64,000 nt of DNA. Source: Lachnospiraceae bacterium (GTDB lineage: Bacteria > Bacillota > Clostridia > Lachnospirales > Lachnospiraceae). A program made the translations under genes and the position numbers. Shown here one piece after another: positions 1 to 64,000 of this stretch (position 1 is its first letter; the number at the start of each line of letters is the position of its first letter). The stretch spans positions 489,709-553,708 of the forward strand of contig CABJAM010000002.1 in the NCBI GenBank assembly GCA_902363555.1, written 5' to 3'. The notes beneath the pieces are model-generated. The model had not been told where the DNA came from. It was given only the letters and a program-made list of their open reading frames with translations, and did not search any database.

Positions 1-39
1 AAAGCATTGTGCAAACACACTATCACTTGGAGGCTATAA

Positions 40-1806
40 ATGAGTACAACTGGAAAGATTTTCGGAATTAATGGTCCGATAATTTATATTAAGGGCGACC
101 ATGGCTTTAAAATGTCCGAGATGGTCTACGTGGGCCAGGATCAGCTCGTGGGCGAGGTCATCGGCCTGAGCCGCGAGCGCACGATCATCCAGGTTTTTGA
201 GGAAACGACCGGCTTAAAGCCCGGAGAAGAAGTGGTGGGCACCGGCGACGCGATCTCCGTCACACTGGCTCCGGGAATCATCGGCAGCATCTTTGACGGT
301 ATAGAACGGCCGCTGGACGCCATTGCCAGACAATCCGGCGCCTTCATTGCCCGGGGTGTCTCCGTGGAATCACTGGATCCTGACAAAAAGTGGCCGGCCC
401 ATATGGTGGTCCGTGACGGCGATGCAGTCACCGGCGGCACGATCATTGCCGAGGTGCCTGAAACGAGCGCCCTCACCCATAAGATCATGGTGCCACCAAA
501 CATTGCCGGAACGATAAAAAATATCGTGCCGGACGGCGACTACACCATTCACGATGTCCTGGCCGTGGTTGTGGATTATTCCGGTAAGGAAACGCCGCTG
601 ACCATGACACAGAAATGGCCGATCCGCGTTCCCCGGCCGACAAACCAGCGTTTTCCGTCCACCTACCCGCTGATCACCGGACAGCGTATCCTGGACACAC
701 TGTTTCCCATCGCCAAGGGCGGTACGGCTGCGGTTCCCGGAGGCTTTGGCACAGGTAAGACGATGACCCAGCACCAGATCGCCAAATGGTGCGATGCGGA
801 TCTGATCATTTATATCGGCTGCGGCGAGCGTGGCAATGAGATGACCCAGGTATTGGAGGATTTCTCCAAGCTGACCGATCCCAGAACGGGCAACTCCCTT
901 ATGGAGCGGACCACCCTCATCGCCAATACATCCAACATGCCTGTGGCCGCCCGTGAAGCCAGTATTTACACCGGGCTGACCCTGGCCGAATATTACAGAG
1001 ATATGGGCTATCATGTGGCTATTATGGCCGACTCCACCTCCCGCTGGGCCGAGGCGCTGCGCGAGCTTTCCGGACGCCTTGAGGAAATGCCTGCGGAAGA
1101 AGGCTTCCCGGCGTATCTGGCATCCCGGCTGTCCGCCTTTTACGAGCGGGCTGGCTTCATGGAAACGTTAAACGGGCTGGAGGGCTCCGTATCCATTATC
1201 GGCGCCGTATCTCCCCAGGGCGGCGACTTTTCCGAGCCGGTCACACAGAATACAAAGCGTTTCGTCCGCTGCTTCTGGGGCCTTGACAAAGCGCTGGCCT
1301 ATGCCCGCCATTTCCCGGCCATCCACTGGCTCACAAGCTACAGTGAATATGTGCGGGATCTGGAACCCTGGTATAAGAAAAATGTGGGCGAGGACTTTGT
1401 TTCATGCCGCGCGCGGATTCTGGCACTGCTCACGAAGGAAAGCGAGCTCAACGAGATCGTCAAGCTCATCGGCAGCGACGTCCTGCCCGACGACCAGAAG
1501 CTGGTGCTGGAAATTGCCCGTGTGATCCGCCTGGGCTTTTTGCAGCAGAACGCCTATCACCCGTCGGACACCTACGTTCCGCTGGCCAAGCAGTTAAAAA
1601 TGATGGAGGTTATCCTCTATCTCTACGATAAATGCAGTGAGCTCATCGCGCTGAACATGCCTATGGCCCTGCTCCGTGAAAACCGGATTTTTGAAGATAT
1701 TATTTCAATCAAATATAATGTGGGCAATGACGAGCTGGAAAAGTTTGTGGATTACCACAACCAGATTGATGCCTTCTATCAGAAGCTCATGGAAGAAAAC
1801 GCGTAG
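40..1806 (+). CDS. ntpA: V-type ATP synthase catalytic subunit A
   Basis: 588 aa. Walker A GGFGTGKT and the characteristic N-terminal beta-barrel plus nucleotide-binding domain of V/A-ATPase subunit A. GGAGG RBS at 33-37. Confidence 0.95.
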
Positions 1807-1823
1807 ACAGGAGGAGGAAAGTT

Positions 1824-3332
1824 ATGTCCATAGAATATTTAGGATTAAGTAAAATCGACGGCCCTCTCATTGTGCTGGAAGGCGTCATGGATGCTTCATT
1901 TGAAGAAATTGTAGAATTAAAGGTGGATGGCACGGAAAGCAAGCTTGGCCGTATCATCGAGCTGGACGAGGACAAGGCGCTGATCCAGGTGTTTGAAGAC
2001 ACCCACAATATGTCCTTATCCAATACCCATACAAAGCTTACAGGCCACCCTATGGAAATGCCCCTTTCGGAAGATATTCTGGGCCGCACCTTCAATGGCG
2101 TGGGCCAGCCCATCGACGGCCTGGGTGAAATCGTGTCCGATATCCACCGGGATGTGAACGGAAAGCCGCTCAATCCCGTTACCAGGGAATATCCCCGAAA
2201 CTTTATACAGACCGGTATTTCCGCCATTGACGGCCTGACCACCCTCATCCGGGGGCAGAAGCTGCCAATCTTCTCCGGCAACGGCCTGCCCCACGACCAA
2301 CTGGCGGCGCAGATCGTCAAGCAGGCGTCGCTGTCGGATGACAACAGCGCTGGCCCGGCACCGGGTGCTGCTATTGCCGGCACTTCTGCGCCCGGTGCAT
2401 CCGGCGCGGGTGCCGCATCGGCTTCTGGCGCATCGATGGCCGGCGGTGCCGCCGAAAAATTCGCCGTCGTCTTTGCCGCCATGGGCGTGAAACACGATGT
2501 GGCGGAATTTTTCCGCAAGACCTTTGAGGAAAGCGGCGCGGCCAGCCATGTGGTCACCTACCTGAATCTGGCCAATGACCCGGTGGTGGAACGTACGATC
2601 ACCCCCAAGGTTGCATTGACCGCCGCCGAATACCTGGCCTTTGACCTGGGTTATCACGTACTCGTTATTTTAACCGATATGACCTCCTTTGCGGAAGCAT
2701 TGCGGGAAATTTCCTCCTCCAAGGGTGAAATCCCCAGCCGTAAAGGCTATCCCGGTTATCTGTACAGCGAGCTGGCCACCATTTATGAGCGCGCCGGCAT
2801 TGTGGCCGGACGGCCTGGTTCGGTAACGCAGATCCCCATTTTGACCATGCCCAATGATGATATTACCCATCCGATCCCTGACCTGACCGGATATATTACA
2901 GAGGGTCAGATCGTTCTGGACCGTGCGCTGCACCAGCAAAATGTCTATCCACCCATCAACGTTCTGCCATCGCTCTCCCGTCTTATGAAGGACGGCATCG
3001 GCGAAGGCTTTACCCGGGAGGATCACCAGGATGTGGCCAACCAGCTTTTCTCCGCCTATGCCAAGGTGGGCGAGGCCCGGGCGCTGGCATCGGTTATCGG
3101 TGAGGACGAGCTGTCGCCGGTGGATAAAAAGTATCTGGCATTCGGCAAGGCTTTTGAAACGGAATTTGTCGGCCAGGACCTCTTTGAAAACCGCTCCATC
3201 ACGGAGACGCTCAATATCGGATGGAAGCTGCTGCGGATGCTTCCCAAGGATGAACTGGACCGCATTGATACGAAGCTATTAAACAAATATTATAATTCAG
3301 GCTCGGAGGATAGCCCCGCGGAGGCCGAATAA
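1824..3332 (+). CDS. ntpB: V-type ATP synthase subunit B, carrying a low-complexity insertion
   Basis: 502 aa. Conserved V-ATPase B motifs ([14 protein letters not shown]). RBS GGAGGAGGAAAG upstream. Contains an unusual ~40-aa Ala/Gly/Ser-rich insert. Confidence 0.95.
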
Positions 3333-3482
3333 ACGGACGCCGAATTGTTATTCGGTCAGCTAATGTCTGTTCGATTTCAGACCGCAAGCCGATGGCTGAC
3401 TGCATTTTGGCCACAACCCCATGGCCGCTCAAATTTAGGCGGCCAACATCTGAAAAAGCATTTATAAAGGAGGTGGCTGCGT

Positions 3483-4115
3483 ATGGACCCAAATGAATTT
3501 CCCACCAAAGGAAATTTAATGCTTGCAAAAAATTCATTGGCTCTGGCCACCCAGGGCTATGATTTGATGGATAAAAAACGGAATATCCTCATCCGTGAAC
3601 TGATGGAGCTGACCCAGAAGGCCCAGGATATCCAGAAGGAAATCGATGTGACCTTCAAAACCGCCTATGCGGCGCTCCAGAAGGCCAATATTGAGATGGG
3701 TATTATGAATGTGGAAAATATTTCTTATACAGTGCCTGAGGAAACCGGCATCCGCATAAAATACCGCAGTATCATGGGCACGGAAATCCCTCTTGTGGAG
3801 GCACCCCCGCCTCAGGGCCGGCCCACCTACGACTTTTTCCATTCCACTATGGCCCTGGATGAGGCGGTGTATAATTTCAGCCGCGTGAAGGAGCTGACGA
3901 TCAAGCTGGCAACGGTGGAGACAAGCGCCTACCGCCTGGCCGCCAGTATCATCAAGACCCGGAAGCGGGCCAATGCACTGCAAAACATTACGATCCCCCG
4001 GTACTCGGAGCTGGTAAAGACGATACAGACGGCGCTGGAGGAAAAAGAGCGTGAGGATTTCACACGGCTTAAAGTGATCAAGCGCAGGAAAATGCAGCAG
4101 AGCCGCGACAGGTGA
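3483..4115 (+). CDS. ntpD: V-type ATP synthase subunit D
   Basis: 210 aa coiled-coil protein. N-terminus PTKGNLMLAKNSLALATQGYDLMDKKRNIL is typical of the V-ATPase D stalk. RBS AAAGGAGG. Confidence 0.9.
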   Translation: MDPNEFPTKGNLMLAKNSLALATQGYDLMDKKRNILIRELMELTQKAQDIQKEIDVTFKTAYAALQKANIEMGIMNVENISYTVPEETGIRIKYRSIMGTEIPLVEAPPPQGRPTYDFFHSTMALDEAVYNFSRVKELTIKLATVETSAYRLAASIIKTRKRANALQNITIPRYSELVKTIQTALEEKEREDFTRLKVIKRRKMQQSRDR

Positions 4116-4150
4116 TGACCGCAGAAATTAAAACTAAAAAGATTCGGGCA

Positions 4151-4200
4151 GCAGCCCCGGAGCCGGATGCGTAATTTCCGGTTCCGGGGCTGCGCTTTTG
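4151..4200 (+). terminator. rho-independent terminator after the ntp operon
   Basis: GC stem GCAGCCCCGG...CCGGGGCTGC followed by GCTTTTG. Confidence 0.6.
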
Positions 4201-4231
4201 TCGGTCCGGATAACGTCCACTTTAGTGCATT

Positions 4232-4349
4232 AAAAAATCTTGTTTTACGTATATTTTTGTATTGCAAAAATCTTGTTTTCGTGATAATTCTATCTTGTAA
4301 AAATCTTGTTTTCGTGGTATCATAGTTTTATAAAAATCTTGTTTCGGTG
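4232..4349 (+). repeat. four direct repeats of about 19 bp (AAAAATCTTGTTTTCGTG) with about 33-bp period, immediately upstream of the AAA-ATPase gene
   Basis: Copies at 4232-4250, 4265-4283, 4298-4316 and 4331-4349, read directly from the sequence. Confidence 0.7.
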
Positions 4350-4371
4350 TATGTCCACATAAATATACTTT

Positions 4372-5745
4372 TTGTTTGCAGAAAGGAGTCCTATGGAGAG
4401 AAAGATTTTTTCTGAATTATTAAAATGGAAAAACGAAAGCGCCGGAAGGACCGCTTTATTAATTGATGGTGCACGCCGTGTCGGAAAGAGCTACATCGCG
4501 GAAAAATTTGCCCAAAATCAGTATCGGTCCTATATTCTTATTGACTTTAACCGGGTCGGGGATGAGGTAAAGGAACTTTTTTCCCGCTATCTGAACGATC
4601 TGGATACGCTTTTTGTATACCTATCCACATATTATAACGTAAAACTATACGCACACGAATCACTTATTATTTTCGATGAGGTTCAACTGTTCCCCAAAGC
4701 CCGTGCTGCCATCAAATATCTAGTCGGTGACGGTCGGTATGACTACATCGAAACCGGATCCCTTATGTCTATCAAAAAAAATGTTCAAGATATCGTCATT
4801 CCATCCGAAGAACGCCACTTGAAATTATATCCCATGGACTTCGAGGAATTTTTATGGGCGATGGATAATCATACACTTATGGACATGATTCGGAACTGCT
4901 ATGAAAAGAAATGTGCCATGGGGCAGGCATTGCACAGAAAAGCCATGGATTACTTCAGACAATATCTGATTGTTGGCGGAATGCCGCAGGCAGTTCAGGA
5001 ATATGTGAAAACCCGCGATTTTGACAAAGTTGACCTTATAAAACGAGATATACTCACGCTTTACCGTGCAGATATCGTCAAACACGCTCAGGGCTATGAG
5101 ATGAAGGTAGAAAGTATATTTGACGAAATCCCGGCCCAACTGCAAAAACACGAAAAAAAATTCAAGCTCTCATCGTTGAAAAAGGATGCACGTTTCAGAG
5201 AGTATGAAGATGCGCTGTTTTGGCTGGATGATGCTATGATCATAAATATATGCTATAATTCTACCGCGCCAAACATCGGCTTAAAGCTTAATATGGACCG
5301 TATGACACTTAAATGCTACATGGGCGATACCGGACTGCTTATAAGTCATTCTTTTGACGAAAACGGAATTGTCAGCGAGGAGCTATATAAAAAGCTGCTT
5401 TTCGATAAGCTTGAGGTAAATAAAGGGATGCTTATAGAGAATATTGTTGCCCAAATGCTTACAGCCACAGGCCATAAGTTATACTTTTACTCAAACCCCT
5501 CCCGAAGTGACAGCAGCTCCCGTATGGAAATCGACTTTTTAATTGCCAAAAGCAAAATCAGCAACCGGCATAATATTTCTCCCATAGAAGTGAAGTCCGG
5601 CAAAAATTATACGTTATCCTCAATCCGTAAATTTCAAACAAAATATGCCGGGCAGACATATATCCCTTATGTTCTTCACACAGGCGATTTAAAGGAAGCA
5701 GATGGAATCACATATTTGCCGCTCTATATGACACCGTTGCTCTGA
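4372..5745 (+). CDS. AAA-family ATPase with C-terminal DUF4143 domain
   Basis: P-loop GARRVGKSY. Typical AAA_14/DUF4143 architecture. RBS AAAGGAG. Confidence 0.8.
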   Translation: MFAERSPMERKIFSELLKWKNESAGRTALLIDGARRVGKSYIAEKFAQNQYRSYILIDFNRVGDEVKELFSRYLNDLDTLFVYLSTYYNVKLYAHESLIIFDEVQLFPKARAAIKYLVGDGRYDYIETGSLMSIKKNVQDIVIPSEERHLKLYPMDFEEFLWAMDNHTLMDMIRNCYEKKCAMGQALHRKAMDYFRQYLIVGGMPQAVQEYVKTRDFDKVDLIKRDILTLYRADIVKHAQGYEMKVESIFDEIPAQLQKHEKKFKLSSLKKDARFREYEDALFWLDDAMIINICYNSTAPNIGLKLNMDRMTLKCYMGDTGLLISHSFDENGIVSEELYKKLLFDKLEVNKGMLIENIVAQMLTATGHKLYFYSNPSRSDSSSRMEIDFLIAKSKISNRHNISPIEVKSGKNYTLSSIRKFQTKYAGQTYIPYVLHTGDLKEADGITYLPLYMTPLL

Positions 5746-5749
5746 ATTT

Positions 5750-5775
5750 CCGGAGGCCCCTAAACAGGCCTCCGG
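5750..5775. terminator. bidirectional hairpin terminator between convergent genes
   Basis: CCGGAGGCC-CCTAAACA-GGCCTCCGG, a perfect 9-bp stem. Confidence 0.6.
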
Positions 5776-5805
5776 CTTTCTATATTACAAGCTTCCCTGA
5801 ATTAG

Positions 5806-7746
5806 TCACAGAGCCCTGTTAATCTGAAAGCATCTCTGGCAGACACCGAAGGCATAGCCGACGGGCAGCTTCCGCCCGCAATAGCGGCAGGTGGAAATAT
5901 AATTCTGCTTTCCCTTTAAGAGAAAGCGCATGATCTTACTCTCAGTCTGCGCCCGTTCCCGCGCCAGCCACTTTGTATCGATCACCTTGCCCATGCGCAC
6001 GGAAAACTGATAGTACAGATCCAGCGCCTTGTAATAAGTCTCATACTTCATAATCCCCGGCAGGCCGCAGTCCTTTAACTCCGGCCGCGGCAGAGACACG
6101 TCCGCCGTATAGGTTTCACAATACTTCAGCCATAAAGCGACCACCTGCCGGTCCTTCACGTCAATGGGACAACTGATCATTTTATAAAGCATATATTTAT
6201 TGTCAAAGCCATCGATCCGCTCCTTATGCCGGCGCGCCTGGTCATATAAAAACAGGGTATCATCAATACTGACCTTCATAAATGGCGGAGATGTCTCCAC
6301 GGAATGCCAAACCTTTAAAATAACATCCAGGGGTTCTTTCATATCCAGCAGTACCTGTGGAAATCCCAGGCTGACCGTCTCTATATTATCCTCCACGGCA
6401 TCAAACCTCTGACGGATATAATCCAGCTCCTCATCCCCCATAGCGGACACGAAACCTGTTTCATAAAGTCCATATCTGCCCGCTCTGCCGGCGATCTGCT
6501 TGATCTCAGGAACGGCCAGTGGCCGCCGGGAAATACCGTCAAACTTTTCGGTCTGCACAAAGACAATACGCCGCACCGGCAGATTCAGCCCCATACCAAT
6601 GGCATCTGTGGCCACAACCACCTTTGTACGGCCCTCGGCGAACATCTGGACCTGGCGGCGGCGTATTTCCGGGGGCAGGCTTCCATAAATAACACTGGCC
6701 AAAACCCCCCGTTCCTCCAGCCGCCCGGCCACATCCAAAACGGATTTTTTAGAAAATACGATCAGCGCATCCCCGGCCTGAACGTCATCAGGAAATACAA
6801 AGGGCTCTTCCTCGCACAGAAGCTGCGTCTTGCGCTCGTACCGGCATATATCACAATGATCGCCGCAAAGCCCGATGAGGTGCGTCACCACGGGCTCCGC
6901 CGCCGGACTCAGACAAACATGGATCTCCTCCGCCCGTATCCCCAAAATCGCCCGCGTCCACGAATGGCCCCGGCCGGTATCCGCAACAAGCTGAGCCTCA
7001 TCGATCACCGCAATATCAAATGTATCGTCAATATTCAGCATTTCAATAGTCGAGGCCGTGACGCGGCTGTGAGGCTCCTCGATGCACTCCTGTCCGGTAA
7101 GCATGGTGCACGGCGTGCCGTACTCCTTCATTTTTTCATAAACCTCCAGAGCCAGCAGTCTCAGCGGCCCCAGGTACACCCCATGCCGGGCATTTTTCAA
7201 ATACTCCAGAGCGTGAAAGGTCTTGCCGCTGTTGGTGGGGCCTATGTGCAATATGAAATGGCGGCTCATCTCCAGGGCTTTGGGAAACTCCATCTCAGGC
7301 CTGGATGGCACCAGCTCGGTTATCCTGTTTTCTATACAAAACCTCCGGTAATTCTGACACATCTCAAACAAAGATTTCGTGCAGACTGCCCCAGGCATTT
7401 CCCGCAGAATATAATCCTTAAAGCCGTCATCCAGAGCACTGCGCTCCTCCGGCAGCAGCAATGCCAGGTCCAGCCGCACAAGTTCTGGAATCAGTACCGA
7501 TATAATATTATCTGCAGCGTTCCTGTTTTTATATCGAACGGCCGTATGCAGCAGATTTTTAATCTGCCGGTGGTAATCCTCCAGTATGGATTTACTCACC
7601 TGCCGTACACCGGCCCGCTTCAAAGTCCTCATTAACGCACTGATGCGCTTTTCATAGCCGGACGTCCGGTTTGTTCCGCTCTTTCGTTTCGCGTCATGTC
7701 TGTATTGTTCCACATAAAGCTGTATTAAATCATCCTCAAGTATCAT
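5806..7746 (-). CDS. SUV3-like ATP-dependent helicase with C-terminal zinc ribbon
   Basis: Motif I GPTNSGKT and a DEAD/helicase C-terminal domain. Terminal CxxC...CxxC (CRYCGRKL...CQRC). ATG at 7746 preceded by AGGTGGA. The track's extra N-terminal M is a GTG. Confidence 0.8.
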   Translation of the reverse strand: MILEDDLIQLYVEQYRHDAKRKSGTNRTSGYEKRISALMRTLKRAGVRQVSKSILEDYHRQIKNLLHTAVRYKNRNAADNIISVLIPELVRLDLALLLPEERSALDDGFKDYILREMPGAVCTKSLFEMCQNYRRFCIENRITELVPSRPEMEFPKALEMSRHFILHIGPTNSGKTFHALEYLKNARHGVYLGPLRLLALEVYEKMKEYGTPCTMLTGQECIEEPHSRVTASTIEMLNIDDTFDIAVIDEAQLVADTGRGHSWTRAILGIRAEEIHVCLSPAAEPVVTHLIGLCGDHCDICRYERKTQLLCEEEPFVFPDDVQAGDALIVFSKKSVLDVAGRLEERGVLASVIYGSLPPEIRRRQVQMFAEGRTKVVVATDAIGMGLNLPVRRIVFVQTEKFDGISRRPLAVPEIKQIAGRAGRYGLYETGFVSAMGDEELDYIRQRFDAVEDNIETVSLGFPQVLLDMKEPLDVILKVWHSVETSPPFMKVSIDDTLFLYDQARRHKERIDGFDNKYMLYKMISCPIDVKDRQVVALWLKYCETYTADVSLPRPELKDCGLPGIMKYETYYKALDLYYQFSVRMGKVIDTKWLARERAQTESKIMRFLLKGKQNYISTCRYCGRKLPVGYAFGVCQRCFQINRAL

Positions 7747-7797
7747 CACTTATCCACCTGTCATTTTTCTTTGCCGCACAGCCGCTAAACCATATAA

Positions 7798-7827
7798 GTA
7801 ACCGTTCAAAAACGCCGAACGTTTACC
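7798..7827. repeat. palindromic intergenic repeat (GTAAC..GTTAC family) copy
   Basis: GTAACCGTTCAAAAACGCCGAACGTTTACC. Confidence 0.6.
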
Positions 7828-8139
7828 TAAAAGGCGCTGCGGCAGTCATCTTTAATAAGTTTATCATTTATCTGCAAATTCGACAAGGTCTTGGCGGCCT
7901 TTCTTTGGCTGGACCATAACAAGCCCAAGGGAGGGCAAACTGTTTTCCCAACTCACATATATGACTGGTGACGGATTTTATGAAAAGATACATTGCAGCA
8001 TCTATAAAAAACGCTTATAATAGTAATTACCCTAATTGACAAGCAGGTCATCAATCTCCCTGGGGAACTTGGGGGCAAATTATAATAGGAGCATAAATTC
8101 TAAGCATTTTAAGCCTGGCACTTTCTCTTGAGAAAAAAA

Positions 8140-8192
8140 GTGGCGGTAAAATATGTGGCGGTAAAAAGTGGCGGTAAAAAAGTGGCGGTAAA
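8140..8192 (+). repeat. four tandem copies of GTGGCGGTAAA (period 13-15 bp) upstream of the Crp/Fnr regulator gene
   Basis: Copies at 8140, 8155, 8168 and 8182, read directly from the sequence. Confidence 0.7.
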
Positions 8193-8256
8193 TATATTAT
8201 AGTAAATATGTTGCAGTCTGAAGAAAGCGTCTGTGAAAAAAAGCAAGGAGGTAATT

Positions 8257-8925
8257 ATGGAGCTTGAACAATATTTTCCATTCTGGAATAAATTAACTCA
8301 CGAACAGCAGCAGCGGCTGGAGGCCAGCGCAAGCCAGAGACAGTACCCGGCGGGCACCATCGTCCACAGTGGACGCCATGACTGCCTTGGTCTGCTTTTG
8401 ATCTTATCCGGCCAGCTTCGGGTTTACATAATTACAGAGGAAGGCAAGGAGCTGACGCTCTACCGTCTGTTTGACCGGGATATATGCCTGTTCACTGCAT
8501 CCTGCATTATGAACAGCATCCAATTCGATGTCACCATCAGCGCGGACCAGGACACCACGGTTTTACATATCCCACCGGACGTTTACAAACAATGTATGCA
8601 GGAATCCGCCCCGGCTTCCAATTATATTAATGAGCTGATGGCCTCAAGATTTTCAGATGTGATGTGGATTCTGGACCAGGTGCTGAGCAAAAAACTGGAT
8701 ACACGGCTGTCCGCATTTCTGATTGAGGAAAGTGAGCTTTCCGGCAAATCAAAGCTTGTTATGACCCATGAGCAGATCGCCAATCATCTGGGCAGCGCGC
8801 GGGAGGTCATTTCCCGAATGTTAAAATATATGCAAAATGAAGGTCTGGTAAAGCTTGGCCGAGGCAGTATCACACTGACCGATACCCCCGGGCTTACTCA
8901 GCTCGCACAGGCAAGCCTGCGATAA
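8257..8925 (+). CDS. Crp/Fnr family transcriptional regulator
   Basis: cNMP-binding fold plus C-terminal HTH (EQIANHLGSAREVISRMLKYMQNEGLV). AAGGAGG RBS 6 nt before the ATG at 8257. Confidence 0.85.
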   Translation: MELEQYFPFWNKLTHEQQQRLEASASQRQYPAGTIVHSGRHDCLGLLLILSGQLRVYIITEEGKELTLYRLFDRDICLFTASCIMNSIQFDVTISADQDTTVLHIPPDVYKQCMQESAPASNYINELMASRFSDVMWILDQVLSKKLDTRLSAFLIEESELSGKSKLVMTHEQIANHLGSAREVISRMLKYMQNEGLVKLGRGSITLTDTPGLTQLAQASLR

Positions 8926-9071
8926 AGCGGTTCCCACCCCAGCCAAATAGCGGCGCCCAATCCGTAAGAGGTTCCCGGACTAATGTCGACGCTCTAAATG
9001 TAACAAAGTCACAGAACGGTTTTCCGGTTTGTGTTATGATAAGCTCATCAAAAAGATAAGGAGTGATTCAT

Positions 9072-9380
9072 ATGTCAGTTATAACAATAAATAATAACAA
9101 CTTTTCACAGGAGGTACTCAATTCCGATAAGACCGTCCTTGTTGATTTCTTCGCCACATGGTGCGGGCCATGTAAAATGCTCACCCCCATCGTTCACGAA
9201 TTAGCCGATGAGCATCCCGAGGTTAAGGTTTGCAAAATCGATGTGGATCAGGAACAGGAGCTTGCACGTCAGTTTCAGGTGATGAGCATCCCCACGTTAA
9301 TCGTATTTAAGAACGGACAGCCGGTAAATAAATCCCTTGGCCTGAAATCTAAAAAAGATCTGGAAGCAATGATCAAATAA
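9072..9380 (+). CDS. trxA: thioredoxin
   Basis: WCGPCK active site. 102 aa. RBS AAGGAG. Confidence 0.9.
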   Translation: MSVITINNNNFSQEVLNSDKTVLVDFFATWCGPCKMLTPIVHELADEHPEVKVCKIDVDQEQELARQFQVMSIPTLIVFKNGQPVNKSLGLKSKKDLEAMIK

Positions 9381-9486
9381 CGAAACCGTTAAAAAGAGCC
9401 GAACCATTACCCATTAGTTTCCCCCCCCGCCGTGCTGGGGCGCGGCAGTCGCTATAATGGACGCGTTGCTTCCGCGTAACAAAAAA

Positions 9487-9525
9487 AGCCCGCCAGTTGT
9501 TTAAAACCGGCGGGCTTTTTGCTGC
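9487..9525. terminator. rho-independent terminator between convergent genes
   Basis: GCCCGCCAG...CCGGCGGGC stem followed by TTTTTG. Confidence 0.65.
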
Positions 9526-9556
9526 TTTGACATGATCGATTCCGTCCTGATGACCG

Positions 9557-9832
9557 CTACGCTTCACTCCTGCCGAAACGCTGGTCGGCGGCAGTCGTCA
9601 CCATCTCATCCCAAGAGGAGAACCGGGTGCTTTCTCGCACAAAGTTATCCATAAGCAGCTTTGCATAAACCATTCGGTCCGCATTCCAGTTGGTGATCAC
9701 AGCGCTGGAATACTGAAAGCCTTCAAAATCTTTAAAATTTGTGTTCTCCTGCATAAACTCATCTGTAAAAATCGTCCGCAGCAGCTTCCTGAAATTCTCA
9801 TCGGTATCTACGCGTACATATCCGTCATCCAT
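9557..9832 (-). CDS. hypothetical protein (91 aa)
   Basis: ORF with a plausible AAAGGA RBS. No recognisable motif. Could be a gene fragment. Confidence 0.4.
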   Translation of the reverse strand: MDDGYVRVDTDENFRKLLRTIFTDEFMQENTNFKDFEGFQYSSAVITNWNADRMVYAKLLMDNFVRESTRFSSWDEMVTTAADQRFGRSEA

Positions 9833-9929
9833 AATATCCTGTCCTTTAACCCTGTAACACCTCAGCTTACCTGAACTGCCACACTATTTTTGTAACGATC
9901 CAGCTCACCTGAACTGCCGCACTATTTTT

Positions 9930-9958
9930 GTAACAGCTCGGCCCCTCTGAACGGTTAC
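9930..9958. repeat. palindromic intergenic repeat copy, preceded by two degenerate tandem half-copies (9868-9934)
   Basis: GTAACAGCTCGGCCCCTCTGAACGGTTAC directly after the DUF362 stop codon. Confidence 0.6.
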
Positions 9959-11248
9959 TTATTTTTCGTCGGGATGTTCTTCATAATATTTATCGGCGGC
10001 CTGGAACACATAATCACGCCATACAGCCGAATCTCTGGCCATACATGGCCGGATAATCTCCTCCTCCTGATCTCCCATACCGTTAATAACTTCCTTGCGC
10101 TGGATCGTCAGGTAAAGGGCCGGTTCATTGGGTGGGCATCCTAAAATCCAGTAAGCGCCCGGATGGTCCTTTAAATACTTTCTTGTACAGTTTCCGTGGA
10201 GAACGATCCTGTCATCGGGAATATCCTTAGGAATCTCGTTCTTTCCGCCGATGACTACTGTCATTCCCGCATTTTTATCATATTCATTTACAGCCTTCAG
10301 CTCTTCCATATTGATGGCCAGCAGCGCCTGACAACTGGAGCATGCGCCCTCACAGCGGACATCGTATTCCGGCCAGCGGGTACTCATATCGCCGATATAA
10401 GGAATCCACATTTTCTTGTAGCATTCCTCAATGGTATTGCCCACAACATCAATGCAGTCCATATCATAATTACCAAGCCCGGTCTCCTCGGCCACCTTAA
10501 AATAATCCACACAGGTGGTATCGATGCCGGTCACTTCGCAGGCTACCCGGTCAATGGCCACGGGGTCTTTGGAGCCCAGGATCATGTTTGTATCAATGGG
10601 CACTGGCATGTGCGGGCTGTAACCGCTGGCTGCATGCATGGCGTCCATAATATTTATATCTGCGCGGCAGGCTGACCACACATCCATCATAGCCATGGTC
10701 AGGTTCTGCTGATGCATCTGCATATGTACCTTGTCCTGTACAACACCCTTGATATTTTTAAGTGCTCCGGAAAATACCATGCTGGCGTGTGCCTTTAAAA
10801 TGGGCAGGTTGATCAAATGATCAGCTTCCATCAGGAATTTGGGAAGCAGCAGATGGTCGATATTGGAGCGGAAGCCGCGCACAGCAACGTTGACAAGCTC
10901 CTTATCCCGCTTAATATCTTTAAGCTCCACACCCTCCTCATTGGCCACGGCCTCAATACCGCTGACCTTGAGACATTCCAGTGTATCACAACCGATGGCA
11001 GCTGCCTCCGCAATAATGATACGTTTGGGCTCCGCTTTTTTCACCTCACGGATGACGGCGCGAACCACCTCCGGATTGGTGCAGACCGATGTTTCCGGCG
11101 GCTCCGCATGACCTGCATTAGGTTTTAAAACAACAGTAGATCCTTTCCGGATCACATTTTTAACGCCGCCCATCAGATCAAAAACACGGGTAACATTTTC
11201 CTGGATATCTGTACCTTTAACGAGGGCAACTAATGATTTTTTTGCCAT
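9959..11248 (-). CDS. DUF362 domain-containing protein (probable Fe-S cluster protein)
   Basis: 429 aa. Resembles the DUF362 family. Cys-rich segments (CEGACSSCQ, GNCTRKY). Confidence 0.7.
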   Translation of the reverse strand: MAKKSLVALVKGTDIQENVTRVFDLMGGVKNVIRKGSTVVLKPNAGHAEPPETSVCTNPEVVRAVIREVKKAEPKRIIIAEAAAIGCDTLECLKVSGIEAVANEEGVELKDIKRDKELVNVAVRGFRSNIDHLLLPKFLMEADHLINLPILKAHASMVFSGALKNIKGVVQDKVHMQMHQQNLTMAMMDVWSACRADINIMDAMHAASGYSPHMPVPIDTNMILGSKDPVAIDRVACEVTGIDTTCVDYFKVAEETGLGNYDMDCIDVVGNTIEECYKKMWIPYIGDMSTRWPEYDVRCEGACSSCQALLAINMEELKAVNEYDKNAGMTVVIGGKNEIPKDIPDDRIVLHGNCTRKYLKDHPGAYWILGCPPNEPALYLTIQRKEVINGMGDQEEEIIRPCMARDSAVWRDYVFQAADKYYEEHPDEK

Positions 11249-11490
11249 TATGATTCCTCCTTTTTATCGATACAGATATACATAGCAAAAATCATGCCAA
11301 AACTTCAAGTCTATCCCGACGTGCTGTAAACTGAGTGTAGCGTCTTAATAAGCTGACCACAGCGCACTGATGTCACCAAAAAAAGCTGCTCAATGGCGGC
11401 ATTTACATTGATTAATCGACGATGCACATGCAACACTGTTGCATAACTGCATTTTCAGTTGCAATTGTAGACGGCAAAATTATTTTTTTC

Positions 11491-11519
11491 TTGAAGGAAC
11501 TTAACGCATCCGCTATAAT
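11491..11519 (+). promoter_or_regulatory. consensus sigma-A promoter (TTGAAG-17 bp-TATAAT) upstream of the small ORF at 11553
   Basis: -35 at 11491-11496 and -10 at 11514-11519 with an exactly 17-bp spacer. Confidence 0.55.
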
Positions 11520-11552
11520 AAAAGAAGAACTCTCGGGAAGAAAGAAAAGATT

Positions 11553-11864
11553 ATGAAGTCGCTCCTGTTAATTAAAGATGATACCTCGGAAATCGCAGGA
11601 AAGACATCCGCGCTGATTTACACCCTTGCGGAAAAGTTTTTGGATGGTAATGAATTGACAGATATCAAGGAGGTGTTCCGAATGACAAGACTTGGACAGA
11701 TGTTGGTAAATGATGGCATTGAAGAGGGGCGTAAAGAAGAAGTTTACCGGCTAATTACATTTATGCTCAAAAAAGGCAAGACCATCTCTGATATCGCTGC
11801 CGATACGGATATTTCCGAAGATGAAATTCGTAAAATCCAGCGCAGCATGCAGAAGAGCAAATAA
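11553..11864 (+). CDS. small hypothetical protein (103 aa) with an Rpn/DUF4351-like C-terminal motif
   Basis: GIEEGRKEEVYRLITFMLKKGKTISDIAADTDISEDEIRKI resembles the C-terminal tail of Rpn-family PD-(D/E)XK nuclease-like proteins. Confidence 0.5.
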   Translation: MKSLLLIKDDTSEIAGKTSALIYTLAEKFLDGNELTDIKEVFRMTRLGQMLVNDGIEEGRKEEVYRLITFMLKKGKTISDIAADTDISEDEIRKIQRSMQKSK

Positions 11865-11932
11865 CTTTTAATATTACATTAGATAAATGTCCTGACTTAT
11901 CTGATAATAAATACCGCTGTAAATCCTGCAAA

Positions 11933-11962
11933 GTAACAGCTCGGCCTGTCTGAACTGTTACC
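11933..11962. repeat. palindromic intergenic repeat copy between convergent genes
   Basis: GTAACAGCTCGGCCTGTCTGAACTGTTACC. Confidence 0.65.
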
Positions 11963-12062
11963 CTGTAAATACTGGGTTTACAGCGATATTTATGTATAAT
12001 GTACTCAATAACACGCACTTCGCTTGGAATCGGTATAGCTTCCAGGCTCACATCAAGTTGGC

Positions 12063-13656
12063 TTATGCCAGCATTTTCGCCATATCCTCCGCCGGTGTGG
12101 TGATCAGTGCTATATTATAATTGTCCACCAGATAATCCAGCACGCCCTGAGATATAAATGCGGGCAATGTGGGCCCCAGATAAATATTTTTTATTCCCAG
12201 ATGAAGCAGCGTCAGTAAAATGCATACCGCCTTCTGCTCATACCATGAAAGCACCATAGACAGCGGCAGATTATTGACACCGCACTGGAAGGCATCGGCC
12301 AGGGCCACAGCTACGCGGATCGCACTGTAAGCATCATTGCACTGCCCCATATCCATAAGTCTTGGCAGGCCGTCAATGGTGCCCAGGTCCATATCATTAA
12401 ATCGGTATTTTCCGCAGGCCAATGTAAGGATTAGCGTATCCTTTGGCGCCAGCTTTACAAATTCCGTATAATAGTTCCTTCCGGCACGGGCGCCGTCACA
12501 GCCGCCCACCAGGAAGAAATGGCGGATATGTCCATCCTTAACGCTCCGGATCACCTGGTCGGCCACAGAAAGTACGGTGTCGTGGCCAAATCCGGTAACC
12601 ACCTGCGTTCCTCCATTGATTCCGGTAAAGACCTGGTCCTCCCCGTAACCGCCAAGTTCCAGGGCCTTTTTTATCACTGGCGTGAAATCCTTTTGCTCAT
12701 CAATATGGACCGCCCCCGGCCAGGATACTGCCCCGGTCGTAAATACCCGATCAGCATAGCTGTCCTTCACCGGCATCAGGCAGTTGGTCGTATACAAAAT
12801 CGGTGCGGGGATATGGGCAAACTCCTTCTGCTGATTCTGCCATGCGGTTCCGAAATTTCCTTTCAGATGCGGGTACTGCTTTAACAGCGGATAGGCATGT
12901 GCCGGCAGCATTTCTCCGTGCGTATAGACATGAATCCCCATCCCCTGTGTCTGCTGCAGCAAAAGCTTCAGATCCAGCAGATCATGGCCAGTGATTACGA
13001 TAAATGGGCCTTTTTCCACAGTGAGAGGAACACTCACCGGCGCAGGGGTTCCGAAGGTTGACGTATTGGCACGGCTCAAAATCTCCATGCATTTATAATT
13101 CACCTCACCGACCTGCAATGCGACCGGCAGCAGCTTTTCCATCGGCCAGTCCAGACCCAGAACAAACAGCGCGCGGTAGAAAAATTGATTCACCTGTTCA
13201 TCCTCATACCCCAGGACCATGGCATGGTAAGCATAGGCCGCCATGCCGCGGATACCGAACAAAATCAGGGATTTCAGCGAACGGATGTCCTCCGGAGCTG
13301 TCCAAAGCTCCCTCATATCGTAATCGTCATTGTGGCCGCAGGGCGATCCACACGACGCACAGCCGGGAGATATCGCATTCTTTTCGTCATTGACGCGGGC
13401 AATCATCGCTTTTACCGAAGCATCATCAAAATTCACATTGGTTACTGTTGTAAATAATCCTTCCATAATTATACGGTCAGTCTGCCCGGTCTTTGGGTTA
13501 TTCTGACAGGCTCTCGCCAGGCCGATCAGCGCGCCCGTAAGCTCATCCTGGAGAAGGGCATTGCCCGAGCTCTTTCCACATACACCGGCACAGCCGGTGC
13601 AGCCGGAACCGCCGGCCGTCTGTTCACATTGAAAGCAAAACATTTTATTATCCATT
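12063..13656 (-). CDS. hcp: hydroxylamine reductase / hybrid-cluster protein
   Basis: N-terminal MFCFQCEQT...CTGCAGVCGK Cys motif, full-length Hcp. True start MDNKMFCF at 13656 with AGGAGG RBS. The track's ORF is extended upstream. Confidence 0.95.
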
Positions 13657-13720
13657 AAATTCTCCTCCTGTAATTGAGATTCTCCTTCTAAATATATAAA
13701 CGCAGGATAAGTGCCGGTAT

Positions 13721-14404
13721 TTATTCCAGTATCCTTCCATCCGTGGAAATGGTCACAACCTGCCACGGTATAAGCTTACCGCTGGCGATCCGCGCATTTT
13801 TAACAGCATTCTCGATTCCACCGCAGCAGGGCACCTCCATGCGCACGACTGTGACACTGTTAATATCATTATTCCGGAGAATTTCCGTCAGCTTTTCCGT
13901 ATAGTCCACACTGTCCAGCTTCGGACAGCCGATCACTGTGATGCGGTTGCGGATAAATTCCTGGTGGAAACTTCCATAGGCATATGCGGTGCAGTCCGCG
14001 GCTACTAAAAGATCTGCGTGATCAAAATACGGAGCCCGGGTGGGTACCAGCTTGATTTGGACCGGCCACTGGCGCAGCAGCGAAGCCGAATTGCCGGCAA
14101 AACCCGTATCTTCCCGGTTAAACCGCATGGCGGCGGTGCCCGGACAGCCGCATGGCAGCGGCGCTTTCTCTGCCATATGTTCTTTAACCGCGGCTTCATC
14201 GTATGCAGCGGCCTCCCGCTCCACAAAGCTGATGGCGCCCGCCGGACATGCAGGAAGACAATCCCCAAGGCCATCACAATAATCGTCTCTGAGCAGCCGG
14301 GCTTTCCCGTCTACCATACCGATGGCCCCCTCATGGCAGGCCTTGGCACACAGGCCGCAGCCGGTGCATTTTTCTTCATCAATATTAATAATTCTCCGTA
14401 TCAT
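13721..14404 (-). CDS. 4Fe-4S ferredoxin-domain protein
   Basis: CTGCGLCAKACHEGAI and CDGLGDCLPACPAGAI double-cluster motifs. Start MIRRII with GGAGG RBS. Confidence 0.8.
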   Translation of the reverse strand: MIRRIINIDEEKCTGCGLCAKACHEGAIGMVDGKARLLRDDYCDGLGDCLPACPAGAISFVEREAAAYDEAAVKEHMAEKAPLPCGCPGTAAMRFNREDTGFAGNSASLLRQWPVQIKLVPTRAPYFDHADLLVAADCTAYAYGSFHQEFIRNRITVIGCPKLDSVDYTEKLTEILRNNDINSVTVVRMEVPCCGGIENAVKNARIASGKLIPWQVVTISTDGRILE

Positions 14405-14461
14405 AAAACATACCTCCATTTTCTAATGTGTCTGATTCATTACTGTCACTATGGCTTGACT

Positions 14462-14514
14462 TTATGAAATCATAATACTATACTGAAAATCGTAAGTATG
14501 TTGTTAAAACAACA
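14462..14514. promoter_or_regulatory. two perfect palindromes in the hcp-operon / hcpR divergent promoter region
   Basis: TTATGAAATCATAA (14462-14475) and TGTTGTTAAAACAACA (14499-14514). Candidate Crp/Fnr-type operators. Confidence 0.4.
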
Positions 14515-14530
14515 AAACAGGAGAATTTTT

Positions 14531-15214
14531 ATGGATTTTAATTTTATTTCAAAAACAGAACTTTTTTCTGGAATTTCTGTGGAAGATACAGAATCGATGC
14601 TTGGATGCCTTCAGGCTTATACGAAAACTTATACAAAAAATACGATGATTTATGCCGCCGGAACAACGACCGGCGCCATGGGCCTGGTCCTGTCCGGCAG
14701 TGTGCGCGTGGAACAGACAGACCTTTGGGGCAATCAGAATATATTTTCCACCGCCGGACCGGGGCAGGTATTTGCCGAAGCCTATGCCTGCGCGCCCGGC
14801 GAGGTTTTAATGGTGGATGCGGTAGCAGCCGCAGACTGTGAAGTTCTTTTTCTTAACGCCGGTAAGGTTTTAAAAACCTGCCCATCGGCCTGCCAGTTCC
14901 ACAGCCGGCTTGTGGAAAATCTTCTGGCAGTGATGGCCTCAAAAAATCTAAACCTGACACGGAAGATCAGTCATATATCTAAAAAGTCCATCCGCGCCCG
15001 GCTGCTCTCCTACTTATCGTTTCAGGCACTGCGCCAGGACACCTGCTGCTTTGATATTCCATTTAACCGGCAGCAGCTGGCGGACTATCTGTGCGTGGAC
15101 CGCAGCGCCCTGTCCAACGAATTAGGCAAAATGCGGGATGAAGGGCTGCTGGAGTTTCAGAGAAACCATTTTTGCCTCCATACCTCAGATTACGCTTCAC
15201 AGGGGGTGGAATAA
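14531..15214 (+). CDS. Crp/Fnr family regulator (HcpR-like)
   Basis: cNMP-binding domain plus HTH (QQLADYLCVDRSALSNELGKMRDEGLL). Divergent from hcp. RBS CAGGAG 7 nt upstream. Confidence 0.8.
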   Translation: MDFNFISKTELFSGISVEDTESMLGCLQAYTKTYTKNTMIYAAGTTTGAMGLVLSGSVRVEQTDLWGNQNIFSTAGPGQVFAEAYACAPGEVLMVDAVAAADCEVLFLNAGKVLKTCPSACQFHSRLVENLLAVMASKNLNLTRKISHISKKSIRARLLSYLSFQALRQDTCCFDIPFNRQQLADYLCVDRSALSNELGKMRDEGLLEFQRNHFCLHTSDYASQGVE

Positions 15215-15219
15215 ATACA

Positions 15220-16146
15220 TTATTCTTTAACAAGTTCCGGCAATACAACTGCTCTTTCATAAGCCGTATACTTTTTACGTTTCTCCTGGATGATATCCTT
15301 GCCGTCAATGGCCTTTTTGTGTCCTTTGCGGATATTGTTGTCGTGAAGCTCCTGGCCCCATGGATTCCAGCGGTTCTTTGCGCGTTCTTCGTCGGAGAAA
15401 GCCACTGTCACCTTACCGTCGCTCATGGTGACATCCGCTTTTGTATTACATTGCGGGCAATACCAGCCATCCTCACGGATTTCCAGGAGATTGCCGTGGC
15501 AGTCCGGACATACGCCGGGCGTTCCTTTATAGTCAGCGGCCTCACCATTTTCTTTGGTCATCAGCGCATCGGCAATATTTTCGCCCATGGCATGCATACG
15601 TGCCAGCACATCATCCTCCAGGAGCACCGCACCGGAAGACGGCATGAAGTCAAAATGTACCGCATCCACAACAGAATCATAGGAGCCGCACATTTCCATG
15701 GCGATCATTTTACATGTGCTTAATGTGAAGTTTGTCCAGTCCGTACCGCCCAGAGAAAAAGCTGCGCCTACCTTATGGTTTTTATGTGTCACCTCGCGGT
15801 AATCACCGGTAGCGTGAAGCTTGTTGAGGAATTTGATCAGTGCGCCTGTGGGCAGCAGATTGTAGGCCGGGCTGGATACGATAATGGCATCCGCCTCACG
15901 CATAAGCTGCTCGATAAAATACACATGGTCACTGCCGTTTTTATGTACGCAGCGGAAATCAAAATTTCCCCGCAGATGATTCGTCATACATGTCTCGCAG
16001 CCAATGCATGTATTTACCTCGGCATCCTGCATACGCACAAGCTGGCACTGTGCCCCGCACTTTTCCTCGATTGCCATGAACACTTCCTTCATCATAATTT
16101 CCGTGTTACCGTTTTTTCTGCCGCAGCAAAAACCTAAAACCTTCAT
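15220..16146 (-). CDS. flavodoxin-like (NADPH-dependent FMN reductase fold) protein with C-terminal rubredoxin-like zinc ribbon
   Basis: N-terminal flavodoxin fold (MKVLGFCCGRKNGNTE). C-terminal CPDCHG...CPQCN. Confidence 0.7.
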   Translation of the reverse strand: MKVLGFCCGRKNGNTEIMMKEVFMAIEEKCGAQCQLVRMQDAEVNTCIGCETCMTNHLRGNFDFRCVHKNGSDHVYFIEQLMREADAIIVSSPAYNLLPTGALIKFLNKLHATGDYREVTHKNHKVGAAFSLGGTDWTNFTLSTCKMIAMEMCGSYDSVVDAVHFDFMPSSGAVLLEDDVLARMHAMGENIADALMTKENGEAADYKGTPGVCPDCHGNLLEIREDGWYCPQCNTKADVTMSDGKVTVAFSDEERAKNRWNPWGQELHDNNIRKGHKKAIDGKDIIQEKRKKYTAYERAVVLPELVKE

Positions 16147-16406
16147 AAATCGCTCTCCTTTTCGTCATACATAATAAATAATTTTGAGTTACATTTTCTG
16201 TTTTTATGTAACGGTATATTTGTGGTATACCATATTATTATCTAATAATTATAACATGGCTCAGTAAATCCTGCACCTGTTTTTTTAAGATTGTGTGAAT
16301 CTGCGTTTTCGCCTTGAATCACCCATGCCAATCCGTTATAATTAAATTATATCTCCCGTCCACGCTCCCCCAGCGTCCGACGGCAGAGCATCCCTTACTG
16401 AATTAT

Positions 16407-18422
16407 ATGGAGGAACACCTCTTGAAAAAATTATGGAACAAAATCAGCTTCAGAATCATAATACTCACAGTCATCGTCTTTGTGCCGGTGCTGATCTTTC
16501 TCATCATATTCAATATCCAGAGCACCCACAGCGCCACAGCAGCGCTGATCCAGGAAAACCAGGGAAATCTGGACACTGCGGCTCAGCAGTTGGACAACAT
16601 TTTAGAGGTTACGGAGACGCTGCTGAAAACAGTGAACAACGATTCCACGCTGCTGGATAAAATACGGTATTACAAGCCCAGGGTGGCGGCGGACGCGGCA
16701 GAAGCCACGCCAGACACTACCGCAGAAATCCCCCCAGATAATGACGCAAACGTCCCCCCCCCAGTTGATGATGATGATTTGCCCCGAGACAATTCCGCAG
16801 ACACTGCCACAGATGCGCCCACAAGCGACTCCGCAGACGCTGACGCAGATGCGCCCAAAAGCGACTCCGCAAAAGCTGACGCAGATGCGCCCAAAAGCGA
16901 TTCCACAGGCAGCTCAGCTTCCGGCGAGATCAGCAACGACACAGAATCAGAATACTACCGTGCGGTCCAGCTCCTGTTCAACCACCTGCAGGACTCCCTG
17001 GCGGCCAGCGACTTTACGCAAAATGCTTTTATCTATTTTCCTGAACAGGAATTATTTTACAACTCCAAAAAAGAAGCACAGATGACCGAATATCTCAACA
17101 CCATTATTCAGTCAGACATGTCCGGCGGCCCCGTCAACCTGATGGATACTTATCAAAAATCATGGGCGCCGGTCTATGTGGGCAGCCAATGGTATATTTT
17201 GCGCATTTGGAGGTACAATCCCAAAGCCAATGGCTACTATATCGGCGCATGGTTTTCTGTGGACGCCCTCAGAGACTCCATCCACGTCTCCATAAATACG
17301 GACTATGACCGGCTGTTTATCGCCAATGGCAGAGGAACCTACCTCAACAGCAACGGACTTTATATTAATCCCAATACGATCGCCTCCGGAGATATGGTCC
17401 ATGACTCCAAAGGCTCAGACATAACCGGCTCCGGGCGTACGTCAGAGGACTATTACTACATATATACCCTTTCCGAGAAGGCGCCCATACGGCTTATAAA
17501 GCTGCTGAACACCAAAACCGTAAAGTCATTATCACCGGATATTTCGCTGGCTATTTTTATCATGTTCCTGTGCTTCGCCATGCTCATCCTTTTATTTACG
17601 GTATGCATCCGCCGCTGGCTTTTAAGTCCGATCAGCTCCACCATGCGCTCCATGGACCGTATCCGTTCCGGAGATATTGATCACCGTATCCCGGTCAATT
17701 CCGGGGATTGTGTGGAATTTACATCTCTGAATACGTTGTTCAATAACATGATGGACCAGGTCAATCAGCTCAAAAACGAAATTTATGAGGGGCAGTTGGA
17801 ACGCCAGGAAATACGTCTGGAATACCTTCAACAGCAGATACAGCCCCACTTCATATTAAATACGTTAAACACGCTGTATAATCACACCGAAGATGATATC
17901 CAGAAGGAAATCATACTGCTAATGACCAAGTATTACCGCTTTGTCGTCAACATAGATTCGCGGTATGTACAGCTTGGGCAGGAGCTGGATCACATAAAGA
18001 ACTATCTGAAGCTGCAGCAGATCCGCTATCCTCATGCATTTGAGTATGAGATCCGCTGTGAAAGCTCCCTGGAGATCATACCGGTACCGCCCTTTCTTAT
18101 CGAAAGCTTTGTGGGAAATACGATCAAGCACGCACTGAATTTCTCGGATTGTGTTTTTATCCGGATCGAGGCGTATCTTTTGGATACCTTCACCACACGC
18201 ATACGCATTTCCGATACCGGGGAAGGCTTCGAGGACGAGGTTCTGGATATGATCAATGATTACCTGGAAAACAAAACTATCTCGGAAGAGCTGGGCGTCG
18301 GTATCCGCAATTCCATCGAGCGGCTGCGGCTCATCTACCACGACAATGCCGCCATACGCCTGTACAATCAGGAGTCCGGCGGCGCTGTGGTGGAAATCGA
18401 TCTGTCGCTGCAAATGCCATAA
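16407..18422 (+). CDS. sensor histidine kinase (YesM-like)
   Basis: N-terminal TM, a large extracellular domain containing low-complexity repeats, a second TM, HAMP, the His-kinase motif QQQIQPHFILNTLNTLY and an HATPase domain. Confidence 0.85.
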   Translation: MEEHLLKKLWNKISFRIIILTVIVFVPVLIFLIIFNIQSTHSATAALIQENQGNLDTAAQQLDNILEVTETLLKTVNNDSTLLDKIRYYKPRVAADAAEATPDTTAEIPPDNDANVPPPVDDDDLPRDNSADTATDAPTSDSADADADAPKSDSAKADADAPKSDSTGSSASGEISNDTESEYYRAVQLLFNHLQDSLAASDFTQNAFIYFPEQELFYNSKKEAQMTEYLNTIIQSDMSGGPVNLMDTYQKSWAPVYVGSQWYILRIWRYNPKANGYYIGAWFSVDALRDSIHVSINTDYDRLFIANGRGTYLNSNGLYINPNTIASGDMVHDSKGSDITGSGRTSEDYYYIYTLSEKAPIRLIKLLNTKTVKSLSPDISLAIFIMFLCFAMLILLFTVCIRRWLLSPISSTMRSMDRIRSGDIDHRIPVNSGDCVEFTSLNTLFNNMMDQVNQLKNEIYEGQLERQEIRLEYLQQQIQPHFILNTLNTLYNHTEDDIQKEIILLMTKYYRFVVNIDSRYVQLGQELDHIKNYLKLQQIRYPHAFEYEIRCESSLEIIPVPPFLIESFVGNTIKHALNFSDCVFIRIEAYLLDTFTTRIRISDTGEGFEDEVLDMINDYLENKTISEELGVGIRNSIERLRLIYHDNAAIRLYNQESGGAVVEIDLSLQMP

Positions 18423-18479
18423 ACATGTAACGGTTCGGCCACAATGAACGACACATAAACATTGAGGGAGGCTTTACTT

Positions 18480-19292
18480 ATGAATTTAAATATATTGCTT
18501 GTGGATGATGAAGCATATTGTGTGGAAAAACTGATCCACGACATCGACTGGAAGGCGCTGGGTATTTCTCATGCTTATTCCGCGTATTCCGCGGCCCAGG
18601 CGATGAAGATACTGCAATCGGAGCCCATACAGCTCCTCATCTGCGATATTGAGATGCCCGGCGCCAGCGGCCTGGACCTGATTGAATGGACCAATGAGGC
18701 CGCCCGCCTTATGAATTTTTCTATTGAATGTCTTATGCTGACCTGTCATCCGGAATATGAATTTATGCGCAAGGCCATGCAGCTTGGCTGTTCGGATTAT
18801 CTGCTCAAGCCGTTCAAAAAAGAAGAAATCACCCAGTCCATTGCCGCACTGGTGGAAAAGATTCAAAAGAAAAACGAGGAGCAGCCGGAACTGTTTTCAT
18901 CCCGGACCGACTACCTGTCCGCCACCGCGGACAGTGATCCTATGCCTGCGTCGGCGGATTCCGATGAGCATATACGTACCCGGGTCATTCCGTATATCCA
19001 GGAGCATATCGCCGCCCCCATTACGGTGACGGAAATTGCCCAGGCTGTCAACCTCAACGCTCAGTATCTGATGCGCCTGTTCCGCAGACAGATGGGCTGC
19101 TCCATCATCCAGTACGTGACCCGCTATAAAATGGAACTGGCCAAGGATATGCTGATCCATACAAACATCAGCAACGCGGAAATATCCGAAAAACTGGGCT
19201 ATCTGAATACGACCTATTTTCTTAAAGTCTTCAGGGAAAATGAGGGTATGACGCCGGGAGCCTTCCGGAAAAAATACAACATATATAAATAA
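18480..19292 (+). CDS. response regulator, CheY receiver plus AraC-type HTH (YesN-like)
   Basis: Receiver domain (LLVDDE...D) and C-terminal AraC HTH. RBS GAGGGAGG. Confidence 0.9.
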   Translation: MNLNILLVDDEAYCVEKLIHDIDWKALGISHAYSAYSAAQAMKILQSEPIQLLICDIEMPGASGLDLIEWTNEAARLMNFSIECLMLTCHPEYEFMRKAMQLGCSDYLLKPFKKEEITQSIAALVEKIQKKNEEQPELFSSRTDYLSATADSDPMPASADSDEHIRTRVIPYIQEHIAAPITVTEIAQAVNLNAQYLMRLFRRQMGCSIIQYVTRYKMELAKDMLIHTNISNAEISEKLGYLNTTYFLKVFRENEGMTPGAFRKKYNIYK

Positions 19293-19517
19293 ATTTACGA
19301 GGGGCTGCCGGTGAATGGCGATTTTTAAGCCCCTCGTTCCTTTATGTCTAAACACTCCTTTTCCTAAGCTGTTTTCGCGGCGCTTTTCCCTTCGTATTTT
19401 TGGATCTCACTAAGAAGGAAACACTTTGATAATGAACATCCGGGCATTCTTTTTATCGTTGGCACTGCACCAGAAAACGGTTCATATCGTCCTCAGTGCC
19501 AACAAGTATAGCCCCCC

Positions 19518-22500
19518 TTACCTGTGGCGCTTTTTGTAGTGCGTCTTTTTCAGGTAGACAAACAAGACCATAACACCGGCCAAAGATACCAGCATCATCA
19601 GCCGCCAGGGCAGCAGGTTGGTCGTATCACCCGTCTGTGGCGTGGTCGTATCGTCGGTCTGCGGCGTAGTCGTACCACCCGTCTGTGGCGTAGTCGTATC
19701 GCCTGTCTGCGGGGTCGTTGTTTCGTCCGTCTGTGGGGTCGTTGTTTCGTCCGTCTGCGGAATGGTGGAATCGTTGATGGTGATCGTTACCGTAAAGGGA
19801 ACGCCATCGAACGTGTAGGTCGCTGTAACCATTCCCGTTTTAAGGGCTTTGAAGGTATAGGTATCACCGTTCTCCGTCATGGAAAGCAGCGCCTTGTCAT
19901 AACTCCACGCACCGCCCGCGGGCGCGGGTGTCCAGCTTACGCTCTGGCCCACCTGCAAGGTGTGGCTGTCCGGCAGACCGGTGATAACGGCCGCAGCATG
20001 GGGCTGCACTGCCACCGCAAAGGGTGACAAGCCGGAAAATGTGCCTTTTGCCATGCCGTTCTCCACCGTGACCGTGCGGCGCTCCTCCACCTTGTCCTTG
20101 CAGTGGAACATCTCTACTTCCTGCCCGTTGTACCTGGCATCCACCGGGATCTCCACGTCGAGGTCGCCGGTATATTTACCAGAGGACAGGCCTATGTCAA
20201 AGAGTACGAGCAGCTCACCCTTATCCTGTCTCTCCCGGATGCCGTCGCACACCTCACAGGCGCCTTTTTCGTGAAGACCGTTCTTTTTAACGGCCAGAAC
20301 AGCGTCGCCGGTGAAGGAGCCGCTCACCTTTATGCCAGTATCCGGGTCATAGAGCGTGCGGTAAAAATATGTGGGTGAGGGATCGCCGTCAGCCTGTTTG
20401 GTATATGTTTCGGTCATCACGCTGCTGTCGATGCTGTCCGGCGAGCCGGCGTAGGCTTTCAAGGTGCTGCCCAGCGGCACGGTGATGGGAGCGGAATAGG
20501 GCTGCCATGTGCCGCTTGTCGTCGGGTCGGAGTCATCCAGCATGTAATAGATCGTCGCGCCCGGCGTGGCGCAGGCGAGGGTGACGGTCTGGGCCTCCCG
20601 ATATGCGCCGCCCTTGGGGTCTGCCGTGGGCATGGCGGTCTGGCCCATAGCCGTCCATACTGCCGTCAGGATGATCTCATGGTCCGGCATGGTGAGTGTT
20701 TCCCCCGGCATATAAGTGGTTCCGTCGTACGCCCAACCCGCGAACACATAGCCGCTGCGGGTGAGACTGCCGGTATTTCCCAGGACGGTGACATCCATGC
20801 CCTTGCCGTAATAAGCGCTGTCTGATGGCACATCGCCGCTATCCTTATCCGGGGCGGTGTAGGTCACCATGTCTGCGGGCCAGGCCACGGGCGCGGTGCC
20901 ATTCTTAACGAACACTGCGTCGGGGATGCTGGAGTCGTTGACCAGGTTAGCGTAAGAAAGCGCGTACCCGTCCGTTCCCTCGCAGGACCGGAGGTTCATG
21001 GAGACGGGGGCCGCACTCACGGTCAGGTCACCGAACACACACATACCGTGGCCCTCCGTGCCTTTGCCGCCTTGGACAGTGAGGCTGCCAGTGAAGGCAA
21101 GCTCCAGATCGCCCAAAACCCTCATACCGTCGCTCCATGCCGTGCCGTAAAGGCCTTTGGCGGTCAGCGAGCCGCTCCCCGCCAGCTTGTAACTGCTGCC
21201 GTTTTGAAAGAGGACGCCCGTATATAAACCCTCGGCCGTCACCGCGCCGTCCACCGTCAAAACGCCGCCCGATTTGATGCCGTTATTCCCCCGGGCAGTG
21301 GTGGTTCCTGCACCGTCCAGCGTGACGTTCCCGCCAGAAGAGATGCTATATCTGGAGAGGCCGCCGCCCGTCTTGCCGCTCTCCACCACGATAGTGCCGC
21401 CGTTGTGGATGGTGATGTCGTCTCCTGACAAGCCGCTGCCGCCGCTGCCGCCACTGTTCCCGCCCGTGGCGGTCAGGGAACCGCCATTACCCACGCTGAC
21501 GATCAGGCTGGCGGCGAAAATGCCGTGACCGCCAGAAAAAGTCGATGTACACGCGCCGCCCACGGCAGTCAGGAACGCGTTCCCTACCTCAACAGTCAGA
21601 TTGCCGTTGCAGTAGATTGCAGTCTTCCCCATGTCGCTGTTCCCTGATCCGCCAGTGAGGAAACAGGTTCCCTCCACCGTCAGGGTGGCATCAGAGGCGA
21701 AGTAGAGCGCGAATTCCATATCCCGGGCGGTAAGGTCTAGGTCCTGGATAATCAGGGAACGAACGCTGCTTGCCACCCTGATGTTGGAGCCGTTCACGGC
21801 CCTCCCGCCCGAGGTGACGGTCACGTCGTCCACGTCGATGGTCAGCGTGGCGTCGCCGTTCCCCCGGATGAAGATGGTTCCGCCGGACTGGACACCCAGC
21901 CCTTTGGCGCTTGCGTTCGTACTGCCATTCCAAAGTGTCAGCGTCTCAGTGGGATTTCCCGCGCCGTCATACTGTTTGCCAATGCCGTTCTTACAGTCAA
22001 GGATGGTGCAGTTTTGATACGTCGGGTTGGGGGCGTCGGTGCCATTATGTTCCATCTCCAGCATAGCTCCGTCCGTGACCGACAGGCTGCCGCCGCTTTT
22101 ACCATACTTACCGCTGCCCACATCGCAGCCGTCAGTGCTGCTGGCCGTAACACTGGCGCCCTCGCCGGAAATTATAACGGTACCGCCGGAGCCAAACCAG
22201 CCGCCGCCAATCCCCGCGCCGTGCCCTCTGTACCCGCTGCTCATGGCGGTCACTCGCGCGCTGCCCCGGATGCTGATCTCGCCGCCGTCGCCACCTTCAG
22301 TGTGGCCCGAGTCGGGGTCGCCGATGCCGGTGCCACCACCGATCCCTGCTCCGCCATCGCTGCCCGTGGCCACCACTTGCGCGCTGCCCTGGATGGTGAT
22401 TTTTCCGCCGGAGCCCAACTGGCCGCCGCCAATCCCCGCGCCGCCGTCGCCGCCCATGGCCGCTACTTGAACACTGCCTTGGATGGTGATTTCACCGCCG

Positions 22501-23909
22501 CTGCCCTCTGCGCTGCCGCCGATGCCGGCACCGCCGTCGCCACTCTTGTAGGAGTTTCCGCCCATGGCGTTCAATTTGCCGCTGCCTTCGATCGTCACGG
22601 CCGCGCCGTCCGGTACCTGGATTCCAGCGCACCTGACTCCGCCCGTAAACGTATTTTCGTTCCGCAGGATCAGGGTGGCGGAACTGCCATTGTTGATGTC
22701 AAAAGCGGTCGATCCGGTGGACGAGCAGTCAATGTGGACGTTGTCCAGCGTCAGACTGGCGGCCGTGTTGTCCGCCACAGCCAGCCGGTAGTCCGCCGTA
22801 CTGGCAACGTCGTCTCTCATGCGGATGGTCATGGGCTTGCCTGAGGTGATCTTCAGCACCTCTCCGTCCAGGTAAAAATCCCCGCCATTTTGACTGTCGA
22901 TCAAATCCGCGCCCTCAATGACAAAATCGCCCTTTACACAGGAATTGACCTCAATCGTATCCGCGCCGCCAGGCAGCACCCTGACGGAGGGGAGCGGGTC
23001 GCAGACGTAGCCCTCCGGGAGCGCCGCCGTAAAGAGATATTCCCCGGCGACGGGCCAGTTGCCGCCGTCCTGTCGGAAAGCGTCACATATCCAGCCGGAG
23101 ATGTCCACCGTGACCGGGTCTGTTCCGCCCTCAAACTCCGCGCTGATAGCCGTGGGCAGCATGGCAGCCACATCGTCAAAGCTGGCCTGGTTGTCCGCGG
23201 TCACCCCGGACATGGGCAGTTCGCCCATGTTCAGATAATCATCGCCCACGAACGTCCAGTTCACGATGGTTTTTACAAGACTGTTATCTGCCTGTGGCGC
23301 CGGTTCACATGCACCGTCATGCCCGTCGACAAGGGTGCAGCCTTCCGTTTTTGTACATAGGCCCGGTTCTCCCGGCTGGTTATCCGCTGATGTCTCCGTG
23401 TCTTTATCCATCACCGTCACGGTGATCTGCGGCGGCTCCACGCCGTCCGACAGGGAGCAGCCGCCCACGTCCGCGGTAAACACATACTTGTCCAGCGTGT
23501 CGTCGTCGTAGGCAGGGGTGCTGTTCCACGTTACCGGAATCTGTTCCTCTGTCGTAGTGACGGTTGTGGCCGTTTTTCCGCTGTCTACTTCCGGCTCCGC
23601 ATCGTTTTCCGGTGTGCCGTCCTCTGTGACAAGTATATCTGCTGAAACCCTGTATACCGCCGCCGTCAGCGTGTCCGGCAGGTCCAAAGCCTCCCGCGCT
23701 GTTCCAGGCGTAACGGTCTGCTCCGCGACACCGCTGTCCAGCGGCTCAAAGGACGCGATGGCCCCGTCCTGCGGCGGGGTATTGGTGTTCTCCGCAGCCG
23801 CACCCACCGGTATTATCAAGCTGAACAGCATCGTTGCGGACAGCAGCACCGCAAGCATCCGTTTTTTGGCCTTCATCCGGGCAGTCTCCTTCTCGATCAT
23901 CTTTCTCAT
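19518..23909 (-). CDS. large cell-surface protein (about 1463 aa)
   Basis: Signal peptide (KKRMLAVLLSATMLFSLIIPVGAAA). Multiple Gly-rich GGxGGAGIGGG beta-helix-like repeats. A Listeria/Bacteroides-type repeat (GYVFAGW...LTAVW). A chitobiase-C-like GATIYYxLDDSDPT domain. Seven TTTPQT(D/G) heptads followed by a TM segment and a KKTHYKKRHR tail. Start at 23909 with AGGAGG RBS. Confidence 0.85.
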   Translation of the reverse strand: MRKMIEKETARMKAKKRMLAVLLSATMLFSLIIPVGAAAENTNTPPQDGAIASFEPLDSGVAEQTVTPGTAREALDLPDTLTAAVYRVSADILVTEDGTPENDAEPEVDSGKTATTVTTTEEQIPVTWNSTPAYDDDTLDKYVFTADVGGCSLSDGVEPPQITVTVMDKDTETSADNQPGEPGLCTKTEGCTLVDGHDGACEPAPQADNSLVKTIVNWTFVGDDYLNMGELPMSGVTADNQASFDDVAAMLPTAISAEFEGGTDPVTVDISGWICDAFRQDGGNWPVAGEYLFTAALPEGYVCDPLPSVRVLPGGADTIEVNSCVKGDFVIEGADLIDSQNGGDFYLDGEVLKITSGKPMTIRMRDDVASTADYRLAVADNTAASLTLDNVHIDCSSTGSTAFDINNGSSATLILRNENTFTGGVRCAGIQVPDGAAVTIEGSGKLNAMGGNSYKSGDGGAGIGGSAEGSGGEITIQGSVQVAAMGGDGGAGIGGGQLGSGGKITIQGSAQVVATGSDGGAGIGGGTGIGDPDSGHTEGGDGGEISIRGSARVTAMSSGYRGHGAGIGGGWFGSGGTVIISGEGASVTASSTDGCDVGSGKYGKSGGSLSVTDGAMLEMEHNGTDAPNPTYQNCTILDCKNGIGKQYDGAGNPTETLTLWNGSTNASAKGLGVQSGGTIFIRGNGDATLTIDVDDVTVTSGGRAVNGSNIRVASSVRSLIIQDLDLTARDMEFALYFASDATLTVEGTCFLTGGSGNSDMGKTAIYCNGNLTVEVGNAFLTAVGGACTSTFSGGHGIFAASLIVSVGNGGSLTATGGNSGGSGGSGLSGDDITIHNGGTIVVESGKTGGGLSRYSISSGGNVTLDGAGTTTARGNNGIKSGGVLTVDGAVTAEGLYTGVLFQNGSSYKLAGSGSLTAKGLYGTAWSDGMRVLGDLELAFTGSLTVQGGKGTEGHGMCVFGDLTVSAAPVSMNLRSCEGTDGYALSYANLVNDSSIPDAVFVKNGTAPVAWPADMVTYTAPDKDSGDVPSDSAYYGKGMDVTVLGNTGSLTRSGYVFAGWAYDGTTYMPGETLTMPDHEIILTAVWTAMGQTAMPTADPKGGAYREAQTVTLACATPGATIYYMLDDSDPTTSGTWQPYSAPITVPLGSTLKAYAGSPDSIDSSVMTETYTKQADGDPSPTYFYRTLYDPDTGIKVSGSFTGDAVLAVKKNGLHEKGACEVCDGIRERQDKGELLVLFDIGLSSGKYTGDLDVEIPVDARYNGQEVEMFHCKDKVEERRTVTVENGMAKGTFSGLSPFAVAVQPHAAAVITGLPDSHTLQVGQSVSWTPAPAGGAWSYDKALLSMTENGDTYTFKALKTGMVTATYTFDGVPFTVTITINDSTIPQTDETTTPQTDETTTPQTGDTTTPQTGGTTTPQTDDTTTPQTGDTTNLLPWRLMMLVSLAGVMVLFVYLKKTHYKKRHR
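19615..19762 (-). repeat. seven tandem 21-bp repeats encoding the TTTPQT(D/G) heptads at the 3' end of the surface-protein gene
   Basis: GTCGT(A/T)TC(R)CC(Y)GTCTG(Y)GG(S) units, read directly from the sequence. Confidence 0.85.
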
Positions 23910-24224
23910 GTTCGCTCCTCCTCTTTTCCGCACACTTCCCCGCTGCCATACAAAAAGGTTATCAACGTGTATATGTCTTGCCTATGTAATAGGCAAGACA
24001 AGGGGTATACCCCTTGTGCGATTTTTATTGGCTTTATTCAGTTATCCGCAGATATCCTAACCCATTTTGATTGTTGCAGATCCACCTCCCAAAATCAATA
24101 AAAAAAGCATGAGCCGTTCTCACAGAGCTTAAGCCGGAGGAAAGCCGCTGTAAATCCGCTCCGCTTCATGCTATAATAAACCTGACAAACTGTACTTTTA
24201 TGATCCGCCTTTGGGAAAGGAGGC

Positions 24225-24944
24225 ATGGAGATGCTTGCTGTGATCTGCGACGATCTCGCGGGTGACCGGGAGATCCTGCTGGATTTTTGTGCCCGATATG
24301 CAAAAAACAACCATATGTCCATCGCTGCGCTGGACTTTGAAAACGCCGGAGCGCTGCTGCAGAGCCGGGAGGCCCGGAGCGCCGACGTGATATTTCTCGA
24401 TATTTATATGGAAGGCGCCCTGGGGGTGGACGCCGCCCGCATCCTGCGGGGGAAGGGCTTTCGCGGCGCACTGGTCTTCACGACCACCAGCCGGGAGCAC
24501 TACGCGGACGGCTTCGATGTGGAAGCCTCCCATTACCTGATCAAGCCGATAAGCTGGGAAGCTTTCTGTGAGGCTATGCGCCGGGCCCATGACCGGATGA
24601 GTGCTCCCGCCCGAAAGGTGCGCGTGACCGCCGGGCGGGATGAACTGGATGTGGACGTTTCCGGTATCCAATATGTGGAGGTCTACGGGCACAAAACGAT
24701 ACTGCATACCCTGCGGGGCGAGGTGGTGGTCTCCCAGTCCCTTACCGCGCTGGAAGAACGACTGGGCGGCGACCCGTTTTTGCGGTGTTACCGCTACTTT
24801 ATCGTCAACATGGACTTTGTGAAGCGCATGAACGAGGACAACTTTTTAATGAAGGACGGCCGGGAAATCCCCCTCTCACGGGATGGGCGGGCCGCTCTCA
24901 AGAGCCGGTACATGGCCTATGTGTTCGGCCGGATGGAGGGATGA
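24225..24944 (+). CDS. LytTR-family response regulator (AgrA-like)
   Basis: Receiver domain plus LytTR DNA-binding domain (YVEVYGHKTILHTLRGEVV...YFIVNMDFV). RBS AAAGGAGG. Confidence 0.9.
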   Translation: MEMLAVICDDLAGDREILLDFCARYAKNNHMSIAALDFENAGALLQSREARSADVIFLDIYMEGALGVDAARILRGKGFRGALVFTTTSREHYADGFDVEASHYLIKPISWEAFCEAMRRAHDRMSAPARKVRVTAGRDELDVDVSGIQYVEVYGHKTILHTLRGEVVVSQSLTALEERLGGDPFLRCYRYFIVNMDFVKRMNEDNFLMKDGREIPLSRDGRAALKSRYMAYVFGRMEG

Positions 24945-24948
24945 TACG

Positions 24949-26319
24949 ATGGAAACGATTGCTGCGGAATATATCACCTGTGTGATCGAGGCGGCCATGA
25001 CCATGTTCTTCTGCCTCTATGTGGCCCGCGATCTGCTGCGGGTACGGATGCGGATCCTGGCACCGGCGGTGGCGCTGCTGGCCATCGCGGGCAGTGCGGG
25101 GAGTATGGCGCTGTCGGCATGGCTGAGCGCCTGGCTGCCCTTTTCAATGGACACCAGCACGGTATCCCTGCCGCTCTGGTTTGCTGTGGGCTATTTCAGC
25201 CTGCGCCGGGCCACCCACGAGCGGGCAGGCGGGCTGCTGTTCATCCTCCTCCTATCGGTGCAGGTACTTCATGTATGCCGGAGCACCACCTACTTTTTCT
25301 ACGGTCTCTTTTCCCCCGGTATGGCCGACGGCGCATACTGCTGGGCGGATATTCCGGGCTTTGGCATCCCATCTGTGGTGCTGACGTTCCTGCTGGCGGC
25401 ATTCTGTCACGGGCTCTACAAGAAACTGCGGGGGATCGATCTGCGGGGATATCTTCAGTTGTGGTTCATCCCCCTGTTCTTCGTGATCCTTTATGTCCTG
25501 CAGACCAACATCTATCCGCTGGGGAGTTTCACCCTCACAAACGGTTTCCGCCTTTTGATCAGTTTATGCGCTTTCGTGACCTACTCTCAGATGGTCTCAG
25601 CCATCGCTCACGCAGCGATGGCGGCGAGGGAAACAGAGACCCATACCCAGCTTGCCCACCAGTTGGATCTGCAGCGGGCGCGGGTGGACGATTTAGAGAG
25701 TCACGCTGAGGAAATGAAGCGCATTCGCCACGACCGCAGGCAGCATGTCCAGGTCCTGCGGGGCCTGTTGGAAAAGGACGAGGTCGCCGAAGCGCTCGCC
25801 TATCTTGATGATTATGAGGACAGCATGGCCAGCGCGATCCGGCCGCCCCTGTGTGAAAACTTCGTGGCCGACACGCTCTGCCGCCGCTACGAGACGCTGG
25901 CAAAGCAATCAAACATCACGGTGACGATGAATGTTGCTCTGCCTAAAGAGCCGGGCGTATCGGGCAGCGATCTTGCAGTCATCCTGGGCAACCTGTGGGA
26001 AAACGCCGTGGCCGCCGCACTGGACGCGGAGGAAGCACGCCGCTTTATCCGCCTGCGGATACAGACCCAGGAGGATCAGGTGCTGATCCGTATGGAGAAT
26101 GGCTACGGCGGAGTGATCTGCCAGGATGGCGAGCGGTTTTTATCCTCCAAGCCGGGCCGTAACCTGGCCGAGGGAGTGGGCATTGCCAGCATCCGCTCAA
26201 TGGCCCGGCGCTACGGCGGCATGGCGGCCTTTGACTATACCCCGGACACCTTTACTGCCTCAGTGCTGCTCTACCCGCGGACATCGGGAACGTTCTGCCC
26301 GACAGGTATCGGAGTATAA
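24949..26319 (+). CDS. AgrC-like multi-TM GHKL sensor histidine kinase
   Basis: Six or more TM helices followed by an HATPase_c_5-like domain. Start METIAAEY 5 nt after the regulator's stop codon. Confidence 0.8.
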   Translation: METIAAEYITCVIEAAMTMFFCLYVARDLLRVRMRILAPAVALLAIAGSAGSMALSAWLSAWLPFSMDTSTVSLPLWFAVGYFSLRRATHERAGGLLFILLLSVQVLHVCRSTTYFFYGLFSPGMADGAYCWADIPGFGIPSVVLTFLLAAFCHGLYKKLRGIDLRGYLQLWFIPLFFVILYVLQTNIYPLGSFTLTNGFRLLISLCAFVTYSQMVSAIAHAAMAARETETHTQLAHQLDLQRARVDDLESHAEEMKRIRHDRRQHVQVLRGLLEKDEVAEALAYLDDYEDSMASAIRPPLCENFVADTLCRRYETLAKQSNITVTMNVALPKEPGVSGSDLAVILGNLWENAVAAALDAEEARRFIRLRIQTQEDQVLIRMENGYGGVICQDGERFLSSKPGRNLAEGVGIASIRSMARRYGGMAAFDYTPDTFTASVLLYPRTSGTFCPTGIGV

Positions 26320-26453
26320 CGTCATTTTTGTATATTCTTAGGTCATTTTTGTTGATTATTAAATTTCTATAAAAATGCTATGATACAAATATACAAAAAA
26401 CAAACCGATGCTTTGTGCAATATGAGCATCCACGAAATTCAGGAGGTAAGTAT

Positions 26454-28085
26454 ATGAAAAGATTTTTGGCAATCGCGCTCGTACTTGTCATGTCGTTATC
26501 TTTATTGGCAGGCTGTGGTTCCAGCAATTCCGGCTCTAAGGACACAAAAGCCCCGGCCGCAACCGAAGCAAAGGGTGATACCGCAGCCCCCGACGGAACG
26601 CAGGCTCCGGACGCTACCGATGGCAGTGAAGGCGGCGCAGCCTCTGCCGGCACATCAAAAGATTACATCAACTTTGACGAAGACCCCTATGAAGTTGTTA
26701 TTGAATGTCTGAACCTTGGCTCCAACGCCGAAAGTGTTCCAGCTATGGAAGAAGCCATTAACGCCATTACAGTTCCGGCAATCAACGTTAAGGTTAAGCT
26801 TCAGGTCATCCACATTGCAGACCATGCCACAAAGACAGCCCTGTGGGCCGCCGGTGGTGAAAAGATCGATATCTATTATGTTGGTACGACCGTAGCCTTC
26901 TCCCAGTTCGTATCCGATGGTATGATCATCCCGATCACCGACTTACTTGCAGAACGCGGCGCTACACTGAATGAAAAATGTGCTGAACTTCTGGACGCCT
27001 TTACTGTTGAAGGCGAGATTTATGCCATCCCTCAGGATATCTACTGCGCAGCAGCCAGAGGTATTGACTATAATGCCGATATGGCAAAGGAATGCGGTAT
27101 TGAACTTCCTGAAAAATGGGATATGCAGGCGATGACAGATATCGGCCATGCAATCAAGGAAGCGAATCCGGAATACTATCTGATGGCTAAAAACGGTTCT
27201 CAGGATGCCGGTGAAATCTATTACTACTACGGTATGGATGGTTTCGGCAGCAGCACCGGCGCTTACGGCGTTTTCTTAAATCCGGAAACCGATACCGAGA
27301 TCGTAAACCTTTATACATCCGATGAATTTAAAGAGTACTGCAAATTCAACATCGAATGGAAGGAAAATGGCTTTATGCCCGCAGACCAGGCAGTGAACGG
27401 TGAAAACGCCCAGGACGTTTACAGAAATGGTATGAGCTTCTGCCAGTGGGTAAGCGTTCGTCCTTCCGAAGAAATTTCCAAACAGAACTTTACACCATTT
27501 GACAGCCAGGAAGCCGCATTTACAAATGCATGGTTTACAAGCTCAGGTGTACAGGAAAAAGCATGGGGCATTTCCACAAACTGTGAAAAGCCTGAGAAAG
27601 CTATGGATTTCTTAAACTTCTTATATGAAAATACAGAAGTTGCCAATATCCTCAACTATGGTATTGAAGGTACCGATTACGTTTACACCGATGGCTCCGA
27701 CAAGATCATTACATATCCGGAAGGCATCGACTCCACAAACGTGGGCTGGAACCGTTCCTTCTGTATGTTTGGCGACCAGAGCGAAATCAACCAGATGGTT
27801 CCTGCCACAGAAGAATACTATACAACACTTAAAGAATTTAACGATAACGCTGTTGCCTGCAAAACTCTTGGCTATTCTTTCGACGCCACCAACGTTTCCA
27901 CACAGGTAGCCGCAGTGTCCAACATCGTTCAGGAATACGTTCCAAGCCTTGTTTACGGTGAAATTTCCGAAGATAAGCTGGATACCTATCTGGAAGATAT
28001 GAACGCTAAGCTTGAAAGCGCCGGCATTCTGGATATCATCGCCGAGAATCAGGCACAGCTCAACGCATGGCTTGAAACCAGATAG
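26454..28085 (+). CDS. ABC transporter substrate-binding lipoprotein (LplA-like)
   Basis: Lipobox LLAGCGSS. Size about 540 aa. AGGAGG RBS. Confidence 0.9.
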   Translation: MKRFLAIALVLVMSLSLLAGCGSSNSGSKDTKAPAATEAKGDTAAPDGTQAPDATDGSEGGAASAGTSKDYINFDEDPYEVVIECLNLGSNAESVPAMEEAINAITVPAINVKVKLQVIHIADHATKTALWAAGGEKIDIYYVGTTVAFSQFVSDGMIIPITDLLAERGATLNEKCAELLDAFTVEGEIYAIPQDIYCAAARGIDYNADMAKECGIELPEKWDMQAMTDIGHAIKEANPEYYLMAKNGSQDAGEIYYYYGMDGFGSSTGAYGVFLNPETDTEIVNLYTSDEFKEYCKFNIEWKENGFMPADQAVNGENAQDVYRNGMSFCQWVSVRPSEEISKQNFTPFDSQEAAFTNAWFTSSGVQEKAWGISTNCEKPEKAMDFLNFLYENTEVANILNYGIEGTDYVYTDGSDKIITYPEGIDSTNVGWNRSFCMFGDQSEINQMVPATEEYYTTLKEFNDNAVACKTLGYSFDATNVSTQVAAVSNIVQEYVPSLVYGEISEDKLDTYLEDMNAKLESAGILDIIAENQAQLNAWLETR

Positions 28086-28200
28086 TTTTAACACATATGA
28101 ACTCAGAGGCGGTCCGGCCCAGTCCGGCCGCCCTCTTTGGTAAAGCCGGTCACAGGCCGCAAATCTCCCTATCAAACGTTTCGGAAAGGAGCTTTTATAC

Positions 28201-29175
28201 ATGGCAGCGAATGCAAAAGCAACCAATGTAAATCCTGACACCATGGATTTAAAAGATATTCCAAAGAAAAATAAAACAAAGTTCCGCCACTGGATCCCAT
28301 TTTATATCATGGGCCTCCCAGGCATGCTCTACCTGATCATCAACAATTACCTGCCCATGTTCGGCCTGCAGATCGCCTTTAAGAAATTCAACTACTCTCA
28401 GGGTATCTGGGGCAGTAAATGGTGTGGTCTTTCAAACTTCGAGTACCTGTTTTCATCCGACCAGGCGTTTCGTATCACACGAAACACCATCCTGTATAAT
28501 CTGGCTTTCATCGTCCTTGGCATGGTCTTTGGCGTGGCCGTGGCCATCCTTGTCAATGAGGTCATCAGCAAAGCGGCAAAGCGCTTTTACCAGACCGTCA
28601 TCCTTCTGCCCTACCTGATGTCCATGGTAATCATCGCTTATCTTGTATTTGCTTACTTAAGCCCCTCCACGGGTCTGTTCAACTCCATCATCACCAGTCT
28701 TGGCGGCGAGGGTGTGGACTGGTACAGGGAAAAGGCCTACTGGCCCTTTATCCTCATCTTTGTCCAGCAATGGAAATCCATCGGCTTTGGTATGGTGCTT
28801 TATCTGTCCTCCATCGTCGGTATCAGCAAGGAATATTATGAGGCGGCTCAGATCGACGGGGCCACCAAATGGCAGCAGATCCGCAAAATCACACTGCCTC
28901 TGTTAAAGCCTACCATCATCACACTGCTCATCCTTAACTGCGGTAATATTTTCCGGTCTGATTTTGGTCTGTTCTATCAGGTGCCTATGAACCAGGGTAC
29001 ACTGTACGCCGTCACCGACACGATCGATACGTTCGTGTACCGCGGTCTGATGGTTAAGCCCAACATGGCCATGTCCTCGGCCGCCGGCTTCTATCAGTCC
29101 ATCGTAGGCTTTATCTGCATCGTAACGGTCAACGGAATCATCCGCAAGGTCAGCAAAGAAAATGCAATGTTTTAA
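28201..29175 (+). CDS. sugar ABC transporter permease (LplB-like)
   Basis: Six-TM permease with EAA-like motif. Confidence 0.9.
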   Translation: MAANAKATNVNPDTMDLKDIPKKNKTKFRHWIPFYIMGLPGMLYLIINNYLPMFGLQIAFKKFNYSQGIWGSKWCGLSNFEYLFSSDQAFRITRNTILYNLAFIVLGMVFGVAVAILVNEVISKAAKRFYQTVILLPYLMSMVIIAYLVFAYLSPSTGLFNSIITSLGGEGVDWYREKAYWPFILIFVQQWKSIGFGMVLYLSSIVGISKEYYEAAQIDGATKWQQIRKITLPLLKPTIITLLILNCGNIFRSDFGLFYQVPMNQGTLYAVTDTIDTFVYRGLMVKPNMAMSSAAGFYQSIVGFICIVTVNGIIRKVSKENAMF

Positions 29176-29190
29176 GAAGGAGGGAACACT

Positions 29191-30072
29191 ATGGTATCCA
29201 GAGACGAAAAAAGATGGCGCGCTGCGGCCCATATTATATTAATTATCCTGTCTTTTCTGGCAATAATGCCGTTTATATTACTTGTGATCGCCTCCTTCAC
29301 AGATGAAAAGGTGGCGCTGACCAATGGCTATTCGTATTTTCCGGCCAAATTTTCACTGGCGGCCTATTCTTATATCGCCAATGAAGCATCCACGATCTTC
29401 CGTGCTTACGGCGTAACGATCATTGTTACTGTGATCGGAACGATTGTCGGTCTGATCATTACATCCATGCTGGCCTACATGCTTTCCAGAGAAGGCCTTC
29501 CGGGCCGTAAGGTGCTGAACTTCCTCGTCATTTTTACAATGCTCTTTAACGGCGGCCTTGTGCCGACCTACCTGATTTACGCGTCGGTATTCCACATTAA
29601 GGATACACTGTTTGCACTGATCATTCCCAGCTTATTGATGAACGCATTTAACATCATACTGGTGAAAAATTATTTTACATACAGCCTTCCTCAGGAATTA
29701 TTTGAATCCGCACGTATGGATGGCGCCGGCGAGTTCAAAGTGCTGCGCACCATCGTTCTCCCGCTGTCCAAGCCCATCCTTGCCACCGTCGGACTGATGA
29801 TCGCTATCGCCTACTGGAATGACTGGCAGAATGGTCTGTATTACTTAAATGACACAAAGCTTTACAGTATCCAGAACATTCTCAACGCCATTAACACAAG
29901 CGTCCAGTTCCTGGCCTCCAACAGCGTCAGCGGCGCCAATATGGCCGATATCCCATCCACAACCGTCCGTATGGCCATCGCTGTGGTGGGTGTCATCCCC
30001 ATCATTATCGCCTATCCATTTTTCCAGAAATACTTTGTCAAAGGTATCACTATGGGCGCGGTAAAGGGCTGA
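29191..30072 (+). CDS. carbohydrate ABC transporter permease (LplC-like)
   Basis: Permease fold. RBS AAGGAGG. Confidence 0.9.
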   Translation: MVSRDEKRWRAAAHIILIILSFLAIMPFILLVIASFTDEKVALTNGYSYFPAKFSLAAYSYIANEASTIFRAYGVTIIVTVIGTIVGLIITSMLAYMLSREGLPGRKVLNFLVIFTMLFNGGLVPTYLIYASVFHIKDTLFALIIPSLLMNAFNIILVKNYFTYSLPQELFESARMDGAGEFKVLRTIVLPLSKPILATVGLMIAIAYWNDWQNGLYYLNDTKLYSIQNILNAINTSVQFLASNSVSGANMADIPSTTVRMAIAVVGVIPIIIAYPFFQKYFVKGITMGAVKG

Positions 30073-30080
30073 AAACCAAC

Positions 30081-30110
30081 GATAACAGCTCAGGCTTTCT
30101 GAGTTGTTAC
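30081..30110. repeat. palindromic intergenic repeat copy
   Basis: GATAACAGCTCAGGCTTTCTGAGTTGTTAC just after the permease stop. Confidence 0.6.
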
Positions 30111-30116
30111 ACTCTA

Positions 30117-30168
30117 ACGGGGCCTGCCGGAAGATCGTATTCGATCCACCGGCAGGCCCCGTTTTTTA
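30117..30168 (+). terminator. rho-independent terminator of the ABC transporter operon
   Basis: ACGGGGCCTGCCGG...CCGGCAGGCCCCGT followed by TTTTTT. Confidence 0.75.
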
Positions 30169-30232
30169 TACCCTTTCGGGCACGCGCAAAGTTAATGCTG
30201 CGCATGGGCGCGCTTCGCGCGGTAAGGTATAC

Positions 30233-31435
30233 TTAATCTGACGCTTTAAAATTATATACAGGCTTCATAATATCAACAACATCTACGGCTTCGGCTATGA
30301 CCTCCGTAATATCCTCCAGCGCCTTGTAAGCCATCGGCGCCTCATCCAGCGTCGCTTCATTGACCGAGGTTGTATAAATGCCTCTCATCGCCTGCTTATA
30401 CGCATCCATACTGAGATTTTCTTTCGCCTTTTTTCTGGACATCACCCGCCCGGCGCCATGGGGGGCAGAATAATTCCAATCCGCATTCCCCCGGCCTACC
30501 GCCAGGATACTTCCATCCCGCATATTTATAGGAATGAGCACCCGCTCGCCTTTATGGGCGGCGATCGCACCCTTGCGCAGGATCATCTCATCCGTATCGA
30601 TATAATTATGGATCGTATGGAAGGCATCCGTTCCGGCCATCCCGGTCTGCTCCAGCAACACTTCCGCTATTTTTTCCCGGTTTCTTCGGGCAAAACGCTG
30701 ACAAATCTCCACGTCGGCCAGATAATCCTGCAAATAGTTTCCGTATAAATAGCAAATATCCTCAGGTATCGTAGCCTCCCTGTTGGCCCACGCGATAGCC
30801 GCCAGTGCCGCCTGGATCTCCTTACGCCGCCCAGCCGCCTTATACTCGGCAATTATAGCGTCGCGCTGGGCAAAATACGTCTCCTTCCCCTTATTCAAGT
30901 CGATGGCCAACTGCTGGTATATTTCCGCCACCTGCTTTCCCAGATTTCTGCTGCCGGTATGGATGACAAGATAATTTGTTCCGTCCGAAGCCTGGTCCAC
31001 CTCTATAAAATGGTTTCCACCGCCCAGAGTTCCCAGACTTCGCTCCAGCCGCTTCGTATCCCTCAGACTACGATAGCAGTGCAGCGCCGTCAGATCAAAC
31101 CGCTCCTGCCGGCCCTCCCATACGTTTTTTCCCGACGGTATGTAGTGCGCCGCCGCATCCAGCTTTTCAAAATCCAAAGCTCCCCGGCCAAGCTTCACCG
31201 TATACATGCCGCAGCCGATATCCACACCGACGATATTGGGCACGGCTTTGTCGATGACGGTCATGGTCGTTCCGATTGTGCAGCCCTTCCCGGCATGAAC
31301 ATCCGGCATAATTCGGATTTTGCTCCCCTCTGTAAATTCATAATCGCACATTCTTCGGATCTGGGCAATGGCTTCCTCCTCCACAGTTTTGGCATAGCAT
31401 ACCGCGGTATTGAATTTTCCTTTGATTTCTAACAT
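30233..31435 (-). CDS. rtcB: RNA-splicing ligase RtcB
   Basis: GGGNHFIE and HGAGR motifs. Start MLEIKGKFNT, as in other RtcB proteins. The track's ORF is N-terminally extended. Confidence 0.9.
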   Translation of the reverse strand: MLEIKGKFNTAVCYAKTVEEEAIAQIRRMCDYEFTEGSKIRIMPDVHAGKGCTIGTTMTVIDKAVPNIVGVDIGCGMYTVKLGRGALDFEKLDAAAHYIPSGKNVWEGRQERFDLTALHCYRSLRDTKRLERSLGTLGGGNHFIEVDQASDGTNYLVIHTGSRNLGKQVAEIYQQLAIDLNKGKETYFAQRDAIIAEYKAAGRRKEIQAALAAIAWANREATIPEDICYLYGNYLQDYLADVEICQRFARRNREKIAEVLLEQTGMAGTDAFHTIHNYIDTDEMILRKGAIAAHKGERVLIPINMRDGSILAVGRGNADWNYSAPHGAGRVMSRKKAKENLSMDAYKQAMRGIYTTSVNEATLDEAPMAYKALEDITEVIAEAVDVVDIMKPVYNFKASD

Positions 31436-31454
31436 TTCCGCAACATCCCTTCTA

Positions 31455-32546
31455 TTAATTCGCTCCGGCCAGTGCCGATAGCTGTGACAATAGGTCCACA
31501 CCGCCGACATTGATATTTCCAACATTCTCACAGATCTTTTCCAAATACTCCAGCTCCTTGAGCTTGTAAAGCGTCTTGTTTTCATCCATAAGCCTTGCGG
31601 TATTAAGCAGGGAGCGTGTGGACGCCACCTCCTCGCGGCGGGTGATCACATTGGCCTGCGCACGCTTTTCCGCCAGCAGAACGGTATTCATAATGTCACG
31701 GATTTCTCCGGGAAGCACGATATCCTTCACACCTGCGTCTAAAATTTCCACAAACCACTGGTTTTCCATCGCCTTGAGGCGCTCAAAAACATAAGTCGAA
31801 ATCTGGTCCTTATTGGCCAGAATATCATCCAGGCGGAATTTGCCCACATACTCCCGCAGAGCCAGTTGTATGGCCACATGCATCTGCTCCTTATAATCGT
31901 CGATTTCCGTCAGCACCCGGACATAATCTGTGATCCGATACGTACATACAAAATTGATCCGGAGATTCACTTTATCCAGCGTCAGAATTTCCTGACCGGA
32001 AATATTCATCTGAGTTCTGCGGGTATCGACAAAGTCCGCTTCCACCCGTATTTTCGTATTCCAGAAATAGTAGATCCCCACATCCAGTAGACGCACAAGC
32101 TTCTTGTTGAAATAGAGCCGCGCCTTTTGGAACGCGTTCACCGTCACCTTCGTATAAAAGGACGTAGGCAGCTTTTCCAAAATATATTCAGGCACGTTAT
32201 CCCCGATTTCCGGTGTGGAAATATCCACGATTTGAAATTCATGCTTATCATAAATGGTCCAGAACATGTAACGCCCCCGCCGGAGACATTGCTTGAAATG
32301 GCCATTGACAAAATGCAGGGCCAGTTGCTCATCGCCCACCTCCACGGTAACGGACTGCCGCGAGATCGTCTTATCCTGCATAAGGATCTCCTGGGCGCAA
32401 ACCTCCGATTGAATCGGATTTTCCAGATTCAAAAGCTCCACGGTCCGGCCCGGCAATCCGTGATAGGTTCCGGAATCCAGCATTTTTACGAATTTACCAT
32501 GGTTAAAAAGCAAACCTCTTTGATTTTCATTAATTGTTATTTTCAT
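31455..32546 (-). CDS. SPFH/Band-7 domain protein with duplicated N-terminal beta domain
   Basis: C-terminal SPFH core and coiled coil. GGAGG RBS before MKITINEN. 19 bp upstream of rtcB. Confidence 0.75.
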   Translation of the reverse strand: MKITINENQRGLLFNHGKFVKMLDSGTYHGLPGRTVELLNLENPIQSEVCAQEILMQDKTISRQSVTVEVGDEQLALHFVNGHFKQCLRRGRYMFWTIYDKHEFQIVDISTPEIGDNVPEYILEKLPTSFYTKVTVNAFQKARLYFNKKLVRLLDVGIYYFWNTKIRVEADFVDTRRTQMNISGQEILTLDKVNLRINFVCTYRITDYVRVLTEIDDYKEQMHVAIQLALREYVGKFRLDDILANKDQISTYVFERLKAMENQWFVEILDAGVKDIVLPGEIRDIMNTVLLAEKRAQANVITRREEVASTRSLLNTARLMDENKTLYKLKELEYLEKICENVGNINVGGVDLLSQLSALAGAN

Positions 32547-32837
32547 ATGGCAGACCTCCAATATATTCGTATTTATCCGGTGGCCGTATTGGCTTTTCCA
32601 ACGCTGTCCAATGCAAAAGAAGCGGCTGCGAAATTCAGGAATCCTCAATTCAATGCAGAGCCCTCTGGCAAATGCCTATGCGCTGTACAATGAATGAAAA
32701 AACCGGTATCCTCCCACAGGCTGGGCTCCTTTTACATTGCCGCTATGCAGCGGCGCGGACAGACGTTATCAAAATGATATCCTCTCGTAGAAGGGTGAAC
32801 TGTATGCCAGTTCCAGCATCCTAGGCCACAGGCCGGT

Positions 32838-32865
32838 TTACACACCGGGCAGGATTCGAACCTGC
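32838..32865 (-). other. tRNA 3'-end-like fragment (T-arm plus acceptor 3' strand only)
   Basis: Minus-strand GCAGGTTCGAATCCTGC-CCGGTGT-G: canonical T stem-loop (TTCGAAT) and acceptor 3' half. No matching 5' acceptor strand within 120 nt, so not an intact tRNA. Confidence 0.45.
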
Positions 32866-33064
32866 GAAACCAGGCAAATGCCCGTTTTTACGGTAATGAT
32901 TGTCAGGCATACGCTCATGCACAGCACCGCGCACCGCAATGTATTGCCCTATGAAAATGGGGTACATACATTTGCTTTAACAACCTTACATGCATATTAT
33001 ATTAGAGATTGATTGCCATATCATGGAAAAAAAGTTGCGAACTGTAACAAATTCACATTCTTTT

Positions 33065-34012
33065 TTATCGTATTCCCAGTTCCTTCTGCATCATCAGCCG
33101 CTCTTTAATCAAGCGGACAAAGTCCTCCGGCTCTGTCACGCGCACCAGCGGCCCAAAGGAAAGGACGCGTATAACAAGCTCTGTCGCGTCTCCGGCATCA
33201 TAAAACACCTTCACCTCGTAGAAATTATCAGAGAGACGCCGGGCTTCCTTTTGAAAGTGTGCAAAATGGAGCATGACCCGCTCCAGGGCATTTCTCTGGT
33301 CTGTCAGCCGGAGCACAAAATAATGCTTTTCCTTTTCGTCCGCGGAATGCTCTGCACTAAAAACCTCATCGGTGATCTTGCAGTCCGTTATCCTGCTCAT
33401 ATTAATCATACAGCTTCCCTGGCGGCGGGTCGCGATCAGCCGGAACTTATCATCCTTCTCAGAATATTCCAGCTTATGAGGTGTGCACATAAGCTTACAC
33501 AGCCGGCCATGCCGGTTATGAAATCGCAGTCTCAGATTTTTTTCCTGCCGGATCGCCTTTAATATGATCTGAAAATTTTGTATATACACCGGATCTGAAA
33601 AGTCATCGCCATCCTTATACTGATCAAAAACCGTAAAATCCTCCGGCGTGAACAGGGGCTCCATCTTATCGGCCATTGCCCATATATCCGCTAAATCTGC
33701 GGAAGATTTCTCTGTCGTCAGGTCACAAAACAGACAAAACCTGGGGTCCAGACGGATGGACTTGAGCCACCGCAGCTCAAGAGTGGTCAACGGCATTTCC
33801 AGCTTCTGCTTCAATGGCGTATGCAAAGCGTCATCCAGCAGGGGCCACTGATGACTTTCCAGCGCAGGCACAATGGTCATCGCACTTTCGGCAAAAGCCA
33901 TTTCGTGAATGATCCTGTACATTTCATTGGAGGTCAGCTTTCCATCCACCGCCAGCGCCAGTACTTTAGCCACCGCTTTATAATAGCAGCCGTAAATTTC
34001 ATGGAACAGCAT
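33065..34012 (-). CDS. WYL-domain transcriptional regulator (with WCX-like C-terminal domain)
   Basis: Central WYL-like beta-barrel region (RLRFHNRHGR...FRLIATRR). AAGGTGGTG RBS before MLFHEIYG. Confidence 0.65.
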   Translation of the reverse strand: MLFHEIYGCYYKAVAKVLALAVDGKLTSNEMYRIIHEMAFAESAMTIVPALESHQWPLLDDALHTPLKQKLEMPLTTLELRWLKSIRLDPRFCLFCDLTTEKSSADLADIWAMADKMEPLFTPEDFTVFDQYKDGDDFSDPVYIQNFQIILKAIRQEKNLRLRFHNRHGRLCKLMCTPHKLEYSEKDDKFRLIATRRQGSCMINMSRITDCKITDEVFSAEHSADEKEKHYFVLRLTDQRNALERVMLHFAHFQKEARRLSDNFYEVKVFYDAGDATELVIRVLSFGPLVRVTEPEDFVRLIKERLMMQKELGIR

Positions 34013-35309
34013 CCGTATCACCACCTTCCAGATCATAAAGCCTGTACATATCCCCCATATCCGCGCGGAACTGATTTTCCACGGTCCGGTTTGAGAAATC
34101 CATCTGGACGATACGGCAGATAAATGTACGTATCCATGGGATCATTTCCGTTGTATCAAATATATCGGCCGTAAAACGGGCCGTATGGGCATCGATGCGT
34201 TCCACCTGTCCGCAGCGCCGCTCCCGCATCAGCCGCTGATAGATATGCTCCTCGCCCCGGCCGATGTGTATCGTAAATTCCACATGCTCCAGATGCGATA
34301 ATTTATTTTTACACTGCACACCCCACATATGCTTTTTCAATACTTCCAGCCTTTGTCGTAACGACTCAAACTGCGCTGCTTCCGTACCCGGATCTACCTG
34401 GGTAATATAATCCAGGCGGTAAGATTCCATACATTTATAGGGTACACAATACCCCATCAAATACTGGCGTCCGGTCTGGGCGCTGACAAAAATCTGAAGC
34501 GGGATGACCTCCCATGACCTGGGCGTTTTAGTCACCCGGCTATAATTTTTTATAAACACAGACCGCCGGGCATTTATAGCCTCCAGCAGCTCATATAGTA
34601 TCTCACTCTCCATGGCATATGTAATGTAATGATGCTTAAAAGCAAAGCAGCTCACAGCCCCCTGGGAATGGTGAGCTAAAACCGGTGATATTTTCTCAGC
34701 GCCGGAAGTTCCAGCATCCATCCGGTCCAGCAAATAACTTCCGATAACGCCCAGAAGTCCGGCTTCGGAAAAGAACGCCACCGCCTCCGCCGCAGGCGCC
34801 AGATCATACGATGGACTTCGGCCATAAAGGACCGTCCTTCCGGCCTTTTCCGTATGGAGCAGCCCCATTGCCGCATATTCCTTTAATTTATTCCGCACCG
34901 TAGAAGCATCAAACAGCATGGGCGGTGAAAAGTGCGACAGATAATCCCGGTCCATAAGCTCCATAATCTCATTCAATGATAATCGTATTTCAGGATCACA
35001 CAATATATCCAATAGTATAAAATGCAGCGTAATATCTCCATCCGTAAAGCTTTTCGCCTTGAACGCCTGGTACAGCGGATTATGCCCGGTACTTCTGCTG
35101 TCAATGGACAGGAACATATTTTTTCCGCCCTGTTCCATACGAAAGGACATATAGTCACCCAAATAGCTTTCGATACGTCGGCGCTCATTGTCATAAGACC
35201 GGGCGCTTTTATGGTCAAATTCGTCACGGCTTTTGAAACCATAGACGTAAAACTCGCGCATATAATCACGGATGCGTTCAAATACTTTGATCCGCTCAGA
35301 ATAGGGCAT
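33999..35309 (-). CDS. WYL-domain protein (second, tandem)
   Basis: WEVIPLQIFVSAQTGRQYLMGYC is a WYL core. GGGAGGTG RBS before MPYSERIK. Confidence 0.6.
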   Translation of the reverse strand: MPYSERIKVFERIRDYMREFYVYGFKSRDEFDHKSARSYDNERRRIESYLGDYMSFRMEQGGKNMFLSIDSRSTGHNPLYQAFKAKSFTDGDITLHFILLDILCDPEIRLSLNEIMELMDRDYLSHFSPPMLFDASTVRNKLKEYAAMGLLHTEKAGRTVLYGRSPSYDLAPAAEAVAFFSEAGLLGVIGSYLLDRMDAGTSGAEKISPVLAHHSQGAVSCFAFKHHYITYAMESEILYELLEAINARRSVFIKNYSRVTKTPRSWEVIPLQIFVSAQTGRQYLMGYCVPYKCMESYRLDYITQVDPGTEAAQFESLRQRLEVLKKHMWGVQCKNKLSHLEHVEFTIHIGRGEEHIYQRLMRERRCGQVERIDAHTARFTADIFDTTEMIPWIRTFICRIVQMDFSNRTVENQFRADMGDMYRLYDLEGGDTDAVP

Positions 35310-35367
35310 AGATACACCTCCCGCAATGCAGCCATTCAAAAAGAGCCCAACGGCTGCATCTTATTGC

Positions 35368-36324
35368 TTATTGTGACCGGATGATATTTTCCAGTTTTCT
35401 TATCGTCATCCGGTCTTTGGCTTTATTGGCCAATAACAGGCTGACCAGTACGGCCATCAGCAGTTCTACAAATAACCGCTTACCGGATATAATACCTGGT
35501 TTGGGCCTTATATCCAGATACCATGTCGTTCCTGGTACATCGAAGGTATAAGCGCCCTTCTGCTCCATAATGTCTCCGGACGATGCAAGGACATAATTGT
35601 TAAATTGATAAGGGCACGATAGCGTATAGCTGTAAGTGTCAAGATAATAATTCAGCAAAGTACTTCTGGGCAGCACCGCCGCCATATATCCTCCATTTTC
35701 ATAATTATTCATAGATCTTACAAGAGCAAAATCCTCGAATCCCAAGGGAAATATATAATCCTGGCCATTGGCCAATGCTTCACAGGCTTTGTCTCTGAAA
35801 TAGATATAATTATAATTCAGCAACGCTGTGCCTATGGACTCCGCTTCGCTGCCATAGAGCATAAAGTCGTGCCCACGCATATAATCCACAATTTTTTGTG
35901 CCGCTCTTGATCTCAATATGATTTCGGTTCCCGTATTTCTTCCCGAACGCCAGTATGAAAAAGCGGTACCCTGTTCAGGAATATAAGTCAGGCTGTCCAC
36001 ACTCAAATCCGATGTAACTAAAAACTCTATATGATATTTAAATATAGATTCATTCTCATTAAACACATCGGAATAGTAGTCCTCACATGCCTGATCCATC
36101 AGGGAAATCGTTTTGTCCAGGGCATTTTGTACGTACTCCTGACATTCTGCAACATATGCGGATAGTTTCTGTTTTGCCCGAACATAATGCAAAAATTCAA
36201 ATATTAAGAAAACACTTAGGCTGATCACCAGCGTTAAAATAAACACGTTGCTAAAAACCTTTCCCTTTTTATCCCACTGCTCTAATTTCTTTTCCAAAAG
36301 AACCCCTCCTCTCATAAACCACAC
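35368..36324 (-). CDS. membrane protein resembling the N-terminal sensor part of a YesM-type histidine kinase (truncated?)
   Basis: TM1, an extracytoplasmic domain of about 230 aa, then TM2, ending 18 aa after TM2 with no kinase domain. Confidence 0.45.
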   Translation of the reverse strand: MWFMRGGVLLEKKLEQWDKKGKVFSNVFILTLVISLSVFLIFEFLHYVRAKQKLSAYVAECQEYVQNALDKTISLMDQACEDYYSDVFNENESIFKYHIEFLVTSDLSVDSLTYIPEQGTAFSYWRSGRNTGTEIILRSRAAQKIVDYMRGHDFMLYGSEAESIGTALLNYNYIYFRDKACEALANGQDYIFPLGFEDFALVRSMNNYENGGYMAAVLPRSTLLNYYLDTYSYTLSCPYQFNNYVLASSGDIMEQKGAYTFDVPGTTWYLDIRPKPGIISGKRLFVELLMAVLVSLLLANKAKDRMTIRKLENIIRSQ

Positions 36325-36529
36325 CTGGAATACTTCAATTTAGACACCATCGACAGCACCAAAATCGGAAATTTTATCTGATCCATAGAGATTTTAAGAT
36401 ATCGGCGGGTCTGAGTTGTGCATTATTTACTATTTATACTGTACCATGATGTTATACTTTAGTAAACTGTGAATTACTTATTTATAAACGACTAAAAATC
36501 CGCGTTTCCATACAGCTTTCCAGCCACAA

Positions 36530-36560
36530 AAAAAGCACCTCCAAAGAGATGCTTTTTCCA
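36530..36560. terminator. hairpin terminator downstream of the DUF4143 ATPase gene
   Basis: AGCACCTC-CAAA-GAGATGCT flanked by A and T tracts. Confidence 0.5.
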
Positions 36561-36572
36561 ATATATATTATT

Positions 36573-37799
36573 TTAAAGTACAGAAATCGGACAATACCAG
36601 GTTTCGCGATTGTATGGAATCAGCGCATCGCTCATACAAAGGATGAGCCCCGGCTGCACATCCATTTTAAACGAACTGAGAACGCCAAAGTTTTTATCCG
36701 GCTTAGAAGGTTCCTTTCCCTTTTTAATTTCAATAGGAAAAATCTTGTCTCCTTTCACAATCAACAGATCGATCTCCTTTTTGTCCATATCCCGATAGTA
36801 AAACAAGTCTGCAGGTTTCCCCGCATTATAATAGCTTTTAACAATTTCTGTTACCACCCAGGTTTCAAGAAAAGCTCCATCCATTGCACCATTTTCCAAT
36901 GTTTGTGCGGTAGGCCAGCGGCATAGATATGCAGCGAGCCCTGTATCCATGAAATAGACCTTAGATGTTTTAACCAGTCGTTTTGTAATGTTTGAATAAT
37001 ACGGCCGAAGGATGAAAATTATGCCGGAACGCTCCAAAATGGAAACCCAAGCCTTAGCAGTAGGTGCAGATACTCCAATCGTGTTTGAAATTTCATCATA
37101 CTTCAGTTCCTGACCCGTCCGCGCTGCCATATAAACAAGAAAATCATAAAATTCATTCAATTTCCCCACCTGTGCTAAATCCTTGATATCCCGCTCAATG
37201 TAGGTATTGACGTAGTCCATATAAAAACGTTCCCGATCAATTGCTGTAGCACACAGTTTTGGCATACCGCCACGGAAAATCCGTTCATAAATCTGATGAA
37301 CATCTTTCTTTTTACAATCCTTCATCCTTTCACGAATCGCTGATAGTTCTGGTTCAAACATACCGGATGGACGCCCTTCTATTTCTGATTCTGAAAGGCT
37401 GGACATATCAAAGACTGCGATCCGTCCTGCCAATGACTCGGAAACATCCTGCATCATTTTGAACTTCTGTGATCCCGTGATCCAGAACATTCCACTGTTA
37501 TCCTCACCGGCAAGCGCTTTCTGATCAATAATCTTTTTCATTTCCAGTAGTATAGAAGGTACACGCTGAAACTCATCAATAAGAAGCGGATATCCATAGG
37601 TTTCAAAAAAAAGAGCCGGGTCTGTGAGGGCTAATCTGCGGGCATTGCCATCATCCAGTGTAACATATTGGCGGTTCGATTCCCTGATGTGATTCAGCAT
37701 CGTCGATTTACCTACCTGACGCTGGCCGCAAACCATCACAACCGGGTAATACTTTGAAGCTTCCAATACTTGCGCTTCTAAGTGACGTTGAATATACAT
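36573..37799 (-). CDS. AAA-family ATPase with DUF4143 domain (paralog of 4372-5745)
   Basis: P-loop GQRQVGKST. RBS AAAGAGGTG. Confidence 0.8.
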   Translation of the reverse strand: MYIQRHLEAQVLEASKYYPVVMVCGQRQVGKSTMLNHIRESNRQYVTLDDGNARRLALTDPALFFETYGYPLLIDEFQRVPSILLEMKKIIDQKALAGEDNSGMFWITGSQKFKMMQDVSESLAGRIAVFDMSSLSESEIEGRPSGMFEPELSAIRERMKDCKKKDVHQIYERIFRGGMPKLCATAIDRERFYMDYVNTYIERDIKDLAQVGKLNEFYDFLVYMAARTGQELKYDEISNTIGVSAPTAKAWVSILERSGIIFILRPYYSNITKRLVKTSKVYFMDTGLAAYLCRWPTAQTLENGAMDGAFLETWVVTEIVKSYYNAGKPADLFYYRDMDKKEIDLLIVKGDKIFPIEIKKGKEPSKPDKNFGVLSSFKMDVQPGLILCMSDALIPYNRETWYCPISVL

Positions 37800-37917
37800 A
37801 TCAGCACCTCTTTCCGAGTAATATAAAGTCTAACTTTATTTTACTCGAATCCATAATGAAGTTCAAGGCCTTTTCGTAAACTTATAGTTATATTATATCC
37901 GTTTCATCCTCCAAATA

Positions 37918-37946
37918 TAACAGTTCAGACAGGCTGAACTGTTACC
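37918..37946. repeat. palindromic intergenic repeat, a near-perfect copy
   Basis: TAACAGTTCAGACAGGCTGAACTGTTACC. Confidence 0.7.
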
Positions 37947-37955
37947 TCCAAATAT

Positions 37956-38873
37956 CTATTTCGCCAACTTTTCAAACAAATCCGCCATAAGCCGATCCCT
38001 GTCAATATAGTAAACATACTTGATCAAATGGTTGGTCGGATCAAAGGCATACCGGTCATCATATTCCGGTATCGGCGCGGGCACCAGGCAGTCCAGCTCA
38101 AAAGCTTCATCCAGCAGCCAGGCCACAGCCGTCACATCCCAAATCGGCCGGGTCCATGTATGGTTCCCGCCATCGACCAGAGCCTCTTTTGTCGTCACAT
38201 CCACAAGGTAGTCGCAGAGCTTATTTTTCCCCTTCAGATGATATTCAAGCTCCGGTCCACTTGTCCTGAAAGCGGATACAACGCCCATACATGGGAGCTG
38301 AACCACCGGAACCTGACAGCCAAACAGCACTCTTGCAGCGGCTACATCCTGAAACAGGTTAAATTCCCGGTTTTCCGGCCAAAAATGAGCCTGGCCCCCC
38401 AGCCATACGACAACTATGCGTTCCCGGATATCCGGCTGCATCAAAAGGGCAGACGCCACATTGGTAATGGCGGCAATGGCCACCACATACAACGGTTTCT
38501 CCGGCGTATGCGCCATAGCTCTTTCTACTAAGTCACGGGCAGCATCGGATTCCACCGGTGTTTTCTCGTCCAGAAGATACCGGTCAGAACCCTTTTTCAC
38601 AACCGATTTTAAATCCTGCCGTTCCATCAGGTCCAGAACATTCATAATTTCTGCATAACTCTTCTCCATGCCATCCGCGGGCGATGCAGATTTCTTATTG
38701 TAAAATGGCGCGGCATAAATCGCTTCCAGATTTAATTTATCATCGGATTTGATCATATAGGCCAGCGCATACTGGTCATCGATCTCATTATATGTATCCG
38801 TATCCAGAACTACATCCACCTTACCCTTGGGTCTTGCAAGCTGCTTAACCAGCCATTCGTTACTTATTTTCAT
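37956..38873 (-). CDS. nucleoside hydrolase (IU-NH family)
   Basis: N-terminal DTDTYNEIDD Asp cluster. GAGGAGG RBS before MKISNEW. Confidence 0.9.
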   Translation of the reverse strand: MKISNEWLVKQLARPKGKVDVVLDTDTYNEIDDQYALAYMIKSDDKLNLEAIYAAPFYNKKSASPADGMEKSYAEIMNVLDLMERQDLKSVVKKGSDRYLLDEKTPVESDAARDLVERAMAHTPEKPLYVVAIAAITNVASALLMQPDIRERIVVVWLGGQAHFWPENREFNLFQDVAAARVLFGCQVPVVQLPCMGVVSAFRTSGPELEYHLKGKNKLCDYLVDVTTKEALVDGGNHTWTRPIWDVTAVAWLLDEAFELDCLVPAPIPEYDDRYAFDPTNHLIKYVYYIDRDRLMADLFEKLAK

Positions 38874-38884
38874 ATCCTTCCTCC

Positions 38885-39346
38885 TCATAAAAAAACTTTG
38901 TCCAATTCTGTTCGCAATGCCGACTTCATTTGCTCAAGTTCCCCGGCATCAGGTCTGTTAGCGTCGCAATACATTTTCTCCATCGGATACCACCACACAG
39001 GGCCAGCACCGTTATTGCCATAATTTTCAAGGTCGCCTTTAACTCTCGGATACAAATGCCAGTGCAAATGCGCGTCGCCCTGCCCCAGACATTCGTAATT
39101 CATCTTTTCCGCATGGAAAGCATTCTTCACAGCCTTTGCAACGATCATCATCTCCTGCATAAATTTATTCGCAAACGGCCTTTCCAGATTGAATAGCTCT
39201 GTTTCATGCCGCTTACATAGAAATAAAGTATAGCCCTTAAAATGCTGATTATCACCGATAACAACATAACCTGTCTCTAACTCTTTTACAAAATACGGAT
39301 TTTCCCCTTTTTGTATCATTTTAATTCTGTCACATATTAAGCACAT
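38885..39346 (-). CDS. HIT-family hydrolase
   Basis: Histidine triad HLHWHLYPR. GGAGG RBS. Confidence 0.9.
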   Translation of the reverse strand: MCLICDRIKMIQKGENPYFVKELETGYVVIGDNQHFKGYTLFLCKRHETELFNLERPFANKFMQEMMIVAKAVKNAFHAEKMNYECLGQGDAHLHWHLYPRVKGDLENYGNNGAGPVWWYPMEKMYCDANRPDAGELEQMKSALRTELDKVFL

Positions 39347-39478
39347 AAGATTGCCTCCACAACATCCACTTTATACTTCTTAAAATCATTTTTATAGCAA
39401 TGTTAAAAAAGTATCATAATGTAAATTATACAATAGAAATAGATCACAAACAAGAGCCCCCTAATATATTTGACCAGA

Positions 39479-39513
39479 AAAGGGCAGTACCAAAACGATA
39501 CTGCCCTTTTAAT
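39479..39513. terminator. hairpin terminator downstream of the XRE/lanM transcription unit
   Basis: AGGGCAGTA-CCAAAACGA-TACTGCCCT followed by TTTT. Confidence 0.55.
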
Positions 39514-39521
39514 CCCTATAC

Positions 39522-39842
39522 TCATTTCAACGACCGTATAAATTCCAGCAACGCCCTTTCCGATTCCGGCTTCAATCCCCGGAGCAGCTCGATGATCTCC
39601 CGCTCATTCGGGCTTGGATAAATAATATCCGCATCCTCATCACAAAAAAATTCGCTCAACGACACACCCATGCAGTCCAACAACCGCCTCAGCACATAAA
39701 ATGACGGCTGACTGTTCCCGCGCTCAATGGCGGTTATATGGCTCTGGGATATATCGGATACCAGGGCCAGCCGATACTTACTCATCCCTCTTTGTAACCT
39801 GATCTTTTTCATCGTATAGCCAATGTTTTCTTCCGTTATCAT
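39522..39842 (-). CDS. XRE-family HTH transcriptional regulator
   Basis: HTH (MSKYRLALVSDISQSHITAIERG). AAGAGGTGA RBS before MITEEN. Its 5' end overlaps the lanM 3' end. Confidence 0.75.
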   Translation of the reverse strand: MITEENIGYTMKKIRLQRGMSKYRLALVSDISQSHITAIERGNSQPSFYVLRRLLDCMGVSLSEFFCDEDADIIYPSPNEREIIELLRGLKPESERALLEFIRSLK

Positions 39843-42800
39843 TACCCTCACCTCTTATTAATTTCAACAGGCCATAGCCTATTCCACTAATTCCCGGCAT
39901 AAAACCTGCATTATAAAGCTCCTGAGGTAAAAATTCCATACGCTGCGTTGCTCTGATCAAATCTGTTATAATGTCCGTACAGTATTTTCTCAGTTCGTTC
40001 GCTTTATCGGAAGCAAATCCACATTCTAAAACCATCGCTGCGATCATGGCATTGCCTGTATTTCCATGGCACAGACAATAGCCCTTGCGATATTTATTTT
40101 CCATCATCTTGCTGAGTGCCTTTTGAATATCTTCATCCACGATCTCAGCCGCAATTTCCGGACACATCTTTTTCATGGCAAGACGCGCCATAAGCACACC
40201 GGGAGCACCATGACACCAGGCCACCGTATCAAAATAAGTATCATCACCGGCCGCCGGTTTGCCATGACTTATTTTCCGTAAGTCCTTCCAGTTCTTTATC
40301 GCCGGCTCATAAAGGGAATTTTCGTAAGCCAGCAGTTCCCCCAGCAATAACGCATCATCCGGGTTATGTGTCACGGCATACAAATGAGCGAAGGCTGCGA
40401 TAAAACCACTGTTTCCATGGGAAATGCCCGCCAGCGGAACTTCCTCGCCTTTAATACGCCAGCCTTTTCCCACATCCATCGACTGTGCATGCCCACGTAA
40501 TAGCTGTGCGGCTTCCTCCGCCAGATCAAGATACTTTTGCTCTTTCGTCAGCTCATACAACAACACCCAGGCAACCATCGCGCCTGCATTTCCCGACAAA
40601 AGGTCAAAACACGTATCCTCACGAAATACTTTTTCAAGGACCTCGCTGTGCTTCCGGGCAAAAAGAAGGTATACCGGGTCCTCATAGGTTTTGTACCAGC
40701 ACAAATATACGTAAATCAAAGAGGCTTCCCCGGAAAAGATACCGGAATTGGCCTTCAGCCCGGTCTGGCTGAGCTGTTTCGTTGTATAATCAAAAAGCTG
40801 CCGCCGGATACACATAAATATATTTTTAAATCGGGCTTCCCCCGTAACATTCCAAAGCTCAGACATAAAAAGGCCGGTTCCGGCCAATCCATCATACAAA
40901 TACATATTTTGAACGCCCAGATGCCAATTGACCTCATCCATTCCCAAATAGATCAGCGCCGGCCACAGGGCCTCCTGAGTTACATCATCGTAAATCATCA
41001 GATCCAGCAAATGCCCGCCAAGCCGTACGGCCGTGTCCAGACAATCCTGCTGTGTCCATGGCCTGCTGTTCTCATCATTTTTTTCCAGATATGTATTCAC
41101 ATAGCTTCTGGCCGTATCCGGTATGAGCTCCAGCGACAGAGAGATGATTCCGGTCTGAAAATTCCGGTCAGCACTACACAGGCCGGATAATTTAGCTTTA
41201 AAGTCATCGAGCGCCGACGTTTTATAATAGTTTTCATATTCCATGCCAAAGCTGTCAAACAAAGAGCATGTCGTACCCTTTGTATAAAAATATGGAATAT
41301 CCCGGTAGCTGAGACATTCCGTCTCATACCGGACAATTTTATTCTTCCACGGACCTTTGACCTTGTCACTGTTGCGCAGTTCCCAGAAAAATAAATTCTG
41401 GCGGTACATATCCGTCAAAAACGCCGGGTAGGCGGATGTGCTCATATACATACTATATTGCTGTGTATTTCTAAGCAGGCAGCGGCTGTTCAGATTAAAA
41501 ATATCCTCCGCACCGCTGAGTAATTCTTCCCGGTGAGCACACGCATAATCGTAGGCCATACGAAAACCGGAAAGCAGTTCCTGCGTATATTCCGCCGGGT
41601 CCACCATACTGCCATTCAAAATCGGAAGATTGTCCTTCATCTCGATTTCGGGATGGTACATCACGATTTTCATATCCGAAGTTTTTCCGTTCACGGCACA
41701 CGGCACTTTCACAGGAAGCTTCTGCCGTCCGCCCTTGCCCAGGGCTCCCAGCCGGACACCCCGGCCGTCAAAATTCCATACCGCCATAGGCAGCGCTCCG
41801 GTGGTCAATGTGGAATTTGCCAGCTTGATCAATGCCTGTGACTGGATACTGCCATCCTCACTCTGCCATGATTTCCCCGGAAATGTCTCCAGATCCACAA
41901 GCACAGGATACTCGCCCACAGCCATTATATTTTCATAATGCATATCTTTTATGGAGAACAGATAACAGATAAAAAGCTGTATGCCAAGGCGCCGGTAATA
42001 GCGTCCGATTTCTTCCCGGCGATGGCAATGATCCGTATGTAAAAACTCCGACCAGCCATAGCTGCCCCGGTCCAAAAGCTTACATTCGTAAATGTCCAGC
42101 CCGCAGGCATTGGCAAAACGGCTATACAGCTTTTGATATAAAATATCATTTTTAACTGTTCTCGGTTTATATATCAAGGTGCGTCCATTATCAAAAGTAA
42201 CTTTAATGACAGTTCTTCCGCCAAAATGCGCATCCGAAAAATTCATTTCCAAATCCAAAATTTTTTCGATACGGTTCCCATCCAAAAGTGTCGTCTCAAT
42301 ATCCGCTTTATCATCCAGAAAATGCTGGGTAAATTCCTCAAGATATCTTCCAAGCTGTAATGTCATATTTAAATACAGCCGGAGGATGACCGGATATTTA
42401 TCCAGCAATTTCTGATGATGCTCCCGGTCGGCCAGGTAATGGCTCACATAAAATTCATATTCTTCTTTTGAATTATTCCCGGTAAGCTGCTGTTGATTTT
42501 TCAGAGCCTTCATGTCGTTGATCAAAACTCTCAGGGCCAGAGATTCCGTTTTCTTAAACAGAAGCATGAGAAGCATCGTCTGAATCTGACTGTTATAGCT
42601 TAACCAGACCGTCTCATGGTGCTTCAAAAAATACTCACCGGCAAATCCCATCAAAGGTTCATAAAAGCTGTAAAAACATTCTTCCCGAAGCCAGGCTTCG
42701 TAGTAGTTATGCTCTTTTGCTTTATATTCCTGAATCATCTCGCTTAATATGGCATCATCGTTGTTCTTATAGCAATCGTCCGAACTCGCTAATACATATT

Positions 42801-42891
42801 CAAGCGTGGACTTTCCCAGAAGGTCCGACCAGTATTTGCGTTCAGGTGAATTTTTTAAAATCTCTTTTGCCCATTGATTTTTACGGTACAT
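39778..42891 (-). CDS. lanM: class II lanthipeptide synthetase (LanM)
   Basis: 1037 aa. N-terminal dehydratase domain plus C-terminal LanC-like cyclase with zinc-ligand motifs WCHGAPG and CHGNTG and GxAG repeats. AAAGGAG RBS. Confidence 0.9.
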   Translation of the reverse strand: MYRKNQWAKEILKNSPERKYWSDLLGKSTLEYVLASSDDCYKNNDDAILSEMIQEYKAKEHNYYEAWLREECFYSFYEPLMGFAGEYFLKHHETVWLSYNSQIQTMLLMLLFKKTESLALRVLINDMKALKNQQQLTGNNSKEEYEFYVSHYLADREHHQKLLDKYPVILRLYLNMTLQLGRYLEEFTQHFLDDKADIETTLLDGNRIEKILDLEMNFSDAHFGGRTVIKVTFDNGRTLIYKPRTVKNDILYQKLYSRFANACGLDIYECKLLDRGSYGWSEFLHTDHCHRREEIGRYYRRLGIQLFICYLFSIKDMHYENIMAVGEYPVLVDLETFPGKSWQSEDGSIQSQALIKLANSTLTTGALPMAVWNFDGRGVRLGALGKGGRQKLPVKVPCAVNGKTSDMKIVMYHPEIEMKDNLPILNGSMVDPAEYTQELLSGFRMAYDYACAHREELLSGAEDIFNLNSRCLLRNTQQYSMYMSTSAYPAFLTDMYRQNLFFWELRNSDKVKGPWKNKIVRYETECLSYRDIPYFYTKGTTCSLFDSFGMEYENYYKTSALDDFKAKLSGLCSADRNFQTGIISLSLELIPDTARSYVNTYLEKNDENSRPWTQQDCLDTAVRLGGHLLDLMIYDDVTQEALWPALIYLGMDEVNWHLGVQNMYLYDGLAGTGLFMSELWNVTGEARFKNIFMCIRRQLFDYTTKQLSQTGLKANSGIFSGEASLIYVYLCWYKTYEDPVYLLFARKHSEVLEKVFREDTCFDLLSGNAGAMVAWVLLYELTKEQKYLDLAEEAAQLLRGHAQSMDVGKGWRIKGEEVPLAGISHGNSGFIAAFAHLYAVTHNPDDALLLGELLAYENSLYEPAIKNWKDLRKISHGKPAAGDDTYFDTVAWCHGAPGVLMARLAMKKMCPEIAAEIVDEDIQKALSKMMENKYRKGYCLCHGNTGNAMIAAMVLECGFASDKANELRKYCTDIITDLIRATQRMEFLPQELYNAGFMPGISGIGYGLLKLIRGEGNDNGRKHWLYDEKDQVTKRDE

Positions 42892-42990
42892 GAAAGTCTC
42901 CTTTTAATTCTACTTTGGGATTATAACAGTCTTTCTCTATACAGCCTAAAATCGTATTTAACATAGCCACATAGAATCATAATAATCACA

Positions 42991-43131
42991 AATTATTTTC
43001 TTAGCAGCAAATGATAGTTAAAAACTCACTACATAATGCTGTAATGCTTACAAATCCCTCTACTTCTGTGTTATTCTCAAACTTTTTAATCTCTTTTATT
43101 TCCTCAGCTATGTTAGCTTCTTCAAACCATT
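42991..43131 (-). CDS. lanA: candidate lanthipeptide precursor peptide (LanA), 46 aa, absent from the ORF track
   Basis: Translation MELKWFEEANIAEEIKEIKKFENNTEVEGFVSITALCSEFLTIICC. GAGGTG RBS 9 nt upstream. Acidic helical leader followed by a Ser/Thr/Cys-rich C-terminus. 99 bp upstream of lanM on the same strand. Confidence 0.55.
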
Positions 43132-43168
43132 TTAATTCCATATTTCATTTCACCTCATATGCTTTCAT

Positions 43169-44479
43169 CTAACGAAAAAATGTTATATCTATCCTGAAAC
43201 TTCGTTCATCAAATCTGGTTTCCATTTGACCATTATATTTGTTGACTATTGATTGAATACTAGCTATTCCCCAACCATGGTCGCTGCTTTTGCCTTTTGT
43301 TGATACCATTTGTTCATTTTGTATTATCGGTTTCATTGCAGAGCTATTTTCTACACTTATACCAAAAATATTCCCTTTAGAAAATATCTCAACATCAATT
43401 TTACGGTGTTTAGGTTCGACTTTAAATGCAGCCTCAATAGCATTATCAAGAATATTACCTAATAAAATACTCATATCTCGTTCTGATAATGGATTTTCTA
43501 CCGGAGATACGTTAATATTCATTAGAATCCCAAGTTCCTTAGCTTTTCGCTCTTTGCTATCAAGCATCATATCAATAAGTGGACAATTGGACCGTGCACG
43601 AACTTTGTCATCACCATGACTTAGTTCGCCAAACATTTCATTAAGAAAAGCTCGCGCCGCTCCGTATCTTTCTTCCCTAAGATACCCATCTAAAGTACTA
43701 ATTTGATGTTTTAAATCATGCATTTCCTTTGAGCTTCTTTTATATTCTGCTTTTATTTTTTCATATTCTGCATCCATCATTGCATCGTGAAGTTTCCGCA
43801 AATGAATCTCTTTCTCAGACTGACGATAGATGACTAAAATAATTACTACTATCATCAGTAACAAAGAACAGAAAACAAATAAAAGGTTATAAAAAAATAC
43901 TACACTGCCAGTTTCCTGAAAACCTATTTTCAAAAAATATGTAATTATCCACCATTCTATAAAGGCTAAGGCCACCCATAAAATATTCATTTTGCCTATC
44001 AATATTTTATTAAGTTTAGTTCTTATAACCTTACCCCAAATTTTTACAAAAACAACCAAAATACATGAAATTAAAACCAAATAAATATAGTCGTATATGA
44101 TCGTCTCTTTATTACATTTCAGAAATGGCTTACCTGTAATCCATCCGCTCAAAATTAAGCCTGGCAGTTCTAAAACTGATATGCTCATAAAGTAAATACT
44201 AGACCATGCAAAAGTTTTTAATATATTTATATTCGTAAAAATACAAGCTGAAATAAAATATAAAATCAATTGCATTACAAATATCACATTTGAAAATCTA
44301 ACACCAAACAATCTGTTGATAAATGTCAAACCGCCAATAATACCCATAAACATGGTATATTCCAGTACCCGTACCCACGCCTGCTTAAATCTCCGATGCT
44401 CAGGTACGTCAAATAACCAATAGCCCACCCAAACTTCCACTCCGATATTAAATAAATCCATACACATTCGTATGAACAT
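43169..44479 (-). CDS. AgrC-like multi-TM sensor histidine kinase
   Basis: Six or seven TM helices plus a GHKL ATPase domain. Start codon overlaps the regulator's stop (TAATG). Confidence 0.8.
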   Translation of the reverse strand: MFIRMCMDLFNIGVEVWVGYWLFDVPEHRRFKQAWVRVLEYTMFMGIIGGLTFINRLFGVRFSNVIFVMQLILYFISACIFTNINILKTFAWSSIYFMSISVLELPGLILSGWITGKPFLKCNKETIIYDYIYLVLISCILVVFVKIWGKVIRTKLNKILIGKMNILWVALAFIEWWIITYFLKIGFQETGSVVFFYNLLFVFCSLLLMIVVIILVIYRQSEKEIHLRKLHDAMMDAEYEKIKAEYKRSSKEMHDLKHQISTLDGYLREERYGAARAFLNEMFGELSHGDDKVRARSNCPLIDMMLDSKERKAKELGILMNINVSPVENPLSERDMSILLGNILDNAIEAAFKVEPKHRKIDVEIFSKGNIFGISVENSSAMKPIIQNEQMVSTKGKSSDHGWGIASIQSIVNKYNGQMETRFDERSFRIDITFFR

Positions 44480-45198
44480 TACCTTTTCCTCCTGTAATAC
44501 TCGCTGACTGCCTGTTTCACCTCGCGGATACGGCTGCGGCTGACTTCAACAACATAATCCTTAGTCAGCTCCATTTTGCGATCATCAATACCATTTACAT
44601 GGCTTAAATTGACAATAACGCCTTTATTCACAAAGATAAAACTATCCGAATTCAACACCCTAAGGATGTTGGTCAAAGAACTGCGAACACGATGTTCACC
44701 CGCTCTTGAATATATGATTGAGTATTTCTGGGTCTCTTTCTCAATTTTTATGATATCCGAATGGCAGATCAGAATATTTCCCTGAGGCCGGTCGATCACA
44801 TAATAACGCGCCTTCATTCGTTCCAGTTCCGGTATAATATAATCAAAAGCTTCCGGAAGCTTTTCGTTAATTTTCTCTTTCATAATGTAACGAAAAGCTG
44901 CAACTTCATAACCATCCGTAGCATACTCATTATGATTGGTTATGAATATAATAAAGGCTTCATAATATGCCGACCGTATTGTACGGGCAATGTCGAAGCC
45001 TGTGAACTCCGGCATTTCCACATCCAAAAGATAAATATCAGCTCCTTTACCTTCCAGAATGTCCTGTTTCAGAAAAGAACTGCTTTCATAAGATTCAATT
45101 TGAATCTCTCCCCCTCGTTTTTCAGAATACTCCCTGACCACATTTTCGATATGCCGGATATTCTCCGCTTCATCATCGGCAATGGCAATTTTAATCAC
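44479..45198 (-). CDS. LytTR-family response regulator (AgrA-like)
   Basis: Receiver domain plus LytTR domain. GTG start with AAAGGAGG RBS. Confidence 0.85.
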   Translation of the reverse strand: MIKIAIADDEAENIRHIENVVREYSEKRGGEIQIESYESSSFLKQDILEGKGADIYLLDVEMPEFTGFDIARTIRSAYYEAFIIFITNHNEYATDGYEVAAFRYIMKEKINEKLPEAFDYIIPELERMKARYYVIDRPQGNILICHSDIIKIEKETQKYSIIYSRAGEHRVRSSLTNILRVLNSDSFIFVNKGVIVNLSHVNGIDDRKMELTKDYVVEVSRSRIREVKQAVSEYYRRKR

Positions 45199-45435
45199 TC
45201 ACTCCCCTCCTTTCTTTTTAAAAGTAAGCGGAAGTATTGGCTAAATATTGGTTGTCCATATTATACTATAAAATTTCCACTTATTACCATCTTGTCCACA
45301 AAAAGTGATATACTGTCCACTTTTTCGTCAAAAAGGGTTATATTCCGACATTATATGTGGTTTAGCCATTCCTAACCAATAATAATCACAAAAGTTACCT
45401 CTAATCATTATAGCACATAGCGACCACATATTGCC

Positions 45436-45474
45436 AAAAAATCCCAGAAACAATTCTGCTCCTGGGATTTTTCT
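45436..45474. terminator. hairpin terminator downstream of the aldo/keto reductase gene
   Basis: ATCCCAG...CTGGGAT followed by TTTTT. Confidence 0.55.
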
Positions 45475-45496
45475 ATAATGTTCATATTCATTTTTA

Positions 45497-46489
45497 CTAC
45501 TTAAAACTTATCTCATCAATCTTCTGCAATTCCTCCGCAGAAAACTCTGTCCGGTGCATTGCCTGGATATTTTCCAAAAGCTGCTCCGGCTTTGAGGCCC
45601 CCACAAGGACACTGGTCACGATACCATCGCGAAGAATCCAGCTCAATGCCATTTCCGCCAATGTCTGTCCGCGGCTCTCCGCGATCGTATTCAGTTCCCG
45701 TATCTGCTGCAAACGTACATCCGTGATCGCATTGGCATTAAGAAAACGGCCATCCGTCTTGACGCGGCTGTCCTCAGGTATTCCATTAAGATACCGTTTC
45801 GTCAGCATTCCCTGTTCCAATGGACTGAATGCGATGATTCCCTTGCCTTCCGCAGCCGCAGCCGCTTTCAAACCGTTATTTTCGATTGTTCGATCCAGGA
45901 TGGAGTAACGGTTCTGATTAATTACAAATGGACAATGCAGGTCTTTTAAAATCGCCGCTGCTTTTTCCATCGTCGGCCCATCGTAATTGGAAATTCCGGC
46001 ATAGAGGGCTTTTCCGCTGTGCACAGCCTGGGCCAGTGCCCCCATCGTCTCCTCCAGCGGAGTTTCCGGGTCCATACGGTGATGATAAAAAATGTCTACA
46101 TACTCCAGCCCCATACGCTTTAAGCTCTGATCCAGGCTGGCCAGCAAATACTTGCGGCTTCCCCAGTTTCCATAAGGCCCCTCCCACATATCATAACCGG
46201 CTTTCGTGCTGATGATCATCTCATCCCGGTAAGGCATAAAGTATTCCTTCAAAATCCTGCCGAAATGAATCTCCGCACTGCCGGGCAGAGGGCCATAATT
46301 GTTCGCCAGATCAAAGTGCGTGATTCCGTTATCAAAGGCGGTAAAACACAGCGCCTTCATACGCTCATAGGATGCCGTATCGCCAAAATTATGCCACAGA
46401 CCAAAGGATATGGCCGGAAGCTTGAGCCCGCTTTTTCCACAGCGGTGGTAGATCATCGTTTCATAACGTTTATCGGATGCCTGATACAT
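45497..46489 (-). CDS. aldo/keto reductase
   Basis: AKR fold and conserved motifs. GAGGAGG RBS. Confidence 0.9.
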   Translation of the reverse strand: MYQASDKRYETMIYHRCGKSGLKLPAISFGLWHNFGDTASYERMKALCFTAFDNGITHFDLANNYGPLPGSAEIHFGRILKEYFMPYRDEMIISTKAGYDMWEGPYGNWGSRKYLLASLDQSLKRMGLEYVDIFYHHRMDPETPLEETMGALAQAVHSGKALYAGISNYDGPTMEKAAAILKDLHCPFVINQNRYSILDRTIENNGLKAAAAAEGKGIIAFSPLEQGMLTKRYLNGIPEDSRVKTDGRFLNANAITDVRLQQIRELNTIAESRGQTLAEMALSWILRDGIVTSVLVGASKPEQLLENIQAMHRTEFSAEELQKIDEISFK

Positions 46490-46528
46490 TTAAAAATCCT
46501 CCTCAAATCAATATATTTTATATTTACA

Positions 46529-46559
46529 ATGCTATCACTTCAAGTGTACTTGAAGTCAA
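46529..46559 (-). promoter_or_regulatory. MerR-type promoter for the AKR gene: TTGACT, 19-bp spacer containing a 20-bp dyad, TAGCAT
   Basis: On the minus strand, TTGACT-tcaagtacacttgaagtga-TAGCAT. Dyad ACTTCAAGTGTACTTGAAGT at 46537-46556. Confidence 0.55.
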
Positions 46560-46747
46560 GAGGATTTTTGTAAAATGTAGTATTAAATTCGTACTCTCGT
46601 AAAACTAATTTTTCCTGTCCTGCCTATAAAAAACCTTATAATCAAGAGAAGTAAAGATACTCTATATAGAAAAACAGCCAAAAAAATGTTACAATAAAAA
46701 TTACCATAAAAGAGGAATCGCCATCAACCGCCCGGAGGAATTAAATC

Positions 46748-47158
46748 ATGCACACATACACAATTAAAGAGGTATCCCAAATGTTCTCCCTTCCGGCCTC
46801 CACCCTTCGCTATTACGAGGACATGGGCATCCTGACCCATGTGGAGCGAACGCCGTCAAATCAGCGTATCTACACACAGGAGCACATAAACCGCCTGGGA
46901 ACGATCTGCTGCTTTAAAGGCACAGGCATGTCAATCGCCCAGCTCCAGGCCTTTTTCAACTATGAGGAGGACGAATCCAGACACATTGACGATATACTTG
47001 AACTGCTGGAAACCCAGGAAGCCCATGTGGCCAGCCAGTTTGCCCAGCTCCAGAAGGATTACGCCCACGTCCAGCGCAAACTGCGCTATTACCGGGCCAT
47101 AAAAACGGCCATCGACCACCACCAGCCACGGCCGGACTGGAACGATTACAAAAATTAG
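46748..47158 (+). CDS. MerR-family transcriptional regulator
   Basis: N-terminal MerR HTH (YTIKEVSQMFSLPASTLRYYEDMGIL). GGAGG RBS. Confidence 0.9.
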   Translation: MHTYTIKEVSQMFSLPASTLRYYEDMGILTHVERTPSNQRIYTQEHINRLGTICCFKGTGMSIAQLQAFFNYEEDESRHIDDILELLETQEAHVASQFAQLQKDYAHVQRKLRYYRAIKTAIDHHQPRPDWNDYKN

Positions 47159-47273
47159 CAAGCGATCAAAGGACGCCCGCCAACAATTTTTTATGCGTCG
47201 CACGAAGCAGCCAATAGTAACAGTTCAGAGGAACCAAACGGCTGCGCACATACCGTATTAGGGGGAACAAATC

Positions 47274-48737
47274 ATGTATGATGTTAAAGGAAAATCCATT
47301 AAAGAATTACAGCTGGCCATGATTTCCAAAGAAACAACGTCTCTGGAAATCACACTGGCCTATATGAAACGTATCGAAAAATATGACAAACAGGGTATTG
47401 CCGTCAATGCAGTTGCGGAAATCAATCCGGACGCCCTGATCATAGCCGACGCCATGGACAGGGAGCTCCGCGCCGGAAACTACCGGGGTATCCTCCACGG
47501 TATTCCCATTATGCTCAAGGATAATGTGAGCACACACGATAAAATGCGCACAACTGCCGGTTCCGTCGCATTGAAAAATAACTATGCCCGCGAGGACGCC
47601 GCACTTGTAAAAAAACTGCGCGATGCCGGCGCCGTTATTCTTGGGAAATTAAATATGACTGAGTTTGCCAACTTTATGACCATGGATTCCGTCAATGGCT
47701 TTTCCGCCCTTGGCGGACAGGTGAAAAATCCCCACGATGTGACAAAGGACGTTTCCGGCTCCAGTTCCGGCAGCGCAGTGGCCGCCGCCTGTGAGTTTTG
47801 CGCTGCTGCCGTGGGAACTGAAACGAGCGGTTCCATTATCTCTCCATCCCGGGCCAATGGGGTGGCCGGTCTGAAGCCCACCGTGGGCGCCATCAGCCGG
47901 TACGGGATCATTCCTATAAACAATCAGGATACCGCCGGCCCCATCGGCCGCAGCGTGGAGGATTGCGCGTTCCTGTTCGCCGCCATGACCGGGGAGGATG
48001 TCAACGATCCGGCCACCTGGAGCACACCGATATTATCCGGGAACCGCCCTGAACGGATCATCGAAGCGGCACTGCACACGTATTCCATTCAGAACATGCG
48101 TATCGGTGTGGTCGATTCCATGACGGAGGGGTTATCTAAGAGCTGCCGTGAACATTTTGACCGCGCAGTGGAAGCCTTTCAAGCGCTGGGCGCCACATGC
48201 CATATGGGCTGCCGCGTGCCGGAGGGGCTGCCATGGGGTATCAGCGATGATCCGCTGGAGGAATGTCCATCCATGGTCTACGATTTTAAAAGCGCCATAG
48301 ACAATTATCTTACGAATTTTTGCAGTGTTCCGGGCATACGGACACTGGAGGATATCATCGAATTTAACCGGCAGGATTTAAAAAACCGCGCCCCATTCGG
48401 GCAGAATATTCTGGAAGCAGCCGCCGGCCGCTGCCTTGGCCGCCAGACTGATCCGGAACATCTTAAGCATCAAATCTGGCGGATGGAACACGCCCGCGCC
48501 AGCCTGGACGCCATGTTTGATGAAAATAATGTGGACATTGTCCTGCTGCCACGTTACGTTAATGTGACCGCCAGCGCCGGATACCCCATTCTGACCATTC
48601 CTGCCGGATTGGATGAACACCGGATGCCCTTCGGAATCTGCCTGATCGCCCGCGCTTACGACGATCATCGGCTGATCGCCGCCGGCTGCGCTTACGAACA
48701 GTTTATTAAAGGCTTTCATGCGCCTGAGCTGACTTAA
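47274..48737 (+). CDS. amidase (amidase-signature family)
   Basis: GGSSSGSAVAAA...GTETSGSIISPS signature. Confidence 0.9.
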   Translation: MYDVKGKSIKELQLAMISKETTSLEITLAYMKRIEKYDKQGIAVNAVAEINPDALIIADAMDRELRAGNYRGILHGIPIMLKDNVSTHDKMRTTAGSVALKNNYAREDAALVKKLRDAGAVILGKLNMTEFANFMTMDSVNGFSALGGQVKNPHDVTKDVSGSSSGSAVAAACEFCAAAVGTETSGSIISPSRANGVAGLKPTVGAISRYGIIPINNQDTAGPIGRSVEDCAFLFAAMTGEDVNDPATWSTPILSGNRPERIIEAALHTYSIQNMRIGVVDSMTEGLSKSCREHFDRAVEAFQALGATCHMGCRVPEGLPWGISDDPLEECPSMVYDFKSAIDNYLTNFCSVPGIRTLEDIIEFNRQDLKNRAPFGQNILEAAAGRCLGRQTDPEHLKHQIWRMEHARASLDAMFDENNVDIVLLPRYVNVTASAGYPILTIPAGLDEHRMPFGICLIARAYDDHRLIAAGCAYEQFIKGFHAPELT

Positions 48738-49606
48738 AAGCTCCCGGGCTCAGATCGATATTCATATTCAAATGCCGCCCGGCAGGACTCAAAGGAAAAT
48801 AAAGCCCTGCCGTCGATGCAAAAGCAGTAATACGCCCTGCAATCCAGGCTTTCCCGGATCGTCCGGGTCATGGCTCCACCCGTCGGCGCATAAAGGGGCT
48901 GGGCCTTTTTCTCAATGAGCCGGGCCGTCAATGTCATTTTGCCCTGGCGGACCATGATGGTGCCGTCCTTATTTTGAACAAGCCGGGCCCCCAGATAGGT
49001 CGCCAGACGGTACTCCTTTCCATTTAGGTAAACGATCCCGATAATTCCCGTAAAGCCCAGCGGCCCCATGGGAATATGCGCCACCGAAAGCATCAGAGCG
49101 CCGCCCTCAAAGAAGCATTGGGTCCAGGCATATTCCCTGGGAAATGAATACCCCCGGTCACCTTCAATGTAACCGAGCCCATTGTCAAAAATGTAGTCCG
49201 TTCCGTTGACCCTCAGCTTACCGTTCACCGTGTGCTGCATACTGAAAACACTGTGCCGGCATTCCATAAAGGGAACGCAGCAAAAGGGCCCCATAATGTC
49301 ATAGCGGATAGCGGACCATTTCCCCAGTCTCAGCCGCCCGGTGATTCTGAGCTTGTCCGCGGACAAATCCAGATTCAGCCCCCGGCCGCTGAAATAATTG
49401 TGGCCAATCTTTACCGCCAGCCCTTTCTTCTTCCGTTCATAATCCTCATAGGGAAATGGTATATTCCACACACCATCGGAGGTAATGACCTGCACAGAGC
49501 AGGATTTTTGGCCGCCAGACTTATGGATGGCCGGAATAAAGGCGATGGTTTTATCCGCCGACTGACACCGGAAATACCAGCCGCAAAAATAATCTTTTTT
49601 AAACAT
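48734..49606 (-). CDS. hypothetical protein, possibly tocopherol-cyclase-like (GWYFR motif)
   Basis: AAAGGAG RBS before MFKKDYFCGWYFR. Assignment is from motif recollection only. Confidence 0.45.
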   Translation of the reverse strand: MFKKDYFCGWYFRCQSADKTIAFIPAIHKSGGQKSCSVQVITSDGVWNIPFPYEDYERKKKGLAVKIGHNYFSGRGLNLDLSADKLRITGRLRLGKWSAIRYDIMGPFCCVPFMECRHSVFSMQHTVNGKLRVNGTDYIFDNGLGYIEGDRGYSFPREYAWTQCFFEGGALMLSVAHIPMGPLGFTGIIGIVYLNGKEYRLATYLGARLVQNKDGTIMVRQGKMTLTARLIEKKAQPLYAPTGGAMTRTIRESLDCRAYYCFCIDGRALFSFESCRAAFEYEYRSEPGSF

Positions 49607-49675
49607 AATAGGAACAGCTCCTTTACAATCTGTTCCTATTATTTGGCAATTATTCAATTCGTATACAAATATCTG

Positions 49676-51331
49676 CTATTTCTTCCCTGCATAATAAGCG
49701 TCAAGCTGCTCCTGATATCCCGCCAAAAACTTATCCCCACCGGCGCCCTCAAGCGCTTCAAGGAATTTGGGTATTTCCGTTTCCGGATCCACGCTTCCGC
49801 TTTCAATTCCCGGCCGGTATTGATTGATCACATTGGTAAGGGCAGTCGTTTCCATAGAATAATCCGTGCTGTCAAAGGAAAAATCCATCAGTTGGGATTT
49901 GGGCGCATCCTTTAATACCTGTTCCCTCTGTGAAAGAAGCTGCGGGTCCGTTCCCTCCCACACCTTGCGGATAAACGCATTGCCATAGAACCAGTACGTA
50001 AACGTATAATAGCCCGAGTTATCCTGGGTTACACCCTCCGGAAAGCTTATCGTGCCATCGCCATTGTCCACATAATGAACGCCCTCAACGCCATAATTGA
50101 ACAGATTTACAATGCGCTCATCGGTATACATCATATTCAGGAACTTCATGGCCGCCTCCGGCTCCTTACTGTTCTGAGTTATGCCCCAGACAAAGTTCTT
50201 AAATGTCGTAGCACTTAAAATCCCCGGGCTGATCTCCACCTGCTCCAGTTCATAGCCTGCAGCCGCTTCCTTGGACGCCAGCTCCGTGGGATTGCCCACC
50301 GTAAAGAAGGAAAATACGGTTCCGGACTTCACAAGAGCCGTTCCGGCCTCCTGAGTAATGGCCGCATCCTTATAAATCAGACCTTTATTATACCAATCGC
50401 GGACAATTTTCACCGTTTCCATATATTCATCGGAAGCGTAGGCATTGATGATCGTTTTCGCATCCTTTGCCACGTCCGCAACAGCAAACTGCAGTGTGTT
50501 GTCGCCCAAACGGTCAAACTGTACCGGATTTTCAAAACCATTCAGGAAATACTGGTCACTTGTAGTAAGAATCGCACCGCCCAGATAGGCATTGGAAATG
50601 GGTGCGATATTGGGCTCATTTTCGCGAATGACCGCCAGTACCGCTTCCATATCCGCAAAGTTTTTCACGGATCTTGCCTGTTCGGTGAGATCATATTTTT
50701 CCAGCAGATCCTTGCGCATATACCACATGATATTTTCCACCACATCATAGTATGACGGAATGCCGCGGATCTGCCCCTGATAGGTTGTTGCCTTTAAAAT
50801 ATCATCCCCAACGGTCGCCCTCAGGTCCTGCCCATATTCATCCAGCAGCCCGTCCAGACCGATAAACACGCCCTGTGCTGAAACACTGCTGTAACTGGCC
50901 GCTCCCACAGGAAACGTCAGCATGCAATCCAGTTGTTCCCCGCTGGACTGCTTTAAATTCATCTGCTGGGCATAATTTCCGATTTCAACAGTAAATAACT
51001 CCACCTCCGTATTAATTTCGGGTATAGTTATTTCATTAATAGCATCCTGGACCAGCGCCAAATCCGCAGGAACCGTTCCGTTGGTGGGATAGGCCACAAT
51101 GATATGTGCCGTATCCTCGTCGTCTTGACCCTCATCTTGAGAAGCTTCCGGTTCCAAATCCCCGGCGGCCGCCGAAACTGTTTCGGCGCTTGTTTTATTT
51201 TCCGTTTCCTGGCCCCCCTGCTTTGTTTCCGTTTTACCGCCGCCAGTCTCGCTGTTTCCGCATCCGCTCATCAACCCGATACATAATAATACGATCGCCA
51301 GTAAAGCCACTCCCCGTTTAACAATGTTCAT
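49676..51331 (-). CDS. orphan ABC-transporter substrate-binding lipoprotein
   Basis: Lipobox LMSGCGNS. About 550 aa SBP fold. AAAGGAG RBS. No adjacent permease genes. Confidence 0.85.
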   Translation of the reverse strand: MNIVKRGVALLAIVLLCIGLMSGCGNSETGGGKTETKQGGQETENKTSAETVSAAAGDLEPEASQDEGQDDEDTAHIIVAYPTNGTVPADLALVQDAINEITIPEINTEVELFTVEIGNYAQQMNLKQSSGEQLDCMLTFPVGAASYSSVSAQGVFIGLDGLLDEYGQDLRATVGDDILKATTYQGQIRGIPSYYDVVENIMWYMRKDLLEKYDLTEQARSVKNFADMEAVLAVIRENEPNIAPISNAYLGGAILTTSDQYFLNGFENPVQFDRLGDNTLQFAVADVAKDAKTIINAYASDEYMETVKIVRDWYNKGLIYKDAAITQEAGTALVKSGTVFSFFTVGNPTELASKEAAAGYELEQVEISPGILSATTFKNFVWGITQNSKEPEAAMKFLNMMYTDERIVNLFNYGVEGVHYVDNGDGTISFPEGVTQDNSGYYTFTYWFYGNAFIRKVWEGTDPQLLSQREQVLKDAPKSQLMDFSFDSTDYSMETTALTNVINQYRPGIESGSVDPETEIPKFLEALEGAGGDKFLAGYQEQLDAYYAGKK

Positions 51332-51603
51332 AAAAAAACTCCTTTCTCCAGGTAAATTTCTACTCTCAGTATATATGTCCCCGCTTCCGGAATCTTCCGA
51401 ACTTATTACCAAAATTAATGTAAAAAATCTACTCCGGAAAAGTTATTTTCTTTTTTAGTGTAAAACATCAAATAATCACATTTAATATTTGATATTTATC
51501 TGTATTGTTATGAAGCGACAAAGAGAATATCAAAAATATAGGGCCACAGCTCATAATAAATCCATAGATATATGTCCACTGTTTTTATAAAATAAACGTA
51601 ACA

Positions 51604-51634
51604 GGTAACCGTTCAGAAGGACTGAATGTTTACC
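51604..51634. repeat. palindromic intergenic repeat copy
   Basis: GGTAACCGTTCAGAAGGACTGAATGTTTACC. Confidence 0.6.
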
Positions 51635-51654
51635 CCCAAAATCAGATAAATGAA

Positions 51655-53076
51655 ATGACAAAGAAAGGGCTTGATATTATGGGAAATATTACGTATTATC
51701 CGACCGGTGTCAATATTTATAAACCGGAAAAATGCTGGAACGGCTATACCCTCTACACACTGCCCGACGACGGAGCCATCCTTATGGATATGCACGGCCG
51801 GGAAGTCCACCGCTGGAACGGCATTGCCGGGTTTCCGCTGAAAATGCTGCCGGGCGGCAGAATCATGGCCTCCACAAAGGAATTAGATAACGGTCTTCAG
51901 GATATGGAAGATTTAGTTCAGGTCGACTGGAACGGAAATATTGAGTGGAAATTCAATACGTTTGATACATGGCCGACGTCCGACAAAAATACACGGCCCG
52001 TCCTTCGGCAGCACCATGATTTTCAGCGGGAGGGCAATCCCGTGGGCTACTACGCAGGACCTGAGCTGCTTTCAAAGACAGATTCCGGAAAAACACTGAT
52101 CCTCTGCCATGAAAATGTCAACAATCCGAAAATATCAGAAAAACCTCTGCTGGACGATACGCTGATCGAGGTGGACTGGAATGGAAATATCCTATGGAAA
52201 TGGAAAGCCGAGGACCACTATGAGGAGTTTGGCTTCTGTGACGAAGAAAAGCAGGCTATTTATCATTGGCCCAACTTCGAGCCGCGCCTTGGCGTGGGCG
52301 ACTGGTTCCATATGAACTGCGCTTCCTACGTGGGCCCCAATCATTGGTATGATGAAGGTGATCTGCGGTTCCATCCGGAAAATATCATTTTCGGCAGCCG
52401 GGAGGGCTGTGTCCTGTGTATTATTTCCAGAGAAACCGGACATGTAGTATGGCGTCTGGGGCCGGATTTTTCAAAAAGTGAAGCGCTGCAAAAGATTGGC
52501 TGGATCATCGGCCAGCACCATGTTCATATCATTCCCAAGGGCCTCCCAGGTGCCGGAAATCTTCTGCTGTTTGATAATGGCGGTGCGGCCGGCTATGCAG
52601 CTCCGACACGGCAAAATCCCACAGGCAATAAGGCCTATCAACGGGATTATTCCCGTGTCCTGGAAATCAATCCGGTCACTCTGACCGTGGAATGGCAGTA
52701 CAGTGCCGCTGAAGCCGGATTTTTTGCACCCATTGAGCCCTTCCGTTTTTACAGCAAGCTGGTCAGCAGCGCCCAGCGCCTGCCCAACGGCAACACCGTC
52801 ATTACTGAGGGTGTGGACGGCCGGATTTTTGAAGTGACCAAAGCCCATGAGCTTGTCTGGGAATATACCAATCCATACTTTACGGATGATCGCGGTGGCT
52901 CCGCGTTCCGACCGCCGAAGATGAATATGATCTACCGTTCCTACCGTGTACCCTATGAATGGGTTCCACAGCTCACGCCGCCGGACGACCTGACACCCAT
53001 CCTTCCACCGGATATTTCCACCTTCCGTGTGCCTGGCGCTCCGGTTTCCCGGGAAACAAAAGCCGTCACAGTGTAG
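51655..53076 (+). CDS. arylsulfotransferase (ASST)-family beta-propeller protein (tentative)
   Basis: Repeated DWNGNIxWKW blades. No signal peptide. Confidence 0.5.
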   Translation: MTKKGLDIMGNITYYPTGVNIYKPEKCWNGYTLYTLPDDGAILMDMHGREVHRWNGIAGFPLKMLPGGRIMASTKELDNGLQDMEDLVQVDWNGNIEWKFNTFDTWPTSDKNTRPVLRQHHDFQREGNPVGYYAGPELLSKTDSGKTLILCHENVNNPKISEKPLLDDTLIEVDWNGNILWKWKAEDHYEEFGFCDEEKQAIYHWPNFEPRLGVGDWFHMNCASYVGPNHWYDEGDLRFHPENIIFGSREGCVLCIISRETGHVVWRLGPDFSKSEALQKIGWIIGQHHVHIIPKGLPGAGNLLLFDNGGAAGYAAPTRQNPTGNKAYQRDYSRVLEINPVTLTVEWQYSAAEAGFFAPIEPFRFYSKLVSSAQRLPNGNTVITEGVDGRIFEVTKAHELVWEYTNPYFTDDRGGSAFRPPKMNMIYRSYRVPYEWVPQLTPPDDLTPILPPDISTFRVPGAPVSRETKAVTV

Positions 53077-53098
53077 CCGTTCGGATTTGAACGGTTAC
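53073..53098. repeat. palindromic intergenic repeat copy overlapping the ASST stop codon
   Basis: GTAGCCGTTCGGATTTGAACGGTTAC. Confidence 0.6.
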
Positions 53099-53172
53099 GT
53101 CACAATCCATATCTCCCCGGGCTTTCAGTAAATGACTGGCAAATTCATCCGCAATCTGATAAAATAAATAAA

Positions 53173-55581
53173 ATGACACCGATTGTTTTTCCGGGGAGAT
53201 TAGCAATGAATGAATTTGCCAGCCGCACGCCCATTAAAACCTTGAATATATCCACATTAACCGGCCATACCAGCCTTAAGGCTCATGGCAGCGGTCTTAT
53301 TTTAATGCTTGAAGGACAGATTTCCGTTTATATGGACGGACAGTCTTTCACAGCAGCCGCCGATGACCTTATCTGCTTTTATGCGGGCACCATTCTCGAG
53401 CTTACAGCCATCCATGGTGCGATGACGCAGCCACGCATGATTATCGTAACTTATGAAACGGCATTTACCCAGAAATATATTTCCCATTGGGATGCCCTTC
53501 CCGCATACATTCCCAAATCTCAGGACGATCCGCTCGCTTATATCCGCCGCCTGCTGATGAAGCTGGCGTCCGCTTATTACAGGCAGGATTCTCACAGGGA
53601 ACTAAACCTTATGTGCCTCACGTTTGAAATAATGCAGCAACTGGCCATCCGTTTTGACGATAAGCTTGGTTACGGTTCAATGGCAGATAAGCAGGACCGG
53701 ACACAGCAGATCCGGCGCTACCTGCAAAGCAATTACGACCGCAGCGTAACACTGGTAGAACTGGCTGATACGCTTCACATTTCCAGCGCCTACCTCTCCC
53801 GCTATATCAAGGAGCATATGCAGATGGGCTTTCAGGAATATCTTCGCAGCATACGAACGGAGCATGCTGTAAAAGACCTGTTGTCCACCAGCGACGCCAT
53901 CACATCCATTGCCCTGAACAACGGCTTCCCCAATGTAGCTGCACTCAACAAGCAGTTTAAAGAGGTTTATGGAATGACTCCAAACCAGTACAGGCGCACG
54001 CATAATGAGACGGATACTACCGACAGCGGCGGCCTTATCGCAGATGATCATCCTCTGGAAATTCTAAACGACAGTTCCATACAGCCAATGGACGCGCTGC
54101 CGCCGGACTTCTCCGATGCAAAGGCGGTAACGTTAAAAATAAATCTGACGCCGGATAGCTGCGGACAGTTAAACTGCGCCTGGAATGACATGATCAATAT
54201 CGGCTTTGGCATTCATTGCAGTGAAATCCGCTTTCAGAACCAATTGGCGGACCTGCTGGATAAAATACACTTTAAGTATGGGCGTATCCAGGGAATATTC
54301 AAGGATATGGCTCCTATCTATGAGCGCTCCCCCGAGCTTTATCCACTGCCCAACCTGGATATTATCTTTGATTTTTTAAACCGGGTTAGACTTTTGCCCC
54401 ACATTGATTTTGCATATATATCCCAGGCCTTTACTCCGGCAAACAGCCCACAGAATTTTGAACTTATCCGCCGTTTTCTCAAATATTATATGAAGCGCTA
54501 TGGCCAAAGTGTGGTCGCAGCCTGGCGCTTTGAATACAGTATGCCCCGTTTAAATGATCAAAGTACACCTGCGCTCACGCCAAAGGCCTATGCCGCCAAT
54601 TTCAATAAGCTGGGGGCAATGCTCCATGCACTCATCCCCGGCGCCCGCCTTGGTGGTTTTGGCTGTTCACCATTATTTACCTGGTCAATAAATCAGAGTA
54701 TTCTCCAGGCTTTGAAAGATGAAGGGGCAAAACCGGACTATATCTCCCTGCATTTATGTCCGTACGAACCGTCACCGGACATTCCCCGGGAATACCCGGT
54801 GCTGACTTCAAGCCATCAATTTTTCAAGGATTACATCCGGAAGCTCAAAGAGATACTATGTGCCTGCCAATATGAGCACCTGCCGCTTCTGGTCACCAGT
54901 CTGAAAAATGAACTGGGTTCCGGAGCGTACGCCAACGACTCCGCTTATATGGCGCCTTTCCTGTTTAAAACCTACTGTGAAATTTATTCCCAGGTGGATG
55001 GCATCGCCTATACAACGTTTTCGGACATTGCCCTTGAAAATCCTGAGGAAAACCCGTACTTTTCGGGCGGCAGCGGTATCATCACCCCGCATCATATAAG
55101 AAAGCCGTCGTGGTTTTCCCTGTTTATGCTGGCCAAAGCATCCCCGCGTATCCTGCACCACAGCGAACACTGCTTCATCACATCTATGGACGCTTATTCA
55201 TGCCAGATACTTATGTACAACTTTGTGCCCTACACTGACGCATACTGTCTGAATAACCATAAAAAGTACGCGCTGCCCCAGACTTATCAATGTTTTGCGT
55301 CCGGACAGGATCTGACCTTTATCTTTGATTGCTCCAAATGGCCAGGCGGCCCGTACCGCCTCCAGAAATTCCGTATGGGCAGAGACTGCGGAAGCGCTCT
55401 GGACGAATACATGCGGCTGGGCATCCGGGATGATATGCTGCCGATTGAACTGGATTACTTAAAAGGCCGGGCCAATTTGAACATTGAGGTGGAATATCCG
55501 GTATTTGATGAAAATACGGAGCTGTCCATCACTTTAAAGCCTATGGATATTGCAGTGTTTGTGTTATACCTCATAACGTAA
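53173..55581 (+). CDS. AraC-family regulator fused to a large C-terminal glycoside-hydrolase-like (GH39-like) domain
   Basis: Cupin-like N-terminus, AraC HTH (aa 170-280), then an enzyme-like domain of about 520 aa. Confidence 0.7.
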   Translation: MTPIVFPGRLAMNEFASRTPIKTLNISTLTGHTSLKAHGSGLILMLEGQISVYMDGQSFTAAADDLICFYAGTILELTAIHGAMTQPRMIIVTYETAFTQKYISHWDALPAYIPKSQDDPLAYIRRLLMKLASAYYRQDSHRELNLMCLTFEIMQQLAIRFDDKLGYGSMADKQDRTQQIRRYLQSNYDRSVTLVELADTLHISSAYLSRYIKEHMQMGFQEYLRSIRTEHAVKDLLSTSDAITSIALNNGFPNVAALNKQFKEVYGMTPNQYRRTHNETDTTDSGGLIADDHPLEILNDSSIQPMDALPPDFSDAKAVTLKINLTPDSCGQLNCAWNDMINIGFGIHCSEIRFQNQLADLLDKIHFKYGRIQGIFKDMAPIYERSPELYPLPNLDIIFDFLNRVRLLPHIDFAYISQAFTPANSPQNFELIRRFLKYYMKRYGQSVVAAWRFEYSMPRLNDQSTPALTPKAYAANFNKLGAMLHALIPGARLGGFGCSPLFTWSINQSILQALKDEGAKPDYISLHLCPYEPSPDIPREYPVLTSSHQFFKDYIRKLKEILCACQYEHLPLLVTSLKNELGSGAYANDSAYMAPFLFKTYCEIYSQVDGIAYTTFSDIALENPEENPYFSGGSGIITPHHIRKPSWFSLFMLAKASPRILHHSEHCFITSMDAYSCQILMYNFVPYTDAYCLNNHKKYALPQTYQCFASGQDLTFIFDCSKWPGGPYRLQKFRMGRDCGSALDEYMRLGIRDDMLPIELDYLKGRANLNIEVEYPVFDENTELSITLKPMDIAVFVLYLIT

Positions 55582-55628
55582 CCGAAAGCGCTGTGGAAAA
55601 TAAACGCAGCAAAATAGCATGTTCACCG

Positions 55629-55656
55629 AAACAGTTCAACCTGTCTGAACTATTAC
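55629..55656. repeat. palindromic intergenic repeat copy
   Basis: AACAGTTCAACCTGTCTGAACTATTACG. Confidence 0.55.
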
Positions 55657-55738
55657 GATTCATCGAAAGGGCCGGGATATGCATCACAGCACATCCCGGC
55701 CCCTTTATCCTTTGTAAAATAGCGTTGCTTTTGATGGC

Positions 55739-55912
55739 CTAAAGGCCAAATTCCTCAAACAGCTTCTGCTGGTACTCTTTATCGCCGGCGGATTTAATGA
55801 TATCCTCCACACGATTATTTTCCGCAAGAATCATATTCAGACGGTTTACCCGCTCCTGACCTTCGTCCTTGCCTTCCATGCGTTCTTCCTTCATCATCTC
55901 TTCCAACAACAT
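55739..55912 (-). CDS. small hypothetical protein (57 aa) with an Rpn-C-terminal-like motif
   Basis: GGGAGG RBS before MLLEEMMKEERMEGKDEGQERVNRLNMILAENNRVEDII... Confidence 0.35.
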   Translation of the reverse strand: MLLEEMMKEERMEGKDEGQERVNRLNMILAENNRVEDIIKSAGDKEYQQKLFEEFGL

Positions 55913-56220
55913 AAACTTCGCCTCCCAGTTCCGGTTCCGTTTGATTGCAGCCATCCTCAAGCGGAAAAAACACATATGTATTCAGCAGCTCCTCATAGGC
56001 TTCGCCAGTCATCCTCCTGTTTTAAGAGGAATCCTGTACATCTATTATACGCGAAACTATTGAATGTATGCAACAAAAATATCAATAAAACGCATTATTC
56101 TTACACTTCCGTAAGTTCACAAAATGCCATCTTCCCTTTGCGACGCGTTGTTTCACACACATGGCCCCCCGGATATTTCCGGGAGGCCATATTTTTATTA
56201 TTTGTGATCCATTTCCGCCC

Positions 56221-59409
<3,189 letters not shown>

Positions 59410-59618
59410 TTAAAATCGCTGCGCGATGGACCATATGCCCGTAAAATTCACGTTTTTGTACGTCTGCACAAAAATGCGCAGACTTGTCTGAACGGTTACC
59501 ATATTTACGCAATGCCGATGATTTATACGAGTTATTTTCTTTATTATATTAAATTTAAGGGGTTTATAAAATGGCTGAGATGGTTTATAATTTATCCAAA
59601 ATGGTATGAGGTGATTGG

Positions 59619-60461
59619 ATGGCGGAGAAGTTTGTTAAAAATGTAGTGTACCGGTGCATCGGCAATGATTTCAACGAAGGAGTTATAGCCTGTGGCTATA
59701 TGCCCAAGCCCACAGCAGAAAGCAATCAGGAAAACTTTGTTATCGGCTATTACAGCGCCTTTTTGCTGCTTTCCGGTTCCGGCACATATATGGACAGCGA
59801 CGGACACACCACCGCCATAGCCGCCGGAGATTTTGTGCAAAGGCGGCCCGGCCGTATCCACACGACCCGTATCCATCCGGACGGCACGTGGCTGGAATTT
59901 TTTGTCTCCTTTGGGAAATCCGTTTATGAGTATATGCAGCGTCTGAACCTGCTTCCTCAGGATGATGTGACACATTCCGGATATGATATCACGCGGCACC
60001 GGGATTTTGATAGTCTTATATCCCGCCTGCGATCAACCAGGGAGGACGCGCTGGGGATGCTACTGCCCGATATCCAAAAGCTGGCTCTGGAAATGGCCCA
60101 GCCAGTGCTTGTTCCAACCGAAAAATCCACAGGCGTGTTGATCCAATCGGCCTGCGACGCTCTTTCTTCCGGCTTTTCTGAAAATATATCTCTGGAGGCT
60201 TTAAGCCGGGAGTATCATATGAGCTATGAAAGTTTTCGCAAGCTGTTTAAAAGCATTACCGGAAGCTCGCCGGCCAGGTATCGCTGTGAACAGCGGATGA
60301 AGCACGCACGGCTTTTGCTGAGCTCCGGCATCAGCATCAAAGAAACGGCTGAGATGGTGGGGTATGGGGATATTTATGCGTTTACGAAACAATTCACAAA
60401 AACGGTGGGGATGCCGCCGGGAAAATATATACGGCAGATTCGGGAAAATGCAACCTCTTAA
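59619..60461 (+). CDS. AraC-family transcriptional regulator (divergent from lacZ)
   Basis: Cupin N-terminus plus AraC HTH. GAGGTGA RBS. Confidence 0.9.
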   Translation: MAEKFVKNVVYRCIGNDFNEGVIACGYMPKPTAESNQENFVIGYYSAFLLLSGSGTYMDSDGHTTAIAAGDFVQRRPGRIHTTRIHPDGTWLEFFVSFGKSVYEYMQRLNLLPQDDVTHSGYDITRHRDFDSLISRLRSTREDALGMLLPDIQKLALEMAQPVLVPTEKSTGVLIQSACDALSSGFSENISLEALSREYHMSYESFRKLFKSITGSSPARYRCEQRMKHARLLLSSGISIKETAEMVGYGDIYAFTKQFTKTVGMPPGKYIRQIRENATS

Positions 60462-60704
60462 AACCTCCGGAATTTCTTCTGGAGGTTGTCATAACACATC
60501 GACATAAAAAGTATAGACAACGGTTTAGCCCTTGATATATCGCTCCTCACAGGTGTATTATGGTAAACCTACCCGATTGGGCCCGATTGCTGTCGACTTT
60601 TTCCTATTGACGTCGCCCACTTATGGAATTATGATAATTATACAATATCATTCAACTTTCCCGATATATTGTAATATTATTTTCCCAACTAATGCATATT
60701 AAAA

Positions 60705-60734
60705 GTAACAGTTCAGCCATTCTGAACTGTTACC
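60705..60734. repeat. palindromic intergenic repeat, a near-perfect copy
   Basis: GTAACAGTTCAGCCATTCTGAACTGTTACC. Confidence 0.7.
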
Positions 60735-60771
60735 ATTTGAATGATTATTGCCCATATTGCATTTTATGATG

Positions 60772-60947
60772 TTGGGGTCAAAAGGTCTTTTGACCCCTGA
60801 TACCTACGGATTTCTCCGCACTTCGTGCTCCCGAAATCCTAAAAACATTCGAAATCCGCCCTATTCGGGCTACTTTCTCATGTTTTGCGGGTCCCAAGGT
60901 CATACAATTGCATGCAAACATGCATTGTATGACCTTTTGACCCTGGT
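60772..60947. repeat. complex inverted-repeat structure, MITE-like or structured-RNA-like
   Basis: Terminal inverted repeats GGGGTCAAAAGGTC (60772-60785) and GACCTTTTGACCC (about 60923-60935). Internal palindromes GGGGTCAAAAGGTCTTTTGACCCC and GGTCATACAATTGCATGCAAACATGCATTGTATGACC. TGATACC / GGTATCA pairing. Confidence 0.5.
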
Positions 60948-60989
60948 ATCATTTTATATAGCGCGCATATAAAATGTCGGATCTGCGGT

Positions 60990-61019
60990 CTTACAGTTCA
61001 CTTTGCCTGAACGGTTAAG
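60990..61019. repeat. palindromic intergenic repeat, a degenerate copy at the TetR stop
   Basis: CTTACAGTTCACTTTGCCTGAACGGTTAAG. Confidence 0.5.
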
Positions 61020-61617
61020 ACTTTTCATCGCCATGCATCGAATCTACCACAACCTTGCTCTGCCGTATAAGATTAGCCACCACGGCAATCTCCTCAGCCG
61101 ACAGGTTCTCATCGCTTTCCAGCCAATACCGCATCAGCGACAATGTGGCGCCCACCACATATTCCACGACATATTTGCGCAGATAATCATTGAGCATCCC
61201 ATCCTCATCCATCATACGGTTAATGTCTATTTTCAGCCGCTTGCGCAGCTTATACTCAAACGATGGATCTCCGGTAGGTCCGAGAAGTATCCGCAAATAT
61301 TCCCGATGCTCGCGGCAGTATTCGAACCACTTAATATTACTATTATAAGGCTCAAGAGCACTTTTTTCCAGAATGTCTCCGGAATACTGCTCAAAATAGG
61401 CGCCAAGGCCTGCCTGCAGCTCCTCCTCAACCGACTCAAGAACACTGTAAACGCTGTCAAAATAAACGTAAAATGTACTTCGTGTCACACCGGCGTCCGT
61501 GGCTACCTGGCGTACCGTAATCTTTTCCAGAGGACTTTTCTTATATAACTTCATAAAAGAATCCTGAAGTTTCCGTCTGGTCCGCTCCTGTTTCTCCTTA
61601 TTTGGCCCTGTCTGCAT
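61015..61617 (-). CDS. TetR/AcrR-family transcriptional regulator
   Basis: N-terminal TetR HTH (ITVRQVATDAGVTRSTFYVYF). GGGGGGAG RBS before MQTGPNKE. Confidence 0.85.
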   Translation of the reverse strand: MQTGPNKEKQERTRRKLQDSFMKLYKKSPLEKITVRQVATDAGVTRSTFYVYFDSVYSVLESVEEELQAGLGAYFEQYSGDILEKSALEPYNSNIKWFEYCREHREYLRILLGPTGDPSFEYKLRKRLKIDINRMMDEDGMLNDYLRKYVVEYVVGATLSLMRYWLESDENLSAEEIAVVANLIRQSKVVVDSMHGDEKS

Positions 61618-61717
61618 AAAGCTCCCCCCTGTTTTTTTACCCACAATTTCCCGCTTATCGCTCAAAATATTCTTAAATCAGACACATTTTCTATTCTTGT
61701 CTAATTCACACAACTGT

Positions 61718-61730
61718 TTCAGATTCTGAA
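61718..61730. promoter_or_regulatory. candidate TetR operator palindrome TTCAGA-T-TCTGAA in the divergent promoter
   Basis: Perfect 6-1-6 dyad between the TetR gene and the hydrolase gene. Confidence 0.4.
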
Positions 61731-61804
61731 CTTTACTATTTGAACAAATTATACTATATTCATAATATGAAATCAATGACTATATCGAAAGGAGGCGTTC
61801 TTTT

Positions 61805-63595
61805 TTGGCTAGAAATCTTATTATCAAAACCAAAATGAAAAAGTTCGGCGACGAAGAAATCGAATGCATCTACACTAAGATGCGTGAGCCGGTCACCATG
61901 GAAGAGCTTGAGAAAATTCCTGTGGAAGAGCGGGAAAATTACGACTATCTGCCGCCGCTGAACCCGCGTACATATATTCCCGAGGACGGAATTTTGTGCG
62001 AACAGGATGTTCCGGTAAAAATGCGTGACGGCGTTACCATTTATGTGGACCTCTATCGTCCGATCACCGAGGAAAAGGTGCCTGTCATCATTTCCTGGAG
62101 TTTTTACGGAAAACGTCCATTTGAAGGACAAAGTGAGTGGAAGGTGATGGGTGTACCGCCCGGAACGATTTCCAATATGTCTAAATTTGAATCCCCCGAC
62201 CCAGGCTTCTGGTGCCGCCAGGGCTACGCCGTAGCCAATGTGGACCCCAGAGGTATCGGTCATTCCGAAGGTGACTTTGAACAGTTCGGTACACAGGATG
62301 GCCGCGATGGCTATGACTTTATCGAGTGGGTGACCGCTCAGCACTGGTGCAACGGAAAAGCCGGTCTTTCCGGAAATTCCTGTGTAGCCATGACCCAGTG
62401 GCGTATCGCCGCTCAGCAGCCGCCACATCTGGCAGCTATTGCCCCATGGGAAGGTACATCGGACTTGATCCGTGAATCTCTGGGTGAGGGCGGCATTCCT
62501 GCTACCAGCTTTGTAAATCTGGTGCTCCAGGAGGCTGTTGGCCCCAACTACATTGACAACACATCGCTGATGTATCAAAAATATCCCTGTATGAACGGCT
62601 ACTGGGCGGATAAGATTCCGGATTTCTCTAAAATAAGAATCCCGGTATATGCTACCTCCTGCTGGAATCATTTCCACCTGCGTGGATCGATGACAGCCTT
62701 CCGTAAAATCCGGACAACAAAGAAGTGGATGCGCTGCCACAGAGATTTTGAATGGCCGGATGCTTACAACCCAAAGAATCTTCAGGATTTGAAGCTGTTC
62801 TTCGACCGCTATCTGAAGGATGTCCGCAACGGCTGGGAGCTGACACCCCGCTACCGCATCGAGGTTCAGGACGCTTATGAATTTTGCGCTCAGACCGACC
62901 GTCCTGAAAATGAATTTCCGTTAAAGCGGACCCAGTACCGCAAGCTCTACTTAAATGCCGCCAATACCTGCGATTTGAAACCGGCGGATAAGGATATGGG
63001 CGAATCAGCCAATGCAGCACTGGAAAATAACCAGCCTGAAAATGAAGCCAGCATTTCCTATGACAGTGAAAAAGGCCTTGTAAACTTCGACTATACCTTT
63101 GATGAGGATACGGAAATCACCGGTTTCTTAAAGATGCGCTTATGGGTAGAAGCTGACGGCCACGACGATATGGATATGTTTGTCAATGTTCAGAAACTGA
63201 GCACTAAGGGCGAATGGCTGCCGATGACCATATTCGGCGAACCGCATCCGGGCGCCTGGGGAAAAATGCGTGCTTCCCGCAGAAAGCAGGATGAATCCCA
63301 GGCGAAAGACTGGCTGCCGGTAATGTCCTACTCTGACATTGAAAAGCTCGCCCCCGGAGAAATCGTTCCGGTGGATATCGAGATCTGGCCAACCAGCCGT
63401 ATCTGGCATAAAGGCCAGCAGCTTCGCGTTCAGATTTCCGGACGCTATATCCGTGAAAACTGGTTTGAACCGCTGATCTGGGATACAGACAATCATGGCC
63501 GCCATATTATCCATACTGGCGGAAAGTATGATTCCTATTTACAGATACCTGTTATTCCTCCAAGATTCCAGGACGGGGATTGTATTTACAGATAA
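61805..63595 (+). CDS. CocE/NonD-family hydrolase (S15 X-Pro dipeptidyl-peptidase-like alpha/beta hydrolase)
   Basis: DPRGIGHSEGDF nucleophile-elbow region. About 600 aa. TTG start 10 nt after AAAGGAGG. Confidence 0.85.
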   Translation: MARNLIIKTKMKKFGDEEIECIYTKMREPVTMEELEKIPVEERENYDYLPPLNPRTYIPEDGILCEQDVPVKMRDGVTIYVDLYRPITEEKVPVIISWSFYGKRPFEGQSEWKVMGVPPGTISNMSKFESPDPGFWCRQGYAVANVDPRGIGHSEGDFEQFGTQDGRDGYDFIEWVTAQHWCNGKAGLSGNSCVAMTQWRIAAQQPPHLAAIAPWEGTSDLIRESLGEGGIPATSFVNLVLQEAVGPNYIDNTSLMYQKYPCMNGYWADKIPDFSKIRIPVYATSCWNHFHLRGSMTAFRKIRTTKKWMRCHRDFEWPDAYNPKNLQDLKLFFDRYLKDVRNGWELTPRYRIEVQDAYEFCAQTDRPENEFPLKRTQYRKLYLNAANTCDLKPADKDMGESANAALENNQPENEASISYDSEKGLVNFDYTFDEDTEITGFLKMRLWVEADGHDDMDMFVNVQKLSTKGEWLPMTIFGEPHPGAWGKMRASRRKQDESQAKDWLPVMSYSDIEKLAPGEIVPVDIEIWPTSRIWHKGQQLRVQISGRYIRENWFEPLIWDTDNHGRHIIHTGGKYDSYLQIPVIPPRFQDGDCIYR

Positions 63596-63607
63596 TCAAC
63601 ATAAAAG

Positions 63608-63649
63608 ACCGGGGAATTGGATTTTTGTATCCAATTCCCCGGTTTTTTA
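63608..63649 (+). terminator. rho-independent terminator
   Basis: ACCGGGGAATTGGAT...ATCCAATTCCCCGGT followed by TTTTTT. Confidence 0.75.
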
Positions 63650-63785
63650 TGCATTTATATCAGTAAAAGCAATGTTTTATTTTCACATTATGAAAGCAGT
63701 TTTTCATCCCCCTTATGTTATAATTATAAACGAATGAACAACATCACTCAACAGCTATTTTCTAAATTAAAGGGGGTATTACCAC

Positions 63786-64000
63786 ATGTCAACCAAGTAC
63801 ATGAAATTGACTTATAAGCCCTTACGCCATCCGGACATACGTCCGATTCGCGAAGGCAGCCGTTCCATCGGCTATGAATTTCCGCTTTATCTGAATTATT
63901 ACCGGGGCATCCATCTGTCCTGCATCAATGAATTTGAAATCAAGGTCGACGGCCAGACCATCTCGCCGCTGTGCCAACTGGGCGACAAGCTTTTCAAGCC
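63786..64000 (+). CDS. hypothetical protein, 5' part only (runs off the window end)
   Basis: AAAGGGGG RBS 9 nt before ATG at 63786. Open to the end of the window. Confidence 0.45.
   Translation, partial: MSTKYMKLTYKPLRHPDIRPIREGSRSIGYEFPLYLNYYRGIHLSCINEFEIKVDGQTISPLCQLGDKLFK

What the first reader, a model, noticed from the sequence alone, without database searches (positions are those of the whole stretch)
19518..23909. Giant beta-helix-like surface protein divergently adjacent to an agr-like LytTR two-component system
The 1463-aa secreted protein has at least six Gly-rich GGxGGAGIGGG-type repeats (reminiscent of Pmp/autotransporter-like beta-helices), a Listeria/Bacteroides repeat and a chitobiase-C-like domain. 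The coding sequence is internally repetitive at nucleotide level (22200-22600). The gene is divergent from an orphan AgrA/AgrC-like pair (24225-26319) for which no agrB or agrD is visible. This suggests a signal-regulated adhesin.
Basis: partly seen in the sequence, partly recalled or inferred. Interest (0 to 1): 0.6.

Follow-up and report, generated by a model that had tools for sequence, protein, structure and literature searches.

The report
Inducible surface-adhesin cassette with LytTR two-component switch
A gut Clostridia genome has acquired a 7-kb cassette that encodes a very large, probably cell-wall-anchored beta-helix surface protein and an agr/VirSR-type sensor-regulator pair whose conserved DNA box lies between the two genes, so this is most likely a signal-switched adhesin: a well-supported case but an ordinary kind of system.

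Summary
A 1463-aa secreted protein is encoded at 19518-23909 (-), divergent from a LytTR response regulator (24225-24944) and an AgrC-like kinase whose true start is 24949 (to 26319).

The three genes are a 7,019-bp, ~60% GC insertion (19297-26315). It splits a YesMN-type two-component system from its ABC sugar transporter, and two relatives have the empty site.

Kinase orthologues (49-87% identity) in five other lineages also sit divergent from a secreted or surface-protein gene, or a remnant of one, with different passenger domains.

A direct repeat, GCnTrAGCCG-N10-GCnTrArCCG (24107-24136), is invariant across six lineages and unique in the window. It lies at fixed spacing from a conserved minus-strand promoter facing the giant gene, and upstream of the regulator's own extended -10.

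The "signal-regulated adhesin" reading is therefore supported by inference. The signal, the adhesive function and the regulation itself are untested. No agrB, agrD or sortase is in the window. I rate it a new member of known kinds, of moderate interest.

The parts
19297..26315 (.). 7,019-bp inserted cassette (giant surface-protein gene + RR + HK). GC is ~60% against ~47-50% in the flanks.
   Evidence: Composition profile. Synteny with the empty-site relatives L024 and L023 breaks at 19296/19297 and resumes at 26315/26316.
19518..23909 (-). Gene for the 1463-aa secreted, probably wall-anchored beta-helix protein.
   Evidence: The identical protein occurs on 14 public contigs in the same context.
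23793..23909 (-). Signal peptide (aa 1-39, MRKMIEKETARMKAKKRMLAVLLSATMLFSLIIPVGAAA|E).
   Evidence: Read directly from the translation. The N-terminus is conserved in homologues.
22920..23792 (-). N-terminal distal region (aa 40-330): two Ig-like (weak Big_4) modules joined by a Cys-rich linker, CTKTEGCTLVDGHDGAC.
   Evidence: Big_4 is sub-threshold at E 0.0036. The region is conserved in homologues.
20910..22907 (-). Right-handed parallel beta-helix (aa ~335-1000).
22110..22547 (-). Gly-rich GAGIGGG coils (30-aa units), the source of the 90-nt DNA repeat.
20403..20867 (-). Flg_new-like (aa 1015-1083) and CHB_HEX_C_1/Fn3_assoc (aa 1098-1169) beta-sandwich stalk modules.
19755..20438 (-). C-terminal module (aa ~1158-1385) shared with the surface proteins that flank orthologous two-component systems in other genomes.
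   Evidence: 61% id over 223 aa to the Qiania 869-aa protein, 68% over 74 aa to the Qiania 554-aa protein, and 54% over 224 aa to the L020 994-aa protein.
19621..19760 (-). Thr-rich tandem repeat TTTPQT[GD][DEG] x ~6, read as a wall-spanning linker made of duplicated sorting-motif units.
19521..19643 (-). Cell-wall sorting signal: TPQTGDTTN + hydrophobic segment + KKTHYKKRHR.
   Evidence: Read from the translation. It closely resembles the C. difficile SrtB substrate tail SPKTGDSTN...KRRKMKKS (PMC4155245). It also gives a weak hit to the C-terminal tail of the NCBIfam IsdC model.
23975..24017 (-). Two adjacent perfect palindromes/hairpins in the predicted 5' leader of the giant gene. Function unknown.
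   Evidence: fold z -2.8. The element is conserved in L018, L020 and the second Qiania copy, with one compensatory G-C to A-T change. No Rfam match.
24070..24098 (-). Predicted promoter of the giant gene: TTGATT (24098-24093), 17-nt spacer, extended -10 TGCAACAAT (24078-24070).
   Evidence: Read from the sequence. These columns are invariant or near-invariant and sit at fixed spacing from the box in six lineages.
24107..24136 (+). LytTR-type direct-repeat box GCATGAGCCG-N10-GCTTAAGCCG (20-nt register).
   Evidence: It is the only match in the 64-kb window even at 3 mismatches. In the fetched loci it occurs only upstream of RR genes.
24169..24177 (+). Extended -10 (TGCTATAAT) of the RR-HK operon promoter.
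   Evidence: invariant TG-n-TATAAT.
24225..24944 (+). Response regulator, REC + LytTR. The canonical receiver residues D9/D10, D59 and K107 are present.
24949..26319 (+). AgrC/VirS-like histidine kinase: ~6-7 TM sensor, H-box IRH261D, N-box LGNLWENA, HATPase_c_5.
16314..19292 (+). Left flank of the insertion (not part of the cassette): YesM-like kinase and YesN-like AraC-type response regulator.
   Evidence: The pair is contiguous with the ABC transporter in L023 and L024.
26415..30072 (+). Right flank of the insertion (not part of the cassette): SBP (DUF3502) + two permeases of an ABC sugar transporter.

Best explanation
A horizontally acquired three-gene cassette acts as a self-contained switch for a surface protein.

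Proposed mechanism (inferred):
1. The multi-pass membrane kinase (24949-26319) senses an extracellular or membrane signal of unknown identity and phosphorylates the LytTR regulator (24225-24944) on D59.
2. The phosphorylated regulator binds as a dimer to the direct repeat at 24107-24136.
3. From that site it activates two divergent, weak, extended -10 promoters: its own (positive autoregulation) and the promoter of the giant gene, where the box lies at about -44 to -73.

The product is exported by a Sec signal peptide. It is probably linked to peptidoglycan by a class B-like sortase at TPQTG. It would project, on a Thr-rich linker and Ig-like stalk, a ~670-residue right-handed beta-helix with N-terminal Ig-like tip domains that binds a host, dietary or bacterial surface ligand, most likely a glycan.

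Shown here: the fold, the domain order, the sorting-signal sequence, the insertion, the recurrent linkage, and the conserved box and promoters.

Inferred: binding of the RR to the box, activation rather than repression, sortase anchoring, adhesive function and the identity of the signal.

For: Stalk: the C-terminal model is a chain of Ig-like and InlB-B-repeat-like modules.

Anchor: TPQTGD + TM + basic tail, compared with C. difficile SrtB substrates.

Co-acquisition:
- The GC island runs from about 19.5 to 26.3 kb.
- Relatives with 90% and 74% identical SBP have YesM-YesN-SBP contiguous.
- The synteny break lies exactly at 19296|19297 and 26315|26316.

Recurrent linkage, found in both search directions:
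- Starting from the giant protein, the beta-helix homologues in UMGS260 and Hungatella hathewayi sit next to other LytTR two-component systems.
- Starting from the kinase, orthologues (87% to 49% identity) in L014, Qiania, L020 and C. innocuum each have a divergent secreted or surface-protein gene.
- L018/L019 keeps a truncated remnant of such a gene.

Box:
- Both half-sites are invariant across six lineages while the spacer and flanks drift.
- It is unique in the window.
- It occurs only upstream of RR genes in the fetched loci. This includes a second Qiania copy, where the whole regulatory region is duplicated next to another surface-protein gene.
- Its spacing to the minus-strand extended -10 is fixed, whereas its spacing to the RR promoter varies by ~11 nt in C. 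innocuum.

Precedent: LytTR regulators are known to act from paired direct repeats just upstream of weak promoters, as with AgrA at P2/P3 (PMC4227749) and the VirR boxes (PMC4877802).
Against: - There are no expression, TSS or DNA-binding data; the promoters are consensus and conservation calls only.
- One box pair would serve two divergent promoters, unlike agr, which has one pair per promoter.
- L018/L019 keep the two-component system with only a truncated cargo gene, so the system may have other targets.
- More distant relatives of the giant protein sit next to other regulators: MalT-like, OmpR-type or none.
- No sortase gene lies in the window, and TPQTG has T where C. difficile substrates have S or P.
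- The L020 cargo protein has a TM tail without a PxTG motif.
Confidence: 0.6

Rival explanations
1. The giant protein is a wall-anchored carbohydrate-active enzyme (polysaccharide lyase, hydrolase or epimerase of the pectate-lyase fold), not an adhesin. The cassette would add an inducible extracellular degradative function to a sugar-utilisation locus.
For: - A CHB_HEX_C domain, common in glycosidases, is present.
- The insertion lies between a YesMN-type two-component system and an ABC sugar transporter.
Against: - No CAZy-type catalytic Pfam or NCBIfam family hits the helix; the best is a sub-threshold DUF4957.
- Columns invariant among eight homologues are almost all G/L/V/T/A structural positions, with only two Asp in the helix.
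- The best structural matches also include non-enzymatic adhesins: Vag8, UpaB, PfbA, SRRP and EtpA.
- Orthologous two-component systems carry unrelated, non-enzyme-like cargo such as LRR_5/MBG_2 and Ig-like repeats.
- The insertion site looks incidental, because the flanking operon is intact in relatives.
Confidence: 0.2
2. The adjacency is regulatory only for the two-component system itself. The box autoregulates RR-HK and the surface-protein gene is expressed independently; it merely rides on the same mobile segment.
For: - The box lies upstream of the RR's strong extended -10 promoter in all loci.
- L018/L019 keep the two-component system without an intact cargo gene.
- Homologues of the giant protein are found with other regulators.
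Against: - The minus-strand -35/extended -10 is conserved at fixed distance from the box in six lineages, whereas the distance to the RR promoter is not fixed.
- The -10 (AACAAT) is weak, as expected for an activator-dependent promoter.
- A divergent surface-protein gene or its remnant is present in every informative orthologous locus.
- In Qiania the whole regulatory region is duplicated next to a second surface-protein gene.
Confidence: 0.12
3. It is one arm of a true agr-type quorum-sensing circuit. The kinase would detect a cyclic autoinducing peptide made by agrBD genes elsewhere in the genome, as proposed for VirS in C. perfringens, so the surface protein would be density-regulated. This rival differs from the best explanation only in the identity of the signal.
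For: - The HPK10-type kinase (RHD H-box, HATPase_c_5, polytopic sensor) and the LytTR regulator are the agr/VirSR hallmark.
- VirS is proposed to respond to an Agr-like autoinducing peptide (PMC4877802).
Against: - The sensor (TM) half is conserved at 57-87% identity across genera and even families (Lachnospiraceae to Erysipelotrichaceae). This is unlike the hypervariable AgrC sensor domains of specificity groups (my own knowledge) and suggests a common, non-strain-specific signal.
- No agrB or agrD was seen in the window or in any of the orthologous loci, within ±8 kb where the contig allows.
- The rest of the genome could not be searched.
Confidence: 0.25

Closest known systems
VirSR of Clostridium perfringens (LytTR regulator VirR + polytopic kinase VirS, VirR boxes upstream of pfoA, ccp, vrr)
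   Same: - A LytTR regulator acts from two imperfect direct repeats just upstream of target promoters.
- The proposed signal is an Agr-like peptide (PMC4877802).
- From my own knowledge, not checked here: virR precedes virS, and no agrBD lies next to the pair.
   Different: - The box sequence differs (GCnTrAGCCG here).
- Here the direct target is an adjacent, divergently transcribed surface-protein gene, and the unit is a mobile cassette with exchangeable cargo.
- Sequence-level relatedness to VirR/VirS was not tested.
Staphylococcal agr (AgrBDCA, divergent P2/P3 with AgrA direct repeats)
   Same: - The kinase is AgrC-like and the regulator AgrA-like.
- The promoters are divergent, with a LytTR direct-repeat site between them.
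- The promoters are weak, and the operon is autoregulated (PMC4227749).
   Different: - There is no AgrB, AgrD or RNAIII.
- One repeat pair lies between the promoters, not two.
- The sensor domain is conserved across genera.
- The divergent transcript encodes a 1463-aa surface protein rather than a regulatory RNA.
Gram-positive beta-solenoid adhesins: S. pneumoniae PfbA (LPXTG) and the binding region of L. reuteri SRRP; the related Cthe_2159 family (PF14262)
   Same: - Such domains are classed as adhesive or carbohydrate-binding in fibrillar adhesins (PMC9210967).
   Different: - The helix is much longer (~670 aa) and has GAGIGGG coils.
- No Pfam family reaches threshold on it; PF18889 hits in homologues are only 'faint' or 'weak'.
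- The domain context differs, and the anchor is TPQTG rather than LPXTG.
Autotransporter / Pmp / TPS passengers (Vag8, UpaB, pertactin, EtpA)
   Different: - There is no beta-barrel translocator or TPS domain.
- The host is Gram-positive and the protein has a sortase-type signal.
- The Pmp GGA[ILV]/FxxN motif pattern is absent.
- The likeness is structural analogy only.
C. difficile SrtB substrates ((S/P)PXTG proteins such as CD2831 and CD3246)
   Same: - The C-terminal signal xPxTGD(S/T)TN + TM + basic tail is nearly the same.
- These are inducible sortase-anchored adhesins of a gut clostridium (PMC4155245; PMC4591827 listed).
   Different: - In C. difficile the regulation is by c-di-GMP riboswitches (title and abstract of PMC4591827; the riboswitch detail is my own knowledge).
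- Here the regulator is a LytTR two-component system, and no riboswitch was detected.

Membership tests
agr-type quorum-sensing locus (AgrBDCA) | AgrA-type regulator: receiver + LytTR DNA-binding domain | tested here: met
   PF00072 and PF04397 both score above cut-off. D59 and K107 are present.
agr-type quorum-sensing locus (AgrBDCA) | AgrC-type (HPK10) kinase: polytopic sensor, RHD H-box, HATPase_c_5 | tested here: met
   PF14501 scores 50.9 bits. There are ~6-7 hydrophobic segments. The IRHDRRQH motif is invariant in orthologues.
agr-type quorum-sensing locus (AgrBDCA) | Adjacent AgrB peptidase and AgrD propeptide | tested here: not met
   No PF04647 hit in the window ORFs annotated with Pfam, and none in the orthologous loci. 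No dedicated search for an agrD-like peptide was made. The rest of the genome could not be searched.
agr-type quorum-sensing locus (AgrBDCA) | Paired direct repeats (~20-21-nt register) upstream of divergent promoters | tested here: met
   One invariant pair lies at 24107-24136 between two conserved promoters. There is one pair, not two.
VirSR-like orphan LytTR two-component system | RR-then-HK operon without agrBD, with boxes upstream of the effector gene | tested here: met
   Gene order and box position are as described. Sequence orthology to VirR/VirS was not tested.
Right-handed parallel beta-helix (pectate-lyase-like) surface proteins | Predicted three-dimensional beta-solenoid with significant similarity to solved beta-helices | tested here: met
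   [not shown]
Right-handed parallel beta-helix (pectate-lyase-like) surface proteins | Sequence membership in a curated beta-helix family (PF13229, PF18889, PF14262) | tested here: not met
   No such Pfam hit appears on the window protein even at E<=5. Homologues carry only faint or weak PF18889 hits.
Autotransporter / chlamydial Pmp | C-terminal beta-barrel translocator; repeated GGA[ILV] and FxxN motifs | tested here: not met
   The C-terminus consists of Ig-like modules plus a sorting signal. The repeat motif is G[AH]GIGG, not GGA[ILV]. FxxN was not searched separately.
Sortase-anchored cell-wall protein | N-terminal signal peptide and C-terminal PxTG-type motif + hydrophobic segment + basic tail, 17-45 aa from the end | tested here: met
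   TPQTG lies 36 residues from the C-terminus, followed by a TM segment and KKTHYKKRHR. The criteria are those quoted in PMC4155245.
Sortase-anchored cell-wall protein | Cognate sortase present and cleaving the motif | not testable with these tools
   No sortase was found among the window ORFs annotated with Pfam. The rest of the genome is not available here, and cleavage needs biochemistry.
Fibrillar adhesin (stalk + adhesive domain + anchor) | Repeated stalk domains, a distal putative binding domain and a cell-surface anchor | tested here: met
   The architecture follows. The concept is taken from PMC9210967. Binding itself is untested.

The most novel reading that the evidence does not exclude
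The RR-HK pair with its box, divergent promoters and double-hairpin leader is a mobile 'regulatory chassis'. It would move among gut Lachnospiraceae and Erysipelotrichaceae and swap its cargo gene, giving commensals plug-in, signal-inducible surface proteins. Observed cargo includes the beta-helix giant, Ig-repeat proteins and other secreted proteins of unknown fold, with an LRR_5/MBG_2 protein downstream in C. innocuum. The sensor domain is conserved across genera, so the signal would be a shared gut cue (a host, dietary or community metabolite) rather than a strain-specific peptide.
Probability: 0.3. Interest if true: 0.55.

Novelty: new member of a known kind. Interest (0 to 1): 0.35.

Why it matters
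Little is known about how gut Clostridia control and exchange their large surface proteins. This locus offers a concrete, testable regulatory unit: a defined box, two defined promoters, a kinase with a conserved sensor, and a clear cargo gene. The unit recurs in several cultured species (Qiania dongpingensis, [Clostridium] innocuum, Hungatella hathewayi for the beta-helix branch). If confirmed, it would allow a search for the inducing gut signal and for the ligand of a new long beta-helix adhesin. It would also document horizontal spread of 'adhesin plus its own switch' as a single unit. It does not overturn any concept, because LytTR systems controlling surface or virulence factors and beta-solenoid adhesins are both established.

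Tried and rejected
- **PDB profile search with alignment A1:** it returned only choline-binding and SLH hits, driven by homologue-only columns. It says nothing about the helix.
- **The search for related loci with the 26-sequence alignment:** The 8-sequence alignment found only 2 genome loci, both duplicates of contexts already seen.
- **Metagenome scan with the kinase alignment:** only 5 loci, of which 2 were fragments.
- **afdb50 fold library:** unavailable.
- **Rfam on 19300-26500:** nothing at E<=1, so the leader hairpins are not a known riboswitch.
- **Small upstream ORFs in homologue loci:** these are a ~100-aa conserved protein in the MalT-linked subgroup and a 127-aa REC-like ORF in the L007 locus, which matches H. 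hathewayi. Neither has a counterpart in the window.
- **Chance check on the window repeat alone:** the 8/10 match is expected about once by chance in 315 nt on my own estimate. Only the cross-lineage conservation makes it significant.
- **Terminal repeats or an integrase at the insertion ends:** none found, so the insertion mechanism is unknown.

Full report
**1. Observation**

The minus-strand ORF 19518-23909 encodes a 1463-aa protein starting at an ATG preceded by AGGAGG. Pfam finds CHB_HEX_C_1/Fn3_assoc at aa 1098-1169, above threshold. It finds a sub-threshold Flg_new (Listeria-Bacteroides) repeat at aa 1015-1083, and TIGR02543 falls just below its cut-off.

Four canonical G[AH]GIGG motifs occur at 30-residue intervals (aa 460-570), followed by degenerate GxG[ILVM] turns. 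They account for the 90-nt DNA repeat at 22209-22541.

The divergent genes are a REC+LytTR regulator (24225-24944) and a kinase with HATPase_c_5. The kinase really starts at 24949 (456 aa), as in all orthologues and public gene calls.

I scanned most of the non-overlapping ORFs of 90 aa or more in the window against Pfam. None is an AgrB or a sortase.

**2. What the giant protein is**

An AlphaFold2 model of aa 320-1010, built on 26 homologues, is confident (mean pLDDT 90.3, pTM 0.85) and consists of short strands throughout.

- NosD, UpaB and phage tailspikes

Foldseek ranks the same fold class first but without significant E-values. No curated beta-helix Pfam family reaches threshold on the window protein.

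The C-terminal 400 residues model, at moderate confidence, as a string of beta-sandwich modules. These include an InlB-B-repeat-like module and a CHB_HEX_C module.

The protein ends in TPQTGDTTN, a hydrophobic segment and KKTHYKKRHR. This closely parallels the C. difficile SrtB substrate tail SPKTGDSTN...KRRKMKKS and meets the published positional criteria for a sorting signal (PMC4155245).

With its N-terminal signal peptide, the architecture is: tip Ig-like domains, long beta-helix, Ig-like stalk, Thr-rich linker, sortase signal. This is a fibrillar-adhesin layout (concept from PMC9210967).

Homologues (38-54% identity over the helix) are 1200-2000-aa proteins of Lachnospiraceae such as Eisenbergiella, Enterocloster and Hungatella. 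They share the N-terminus and the helix but are anchored by SLH or choline-binding repeats instead.

**3. The three genes are one acquired unit**

GC content is about 60% from 19.5 to 26.3 kb, against 47-50% on both sides. The left flank is a YesM/YesN-type kinase and AraC-type regulator. The right flank is an SBP(DUF3502)-permease-permease ABC transporter.

In two relatives these five genes are contiguous: L024 (SBP 90% identical) and L023 (SBP 74% identical; a member of the same 90%-identity protein cluster is annotated Catenibacillus sp.). Nucleotide synteny with the window breaks at 19296|19297 and resumes at 26315|26316, right at the kinase stop codon.

The window therefore carries a 7,019-bp insertion holding exactly the giant gene, the regulator and the kinase. 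No integrase or terminal repeats were found.

**4. The linkage recurs**

Starting from the giant protein:
- The full-length beta-helix homologues in UMGS260 (L005/L008) and in the L007 metagenome locus and Hungatella hathewayi (L009) each lie next to a LytTR regulator and kinase.
- Those pairs are only ~31% identical to the window pair.
- More distant homologues lie next to MalT-like or OmpR-type regulators or none, often near integrases or relaxases.

Starting from the kinase, a tight orthogroup (49-87% identity, including the membrane sensor half) occurs in Qiania, Diplocloster, Lacrimispora, Blautia, Coprobacillus, Stoquefichus and [C.] innocuum. In every informative locus the regulator is divergent from a secreted or surface-protein gene:
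- **L014:** an unrelated secreted repeat protein.
- **Qiania:** a 554-aa protein. A 869-aa protein also lies next to a second, fragmented RR copy.
- **L020:** a 994-aa protein.
- **C. innocuum:** a 582-aa protein, with an LRR_5/MBG_2 protein carrying YPKTGD downstream.
- **L018/L019:** a truncated remnant consisting of a signal peptide plus about 90 codons.

The Qiania and L020 proteins share the window protein's C-terminal module (54-68% identity). The two Qiania proteins also share its PQTGD motif, whereas the L020 tail has no PxTG. Their passenger domains are different.

The two-component genes are GC-richer than their surroundings in five Lachnospiraceae-type loci, but not in C. innocuum.

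**5. Regulatory anatomy**

I aligned the regions upstream of the regulator from six lineages. The alignment shows four conserved blocks separated by drifting sequence:
- a minus-strand extended -10, TGnrAyAAT (window 24078-24070, TGCAACAAT), with TTGATT 17 nt upstream (24098-24093)
- half-site 1, GCnTrAGCCG (24107-24116)
- half-site 2, GCnTrArCCG (24127-24136), in 20-nt register with half-site 1
- a plus-strand TGnTATAAT (24169-24177)

The box-to-minus-promoter spacing has no gaps in any lineage. The box-to-plus-promoter spacing differs by ~11 nt in C. innocuum.

The full pattern occurs once in the 64-kb window even with three mismatches allowed. In all fetched loci it occurs only upstream of regulator genes. 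In Qiania the entire region (hairpins, minus promoter, box) is duplicated beside the second surface-protein gene.

This geometry is what is documented for AgrA at P2/P3 and for VirR boxes: paired direct repeats abutting weak promoters (PMC4227749; PMC4877802). With a predicted TSS near 24063, the box spans about -44 to -73 of the giant-gene promoter.

The receiver has the canonical D9/D10, D59 and K107. The kinase has an invariant RH261D H-box and the N and G boxes.

The predicted 5' leader contains two adjacent perfect hairpins or palindromes (23975-24017). They are the best-conserved part of the leader in the window, L018, L020 and the second Qiania copy. One compensatory G-C to A-T change is present, and there is no Rfam match. 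Their role is unexplained.

**6. Mechanism, rivals and limits**

The best-supported reading is a mobile cassette. An AgrC/VirS-like kinase and a LytTR regulator autoactivate and switch on a divergently transcribed, sortase-anchored beta-helix adhesin.

- **Shown:** the fold, the architecture, the insertion, the recurrent linkage, and the conserved box and promoters.
- **Inferred:** RR binding, activation, anchoring and adhesion.
- **Unknown:** the signal.

The cross-genus conservation of the sensor domain argues, weakly, for a shared cue rather than a strain-specific autoinducing peptide. An agrBD pair elsewhere in the genome cannot be excluded.

The rivals are:
- an enzymatic rather than adhesive beta-helix
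- pure autoregulation with an independently expressed cargo gene
- a classical AIP-sensing arm of an agr circuit

**7. Comparison and novelty**

As a regulator, the system works like VirSR or agr without the peptide-production genes. It fails the AgrB/AgrD membership criterion and should not be called an agr locus.

As a protein, it is a Gram-positive beta-solenoid fibrillar adhesin in the manner of PfbA or SRRP-BR. It resembles autotransporter and Pmp passengers only in fold.

Both parts are new members of known kinds. The modestly new element is the evidence that the switch and its box travel together with exchangeable surface-protein cargo. I found no paper describing this cassette, but the library is limited. 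Interest is moderate to low for a specialist.

Noticed in passing
window 39778-45198 (-), with 43001-43141 (-): A second, unrelated LytTR regulator (44479-45198) and HATPase_c_5 kinase (43169-44479) lie directly upstream of a class II lanthipeptide synthetase LanM (39778-42891; DUF4135 + LANC_like) in a low-GC (36-39%) stretch. A 46-aa ORF between them, MELKWFEEANIAEEIKEIKKFENNTEVEGFVSITALCSEFLTIICC, looks like the LanA precursor.
   Followed up: partly
window 23975-24017: Two adjacent perfect palindromes lie in the predicted 5' leader of the giant gene: GTCTTGCCTAT-gta-ATAGGCAAGAC and ACAAGGGG-tata-CCCCTTGT. They are conserved in L018, L020 and L015:12293-12332 with one compensatory change. 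The fold z-score is -2.8 and there is no Rfam match. They could be an RNA element or a protein operator; the function is unknown.
   Followed up: partly
window 26321-26361: A direct repeat, GTCATTTTTGTATATTCTTA / GTCATTTTTGTTGATTATTA in 21-nt register, lies immediately after the insertion and upstream of the SBP gene. It is also present at the empty site in L024. It is probably the binding site of the YesN-like AraC-type regulator for the ABC transporter promoter.
   Followed up: partly
window 19621-19760 (-): The Thr-rich linker is built from tandem copies of the sorting-motif unit itself (TTTPQTGD / TTTPQTDE). The protein therefore carries three PQTG motifs in a row, and only the last is followed by the membrane segment.
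   Followed up: no
L006:4846-7877, L011:4851-7897, L010:7585-7893: A more distant subgroup of the giant-protein family is preceded by a conserved ~100-aa ORF (MGIQE.AYDLSVRIAEAVRYLKEE...). In two of the three loci it is also preceded by a divergent MalT/LuxR-type regulator. L011 additionally lies beside relaxase and integrase genes, which suggests carriage on an integrative element.
   Followed up: partly
L005:6820-7887: In UMGS260 a GGDEF (diguanylate cyclase) gene sits between the LytTR two-component system and the beta-helix surface-protein gene, on the same strand. This hints at a c-di-GMP layer in that lineage.
   Followed up: no
L015:12425-13394: Qiania dongpingensis carries a second copy of the whole regulatory region (hairpins, minus promoter, box) next to its 869-aa surface-protein gene. 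It is followed by three ~86-aa ORFs; the first matches the receiver part of the regulator (39% id), so this looks like a decayed second copy of the cassette.
   Followed up: partly
window 33065-36324 (-): A WYL-domain protein (33999-35339) is flanked by two ORFs of 323 and 318 aa without any Pfam match. This may be a small defence or regulatory island.
   Followed up: no
window 4372-5745 (+) and 36573-37799 (-): Two paralogous AAA_14 + DUF4143 ATPase genes lie 31 kb apart.
   Followed up: no
window 53173-55581 (+): An 802-aa ORF combines an AraC-type HTH (aa ~197-275) with a GH39 glycoside hydrolase domain (aa 330-662). This is an unusual regulator-enzyme fusion, or two genes merged by my ORF call.
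   Followed up: no

Follow-up and report, generated by a model that had tools for sequence, protein, structure and literature searches.

Does a class II lanthipeptide synthetase that is encoded together with an Agr-type two-component system make an antibiotic, or does it make the signal that the sensor kinase reads? The question arises from a five-gene locus of a Lachnospiraceae bacterium (assembly GCA_902363555.1, contig CABJAM010000002.1, positions 489,709 to 553,708 of the forward strand), the host being a gut Clostridiales bacterium. The whole stretch of 64,000 nt is referred to as the window, and related loci carry labels such as L001. The first-pass annotation had described a compact class II lanthipeptide operon with an Agr-type LytTR two-component system, with which the domains, the LanM residues and the conserved module agree, and all five minus-strand ORFs that it had listed were found in place. 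The genes and their flanking terminators are the following.

45436..45473, minus strand: intrinsic terminator of the upstream aldo/keto-reductase gene, the operon's upstream edge (folding against shuffles)
44479..45198, minus strand: AgrA/ComE-type response regulator, receiver and LytTR DNA-binding domain, 239 aa, GTG start (Pfam)
43169..44479, minus strand: AgrC-type (HPK10-like) sensor histidine kinase, 436 aa (Pfam, structure match)
43001..43141, minus strand: lanA precursor, 46 aa, MELKWFEEANIAEEIKEIKKFENNTEVEGFVSITALCSEFLTIICC (RBS, position, conservation)
39778..42891, minus strand: LanM class II lanthipeptide synthetase, 1037 aa (HMM, structure, residue alignment)
39522..39842, minus strand: XRE-family HTH regulator, last operon gene (HTH_3, 3.3e-13)
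39476..39506, minus strand: intrinsic terminator after the XRE gene, the operon's downstream end (folding against shuffles)

The five genes form one operon bounded by two strong terminators. In the upstream one, a perfect stem of 17 bp precedes a T-run (-22.1 kcal/mol, z = -6.2), the downstream one reaches -23.2 kcal/mol (z = -6.4), and in both cases 0 of 200 shuffles folded equally well. All operon ORFs are intact. The regulator and kinase genes share 1 nt, and the TAATG stop/start overlap described earlier for this junction is real; the gap between kinase and lanA is 27 nt, the lanA-lanM spacer measures 109 nt (42892-43000) instead of the 99 bp first given, and the XRE gene overlaps lanM.

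The regulator matches Response_reg (5.6e-13) and LytTR (7.3e-11), and among solved structures ComE (4cbv) is its only full-length match. No other gene of the module is as well conserved. The kinase combines a polytopic N-terminal sensor (about 6-7 hydrophobic segments within residues 1-220), the H-box EMHDLKHQ and a GHKL domain (HATPase_c_5, 5.8e-22); among solved structures it matches only 6e52, the kinase module of S. aureus AgrC, and the NCBIfam AgrC model gives a weak full-length match under the cut-off. The GC content of the kinase gene is 0.32, as opposed to 0.49 for the window. A second LytTR/GHKL pair lies elsewhere in the window beside sugar-uptake genes and has no accompanying peptide.

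Upstream of the regulator gene, four putative control elements were recognised.

45293..45320, minus strand: candidate response-regulator (LytTR) operator, GTGGACA x2 direct repeat (sequence pattern only)
45260..45265, minus strand: consensus -10 hexamer TATAAT, putative activator-dependent operon promoter (read from sequence)
45253..45280, minus strand: additional, weaker repeat pair, GTGGAAA and ATGGACA at 21-bp spacing, on both sides of the -10 box (pattern match)
45232..45251, minus strand: conserved 5'-UTR element, direct repeats CCAATATTT / CCAATACTT, 11 bp apart (repeat search)

In the candidate operator, TGTGGACA occurs twice with 21 bp from start to start, in the layout TGTGGACA-N13-TGTGGACA, and the pair abuts a weak -35. 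The sites of AgrA, ComE and PlnC have an architecture of 9-bp repeats and a 12-bp spacer. The pattern has a single exact match in the window, with 0.2 matches expected at up to two mismatches; the second pair departs from it by two mismatches. Because a good -35 at 17 bp upstream of TATAAT is missing, the promoter is read as activator-dependent. The same TGTGGACA pair with 21-bp spacing precedes the regulator gene of L001, where the second pair, the unchanged TATAAT and the 5'-UTR repeats are also kept, the latter being found partly in L007 and L008, as TAGCCAATGTACTT. Window and L001 are 86% identical over the stretch that begins with the first repeat and runs to the RBS, whereas the regulator proteins are only 71% identical. 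Given these LytTR-style direct repeats, the operon appears to be autoregulated.

The synthetase contains DUF4135 (E=8e-96) and LANC_like (E=3e-55) domains, scores 739 bits against TIGR03897 (cut-off 304), and matches the structures of LicM2 (6st5, E=2.5e-86) and CylM (5dzt, E=4e-60). CylM D252, H254, K274, D347, H349 and N352 correspond to LanM D220, H222, K242, D316, H318 and N321; CylM D364, R506 and T512 correspond to D333, R470 and T476; and the zinc ligands C875, C911 and H912 correspond to C893, C941 and H942. The first-pass annotation had held that a LanM lacking catalytic residues would speak against it, but all catalytic and zinc-binding residues are present, and they are invariant in 13 family members. 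Judged by this residue set, the enzyme is catalytically complete.

The precursor gene is preceded by the RBS GAGGTG at 9 nt and encodes an acidic leader with EIxEIKKFE, followed by the C-terminal 15-residue core SITALCSEFLTIICC. It had been thought to fall below the ORF-calling cutoff and to be easily missed; public gene callers do report it, and the identical 46-aa peptide is present in NCBI, ENA and Logan records on at least 24 independent contigs. Every related locus has a homologue at the equivalent place, contrary to the possibility, raised earlier as an objection, that the small ORF is unconserved beside LanM orthologues. A family profile search yielded at least 298 clusters at 50% identity, with the wider leader motif AG[DN]L..E[LIM].E[IV] and a shared 15-residue core, [ST]x[ST]xxCxxxx[ST]xxCC, which 129 of 142 new representatives fit at the C-terminal end. 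The scaffold positions of the core are fixed, and positions 2, 4, 5 and 8 are hypervariable.

The order regulator-kinase-peptide-LanM is kept at LanM identities of 55%, 45%, 40% and about 30-31%. It occurs in every close relative, in many distant ones and in about 25 gut metagenome loci; more distant LanM loci do not have it. Since the four-gene order recurs in relatives, the arrangement exceeds chance. The module is abundant, some LanM clusters of the family holding hundreds of members, and hundreds of variants of it are found among gut bacteria. The XRE gene was found in the orthologous loci L003/L028, L027 (92% identical) and L030 and not in more distant family members, and is therefore regarded as a lineage-specific output or accessory gene. 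Its start may be GTG 39851, ATG 39842 (with AGGTGAGG just before) or ATG 39812, all of which overlap the lanM 3' end.

LanT, a protease, LanFEG, agrB, agrD and an immunity-like gene were all looked for and found nowhere in the 64-kb window. Neither an exporter nor a leader protease is encoded in the operon or conserved in the kinase-linked family, whose members also share no transporter or immunity genes. The absence of LanT and LanFEG, together with a lanM split into two ORFs in one relative (L003/L028), could point to the decaying or non-functional remains of a lantibiotic cluster without its former transporter and immunity genes. However, this is very improbable in view of the intact ORFs of the window, the family-wide invariance of the LanM catalytic residues, the abundance of the module and its retention over large distances, and the recurrence of the identical peptide on independent contigs.

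A neighbour-joining tree without support values groups all kinase-linked LanMs in a single clade. In the sister clade of this group, the precursors share the leader motif but have GG/GA cleavage sites and lacticin-481-like CTxTxEC cores, and a C39-ABC LanT is encoded; LanFEG-like ABC genes were confirmed in L065. Lacticin 481 has interlocked rings, and its Glu binds lipid II. The window module shares with lacticin 481/ruminococcin A-type systems the LanM, the leader motif common to the sister clade, and a core that starts with [ST]x[ST]xxC and ends with CC, which by analogy would imply three interlocked rings. In contrast, it lacks the GG/GA leader end, LanT and LanFEG, its family has no N-terminal core segment, the third ring donor lies at -4 from CC instead of -8, and regulation is by an AgrCA-type pair. 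G[GAS] leader ends are rare in the precursor family, and Glu at core position 5 occurs in 11 of 165 cores, the ring-A Glu thus being unconserved. Lacticin-481-type lantibiotic systems appear to be the origin of the kinase-linked family, which presumably lost the GG leader along with LanT, LanFEG and the Glu that binds lipid II, and acquired the AgrCA pair.

This kinship, with a core resembling a shortened lacticin-481-type peptide, could also mean that the product is mainly an antimicrobial that induces its own synthesis like nisin, subtilin or salivaricin A, the LytTR pair replacing an OmpR-type LanRK and export, leader cleavage and immunity being encoded elsewhere. HPK10/LytTR systems are the classical controllers of bacteriocin loci (Blp, Pln, Spp), and some related loci have ABC/FtsX-type (FtsX/MacB) transporter or S8 protease genes nearby, which is compatible with an antimicrobial role. 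Nisin is both antibiotic and autoinducer; such dual-role lanthipeptides exist, and the missing Glu motif therefore leaves room for another mechanism of activity. We nevertheless consider a regulated lantibiotic unlikely, as LanT always accompanies the sister clade but is not conserved with the module, nor is LanFEG, the ring-A Glu is unconserved, the N-terminal half of the lacticin-481-type core is lacking, no immunity-like gene lies within 64 kb, the sole extra operon gene in the window and L027 is a regulator, and the joint swapping of kinase and peptide is the signature of a signal and its receptor, not of a toxin and its immunity.

This swapping is seen most clearly between L005 and L008, whose regulator, lanM and flanks are 98-100% identical in DNA, whereas identity drops to 54-82% in the stretch that starts near codon 34 of the kinase and ends shortly after the stop codon of the precursor. 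Between the window and the orthologous L027, identities are 92% for AKR, 94% for the regulator, 71% for the kinase, 59% for the peptide, 86% for LanM, 92% for XRE and 95% for the nucleoside hydrolase. In agr, divergence sits mainly in the sensor, whereas here the cytoplasmic half of the kinase is as divergent as the sensor half, and the hypervariable block spans the whole kinase, a departure that speaks against the reading as a signal and its receptor. The L005/L008 and L027 comparisons nevertheless suggest that kinase and precursor behave as a swappable, hypervariable cassette, and since the unit is exchanged between strains, its variants would be pherotypes, as in agr, com and blp.

It is quite improbable that the two-component system senses another cue (an unrelated peptide, membrane state or a nutrient) and that the lanthipeptide is only an output, such as a SapB-like surfactant or morphogen, a metal binder or an intracellular effector. 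Not every LytTR/GHKL pair senses a peptide, as the second pair of the window illustrates, and with no exporter in the operon the extracellular role of the peptide is a prediction. However, the precursor gene is invariably flanked by those for the kinase and LanM, and kinase and precursor are exchanged jointly, which makes an interaction of the two likely and is otherwise hard to account for; moreover, variable residues inside the rings of a fixed scaffold are the pattern of a specificity-setting ligand, and the operon appears autoregulated.

A pheromone is favoured over an antibiotic because the kinase-linked LanMs group together and their family has neither shared transporter or immunity genes nor a conserved ring-A Glu, agrB and agrD are absent, the kinase-precursor cassette is hypervariable and the promoter carries direct repeats. 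With a probability of roughly 60%, the five genes would constitute an autoregulated quorum-sensing circuit with a lanthipeptide pheromone; the earlier suggestion that the modified peptide is itself the quorum signal thus gains inferential support from the conserved module, the missing LanT/LanFEG, the swappable cassette and the promoter repeats. In this circuit, LanM would bind the acidic leader (EIxEIKKFE in the window peptide), dehydrate the Ser/Thr conserved at positions 1, 3 and 11 of the core, and add Cys6, Cys14 and Cys15 onto the dehydrated residues; the product would be compact and hydrophobic, with three rings and a length of about 15-17 residues. Leader removal and export would rely on machinery encoded outside the operon. 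The polytopic sensor domain of the kinase would read the extracellular peptide and the kinase would phosphorylate the LytTR regulator, which would bind the TGTGGACA repeats upstream of the weak -35 and activate the whole operon in a positive feedback. In the lineage of the window, the co-transcribed XRE regulator may relay the signal to other genes.

The proposed circuit resembles agr (agrBDCA) in its polytopic AgrC-type kinase with HATPase_c_5 and LytTR regulator, in the co-transcription of pheromone and receptor genes, in a direct-repeat operator with presumed positive feedback, and in a hypervariable receptor and signal segment that yields specificity groups. It differs from agr in lacking AgrB and AgrD, in its gene order regulator-kinase-peptide-enzyme, in a core at the extreme C-terminus without a C-terminal recognition tail, and in three predicted thioether (lanthionine) rings made by LanM instead of one thiolactone/lactone ring. 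ComCDE, BlpCHR and PlnABCD likewise combine an HPK10-type kinase, a LytTR regulator and a small pheromone gene in the operon with pherotype polymorphism and 9-bp direct repeats about 21 bp apart; their pheromones, however, are unmodified and linear, with GG leaders and C39-ABC export, whereas the window peptide has no GG motif and its own modifying enzyme. As proposed here, a lanthipeptide also induces its own operon in nisin and subtilin (NisRK/SpaRK) and cytolysin (CylLS''/CylR1R2). The cytolysin regulator CylR2 is an XRE-type HTH protein, like the product of the last gene of the window operon. These systems differ in their sensors, which are either two-TM kinases paired with OmpR-type regulators or a membrane protein that is not a kinase, and in their products, long antibiotics or toxins that have transport, protease and immunity genes of their own.

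No published description of a module of LanM, LanA and an Agr-type kinase/regulator pair was found. CA_C0082-type LanM-like proteins, encoded downstream of clostridial agrBD-agrCA, likewise tie a LanM homologue genetically to an Agr-type system in Clostridia; they are truncated (670-728 aa), lack zinc ligands, dehydratase residues and a LanA, adjoin a complete agrBDCA and are dispensable for AIP synthesis, and full-length LanMs in agr-containing clusters are also mentioned (PMC10301443). In contrast to the CA_C0082 type, the window operon has no agrB or agrD, and its LanM is full-length, has a complete catalytic residue set and is accompanied by a cognate LanA.

The operon between 39522 and 45198 on the minus strand is best read, with a probability of roughly 60%, as a closed quorum-sensing loop whose signal is a lanthipeptide. 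In such a loop, LanM would turn the 15-residue C-terminal core of the precursor into a tricyclic lanthipeptide, the processed peptide would be sensed by the AgrC-type kinase, the LytTR regulator would switch on the operon and, in the lineage of the window, the XRE regulator would relay the signal. The first-pass annotation had described five contiguous minus-strand genes, and all five reading frames were recovered head to tail.

Features of the operon and its borders
from 45198, minus strand: response regulator, 239 aa, receiver and LytTR domains, first of the five head-to-tail reading frames (45198 to 39522)
minus strand: kinase, 436 aa, HATPase_c_5 (GHKL) domain
minus strand: lanA reading frame, 46 aa, MELKWFEEANIAEEIKEIKKFENNTEVEGFVSITALCSEFLTIICC, no match in Pfam and NCBIfam
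minus strand: LanM, 1037 aa, DUF4135 (8e-96) and LANC_like (3e-55) in Pfam
to 39522, minus strand: XRE/HTH_3 protein, last gene of the operon
45473-45436, minus strand: intrinsic terminator ending the upstream aldo/keto reductase gene, z = -6.2
39506-39476, minus strand: intrinsic terminator behind the XRE gene, z = -6.4

The stop codon of the regulator and the start codon of the kinase share one base (TAATG), as had been noted before, and 27 nt separate the kinase from lanA, the ATG of which is preceded by GAGGTG. The gap between lanA and lanM, first given as 99 bp, measures 109 nt, with AAAGGAG preceding the lanM ATG, and each of the three candidate starts of the XRE gene lies inside the 3' end of lanM, so that the two genes overlap. 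This spacing, together with the translation signals, fits a single operon, and the two terminators that bracket it are both strong. In the lanA-lanM gap of the window no attenuator or terminator hairpin was significant (z = 0.28); terminator-like hairpins are present in the same gap of four related loci (L001, L004, L005, L009). Rfam and tRNA scans gave no match inside the operon. The genes of the kinase and the peptide stand out by a markedly low GC content (0.32 and 0.31), compared with 0.45 for LanM and 0.49 for both the XRE gene and the window. The operon holds no additional ORF, and neither the operon nor the rest of the 64-kb window contains a LanT, protease, LanFEG, agrB or agrD gene; searches of the window for a Peptidase_C39/ABC gene, ABC-2 immunity genes and an AgrB-like protein were likewise negative. 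A HIT-family gene (38885-39346, minus strand) separates the operon terminator from the nucleoside hydrolase gene; it is missing from the orthologous loci L003/L028 and L027 and thus forms an indel directly adjoining the module.

The assignment of the 1037-aa protein as a LanM held, with HMM matches to the dehydratase and LanC-like domains, a score of 739 bits against TIGR03897 (cut-off 304) and alignments with LicM2 (6st5, 2.5e-86) and CylM (5dzt). No catalytic residue is missing on the CylM alignment: the activation and phosphorylation residues D252, H254 and K274 of CylM correspond to D220, H222 and K242, the catalytic and Mg residues D347, H349, N352 and D364 to D316, H318, N321 and D333, the elimination residues R506 and T512 to R470 and T476, and the zinc ligands C875, C911 and H912 to C893, C941 and H942. 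All of them are invariant across 13 family members, and the enzyme combines both hallmarks of class II LanMs, the DUF4135 dehydratase residues and the LanC-like Cys-Cys-His cyclase. The nearest published item found is CA_C0082, a truncated LanM-like protein without zinc ligands and dehydratase residues, which is encoded downstream of a complete agrBDCA; some full-length LanMs are also found in clusters holding agr genes (PMC10301443). The arrangement of CA_C0082 differs from that of the window, where LanM is full-length, retains every residue and is not accompanied by agrBD; a dead LanM of this type is ruled out by the presence of every catalytic and zinc-binding residue. That the cluster is decaying, with its transport and immunity genes already gone from the window, is very improbable beside an intact enzyme.

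The small ORF had been proposed to encode the precursor, and homologues occupy the same place in the relatives; in the window it lies behind a ribosome-binding site. A word-indexed search with the single 46-aa peptide recovered only the query itself, so that a profile of 11 peptides was required; this returned 56 peptides from the word-indexed database, and a 36-peptide profile returned 298 clusters at 50% identity from an exhaustive library (E <= 1e-3). The small ORFs of all related loci are homologous. Each of the 142 new representatives terminates in CC with 0-2 extra residues behind it, and 129 of them carry [ST]x[ST]xxCxxxx[ST]xxCC at the C-terminus. A chance ORF is ruled out by this conservation, the ribosome-binding site and the large family. 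Core statistics were taken from 165 distinct cores selected by the motif itself, which imposes the scaffold of Ser/Thr at positions 1, 3 and 11 and Cys at positions 6, 14 and 15. Positions 9, 10, 12 and 13 are hydrophobic, positions 2, 4, 5 and 8 exceed 3 bits of entropy, and position -4 is acidic in 118 of the 165. The leader motif is AG[DN]L..E[LIM].E[IV] in the family and EIxEIKKFE in the subgroup of the window; G[GAS] leader ends are rare across the family, and the window peptide has neither GG nor GA before its core, which starts SITALC. A Glu occupies the ring-A position in 11/165 cores. The precursor stops at CC without a C-terminal tail, and its three conserved Ser/Thr and three invariant Cys predict three thioether rings, in a pairing that the sequence does not reveal.

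This LanM has few close homologues, with identities of 85%, 55% and, in three of them, 45%; below these comes a 31-33% tier, the clusters of which contain hundreds of members, including Mediterraneibacter gnavus, Coprococcus, Dorea and Lachnospiraceae. The order LytTR regulator, HATPase_c_5 kinase, small ORF and LanM is found in every relative for which upstream sequence is available: in L001/L002 (55%), L004, L005, L007 and L008 (both Candidatus Scybalocola MAGs) and L009, in L023, L024 and L026 of the 31-33% tier, and in about 25 more gut loci from a metagenome scan. No regulator, kinase or small ORF lies upstream of the more distant LanMs of Bacillus, Gracilibacillus, Streptococcus and soil bacteria. 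The genes 3' of lanM vary by lineage, many of them without a Pfam match, and no exporter, protease or immunity gene common to the family was found there. The XRE gene is confined to the lineage of the window (L003/L028, L027, L030). Directly 5' of the regulator, L023 (4132-4677), L026 (4253-4843) and L024 (14436-14996) encode a soluble protein of about 185 aa without a Pfam match, the copies being 28-48% identical to one another; it is missing from the window, and in L024 it also precedes a second regulator-kinase pair.

The regulator and kinase had been described as AgrA-like and as an AgrC-like multi-transmembrane protein, which agrees with the receiver and LytTR domains of the former and with the HATPase_c_5 domain and about 6-7 hydrophobic segments of the latter, all within its first 220 residues. 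Among solved structures, the kinase matched solely the kinase module of S. aureus AgrC, and the only full-length relative of the regulator was ComE, its DNA-binding domain being LytTR and not Trans_reg_C. The match of the kinase to the staphylococcal AgrC equivalog in NCBIfam is full-length but weak and below the cut-off, which makes it a homologue, not an orthologue. By homology, the sensor pair is thus of the AgrCA/ComDE type and not an agr orthologue. Elsewhere in the window, genes for another LytTR regulator, of 239 aa, and another HATPase_c_5 kinase, of 478 aa, immediately precede those of a sugar-type ABC uptake system.

Second regulator-kinase pair and neighbouring uptake genes
24225-26319, plus strand: LytTR regulator and HATPase_c_5 kinase
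26415-28085: SBP_bac_1/DUF3502 protein
28201-30072: two BPD_transp_1 permeases

There is no peptide or LanM gene beside this second pair (24225-26319), which indicates that pairs of this kind are not always peptide sensors. The two-component system of the operon might likewise sense another cue, the peptide being merely its output, an explanation we consider improbable in view of the variation that the kinase and the peptide share.

This variation is seen between L005 and L008, which stem from independent assemblies of the same species. At the DNA level they are 98-100% identical over the 3' part of the regulator gene and into the kinase gene for ~100 nt, and again over the spacer between lanA and lanM, the whole of lanM and the genes behind it; from about codon 34 of the kinase to about 40 nt beyond the precursor stop, identity is only 54-82%. 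At the protein level LanM is identical, whereas the sensor half of the kinase shows 71%, its cytoplasmic half 57% and the peptide 64% identity. The sharp edges argue for allelic replacement by recombination and not for a faster clock. In L027, an orthologous locus with the same flanking genes, protein identity to the window is 92% for the aldo/keto reductase, 94% for the regulator, 86% for LanM, 92% for the XRE protein and 95% for the nucleoside hydrolase, compared with 71% for the kinase and 59% for the peptide. In L001 the nucleoside hydrolase is 87% identical to that of the window, the module just 55-71%. As far as sequences go, the variation of kinase and peptide is the pattern of the agr, com and blp pherotypes. 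We infer that the peptide is the ligand of the kinase, for which this linked hypervariability is the strongest argument. In the relative L003/L028 (1038-4161), lanM is in two pieces, a 733-aa DUF4135 ORF and a 269-aa LANC_like ORF, through decay into a pseudogene or through an error of assembly; L027 carries the same peptide with a whole lanM of 1040 aa.

Direct repeats precede the operon. AgrA, ComE and PlnC sites consist of nine-bp direct repeats about 21 bp apart that adjoin a weak -35.

Repeats and putative promoter elements upstream of the operon
45320-45293, minus strand: GTGGACA-14 nt-GTGGACA, downstream of the aldo/keto reductase terminator and followed by a poor -35
minus strand: GTGGAAA ... 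ATGGACA, a further pair on either side of a consensus TATAAT (45265-45260)
45232-45251, minus strand: direct repeats CCAATATTT and CCAATACTT in the 5' UTR (CCAATAYTT type), 11 bp apart

The exact GTGGACA pair occurs once in the window, where 0.2 matches would be expected at <=2 mismatches. The string TGTGGACA occurs twice at 21 bp near the weak -35 and TATAAT, and the same pair and spacing recur in L001, which is 86% identical to the window from the first repeat to the ribosome-binding site, the similarity ending abruptly upstream of the first repeat. At the corresponding position, L007 and L008 carry repeats of the GTGGCGAAT type. Since the repeats match the architecture of the AgrA, ComE and PlnC sites, the sequence pattern of this candidate operator supports a putative autoregulation by the LytTR regulator. 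The 5' UTR repeats are conserved in L001, with partial conservation in L007 and L008 (TAGCCAATGTACTT); they could represent another operator or an RNA element. A regulon search for further operator copies in the window gave only two matches with 2 mismatches in unrelated coding regions, a His_kinase/HAMP sensor (16569-16596, plus strand) and a solute-binding protein (27895-27922, minus strand); the string common to both, TGGACACTGCGGCT, is probably a coincidence.

Compared with known systems, the operon shares with agr the polytopic AgrC-type kinase, the AgrA-type LytTR regulator and, by sequence, the hypervariable signal-receptor segment (L005 against L008, the window against L027), but lacks AgrB and AgrD with their thiolactone or lactone AIP. 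It differs from the LanRK systems (NisRK, SpaRK), which use an OmpR-family regulator and a two-TM kinase in place of LytTR and a polytopic HATPase_c_5 protein. From lacticin-481-type systems it is set apart by the missing GG-type leader end and C39-ABC LanT, both present in the sister clade, and by a core without the ring-A Glu (TxS/TxEC) and a window without LanFEG/LanI immunity. In the lacticin 481 and mersacidin groups, lipid II binding requires this Glu.

The sister clade was found in gut loci free of kinase and regulator (L050, L051, L065-L069, L071, L073), the LanMs of which are about as distant as those of L023, L024 and L026. Their precursors share the leader motif with the kinase-linked family (here NPAGN[VI]..EL.E), but have leaders ending in AGAG or GGAG and longer cores with C-T-x-T-x-E-C ahead of the terminal CC. 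Each precursor locus is followed by a Peptidase_C39-ABC_membrane-ABC_tran protein (LanT), and L065 has an ABC_tran and two ABC2_membrane_4 proteins (LanFEG-like) upstream. In a neighbour-joining tree of 58 LanMs, constructed without support values, the kinase-linked enzymes form one clade, which is sister to the LanT-linked clade, with the soil LanMs outside. The simplest history suggested by these relationships is that a lacticin-481-type lantibiotic system shed parts and acquired an AgrCA pair: the GG leader end, LanT, LanFEG, the N-terminal core segment and the ring-A Glu would have been lost and the AgrCA-type sensor pair gained. A third precursor type (...NPAGNLLTELEAADL...SSGVVCTISVECGSIFTLACC) stands beside a related LanM in L039, L042-L044 and L062; it branches between both main LanM clades, and no kinase/regulator pair or obvious LanT lies within 5 kb.

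For export or leader removal, the operon provides no gene and the family no conserved one; apart from the acidic residue at -4, no conserved cleavage motif was seen. A self-inducing lantibiotic, the transport and immunity genes of which would lie elsewhere in the genome, is an explanation that we regard as unlikely, the family being devoid of a common exporter or immunity gene, though less so than a sensor for another cue or a decaying cluster. Lanthipeptides can autoinduce via OmpR-type LanRK pairs or CylR1/R2, and thiolactone or linear peptides are the ligands of AgrC/ComD-type kinases. Both halves of the proposed quorum-sensing loop, lanthipeptide autoinduction and AgrC/ComD-type sensing, are of known kinds, and the module combining them is widespread. 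In searches of the openly accessible full-text literature, no description turned up of LanA/LanM in place of AgrB/AgrD beside an AgrCA-only pair or of the precursor family.

The wider proposition, on which we are evenly divided, is that of a large pheromone class: lanthionine autoinducers of about 15 residues and three rings, made by a dedicated LanM and read by AgrC-type kinases, with strain pherotypes, which would have a wide distribution among gut Lachnospiraceae and related bacteria (Mediterraneibacter gnavus, Dorea, Coprococcus, Candidatus Scybalocola) and derive from a lacticin-481-type system that lost killing, export and immunity. Known Gram-positive signals are thiolactones (Agr), lactones (Fsr), prenylated Trp (ComX) and linear peptides; lanthionine rings would be a further chemical basis of quorum sensing in these bacteria. 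Among the bacteria concerned would be gut Clostridia that rank with the most abundant in humans and animals, in which, to our knowledge, cell-cell signalling is almost unknown. The family would offer natural ligand-receptor pairs by the hundred, with four hypervariable positions set in a constant scaffold, ideally suited to the study of cyclic-peptide sensing by AgrC-type kinases and as orthogonal, protease-stable signalling parts, and would be a case of an antibiotic turned signal, the sister clade still being antibiotic. Genome-mining pipelines probably file these clusters as "lantibiotics", a labelling worth reconsidering.

Several other features of the window were observed.

Other features of the window
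4372-5745: second AAA_14/DUF4143 gene
19518-23933, minus strand: 1471-aa ORF with CHB_HEX_C_1, Fn3_assoc and Flg_new repeats
33065-36324 and 36573-37799, minus strand: WYL-domain protein (446 aa), two proteins without Pfam match (323 and 318 aa) and an AAA_14/DUF4143 ATPase
60798-60951, minus strand: Clostridiales-1 sRNA (RF01699), 136.6 bits

The 1471-aa ORF, probably a surface protein, lies in a 4-kb stretch that is a compositional outlier (GC 0.61 as opposed to 0.49 in the window). The WYL-domain protein and its neighbours, located downstream of the module, are syntenic in L027, and the WYL/AAA_14 set could be defence- or mobile-element-related. The Clostridiales-1 RNA, the sole Rfam match in the window, fits a Clostridiales host and, together with the taxonomy of the relatives, points to Clostridiales/Lachnospiraceae.

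What the first reader, a model, noticed from the sequence alone, without database searches (positions are those of the whole stretch)
42991..43131. Unannotated 46-aa precursor peptide (MELKWFEEANIAEEIKEIKKFENNTEVEGFVSITALCSEFLTIICC)
Read from the minus strand between the kinase and LanM genes, with a GAGGTG RBS 9 nt upstream. It has an acidic amphipathic leader and a C-terminal core with 3 Cys and 5 Ser/Thr, consistent with a lanthipeptide substrate. It also loosely resembles AgrD-type signal precursors. The leader has no double-glycine cleavage site, so the cleavage and export route is unclear.
Basis: seen in the sequence. Interest (0 to 1): 0.7.

Follow-up and report, generated by a model that had tools for sequence, protein, structure and literature searches.

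The report
Lanthipeptide precursor wired to AgrC-like sensor
A real 46-residue gene between a membrane sensor kinase and a ring-forming enzyme belongs to a large, apparently undescribed family of modified peptides in gut Lachnospiraceae, and it most likely makes the signal the neighbouring sensor detects rather than a classical antibiotic.

Summary
The ORF is real, but it lies at 43001..43141 (-), 10 nt from the reported coordinates. Public gene sets, NCBI among the sources, already call it. It sits in a tight five-gene cassette: LytTR response regulator, AgrC-type kinase, peptide, LanM, XRE regulator. The regulator-kinase-peptide-LanM module recurs in 61 of 70 informative Lachnospiraceae loci, down to about 30% LanM identity. 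An exhaustive profile search finds 341 peptide clusters.

Family peptides end in T-x-x-C-C, with Ser/Thr at -15, -13, -5 and Cys at -10, -2, -1. That is exactly the register of the ring-forming residues of plantaricin C, and the window peptide matches every position. A leave-out HMM scores it 43.9 bits, against 13.1 for the best shuffle.

The family differs from classical relatives. It has no double-glycine site, no LanT exporter, no conserved ring-A Glu, and an AgrC/LytTR system instead of HisKA/OmpR. Three 21/19-bp direct repeats plus a -10 box upstream of the operon are conserved in a relative.

Best reading: a LanM-cyclised autoinducing peptide for the adjacent kinase. Export and leader cleavage remain unexplained. 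No paper describing the family was found.

The parts
45273..45320 (-). Three direct repeats upstream of the operon: GTGGACAG (45320-45313), GTGGACAA (45299-45292), GTGGAAAT (45280-45273), start-to-start spacing 21 and 19 bp. Candidate LytTR response-regulator binding sites.
   Evidence: Seen. The pattern RTGGAMA-N14-RTGGAMA has its only two exact matches in the 64-kb window here, against 0.33 expected at <=1 mismatch. All three boxes are conserved in L012 while the DNA further upstream is unalignable. Other clades have their own repeats at 20-21 bp. Binding itself is inferred.
45260..45265 (-). TATAAT -10 box of the putative autoregulated promoter, with no good -35 hexamer
   Evidence: Sequence. 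Conserved in L012 within a block about 90% identical that runs from box 1 to the RR start. The simple promoter scan did not list it because there is no -35 match, which is typical of activator-dependent promoters (inference).
44479..45198 (-). Response regulator, receiver plus LytTR DNA-binding domain (239 aa, GTG start)
   Evidence: Pfam Response_reg 5.6e-13 and LytTR 7.3e-11. Full-length match to ComE 4cbv, E 2.9e-7.
43169..44479 (-). AgrC-type (HPK10) sensor histidine kinase, 436 aa: polytopic N-terminal domain of about 225 aa plus a GHKL catalytic domain. Its start overlaps the RR stop by 1 nt.
   Evidence: Pfam HATPase_c_5 5.8e-22. Several hydrophobic segments in residues 1-225. The only PDB hit is the S. 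aureus AgrC kinase module 6e52, E 1.5e-5. It aligns to the AgrC model NF046015 over residues 40-415, but at 31 bits against a cut-off of 500.
43151..43156 (-). GAGGTG ribosome-binding site, 9 nt before the peptide ATG
   Evidence: The spacer from the HK stop to the peptide ATG is only 27 nt, so the peptide is most likely co-transcribed with RR and HK (inference).
43001..43141 (-). LanA precursor peptide ORF (46 aa plus stop). Leader roughly M1-E28/G29 (43055-43141). Core roughly F30-C46 (43004-43054), with ring-forming S32, T34, C37, T42, C45, C46.
   Evidence: The leader/core boundary is inferred from the onset of conservation at -15 and the acidic position -19. The cleavage site is unknown.
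39778..42891 (-). Class II lanthipeptide synthetase LanM (1037 aa), apparently catalytically intact
   Evidence: Pfam DUF4135 7.9e-96 and LANC_like 2.9e-55. NCBIfam TIGR03897 739 bits against a cut-off of 304. PDB LicM2 6st5 E 2.5e-86 and CylM 5dzt. Invariant columns across 14 relatives include D316/H318/N321, H825-G826, W892-C893-H894-G895 and C941-H942-G943. I read these as the kinase-like and zinc-site motifs from my own knowledge of LanM/LanC enzymes.
39522..39785 (-). XRE-family helix-turn-helix regulator (87 aa from the ATG at 39785). Overlaps the LanM stop by 8 nt, so it appears translationally coupled.
   Evidence: Pfam HTH_3 3.3e-13. Called as an 87-aa gene in L001/L099. Homologous XRE genes occur in 25 TCS-linked loci, usually divergent upstream.

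Best explanation
The ORF encodes the precursor (LanA) of a small class II lanthipeptide, and that peptide is the self-made signal of the two-component system it is embedded in.

Proposed sequence of events:
1. A promoter upstream of the regulator gene transcribes RR, HK, lanA, lanM and xre as one unit.
2. LanM binds the acidic helical leader (family motif ..G(D/N)L..E(L/I).E..K(L/F)..) and dehydrates S32, T34 and T42, and perhaps S38.
3. LanM then adds C37, C45 and C46 to the dehydrated residues. This gives three thioether rings in the plantaricin C / lacticin 481 register, predicted as S32-C37, T34-C45 and T42-C46.
4. The leader is removed somewhere between E28 and V31, and the hydrophobic tricyclic peptide of about 16-18 residues reaches the outside by a route not encoded in the cassette.
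5. The peptide is sensed by the polytopic domain of the AgrC-type kinase.
6. The kinase phosphorylates the LytTR regulator, which binds the three GTGGA(C/A)A repeats and raises transcription of the operon (positive feedback).
7. The co-transcribed XRE protein relays or damps the output.

What is shown: the ORF, its family membership, the conserved ring-forming register, the gene order, the protein families, and the conserved repeats.

What is inferred: ring connectivity, secretion, ligand-receptor pairing, regulator binding, and signalling rather than killing as the main role.
For: (1) Real, conserved coding gene.
- A small ORF lies at the same position in loci with LanM at 85, 55, 45 and about 30% identity.
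- The leave-out HMM gives 43.9 bits against 13.1 for the best of 2000 shuffles.
- The ORF stays open in one frame while the flanking spacer is unalignable between the window and L011.

(2) Lanthipeptide substrate.
- It sits next to an intact LanM.
- In 188 representatives, C-1 and C-2 are 100%, T/S-5 100%, C-10 80%, T/S-13 97% and T/S-15 81% (similar).
- These are the positions of the modified residues T13, T15, C18, T23, C26, C27 of plantaricin C (PMC6107846).
- hhalign against the GG-leader peptides, three of which were tested and pass the plantaricin C model: 97.2%, E 4e-11.

(3) Coupling to the sensor.
- HK and LytTR RR lie directly upstream on the same strand in 61 of 70 loci with enough upstream DNA.
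- Gene junctions in the window are -1, 27, 109 and -8 nt.
- The kinase's only solved relative is AgrC, and the regulator matches ComE over its full length.

(4) Autoregulation.
- There are three direct repeats at 21/19 bp plus a TATAAT box.
- This is a phylogenetic footprint about 90% identical to L012, while the RR protein is 71% and LanM 55% identical.
- Other clades have clade-specific repeats at 20-21 bp.

(5) Not a typical antibiotic cluster.
- No LanT, S8 protease, cluster-5 ABC ATPase or second LanM is found in 64 kb.
- LanT occurs in 12 loci, 10 of them HK-less.
- Only 15 of 188 peptides have any GG/GA/GS 12-30 residues from the end. Asp/Glu at -11, the ring-A acidic residue of 'TVSx[ED]C' (PMC13289728), appears in only 16-19%.

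(6) Signal-like diversification.
- There are 186 distinct 17-residue C-termini among 188 representatives, with fixed ring positions.
- At least six genomes carry two different cassettes.
Against: - No exporter or leader protease is encoded in the cassette or elsewhere in the 64-kb window, and no conserved cleavage motif exists. Secretion, which the model needs, is therefore unsupported.
- The nearest full-length relatives carry ABC-type components downstream of LanM that the window lacks: an ABC ATPase with unknown multi-TM proteins in L012, and a MacB/FtsX permease in L014. The window cassette may therefore be a reduced or non-secreting version.
- The kinase sensor domain does not diverge faster than its catalytic half, unlike agr specificity groups.
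- No within-species allelic variants of the peptide were seen.
- About 40 loci have an extra conserved protein of about 190 aa with unknown function that the window lacks. The model does not explain it.
- Classical lantibiotics (nisin, bovicin HJ50) are both antibiotic and inducer, so TCS linkage alone does not exclude antimicrobial activity.
- Everything here is computational. There are no expression or mass-spectrometry data.
Confidence: 0.55

Rival explanations
1. It is an ordinary autoregulated lantibiotic. The modified peptide is mainly an antimicrobial of the plantaricin C / lacticin 481 type. The two-component system only switches production on, possibly using the lantibiotic itself as inducer as in nisin or bovicin HJ50. 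Export, leader cleavage and immunity are provided by genes elsewhere in the genome.
For: - The peptides are homologous to plantaricin-C-type precursors and share the ring-forming register.
- The LanM clade includes bona fide GG-leader plus LanT loci nested among the TCS-linked ones.
- About a third of TCS-linked loci have multi-TM or ABC genes downstream that could be LanFEG-like immunity or export.
- Lantibiotic autoinduction through two-component systems is established (PMC10663231; PMC10301443 discussion).
Against: - The window has no transporter, protease or immunity candidate within 64 kb.
- LanT travels with the HK-less loci, not these.
- The ring-A acidic residue and the cationic N-terminal tail of plantaricin C are absent: Asp/Glu at -11 is 16-19%, and the window has Leu36 there.
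- There is no GG site for a PCAT exporter.
- The curated plantaricin C model does not recognise the window peptide.
Confidence: 0.27
2. The peptide is modified but not secreted as a diffusible signal. It might act from within the membrane or cytoplasm on the kinase, or have a cell-autonomous role. Alternatively, in this particular lineage the cassette is a decaying remnant that lost its transporter genes and is no longer functional.
For: - No export or cleavage function is present in the cassette or the window.
- L012, at what appears to be the same chromosomal site, has about 6 kb of membrane and ABC genes between LanM and the nucleoside hydrolase that the window lacks.
- The closest relative, L011, has its LanM split into 733-aa and 269-aa ORFs, which hints at decay in this clade, unless it is an assembly error.
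- The core is very hydrophobic (FVSITALCSEFLTIICC).
Against: - All five genes are intact in the window and identical across at least 24 contigs from independent samples.
- The promoter footprint is strongly conserved.
- The ring-forming residues are conserved between the window, L011 and L012, with synonymous changes in the ORF.
- Most TCS-linked loci also lack a linked transporter, so its absence is the family norm rather than a sign of decay.
Confidence: 0.15
3. The ORF is a chance open frame in an AT-rich intergenic spacer and is not translated.
For: It is short (46 codons), the local GC content is low (31%), and there is no curated family hit.
Against: - The leave-out HMM gives 43.9 bits against 13.1 for the best shuffle and 10.0 for the best other small ORF.
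- There are 341 related clusters.
- Position and register are conserved in dozens of loci.
- A canonical RBS sits at 9 nt.
Confidence: 0.01

Closest known systems
Plantaricin C and the lacticin 481 group of class II lantibiotics (PlnC/LanM/LanT)
   Same: - A LanM-modified precursor encoded immediately upstream of lanM.
- An acidic leader with a G(D/N)(L/V)..E(L).E-type motif.
- A core ending in T-x-x-C-C, with Ser/Thr and Cys at -15, -13, -10, -5, -2, -1. These are the positions of the modified residues T13, T15, C18, T23, C26, C27 of plantaricin C (PMC6107846).
- Profile-profile homology of 97.2%.
   Different: - No double-glycine site and no C39-peptidase ABC exporter.
- No ABC-type candidate in the window, although about a third of family loci have possible ones.
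- No cationic N-terminal tail or extra N-terminal ring.
- The ring-A Glu is not conserved.
- The window peptide gets no hit to NF000539, and the best HK-linked member tested scores 15.3 bits against a cut-off of 29.
- It is regulated by an AgrC/LytTR pair.
Staphylococcal/clostridial agr system (AgrB-AgrD-AgrC-AgrA)
   Same: - A polytopic HPK10 kinase with a GHKL (HATPase_c_5) domain whose only solved relative is AgrC.
- A LytTR regulator.
- A small precursor peptide gene in the same operon.
- A cyclising enzyme next to it.
- Direct repeats about 21 bp apart upstream of the operon. The AgrA/ComE site geometry is from my own knowledge.
   Different: - No AgrB in the cassette.
- The peptide has no C-terminal recognition tail and ends at its Cys residues.
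- The predicted rings are thioethers made by LanM, not a thiolactone.
- The kinase is far below the AgrC ortholog cut-off (31 against 500 bits).
- Gene order is RR-HK-peptide-enzyme.
Three-component peptide-pheromone systems of class II bacteriocin and competence loci (ComCDE, BlpRH, PlnABCD)
   Same: The same HPK10 kinase plus LytTR regulator pairing. The RR matches ComE over its full length. A dedicated small inducer peptide is encoded beside them, with autoinduction from direct repeats.
   Different: From my own knowledge, those pheromones are unmodified, carry double-glycine leaders and are exported by C39-ABC transporters. Here the peptide has no GG site and is paired with a LanM.
Lantibiotic autoinduction via LanRK (nisin NisRK, subtilin SpaRK, bovicin HJ50 BovKR, salivaricin A SalKR)
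   Same: A lanthipeptide acts as the ligand of a histidine kinase that activates its own operon. This concept is cited in PMC10663231 and PMC10301443.
   Different: - Known lanthipeptide-cluster kinases and regulators form HisKA and OmpR clades (PMC10663231). This one is HATPase_c_5/LytTR.
- From my own knowledge, those clusters also carry LanT/LanP and LanFEG/LanI.
CA_C0082-type LanM-like proteins next to agrBDCA in solventogenic clostridia (PMC10301443)
   Same: A LanM-family gene is physically linked to an AgrC/AgrA-type system in Clostridia and is expressed under its control.
   Different: - CA_C0082 homologs are truncated (670-728 aa).
- They lack zinc ligands and dehydratase residues.
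- They sit beside a complete agrBD with a canonical AgrD, and are not needed for AIP production.
- Here LanM is full length and intact, there is no agrBD, and a LanA-type peptide occupies the operon.
Enterococcal cytolysin regulation (CylLS'' sensed through CylR1/CylR2)
   Same: From my own knowledge and not tested here: a LanM-made lanthipeptide subunit serves as a quorum signal, and an XRE-type HTH protein (CylR2) is part of the circuit. The window cassette also ends with an XRE gene.
   Different: Cytolysin has CylB (exporter), CylA (protease) and CylI (immunity), and no histidine kinase or LytTR pair.

Membership tests
Class II lanthipeptide precursor (LanA substrate of a LanM) | Small ORF encoded next to, and co-oriented with, a catalytically intact LanM | tested here: met
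   109 nt upstream of LanM on the same strand. LanM scores 739 bits on TIGR03897, and the motif columns are invariant across relatives.
Class II lanthipeptide precursor (LanA substrate of a LanM) | N-terminal leader with a conserved recognition motif, and a C-terminal core with Ser/Thr and Cys in a conserved register | tested here: met
   Leader positions E14 and E17 are at least 90% conserved. Core positions -15, -13, -10, -5, -2, -1 are conserved. The leave-out HMM gives 43.9 bits.
Class II lanthipeptide precursor (LanA substrate of a LanM) | Double-glycine (GG/GA/GS) leader cleavage site processed by a LanT C39 peptidase domain (typical, not universal) | tested here: not met
   The window peptide has no such site. 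Only 15 of 188 family representatives have any GG/GA/GS at a suitable distance. There is no LanT in the window.
Class II lanthipeptide precursor (LanA substrate of a LanM) | Actual dehydration and thioether formation by the cognate LanM | not testable with these tools
   Needs co-expression and mass spectrometry.
Plantaricin C family lantibiotic (NCBIfam NF000539) | Score above the curated cut-off of 29 bits | tested here: not met
   The window peptide has no hit at E <= 10, and the best HK-linked member scores 15.3 bits. HK-less GG-leader neighbours score 33.7-50.9 bits.
Plantaricin C family lantibiotic (NCBIfam NF000539) | Ring-forming residue register T13, T15, C18, T23, C26, C27 (counted from the C-terminus: -15, -13, -10, -5, -2, -1) | tested here: met
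   The window has S32, T34, C37, T42, C45, C46 at exactly these offsets. The plantaricin C positions come from PMC6107846.
Plantaricin C family lantibiotic (NCBIfam NF000539) | Acidic residue before the ring-A Cys ('T.S.[ED]C'), GG leader, and LanT plus ABC genes in the operon | tested here: not met
   The window has Leu36 at -11, and Asp/Glu there is 16-19% in the family. There is no GG site and no LanT or ABC genes. The motif is described in PMC13289728 and the operon in PMC6107846.
AgrD-type autoinducing peptide precursor | Processed by an AgrB membrane protease encoded alongside | tested here: not met
   None of the cassette genes or immediate neighbours is AgrB-like (Pfam). The enzyme beside the peptide is LanM. 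AgrB elsewhere in the genome was not tested.
AgrD-type autoinducing peptide precursor | Central AIP segment followed by a charged C-terminal recognition tail, with the Cys five residues from the AIP C-terminus forming a thiolactone | tested here: not met
   The peptide ends at C45-C46 with no tail. 175 of 194 family representatives end exactly in CC. AgrD anatomy is from my own knowledge.
AgrD-type autoinducing peptide precursor | Cognate AgrC-type kinase and LytTR regulator in the same locus | tested here: met
   HATPase_c_5 kinase with AgrC as its only PDB relative; LytTR regulator.
Peptide-pheromone three-component system (HPK10 kinase, LytTR regulator, inducer peptide) | HPK10-type polytopic kinase plus LytTR regulator with a small peptide gene in the same operon | tested here: met
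   The arrangement is conserved in 61 of 70 informative loci.
Peptide-pheromone three-component system (HPK10 kinase, LytTR regulator, inducer peptide) | Direct repeats about 21 bp apart in the autoregulated promoter | tested here: met
   Three boxes at 21/19 bp, enriched over chance and conserved in L012. Regulator binding itself was not tested.
Peptide-pheromone three-component system (HPK10 kinase, LytTR regulator, inducer peptide) | The peptide is the ligand that activates the kinase | not testable with these tools
   Needs a reporter assay with purified modified peptide.
LanRK-type lantibiotic regulation | HisKA-family kinase with an OmpR-family regulator | tested here: not met
   The kinase has no HisKA hit and the regulator carries LytTR, not Trans_reg_C. 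Known lanthipeptide-cluster kinases and regulators form HisKA and OmpR clades (PMC10663231).

The most novel reading that the evidence does not exclude
Gut Lachnospiraceae use a widespread, previously unrecognised quorum-sensing system in which a LanM enzyme plays the role AgrB plays in agr. It turns a short precursor into a thioether-bridged (lanthionine) autoinducer that an AgrC-type kinase reads. There would be hundreds of peptide 'dialects', often two channels per genome, and no dedicated exporter or double-glycine processing. That implies a new export and cleavage route, or sensing from within the membrane. The window cassette (RR-HK-LanA-LanM-XRE) would be its minimal form.
Probability: 0.45. 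Interest if true: 0.8.

Novelty: new variant of a known kind. Interest (0 to 1): 0.62.

Why it matters
If the reading is right, lanthipeptides in this family are primarily signals, not antibiotics. One of the dominant bacterial families of the human and animal gut would then carry a large, diversified set of private communication channels that current annotation labels 'hypothetical protein' and that curated precursor models miss.

It would link two well-studied worlds, RiPP biosynthesis and agr/Com-type peptide sensing, in a single five-gene cassette that is small enough to rebuild in a heterologous host.

It also sets out a concrete open problem: how a leader without a double-glycine site is removed, and how the peptide leaves the cell without a LanT.

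For genome mining, the C-terminal T-x-x-C-C signature together with an upstream HATPase_c_5 kinase gives a simple rule for finding such precursors.

Tried and rejected
- **Curated models.** Pfam and NCBIfam gave no hit for the window peptide. That ruled out simple filing under plantaricin C, lacticin 481 or mersacidin.
- **Single-sequence search.** The word-index protein search with the peptide alone returned only itself. Relatives had to be reached through LanM synteny.
- **RNA structure.** I tested whether the 109-nt peptide-LanM spacer holds an attenuator or processing hairpin, as in many lanA-lanM spacers. The fold z-score is 0.28 and 117 of 200 shuffles fold as well. Rejected.
- **The 14-mer.** The exact 14-mer TTTGTGATTATTAT is shared between the RR-upstream region and the peptide-LanM spacer. 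It is not conserved in L011 or L012, so I do not claim it as an operator.
- **Fourth repeat.** The fourth RTGGAMA repeat, downstream of the -10 box, is not conserved in L012. Dropped.
- **Extra box pair.** The pair at 27895-27922 (1 mismatch) lies inside a 556-aa ORF. Treated as chance.
- **Sensor divergence.** I looked for faster divergence of the kinase sensor domain than of its catalytic half, as in agr pherotypes. No excess was found.
- **The ~190-aa protein.** It is not AgrB-like. It is soluble, with no Pfam, NCBIfam or PDB match, and it is absent from the window.
- **Source organism.** The NCBI accession or organism of the window could not be recovered. The genome-contig scan did not return the window's own genome; the best match was 45% identity, in Candidatus Scybalocola.
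- **ABC motif tag.** My strict ABC-ATPase motif tag under-called known cases such as L012, so I rely on Pfam and on TM counts only.
- **Structure prediction.** Not used, because no single-chain model would bear on the open questions.
Full report
**1. Observation**

The coordinates given (42991-43131) are 10 nt too low. The ATG is at 43141-43139 and the TAA at 43003-43001. GAGGTG sits at 43156-43151, 9 nt before the ATG.

The ORF lies 27 nt after the stop of a 436-aa kinase ORF (43169..44479) and 109 nt before a 1037-aa LanM ORF (39778..42891). The residue counts are right: three Cys, five Ser/Thr, an acidic leader with 9 Glu and 4 Lys, and no GG/GA/GS.

'Unannotated' is doubtful. The identical protein is a called gene in the public collection with NCBI among its sources, on at least 24 contigs from independent samples.

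**2. Neighbourhood**

Pfam, NCBIfam and PDB searches identify five tightly packed, co-oriented genes:
- a receiver plus LytTR response regulator (44479..45198), with a full-length match to ComE
- a polytopic GHKL kinase of the HATPase_c_5 type (43169..44479). Its only solved relative is the AgrC kinase module. It aligns along the AgrC model but far below the ortholog cut-off.
- the peptide
- an intact LanM (739 bits on TIGR03897; best PDB matches LicM2 and CylM)
- an XRE-family HTH protein (39522..39785) that overlaps the LanM stop by 8 nt

Gene junctions are -1, 27, 109 and -8 nt. The flanking genes are unrelated (aldo-keto reductase, HIT, nucleoside hydrolase, AAA/DUF4143). The HIT gene is absent from the closest relative, L011. 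A tblastn search finds no LanT-type exporter, S8 protease, ABC ATPase of the type seen in related loci, or second LanM in the 64-kb window. The kinase-regulator end of the cassette (43000-45500) is AT-rich: 31-40% GC against 45-56% in the flanks.

**3.

LanM homologs form a graded series. Fetching their contigs showed the same layout of regulator, kinase, small ORF and LanM at 85% (L011), 55% (L012/L013), 45% (L014, L015) and about 32% (L016, L017) LanM identity. The small ORFs are clearly related to the window peptide.

A scan of one genome per species with a LanM alignment confirmed 381 relatives and returned 80 loci, nearly all Lachnospiraceae: Dorea, Blautia, Sellimonas, Faecalicatena, Frisingicoccus, Diplocloster, Schaedlerella and Candidatus Scybalocola. 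Of the 70 loci with enough upstream DNA, 61 have the kinase and LytTR regulator directly upstream on the same strand. Almost all of those have a 40-60-residue ORF between kinase and LanM.

**4. The peptide family**

Anchoring 59 unique peptides at the C-terminus gives:
- Cys at -1 and -2: 100%
- Thr/Ser at -5: 98%
- Cys at -10: 69% (otherwise aromatic)
- Thr/Ser at -13: 88%
- Thr/Ser at -15: 80%
- hydrophobic residues at -3, -4, -6 and -7, and an acidic residue at -19 in 59%

The window peptide matches at every position (C46, C45, T42, C37, T34, S32, E28). The leader carries a G(D/N)L..E(L/I/M).E..K(L/I/F) motif, and the two Glu (E14 and E17 of the window peptide) are at least 90% conserved.

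A profile search of the word-indexed database found 55 clusters, and every source name given is 'hypothetical protein'. An exhaustive HMM search of 1.84 billion representatives found 341 clusters at E <= 0.001. In 188 of the retrieved representatives the signature holds: CC 100%, T/S-5 100%, C-10 80%, T/S-13 97%, T/S-15 81%. The residues between these positions are hypervariable, with 186 distinct 17-residue C-termini.

Because the window peptide was part of those queries, I repeated the test without it. An HMM built from 48 members, none more than 45% identical to it over the last 24 residues, scores it 43.9 bits. The best of 2000 shuffles scores 13.1 and the best of the 459 other small ORFs in the window scores 10.0.

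At the DNA level the ORF stays open in one frame only, and synonymous changes occur. The adjacent spacer cannot be aligned between the window and L011 except at the LanM ribosome-binding site.

**5. What kind of lanthipeptide**

The loci without a kinase encode different-looking peptides with GG/GA leaders and a C-T-x-(S/T)-x-E-C motif. The three I scored (from L047, L059 and L087) pass the curated NCBIfam model for the plantaricin C family (33.7-50.9 bits against a cut-off of 29). These loci are also the ones that carry a LanT-like gene of about 700 aa.

The kinase-linked peptides do not reach that cut-off (best 15.3 bits; no hit for the window peptide). A profile-profile comparison of the two sets still gives 97.2% probability (E 4e-11), with leader and core aligned.

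Plantaricin C has the core KKTKKNSSGDICTLTSECDHLATWVCC, with modified residues at 7, 12, 13, 15, 18, 23, 26 and 27. It has a 31-residue double-glycine leader, and its operon is plnC, lanM, a peptidase-containing ABC transporter and three further ABC genes (PMC6107846). Counted from the C-terminus, T13, T15, C18, T23, C26 and C27 are at -15, -13, -10, -5, -2 and -1. That is exactly the conserved register of this family.

From my own memory of the plantaricin C and lacticin 481 structures (not checked here), the bridges would be 13-18, 15-26 and 23-27. In the window peptide that translates to S32-C37, T34-C45 and T42-C46.

Three features of the classical relatives are missing from this family:
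- the cationic N-terminal tail with its extra ring
- the double-glycine site
- the acidic residue before the ring-A Cys. This is the 'TVSx[ED]C' motif that PMC13289728 describes as typical, along with GG/GA and 'FTCC'. Asp/Glu at -11 is only 16-19% here, and the window peptide has Leu.

**6. Regulation**

Upstream of the regulator gene there are three direct repeats: GTGGACAG (45320), GTGGACAA (45299) and GTGGAAAT (45280), with start-to-start spacing of 21 and 19 bp. A TATAAT follows at 45265-45260.

The paired pattern has its only two exact matches in the window here, with 0.33 matches expected at one mismatch or fewer. Aligning this region with L012 gives a clear footprint. The DNA is unalignable upstream of box 1, then about 90% identical from box 1 through the -10 box to the GTG start. 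The proteins are less conserved than that: RR 71%, LanM 55%. A fourth repeat downstream of the -10 box is not conserved. Other clades have their own repeats spaced 20-21 bp.

From established knowledge of AgrA, ComE and PlnC/D, direct repeats about 21 bp apart are the usual LytTR site geometry. Binding here is inferred.

**7. Other recurring genes**

Clustering all ORFs from 89 sources gave these counts:

| Gene family | Loci | Notes |
|---|---|---|
| LanM | 88 | |
| Kinase | 70 | |
| LytTR regulator | 63 | |
| Soluble protein of about 190 aa, no Pfam, NCBIfam or PDB match | 41 (40 kinase-linked) | Directly upstream of the regulator; absent from the window clade |
| XRE protein | 26 (25 kinase-linked) | Usually divergent upstream; downstream of LanM in the window and L011 |
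| LanT-like protein | 12 (10 kinase-less) | |

What lies downstream of LanM varies. Roughly a third of the loci have multi-TM proteins that may be ABC-type, and the rest have nothing transport-related. The window's nearest full-length relatives do carry such genes: an ABC ATPase with unknown multi-TM proteins in L012, and a MacB/FtsX permease in L014. The window does not.

A rough neighbour-joining tree with midpoint rooting puts the window's LanM in a deep clade that is entirely kinase-linked, together with L012-L015, L019 and L020. The LanT/GG loci form one sub-clade nested among the kinase-linked ones. At least six genomes carry two different cassettes.

**8. Mechanism**

The best-supported reading is a self-contained autoinduction circuit:
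1. The operon makes the precursor.
2. LanM installs three thioether rings.
3. The trimmed hydrophobic core is sensed by the AgrC-type kinase.
4. The LytTR regulator binds the repeats and amplifies transcription.
5. The XRE protein is a co-expressed output or brake.

I put about 0.9 on 'genuine LanM substrate of this family' and about 0.55 on the full signalling model.

The main rival, at about 0.27, is a conventional autoregulated lantibiotic whose export and immunity genes lie elsewhere. The scaffold homology and the ABC genes in some loci favour that rival. The missing GG site, LanT, ring-A Glu and cationic tail argue against it.

A third possibility, at about 0.15, is that the peptide is not secreted, or that the cassette is a reduced remnant in this lineage. 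A chance ORF is excluded for practical purposes. Export and leader removal are unexplained under every reading.

**9. Comparison with the literature**

Nine full-text searches found no paper on this family. Only five papers in the library contain both 'lanthipeptide' and 'LytTR'.

The nearest is PMC10301443 on CA_C0082 of Clostridium acetobutylicum. That protein is a truncated LanM-like protein with no zinc site. It sits next to a complete agrBDCA and is not needed for AIP synthesis, so it is a different situation. PMC10663231 places the known lanthipeptide-cluster kinases in a HisKA clade and their regulators in an OmpR clade.

The library lacks most subscription journals, so prior description elsewhere cannot be excluded.

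**10. Verdict**

The peptide is a new variant of a known kind: a class II lanthipeptide precursor on the plantaricin C / lacticin 481 scaffold. It is placed in an agr/Com-type sensing cassette, and the usual leader-processing, export and lipid II-binding features are missing.

Noticed in passing
L016:5132-5677, L017:5253-5843, L021:4006-4581 and about 38 other loci; absent from the window: A conserved soluble protein of about 190 aa with no Pfam, NCBIfam or PDB match sits directly upstream of the LytTR regulator in 40 of the kinase-linked loci, often with a divergent XRE gene beside it. Invariant residues in 14 members include a Trp, two Gly and two Tyr (alignment A5). Its role in the cassette is unknown.
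   Followed up: partly
L011:1038-4161: In the closest relative (LanM 85% identical) the LanM gene is split into a 733-aa dehydratase ORF and a 269-aa LanC-like ORF. This is either a frameshift pseudogene or an assembly error.
   Followed up: no
window 42979-42992 and 45379-45392: An exact 14-mer (TTTGTGATTATTAT on the minus strand) occurs once in the peptide-LanM spacer and once about 180 nt upstream of the regulator gene. It is not conserved in L011 or L012, so no function is claimed.
   Followed up: yes
window 43000-45500 versus flanks: The kinase, regulator and peptide part of the cassette has 31-40% GC, while neighbouring genes have 45-56%. This is compatible with horizontal acquisition. 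L016 has a T4SS coupling-protein gene nearby, which suggests some cassettes ride on conjugative elements.
   Followed up: no
L012:6168-11973 versus window 38885-39521: L012 appears to occupy the same chromosomal site (a nucleoside hydrolase lies downstream). It has about 6 kb of unknown multi-TM proteins plus an ABC ATPase between LanM and the hydrolase. The window has only the XRE and HIT genes there.
   Followed up: partly
L024:10117-10911, L032:10429-11145, L053:10838-11545, L054:12247-12957: Several loci carry a second LytTR-type response regulator downstream of LanM. In L054 it comes with a second copy of the ~190-aa protein, which hints at tandem or nested cassettes.
   Followed up: no
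L020/L042, L023/L036, L024/L051, L025/L071, L028/L064, L033/L072: Six genomes among the 80 loci returned contain two different LanM cassettes of this kind with different peptides.
   Followed up: partly
window 27895-27922 (-): A one-mismatch match to the paired RTGGAMA-N14-RTGGAMA pattern lies inside a 556-aa ORF (26415..28085 +). It is probably chance.
   Followed up: yes
window 33999-37799 (-): Downstream of the cassette lie a WYL-domain protein (weak Pfam hit on the L001 ortholog, window 33999..35339), an unknown 318-aa protein (35368..36324) and an AAA_14/DUF4143 ATPase (36573..37799). The WYL protein and an unknown gene recur next to the cassette in L011. Not examined further.
   Followed up: no
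P0142 (821 aa, from the representative search): A large repetitive protein matched the leader part of the peptide profile seven times (repeat '...APELTGDLSAEVDEAG...'). It looks like a chance resemblance of a repeat domain to the leader motif, not a relative.
   Followed up: no
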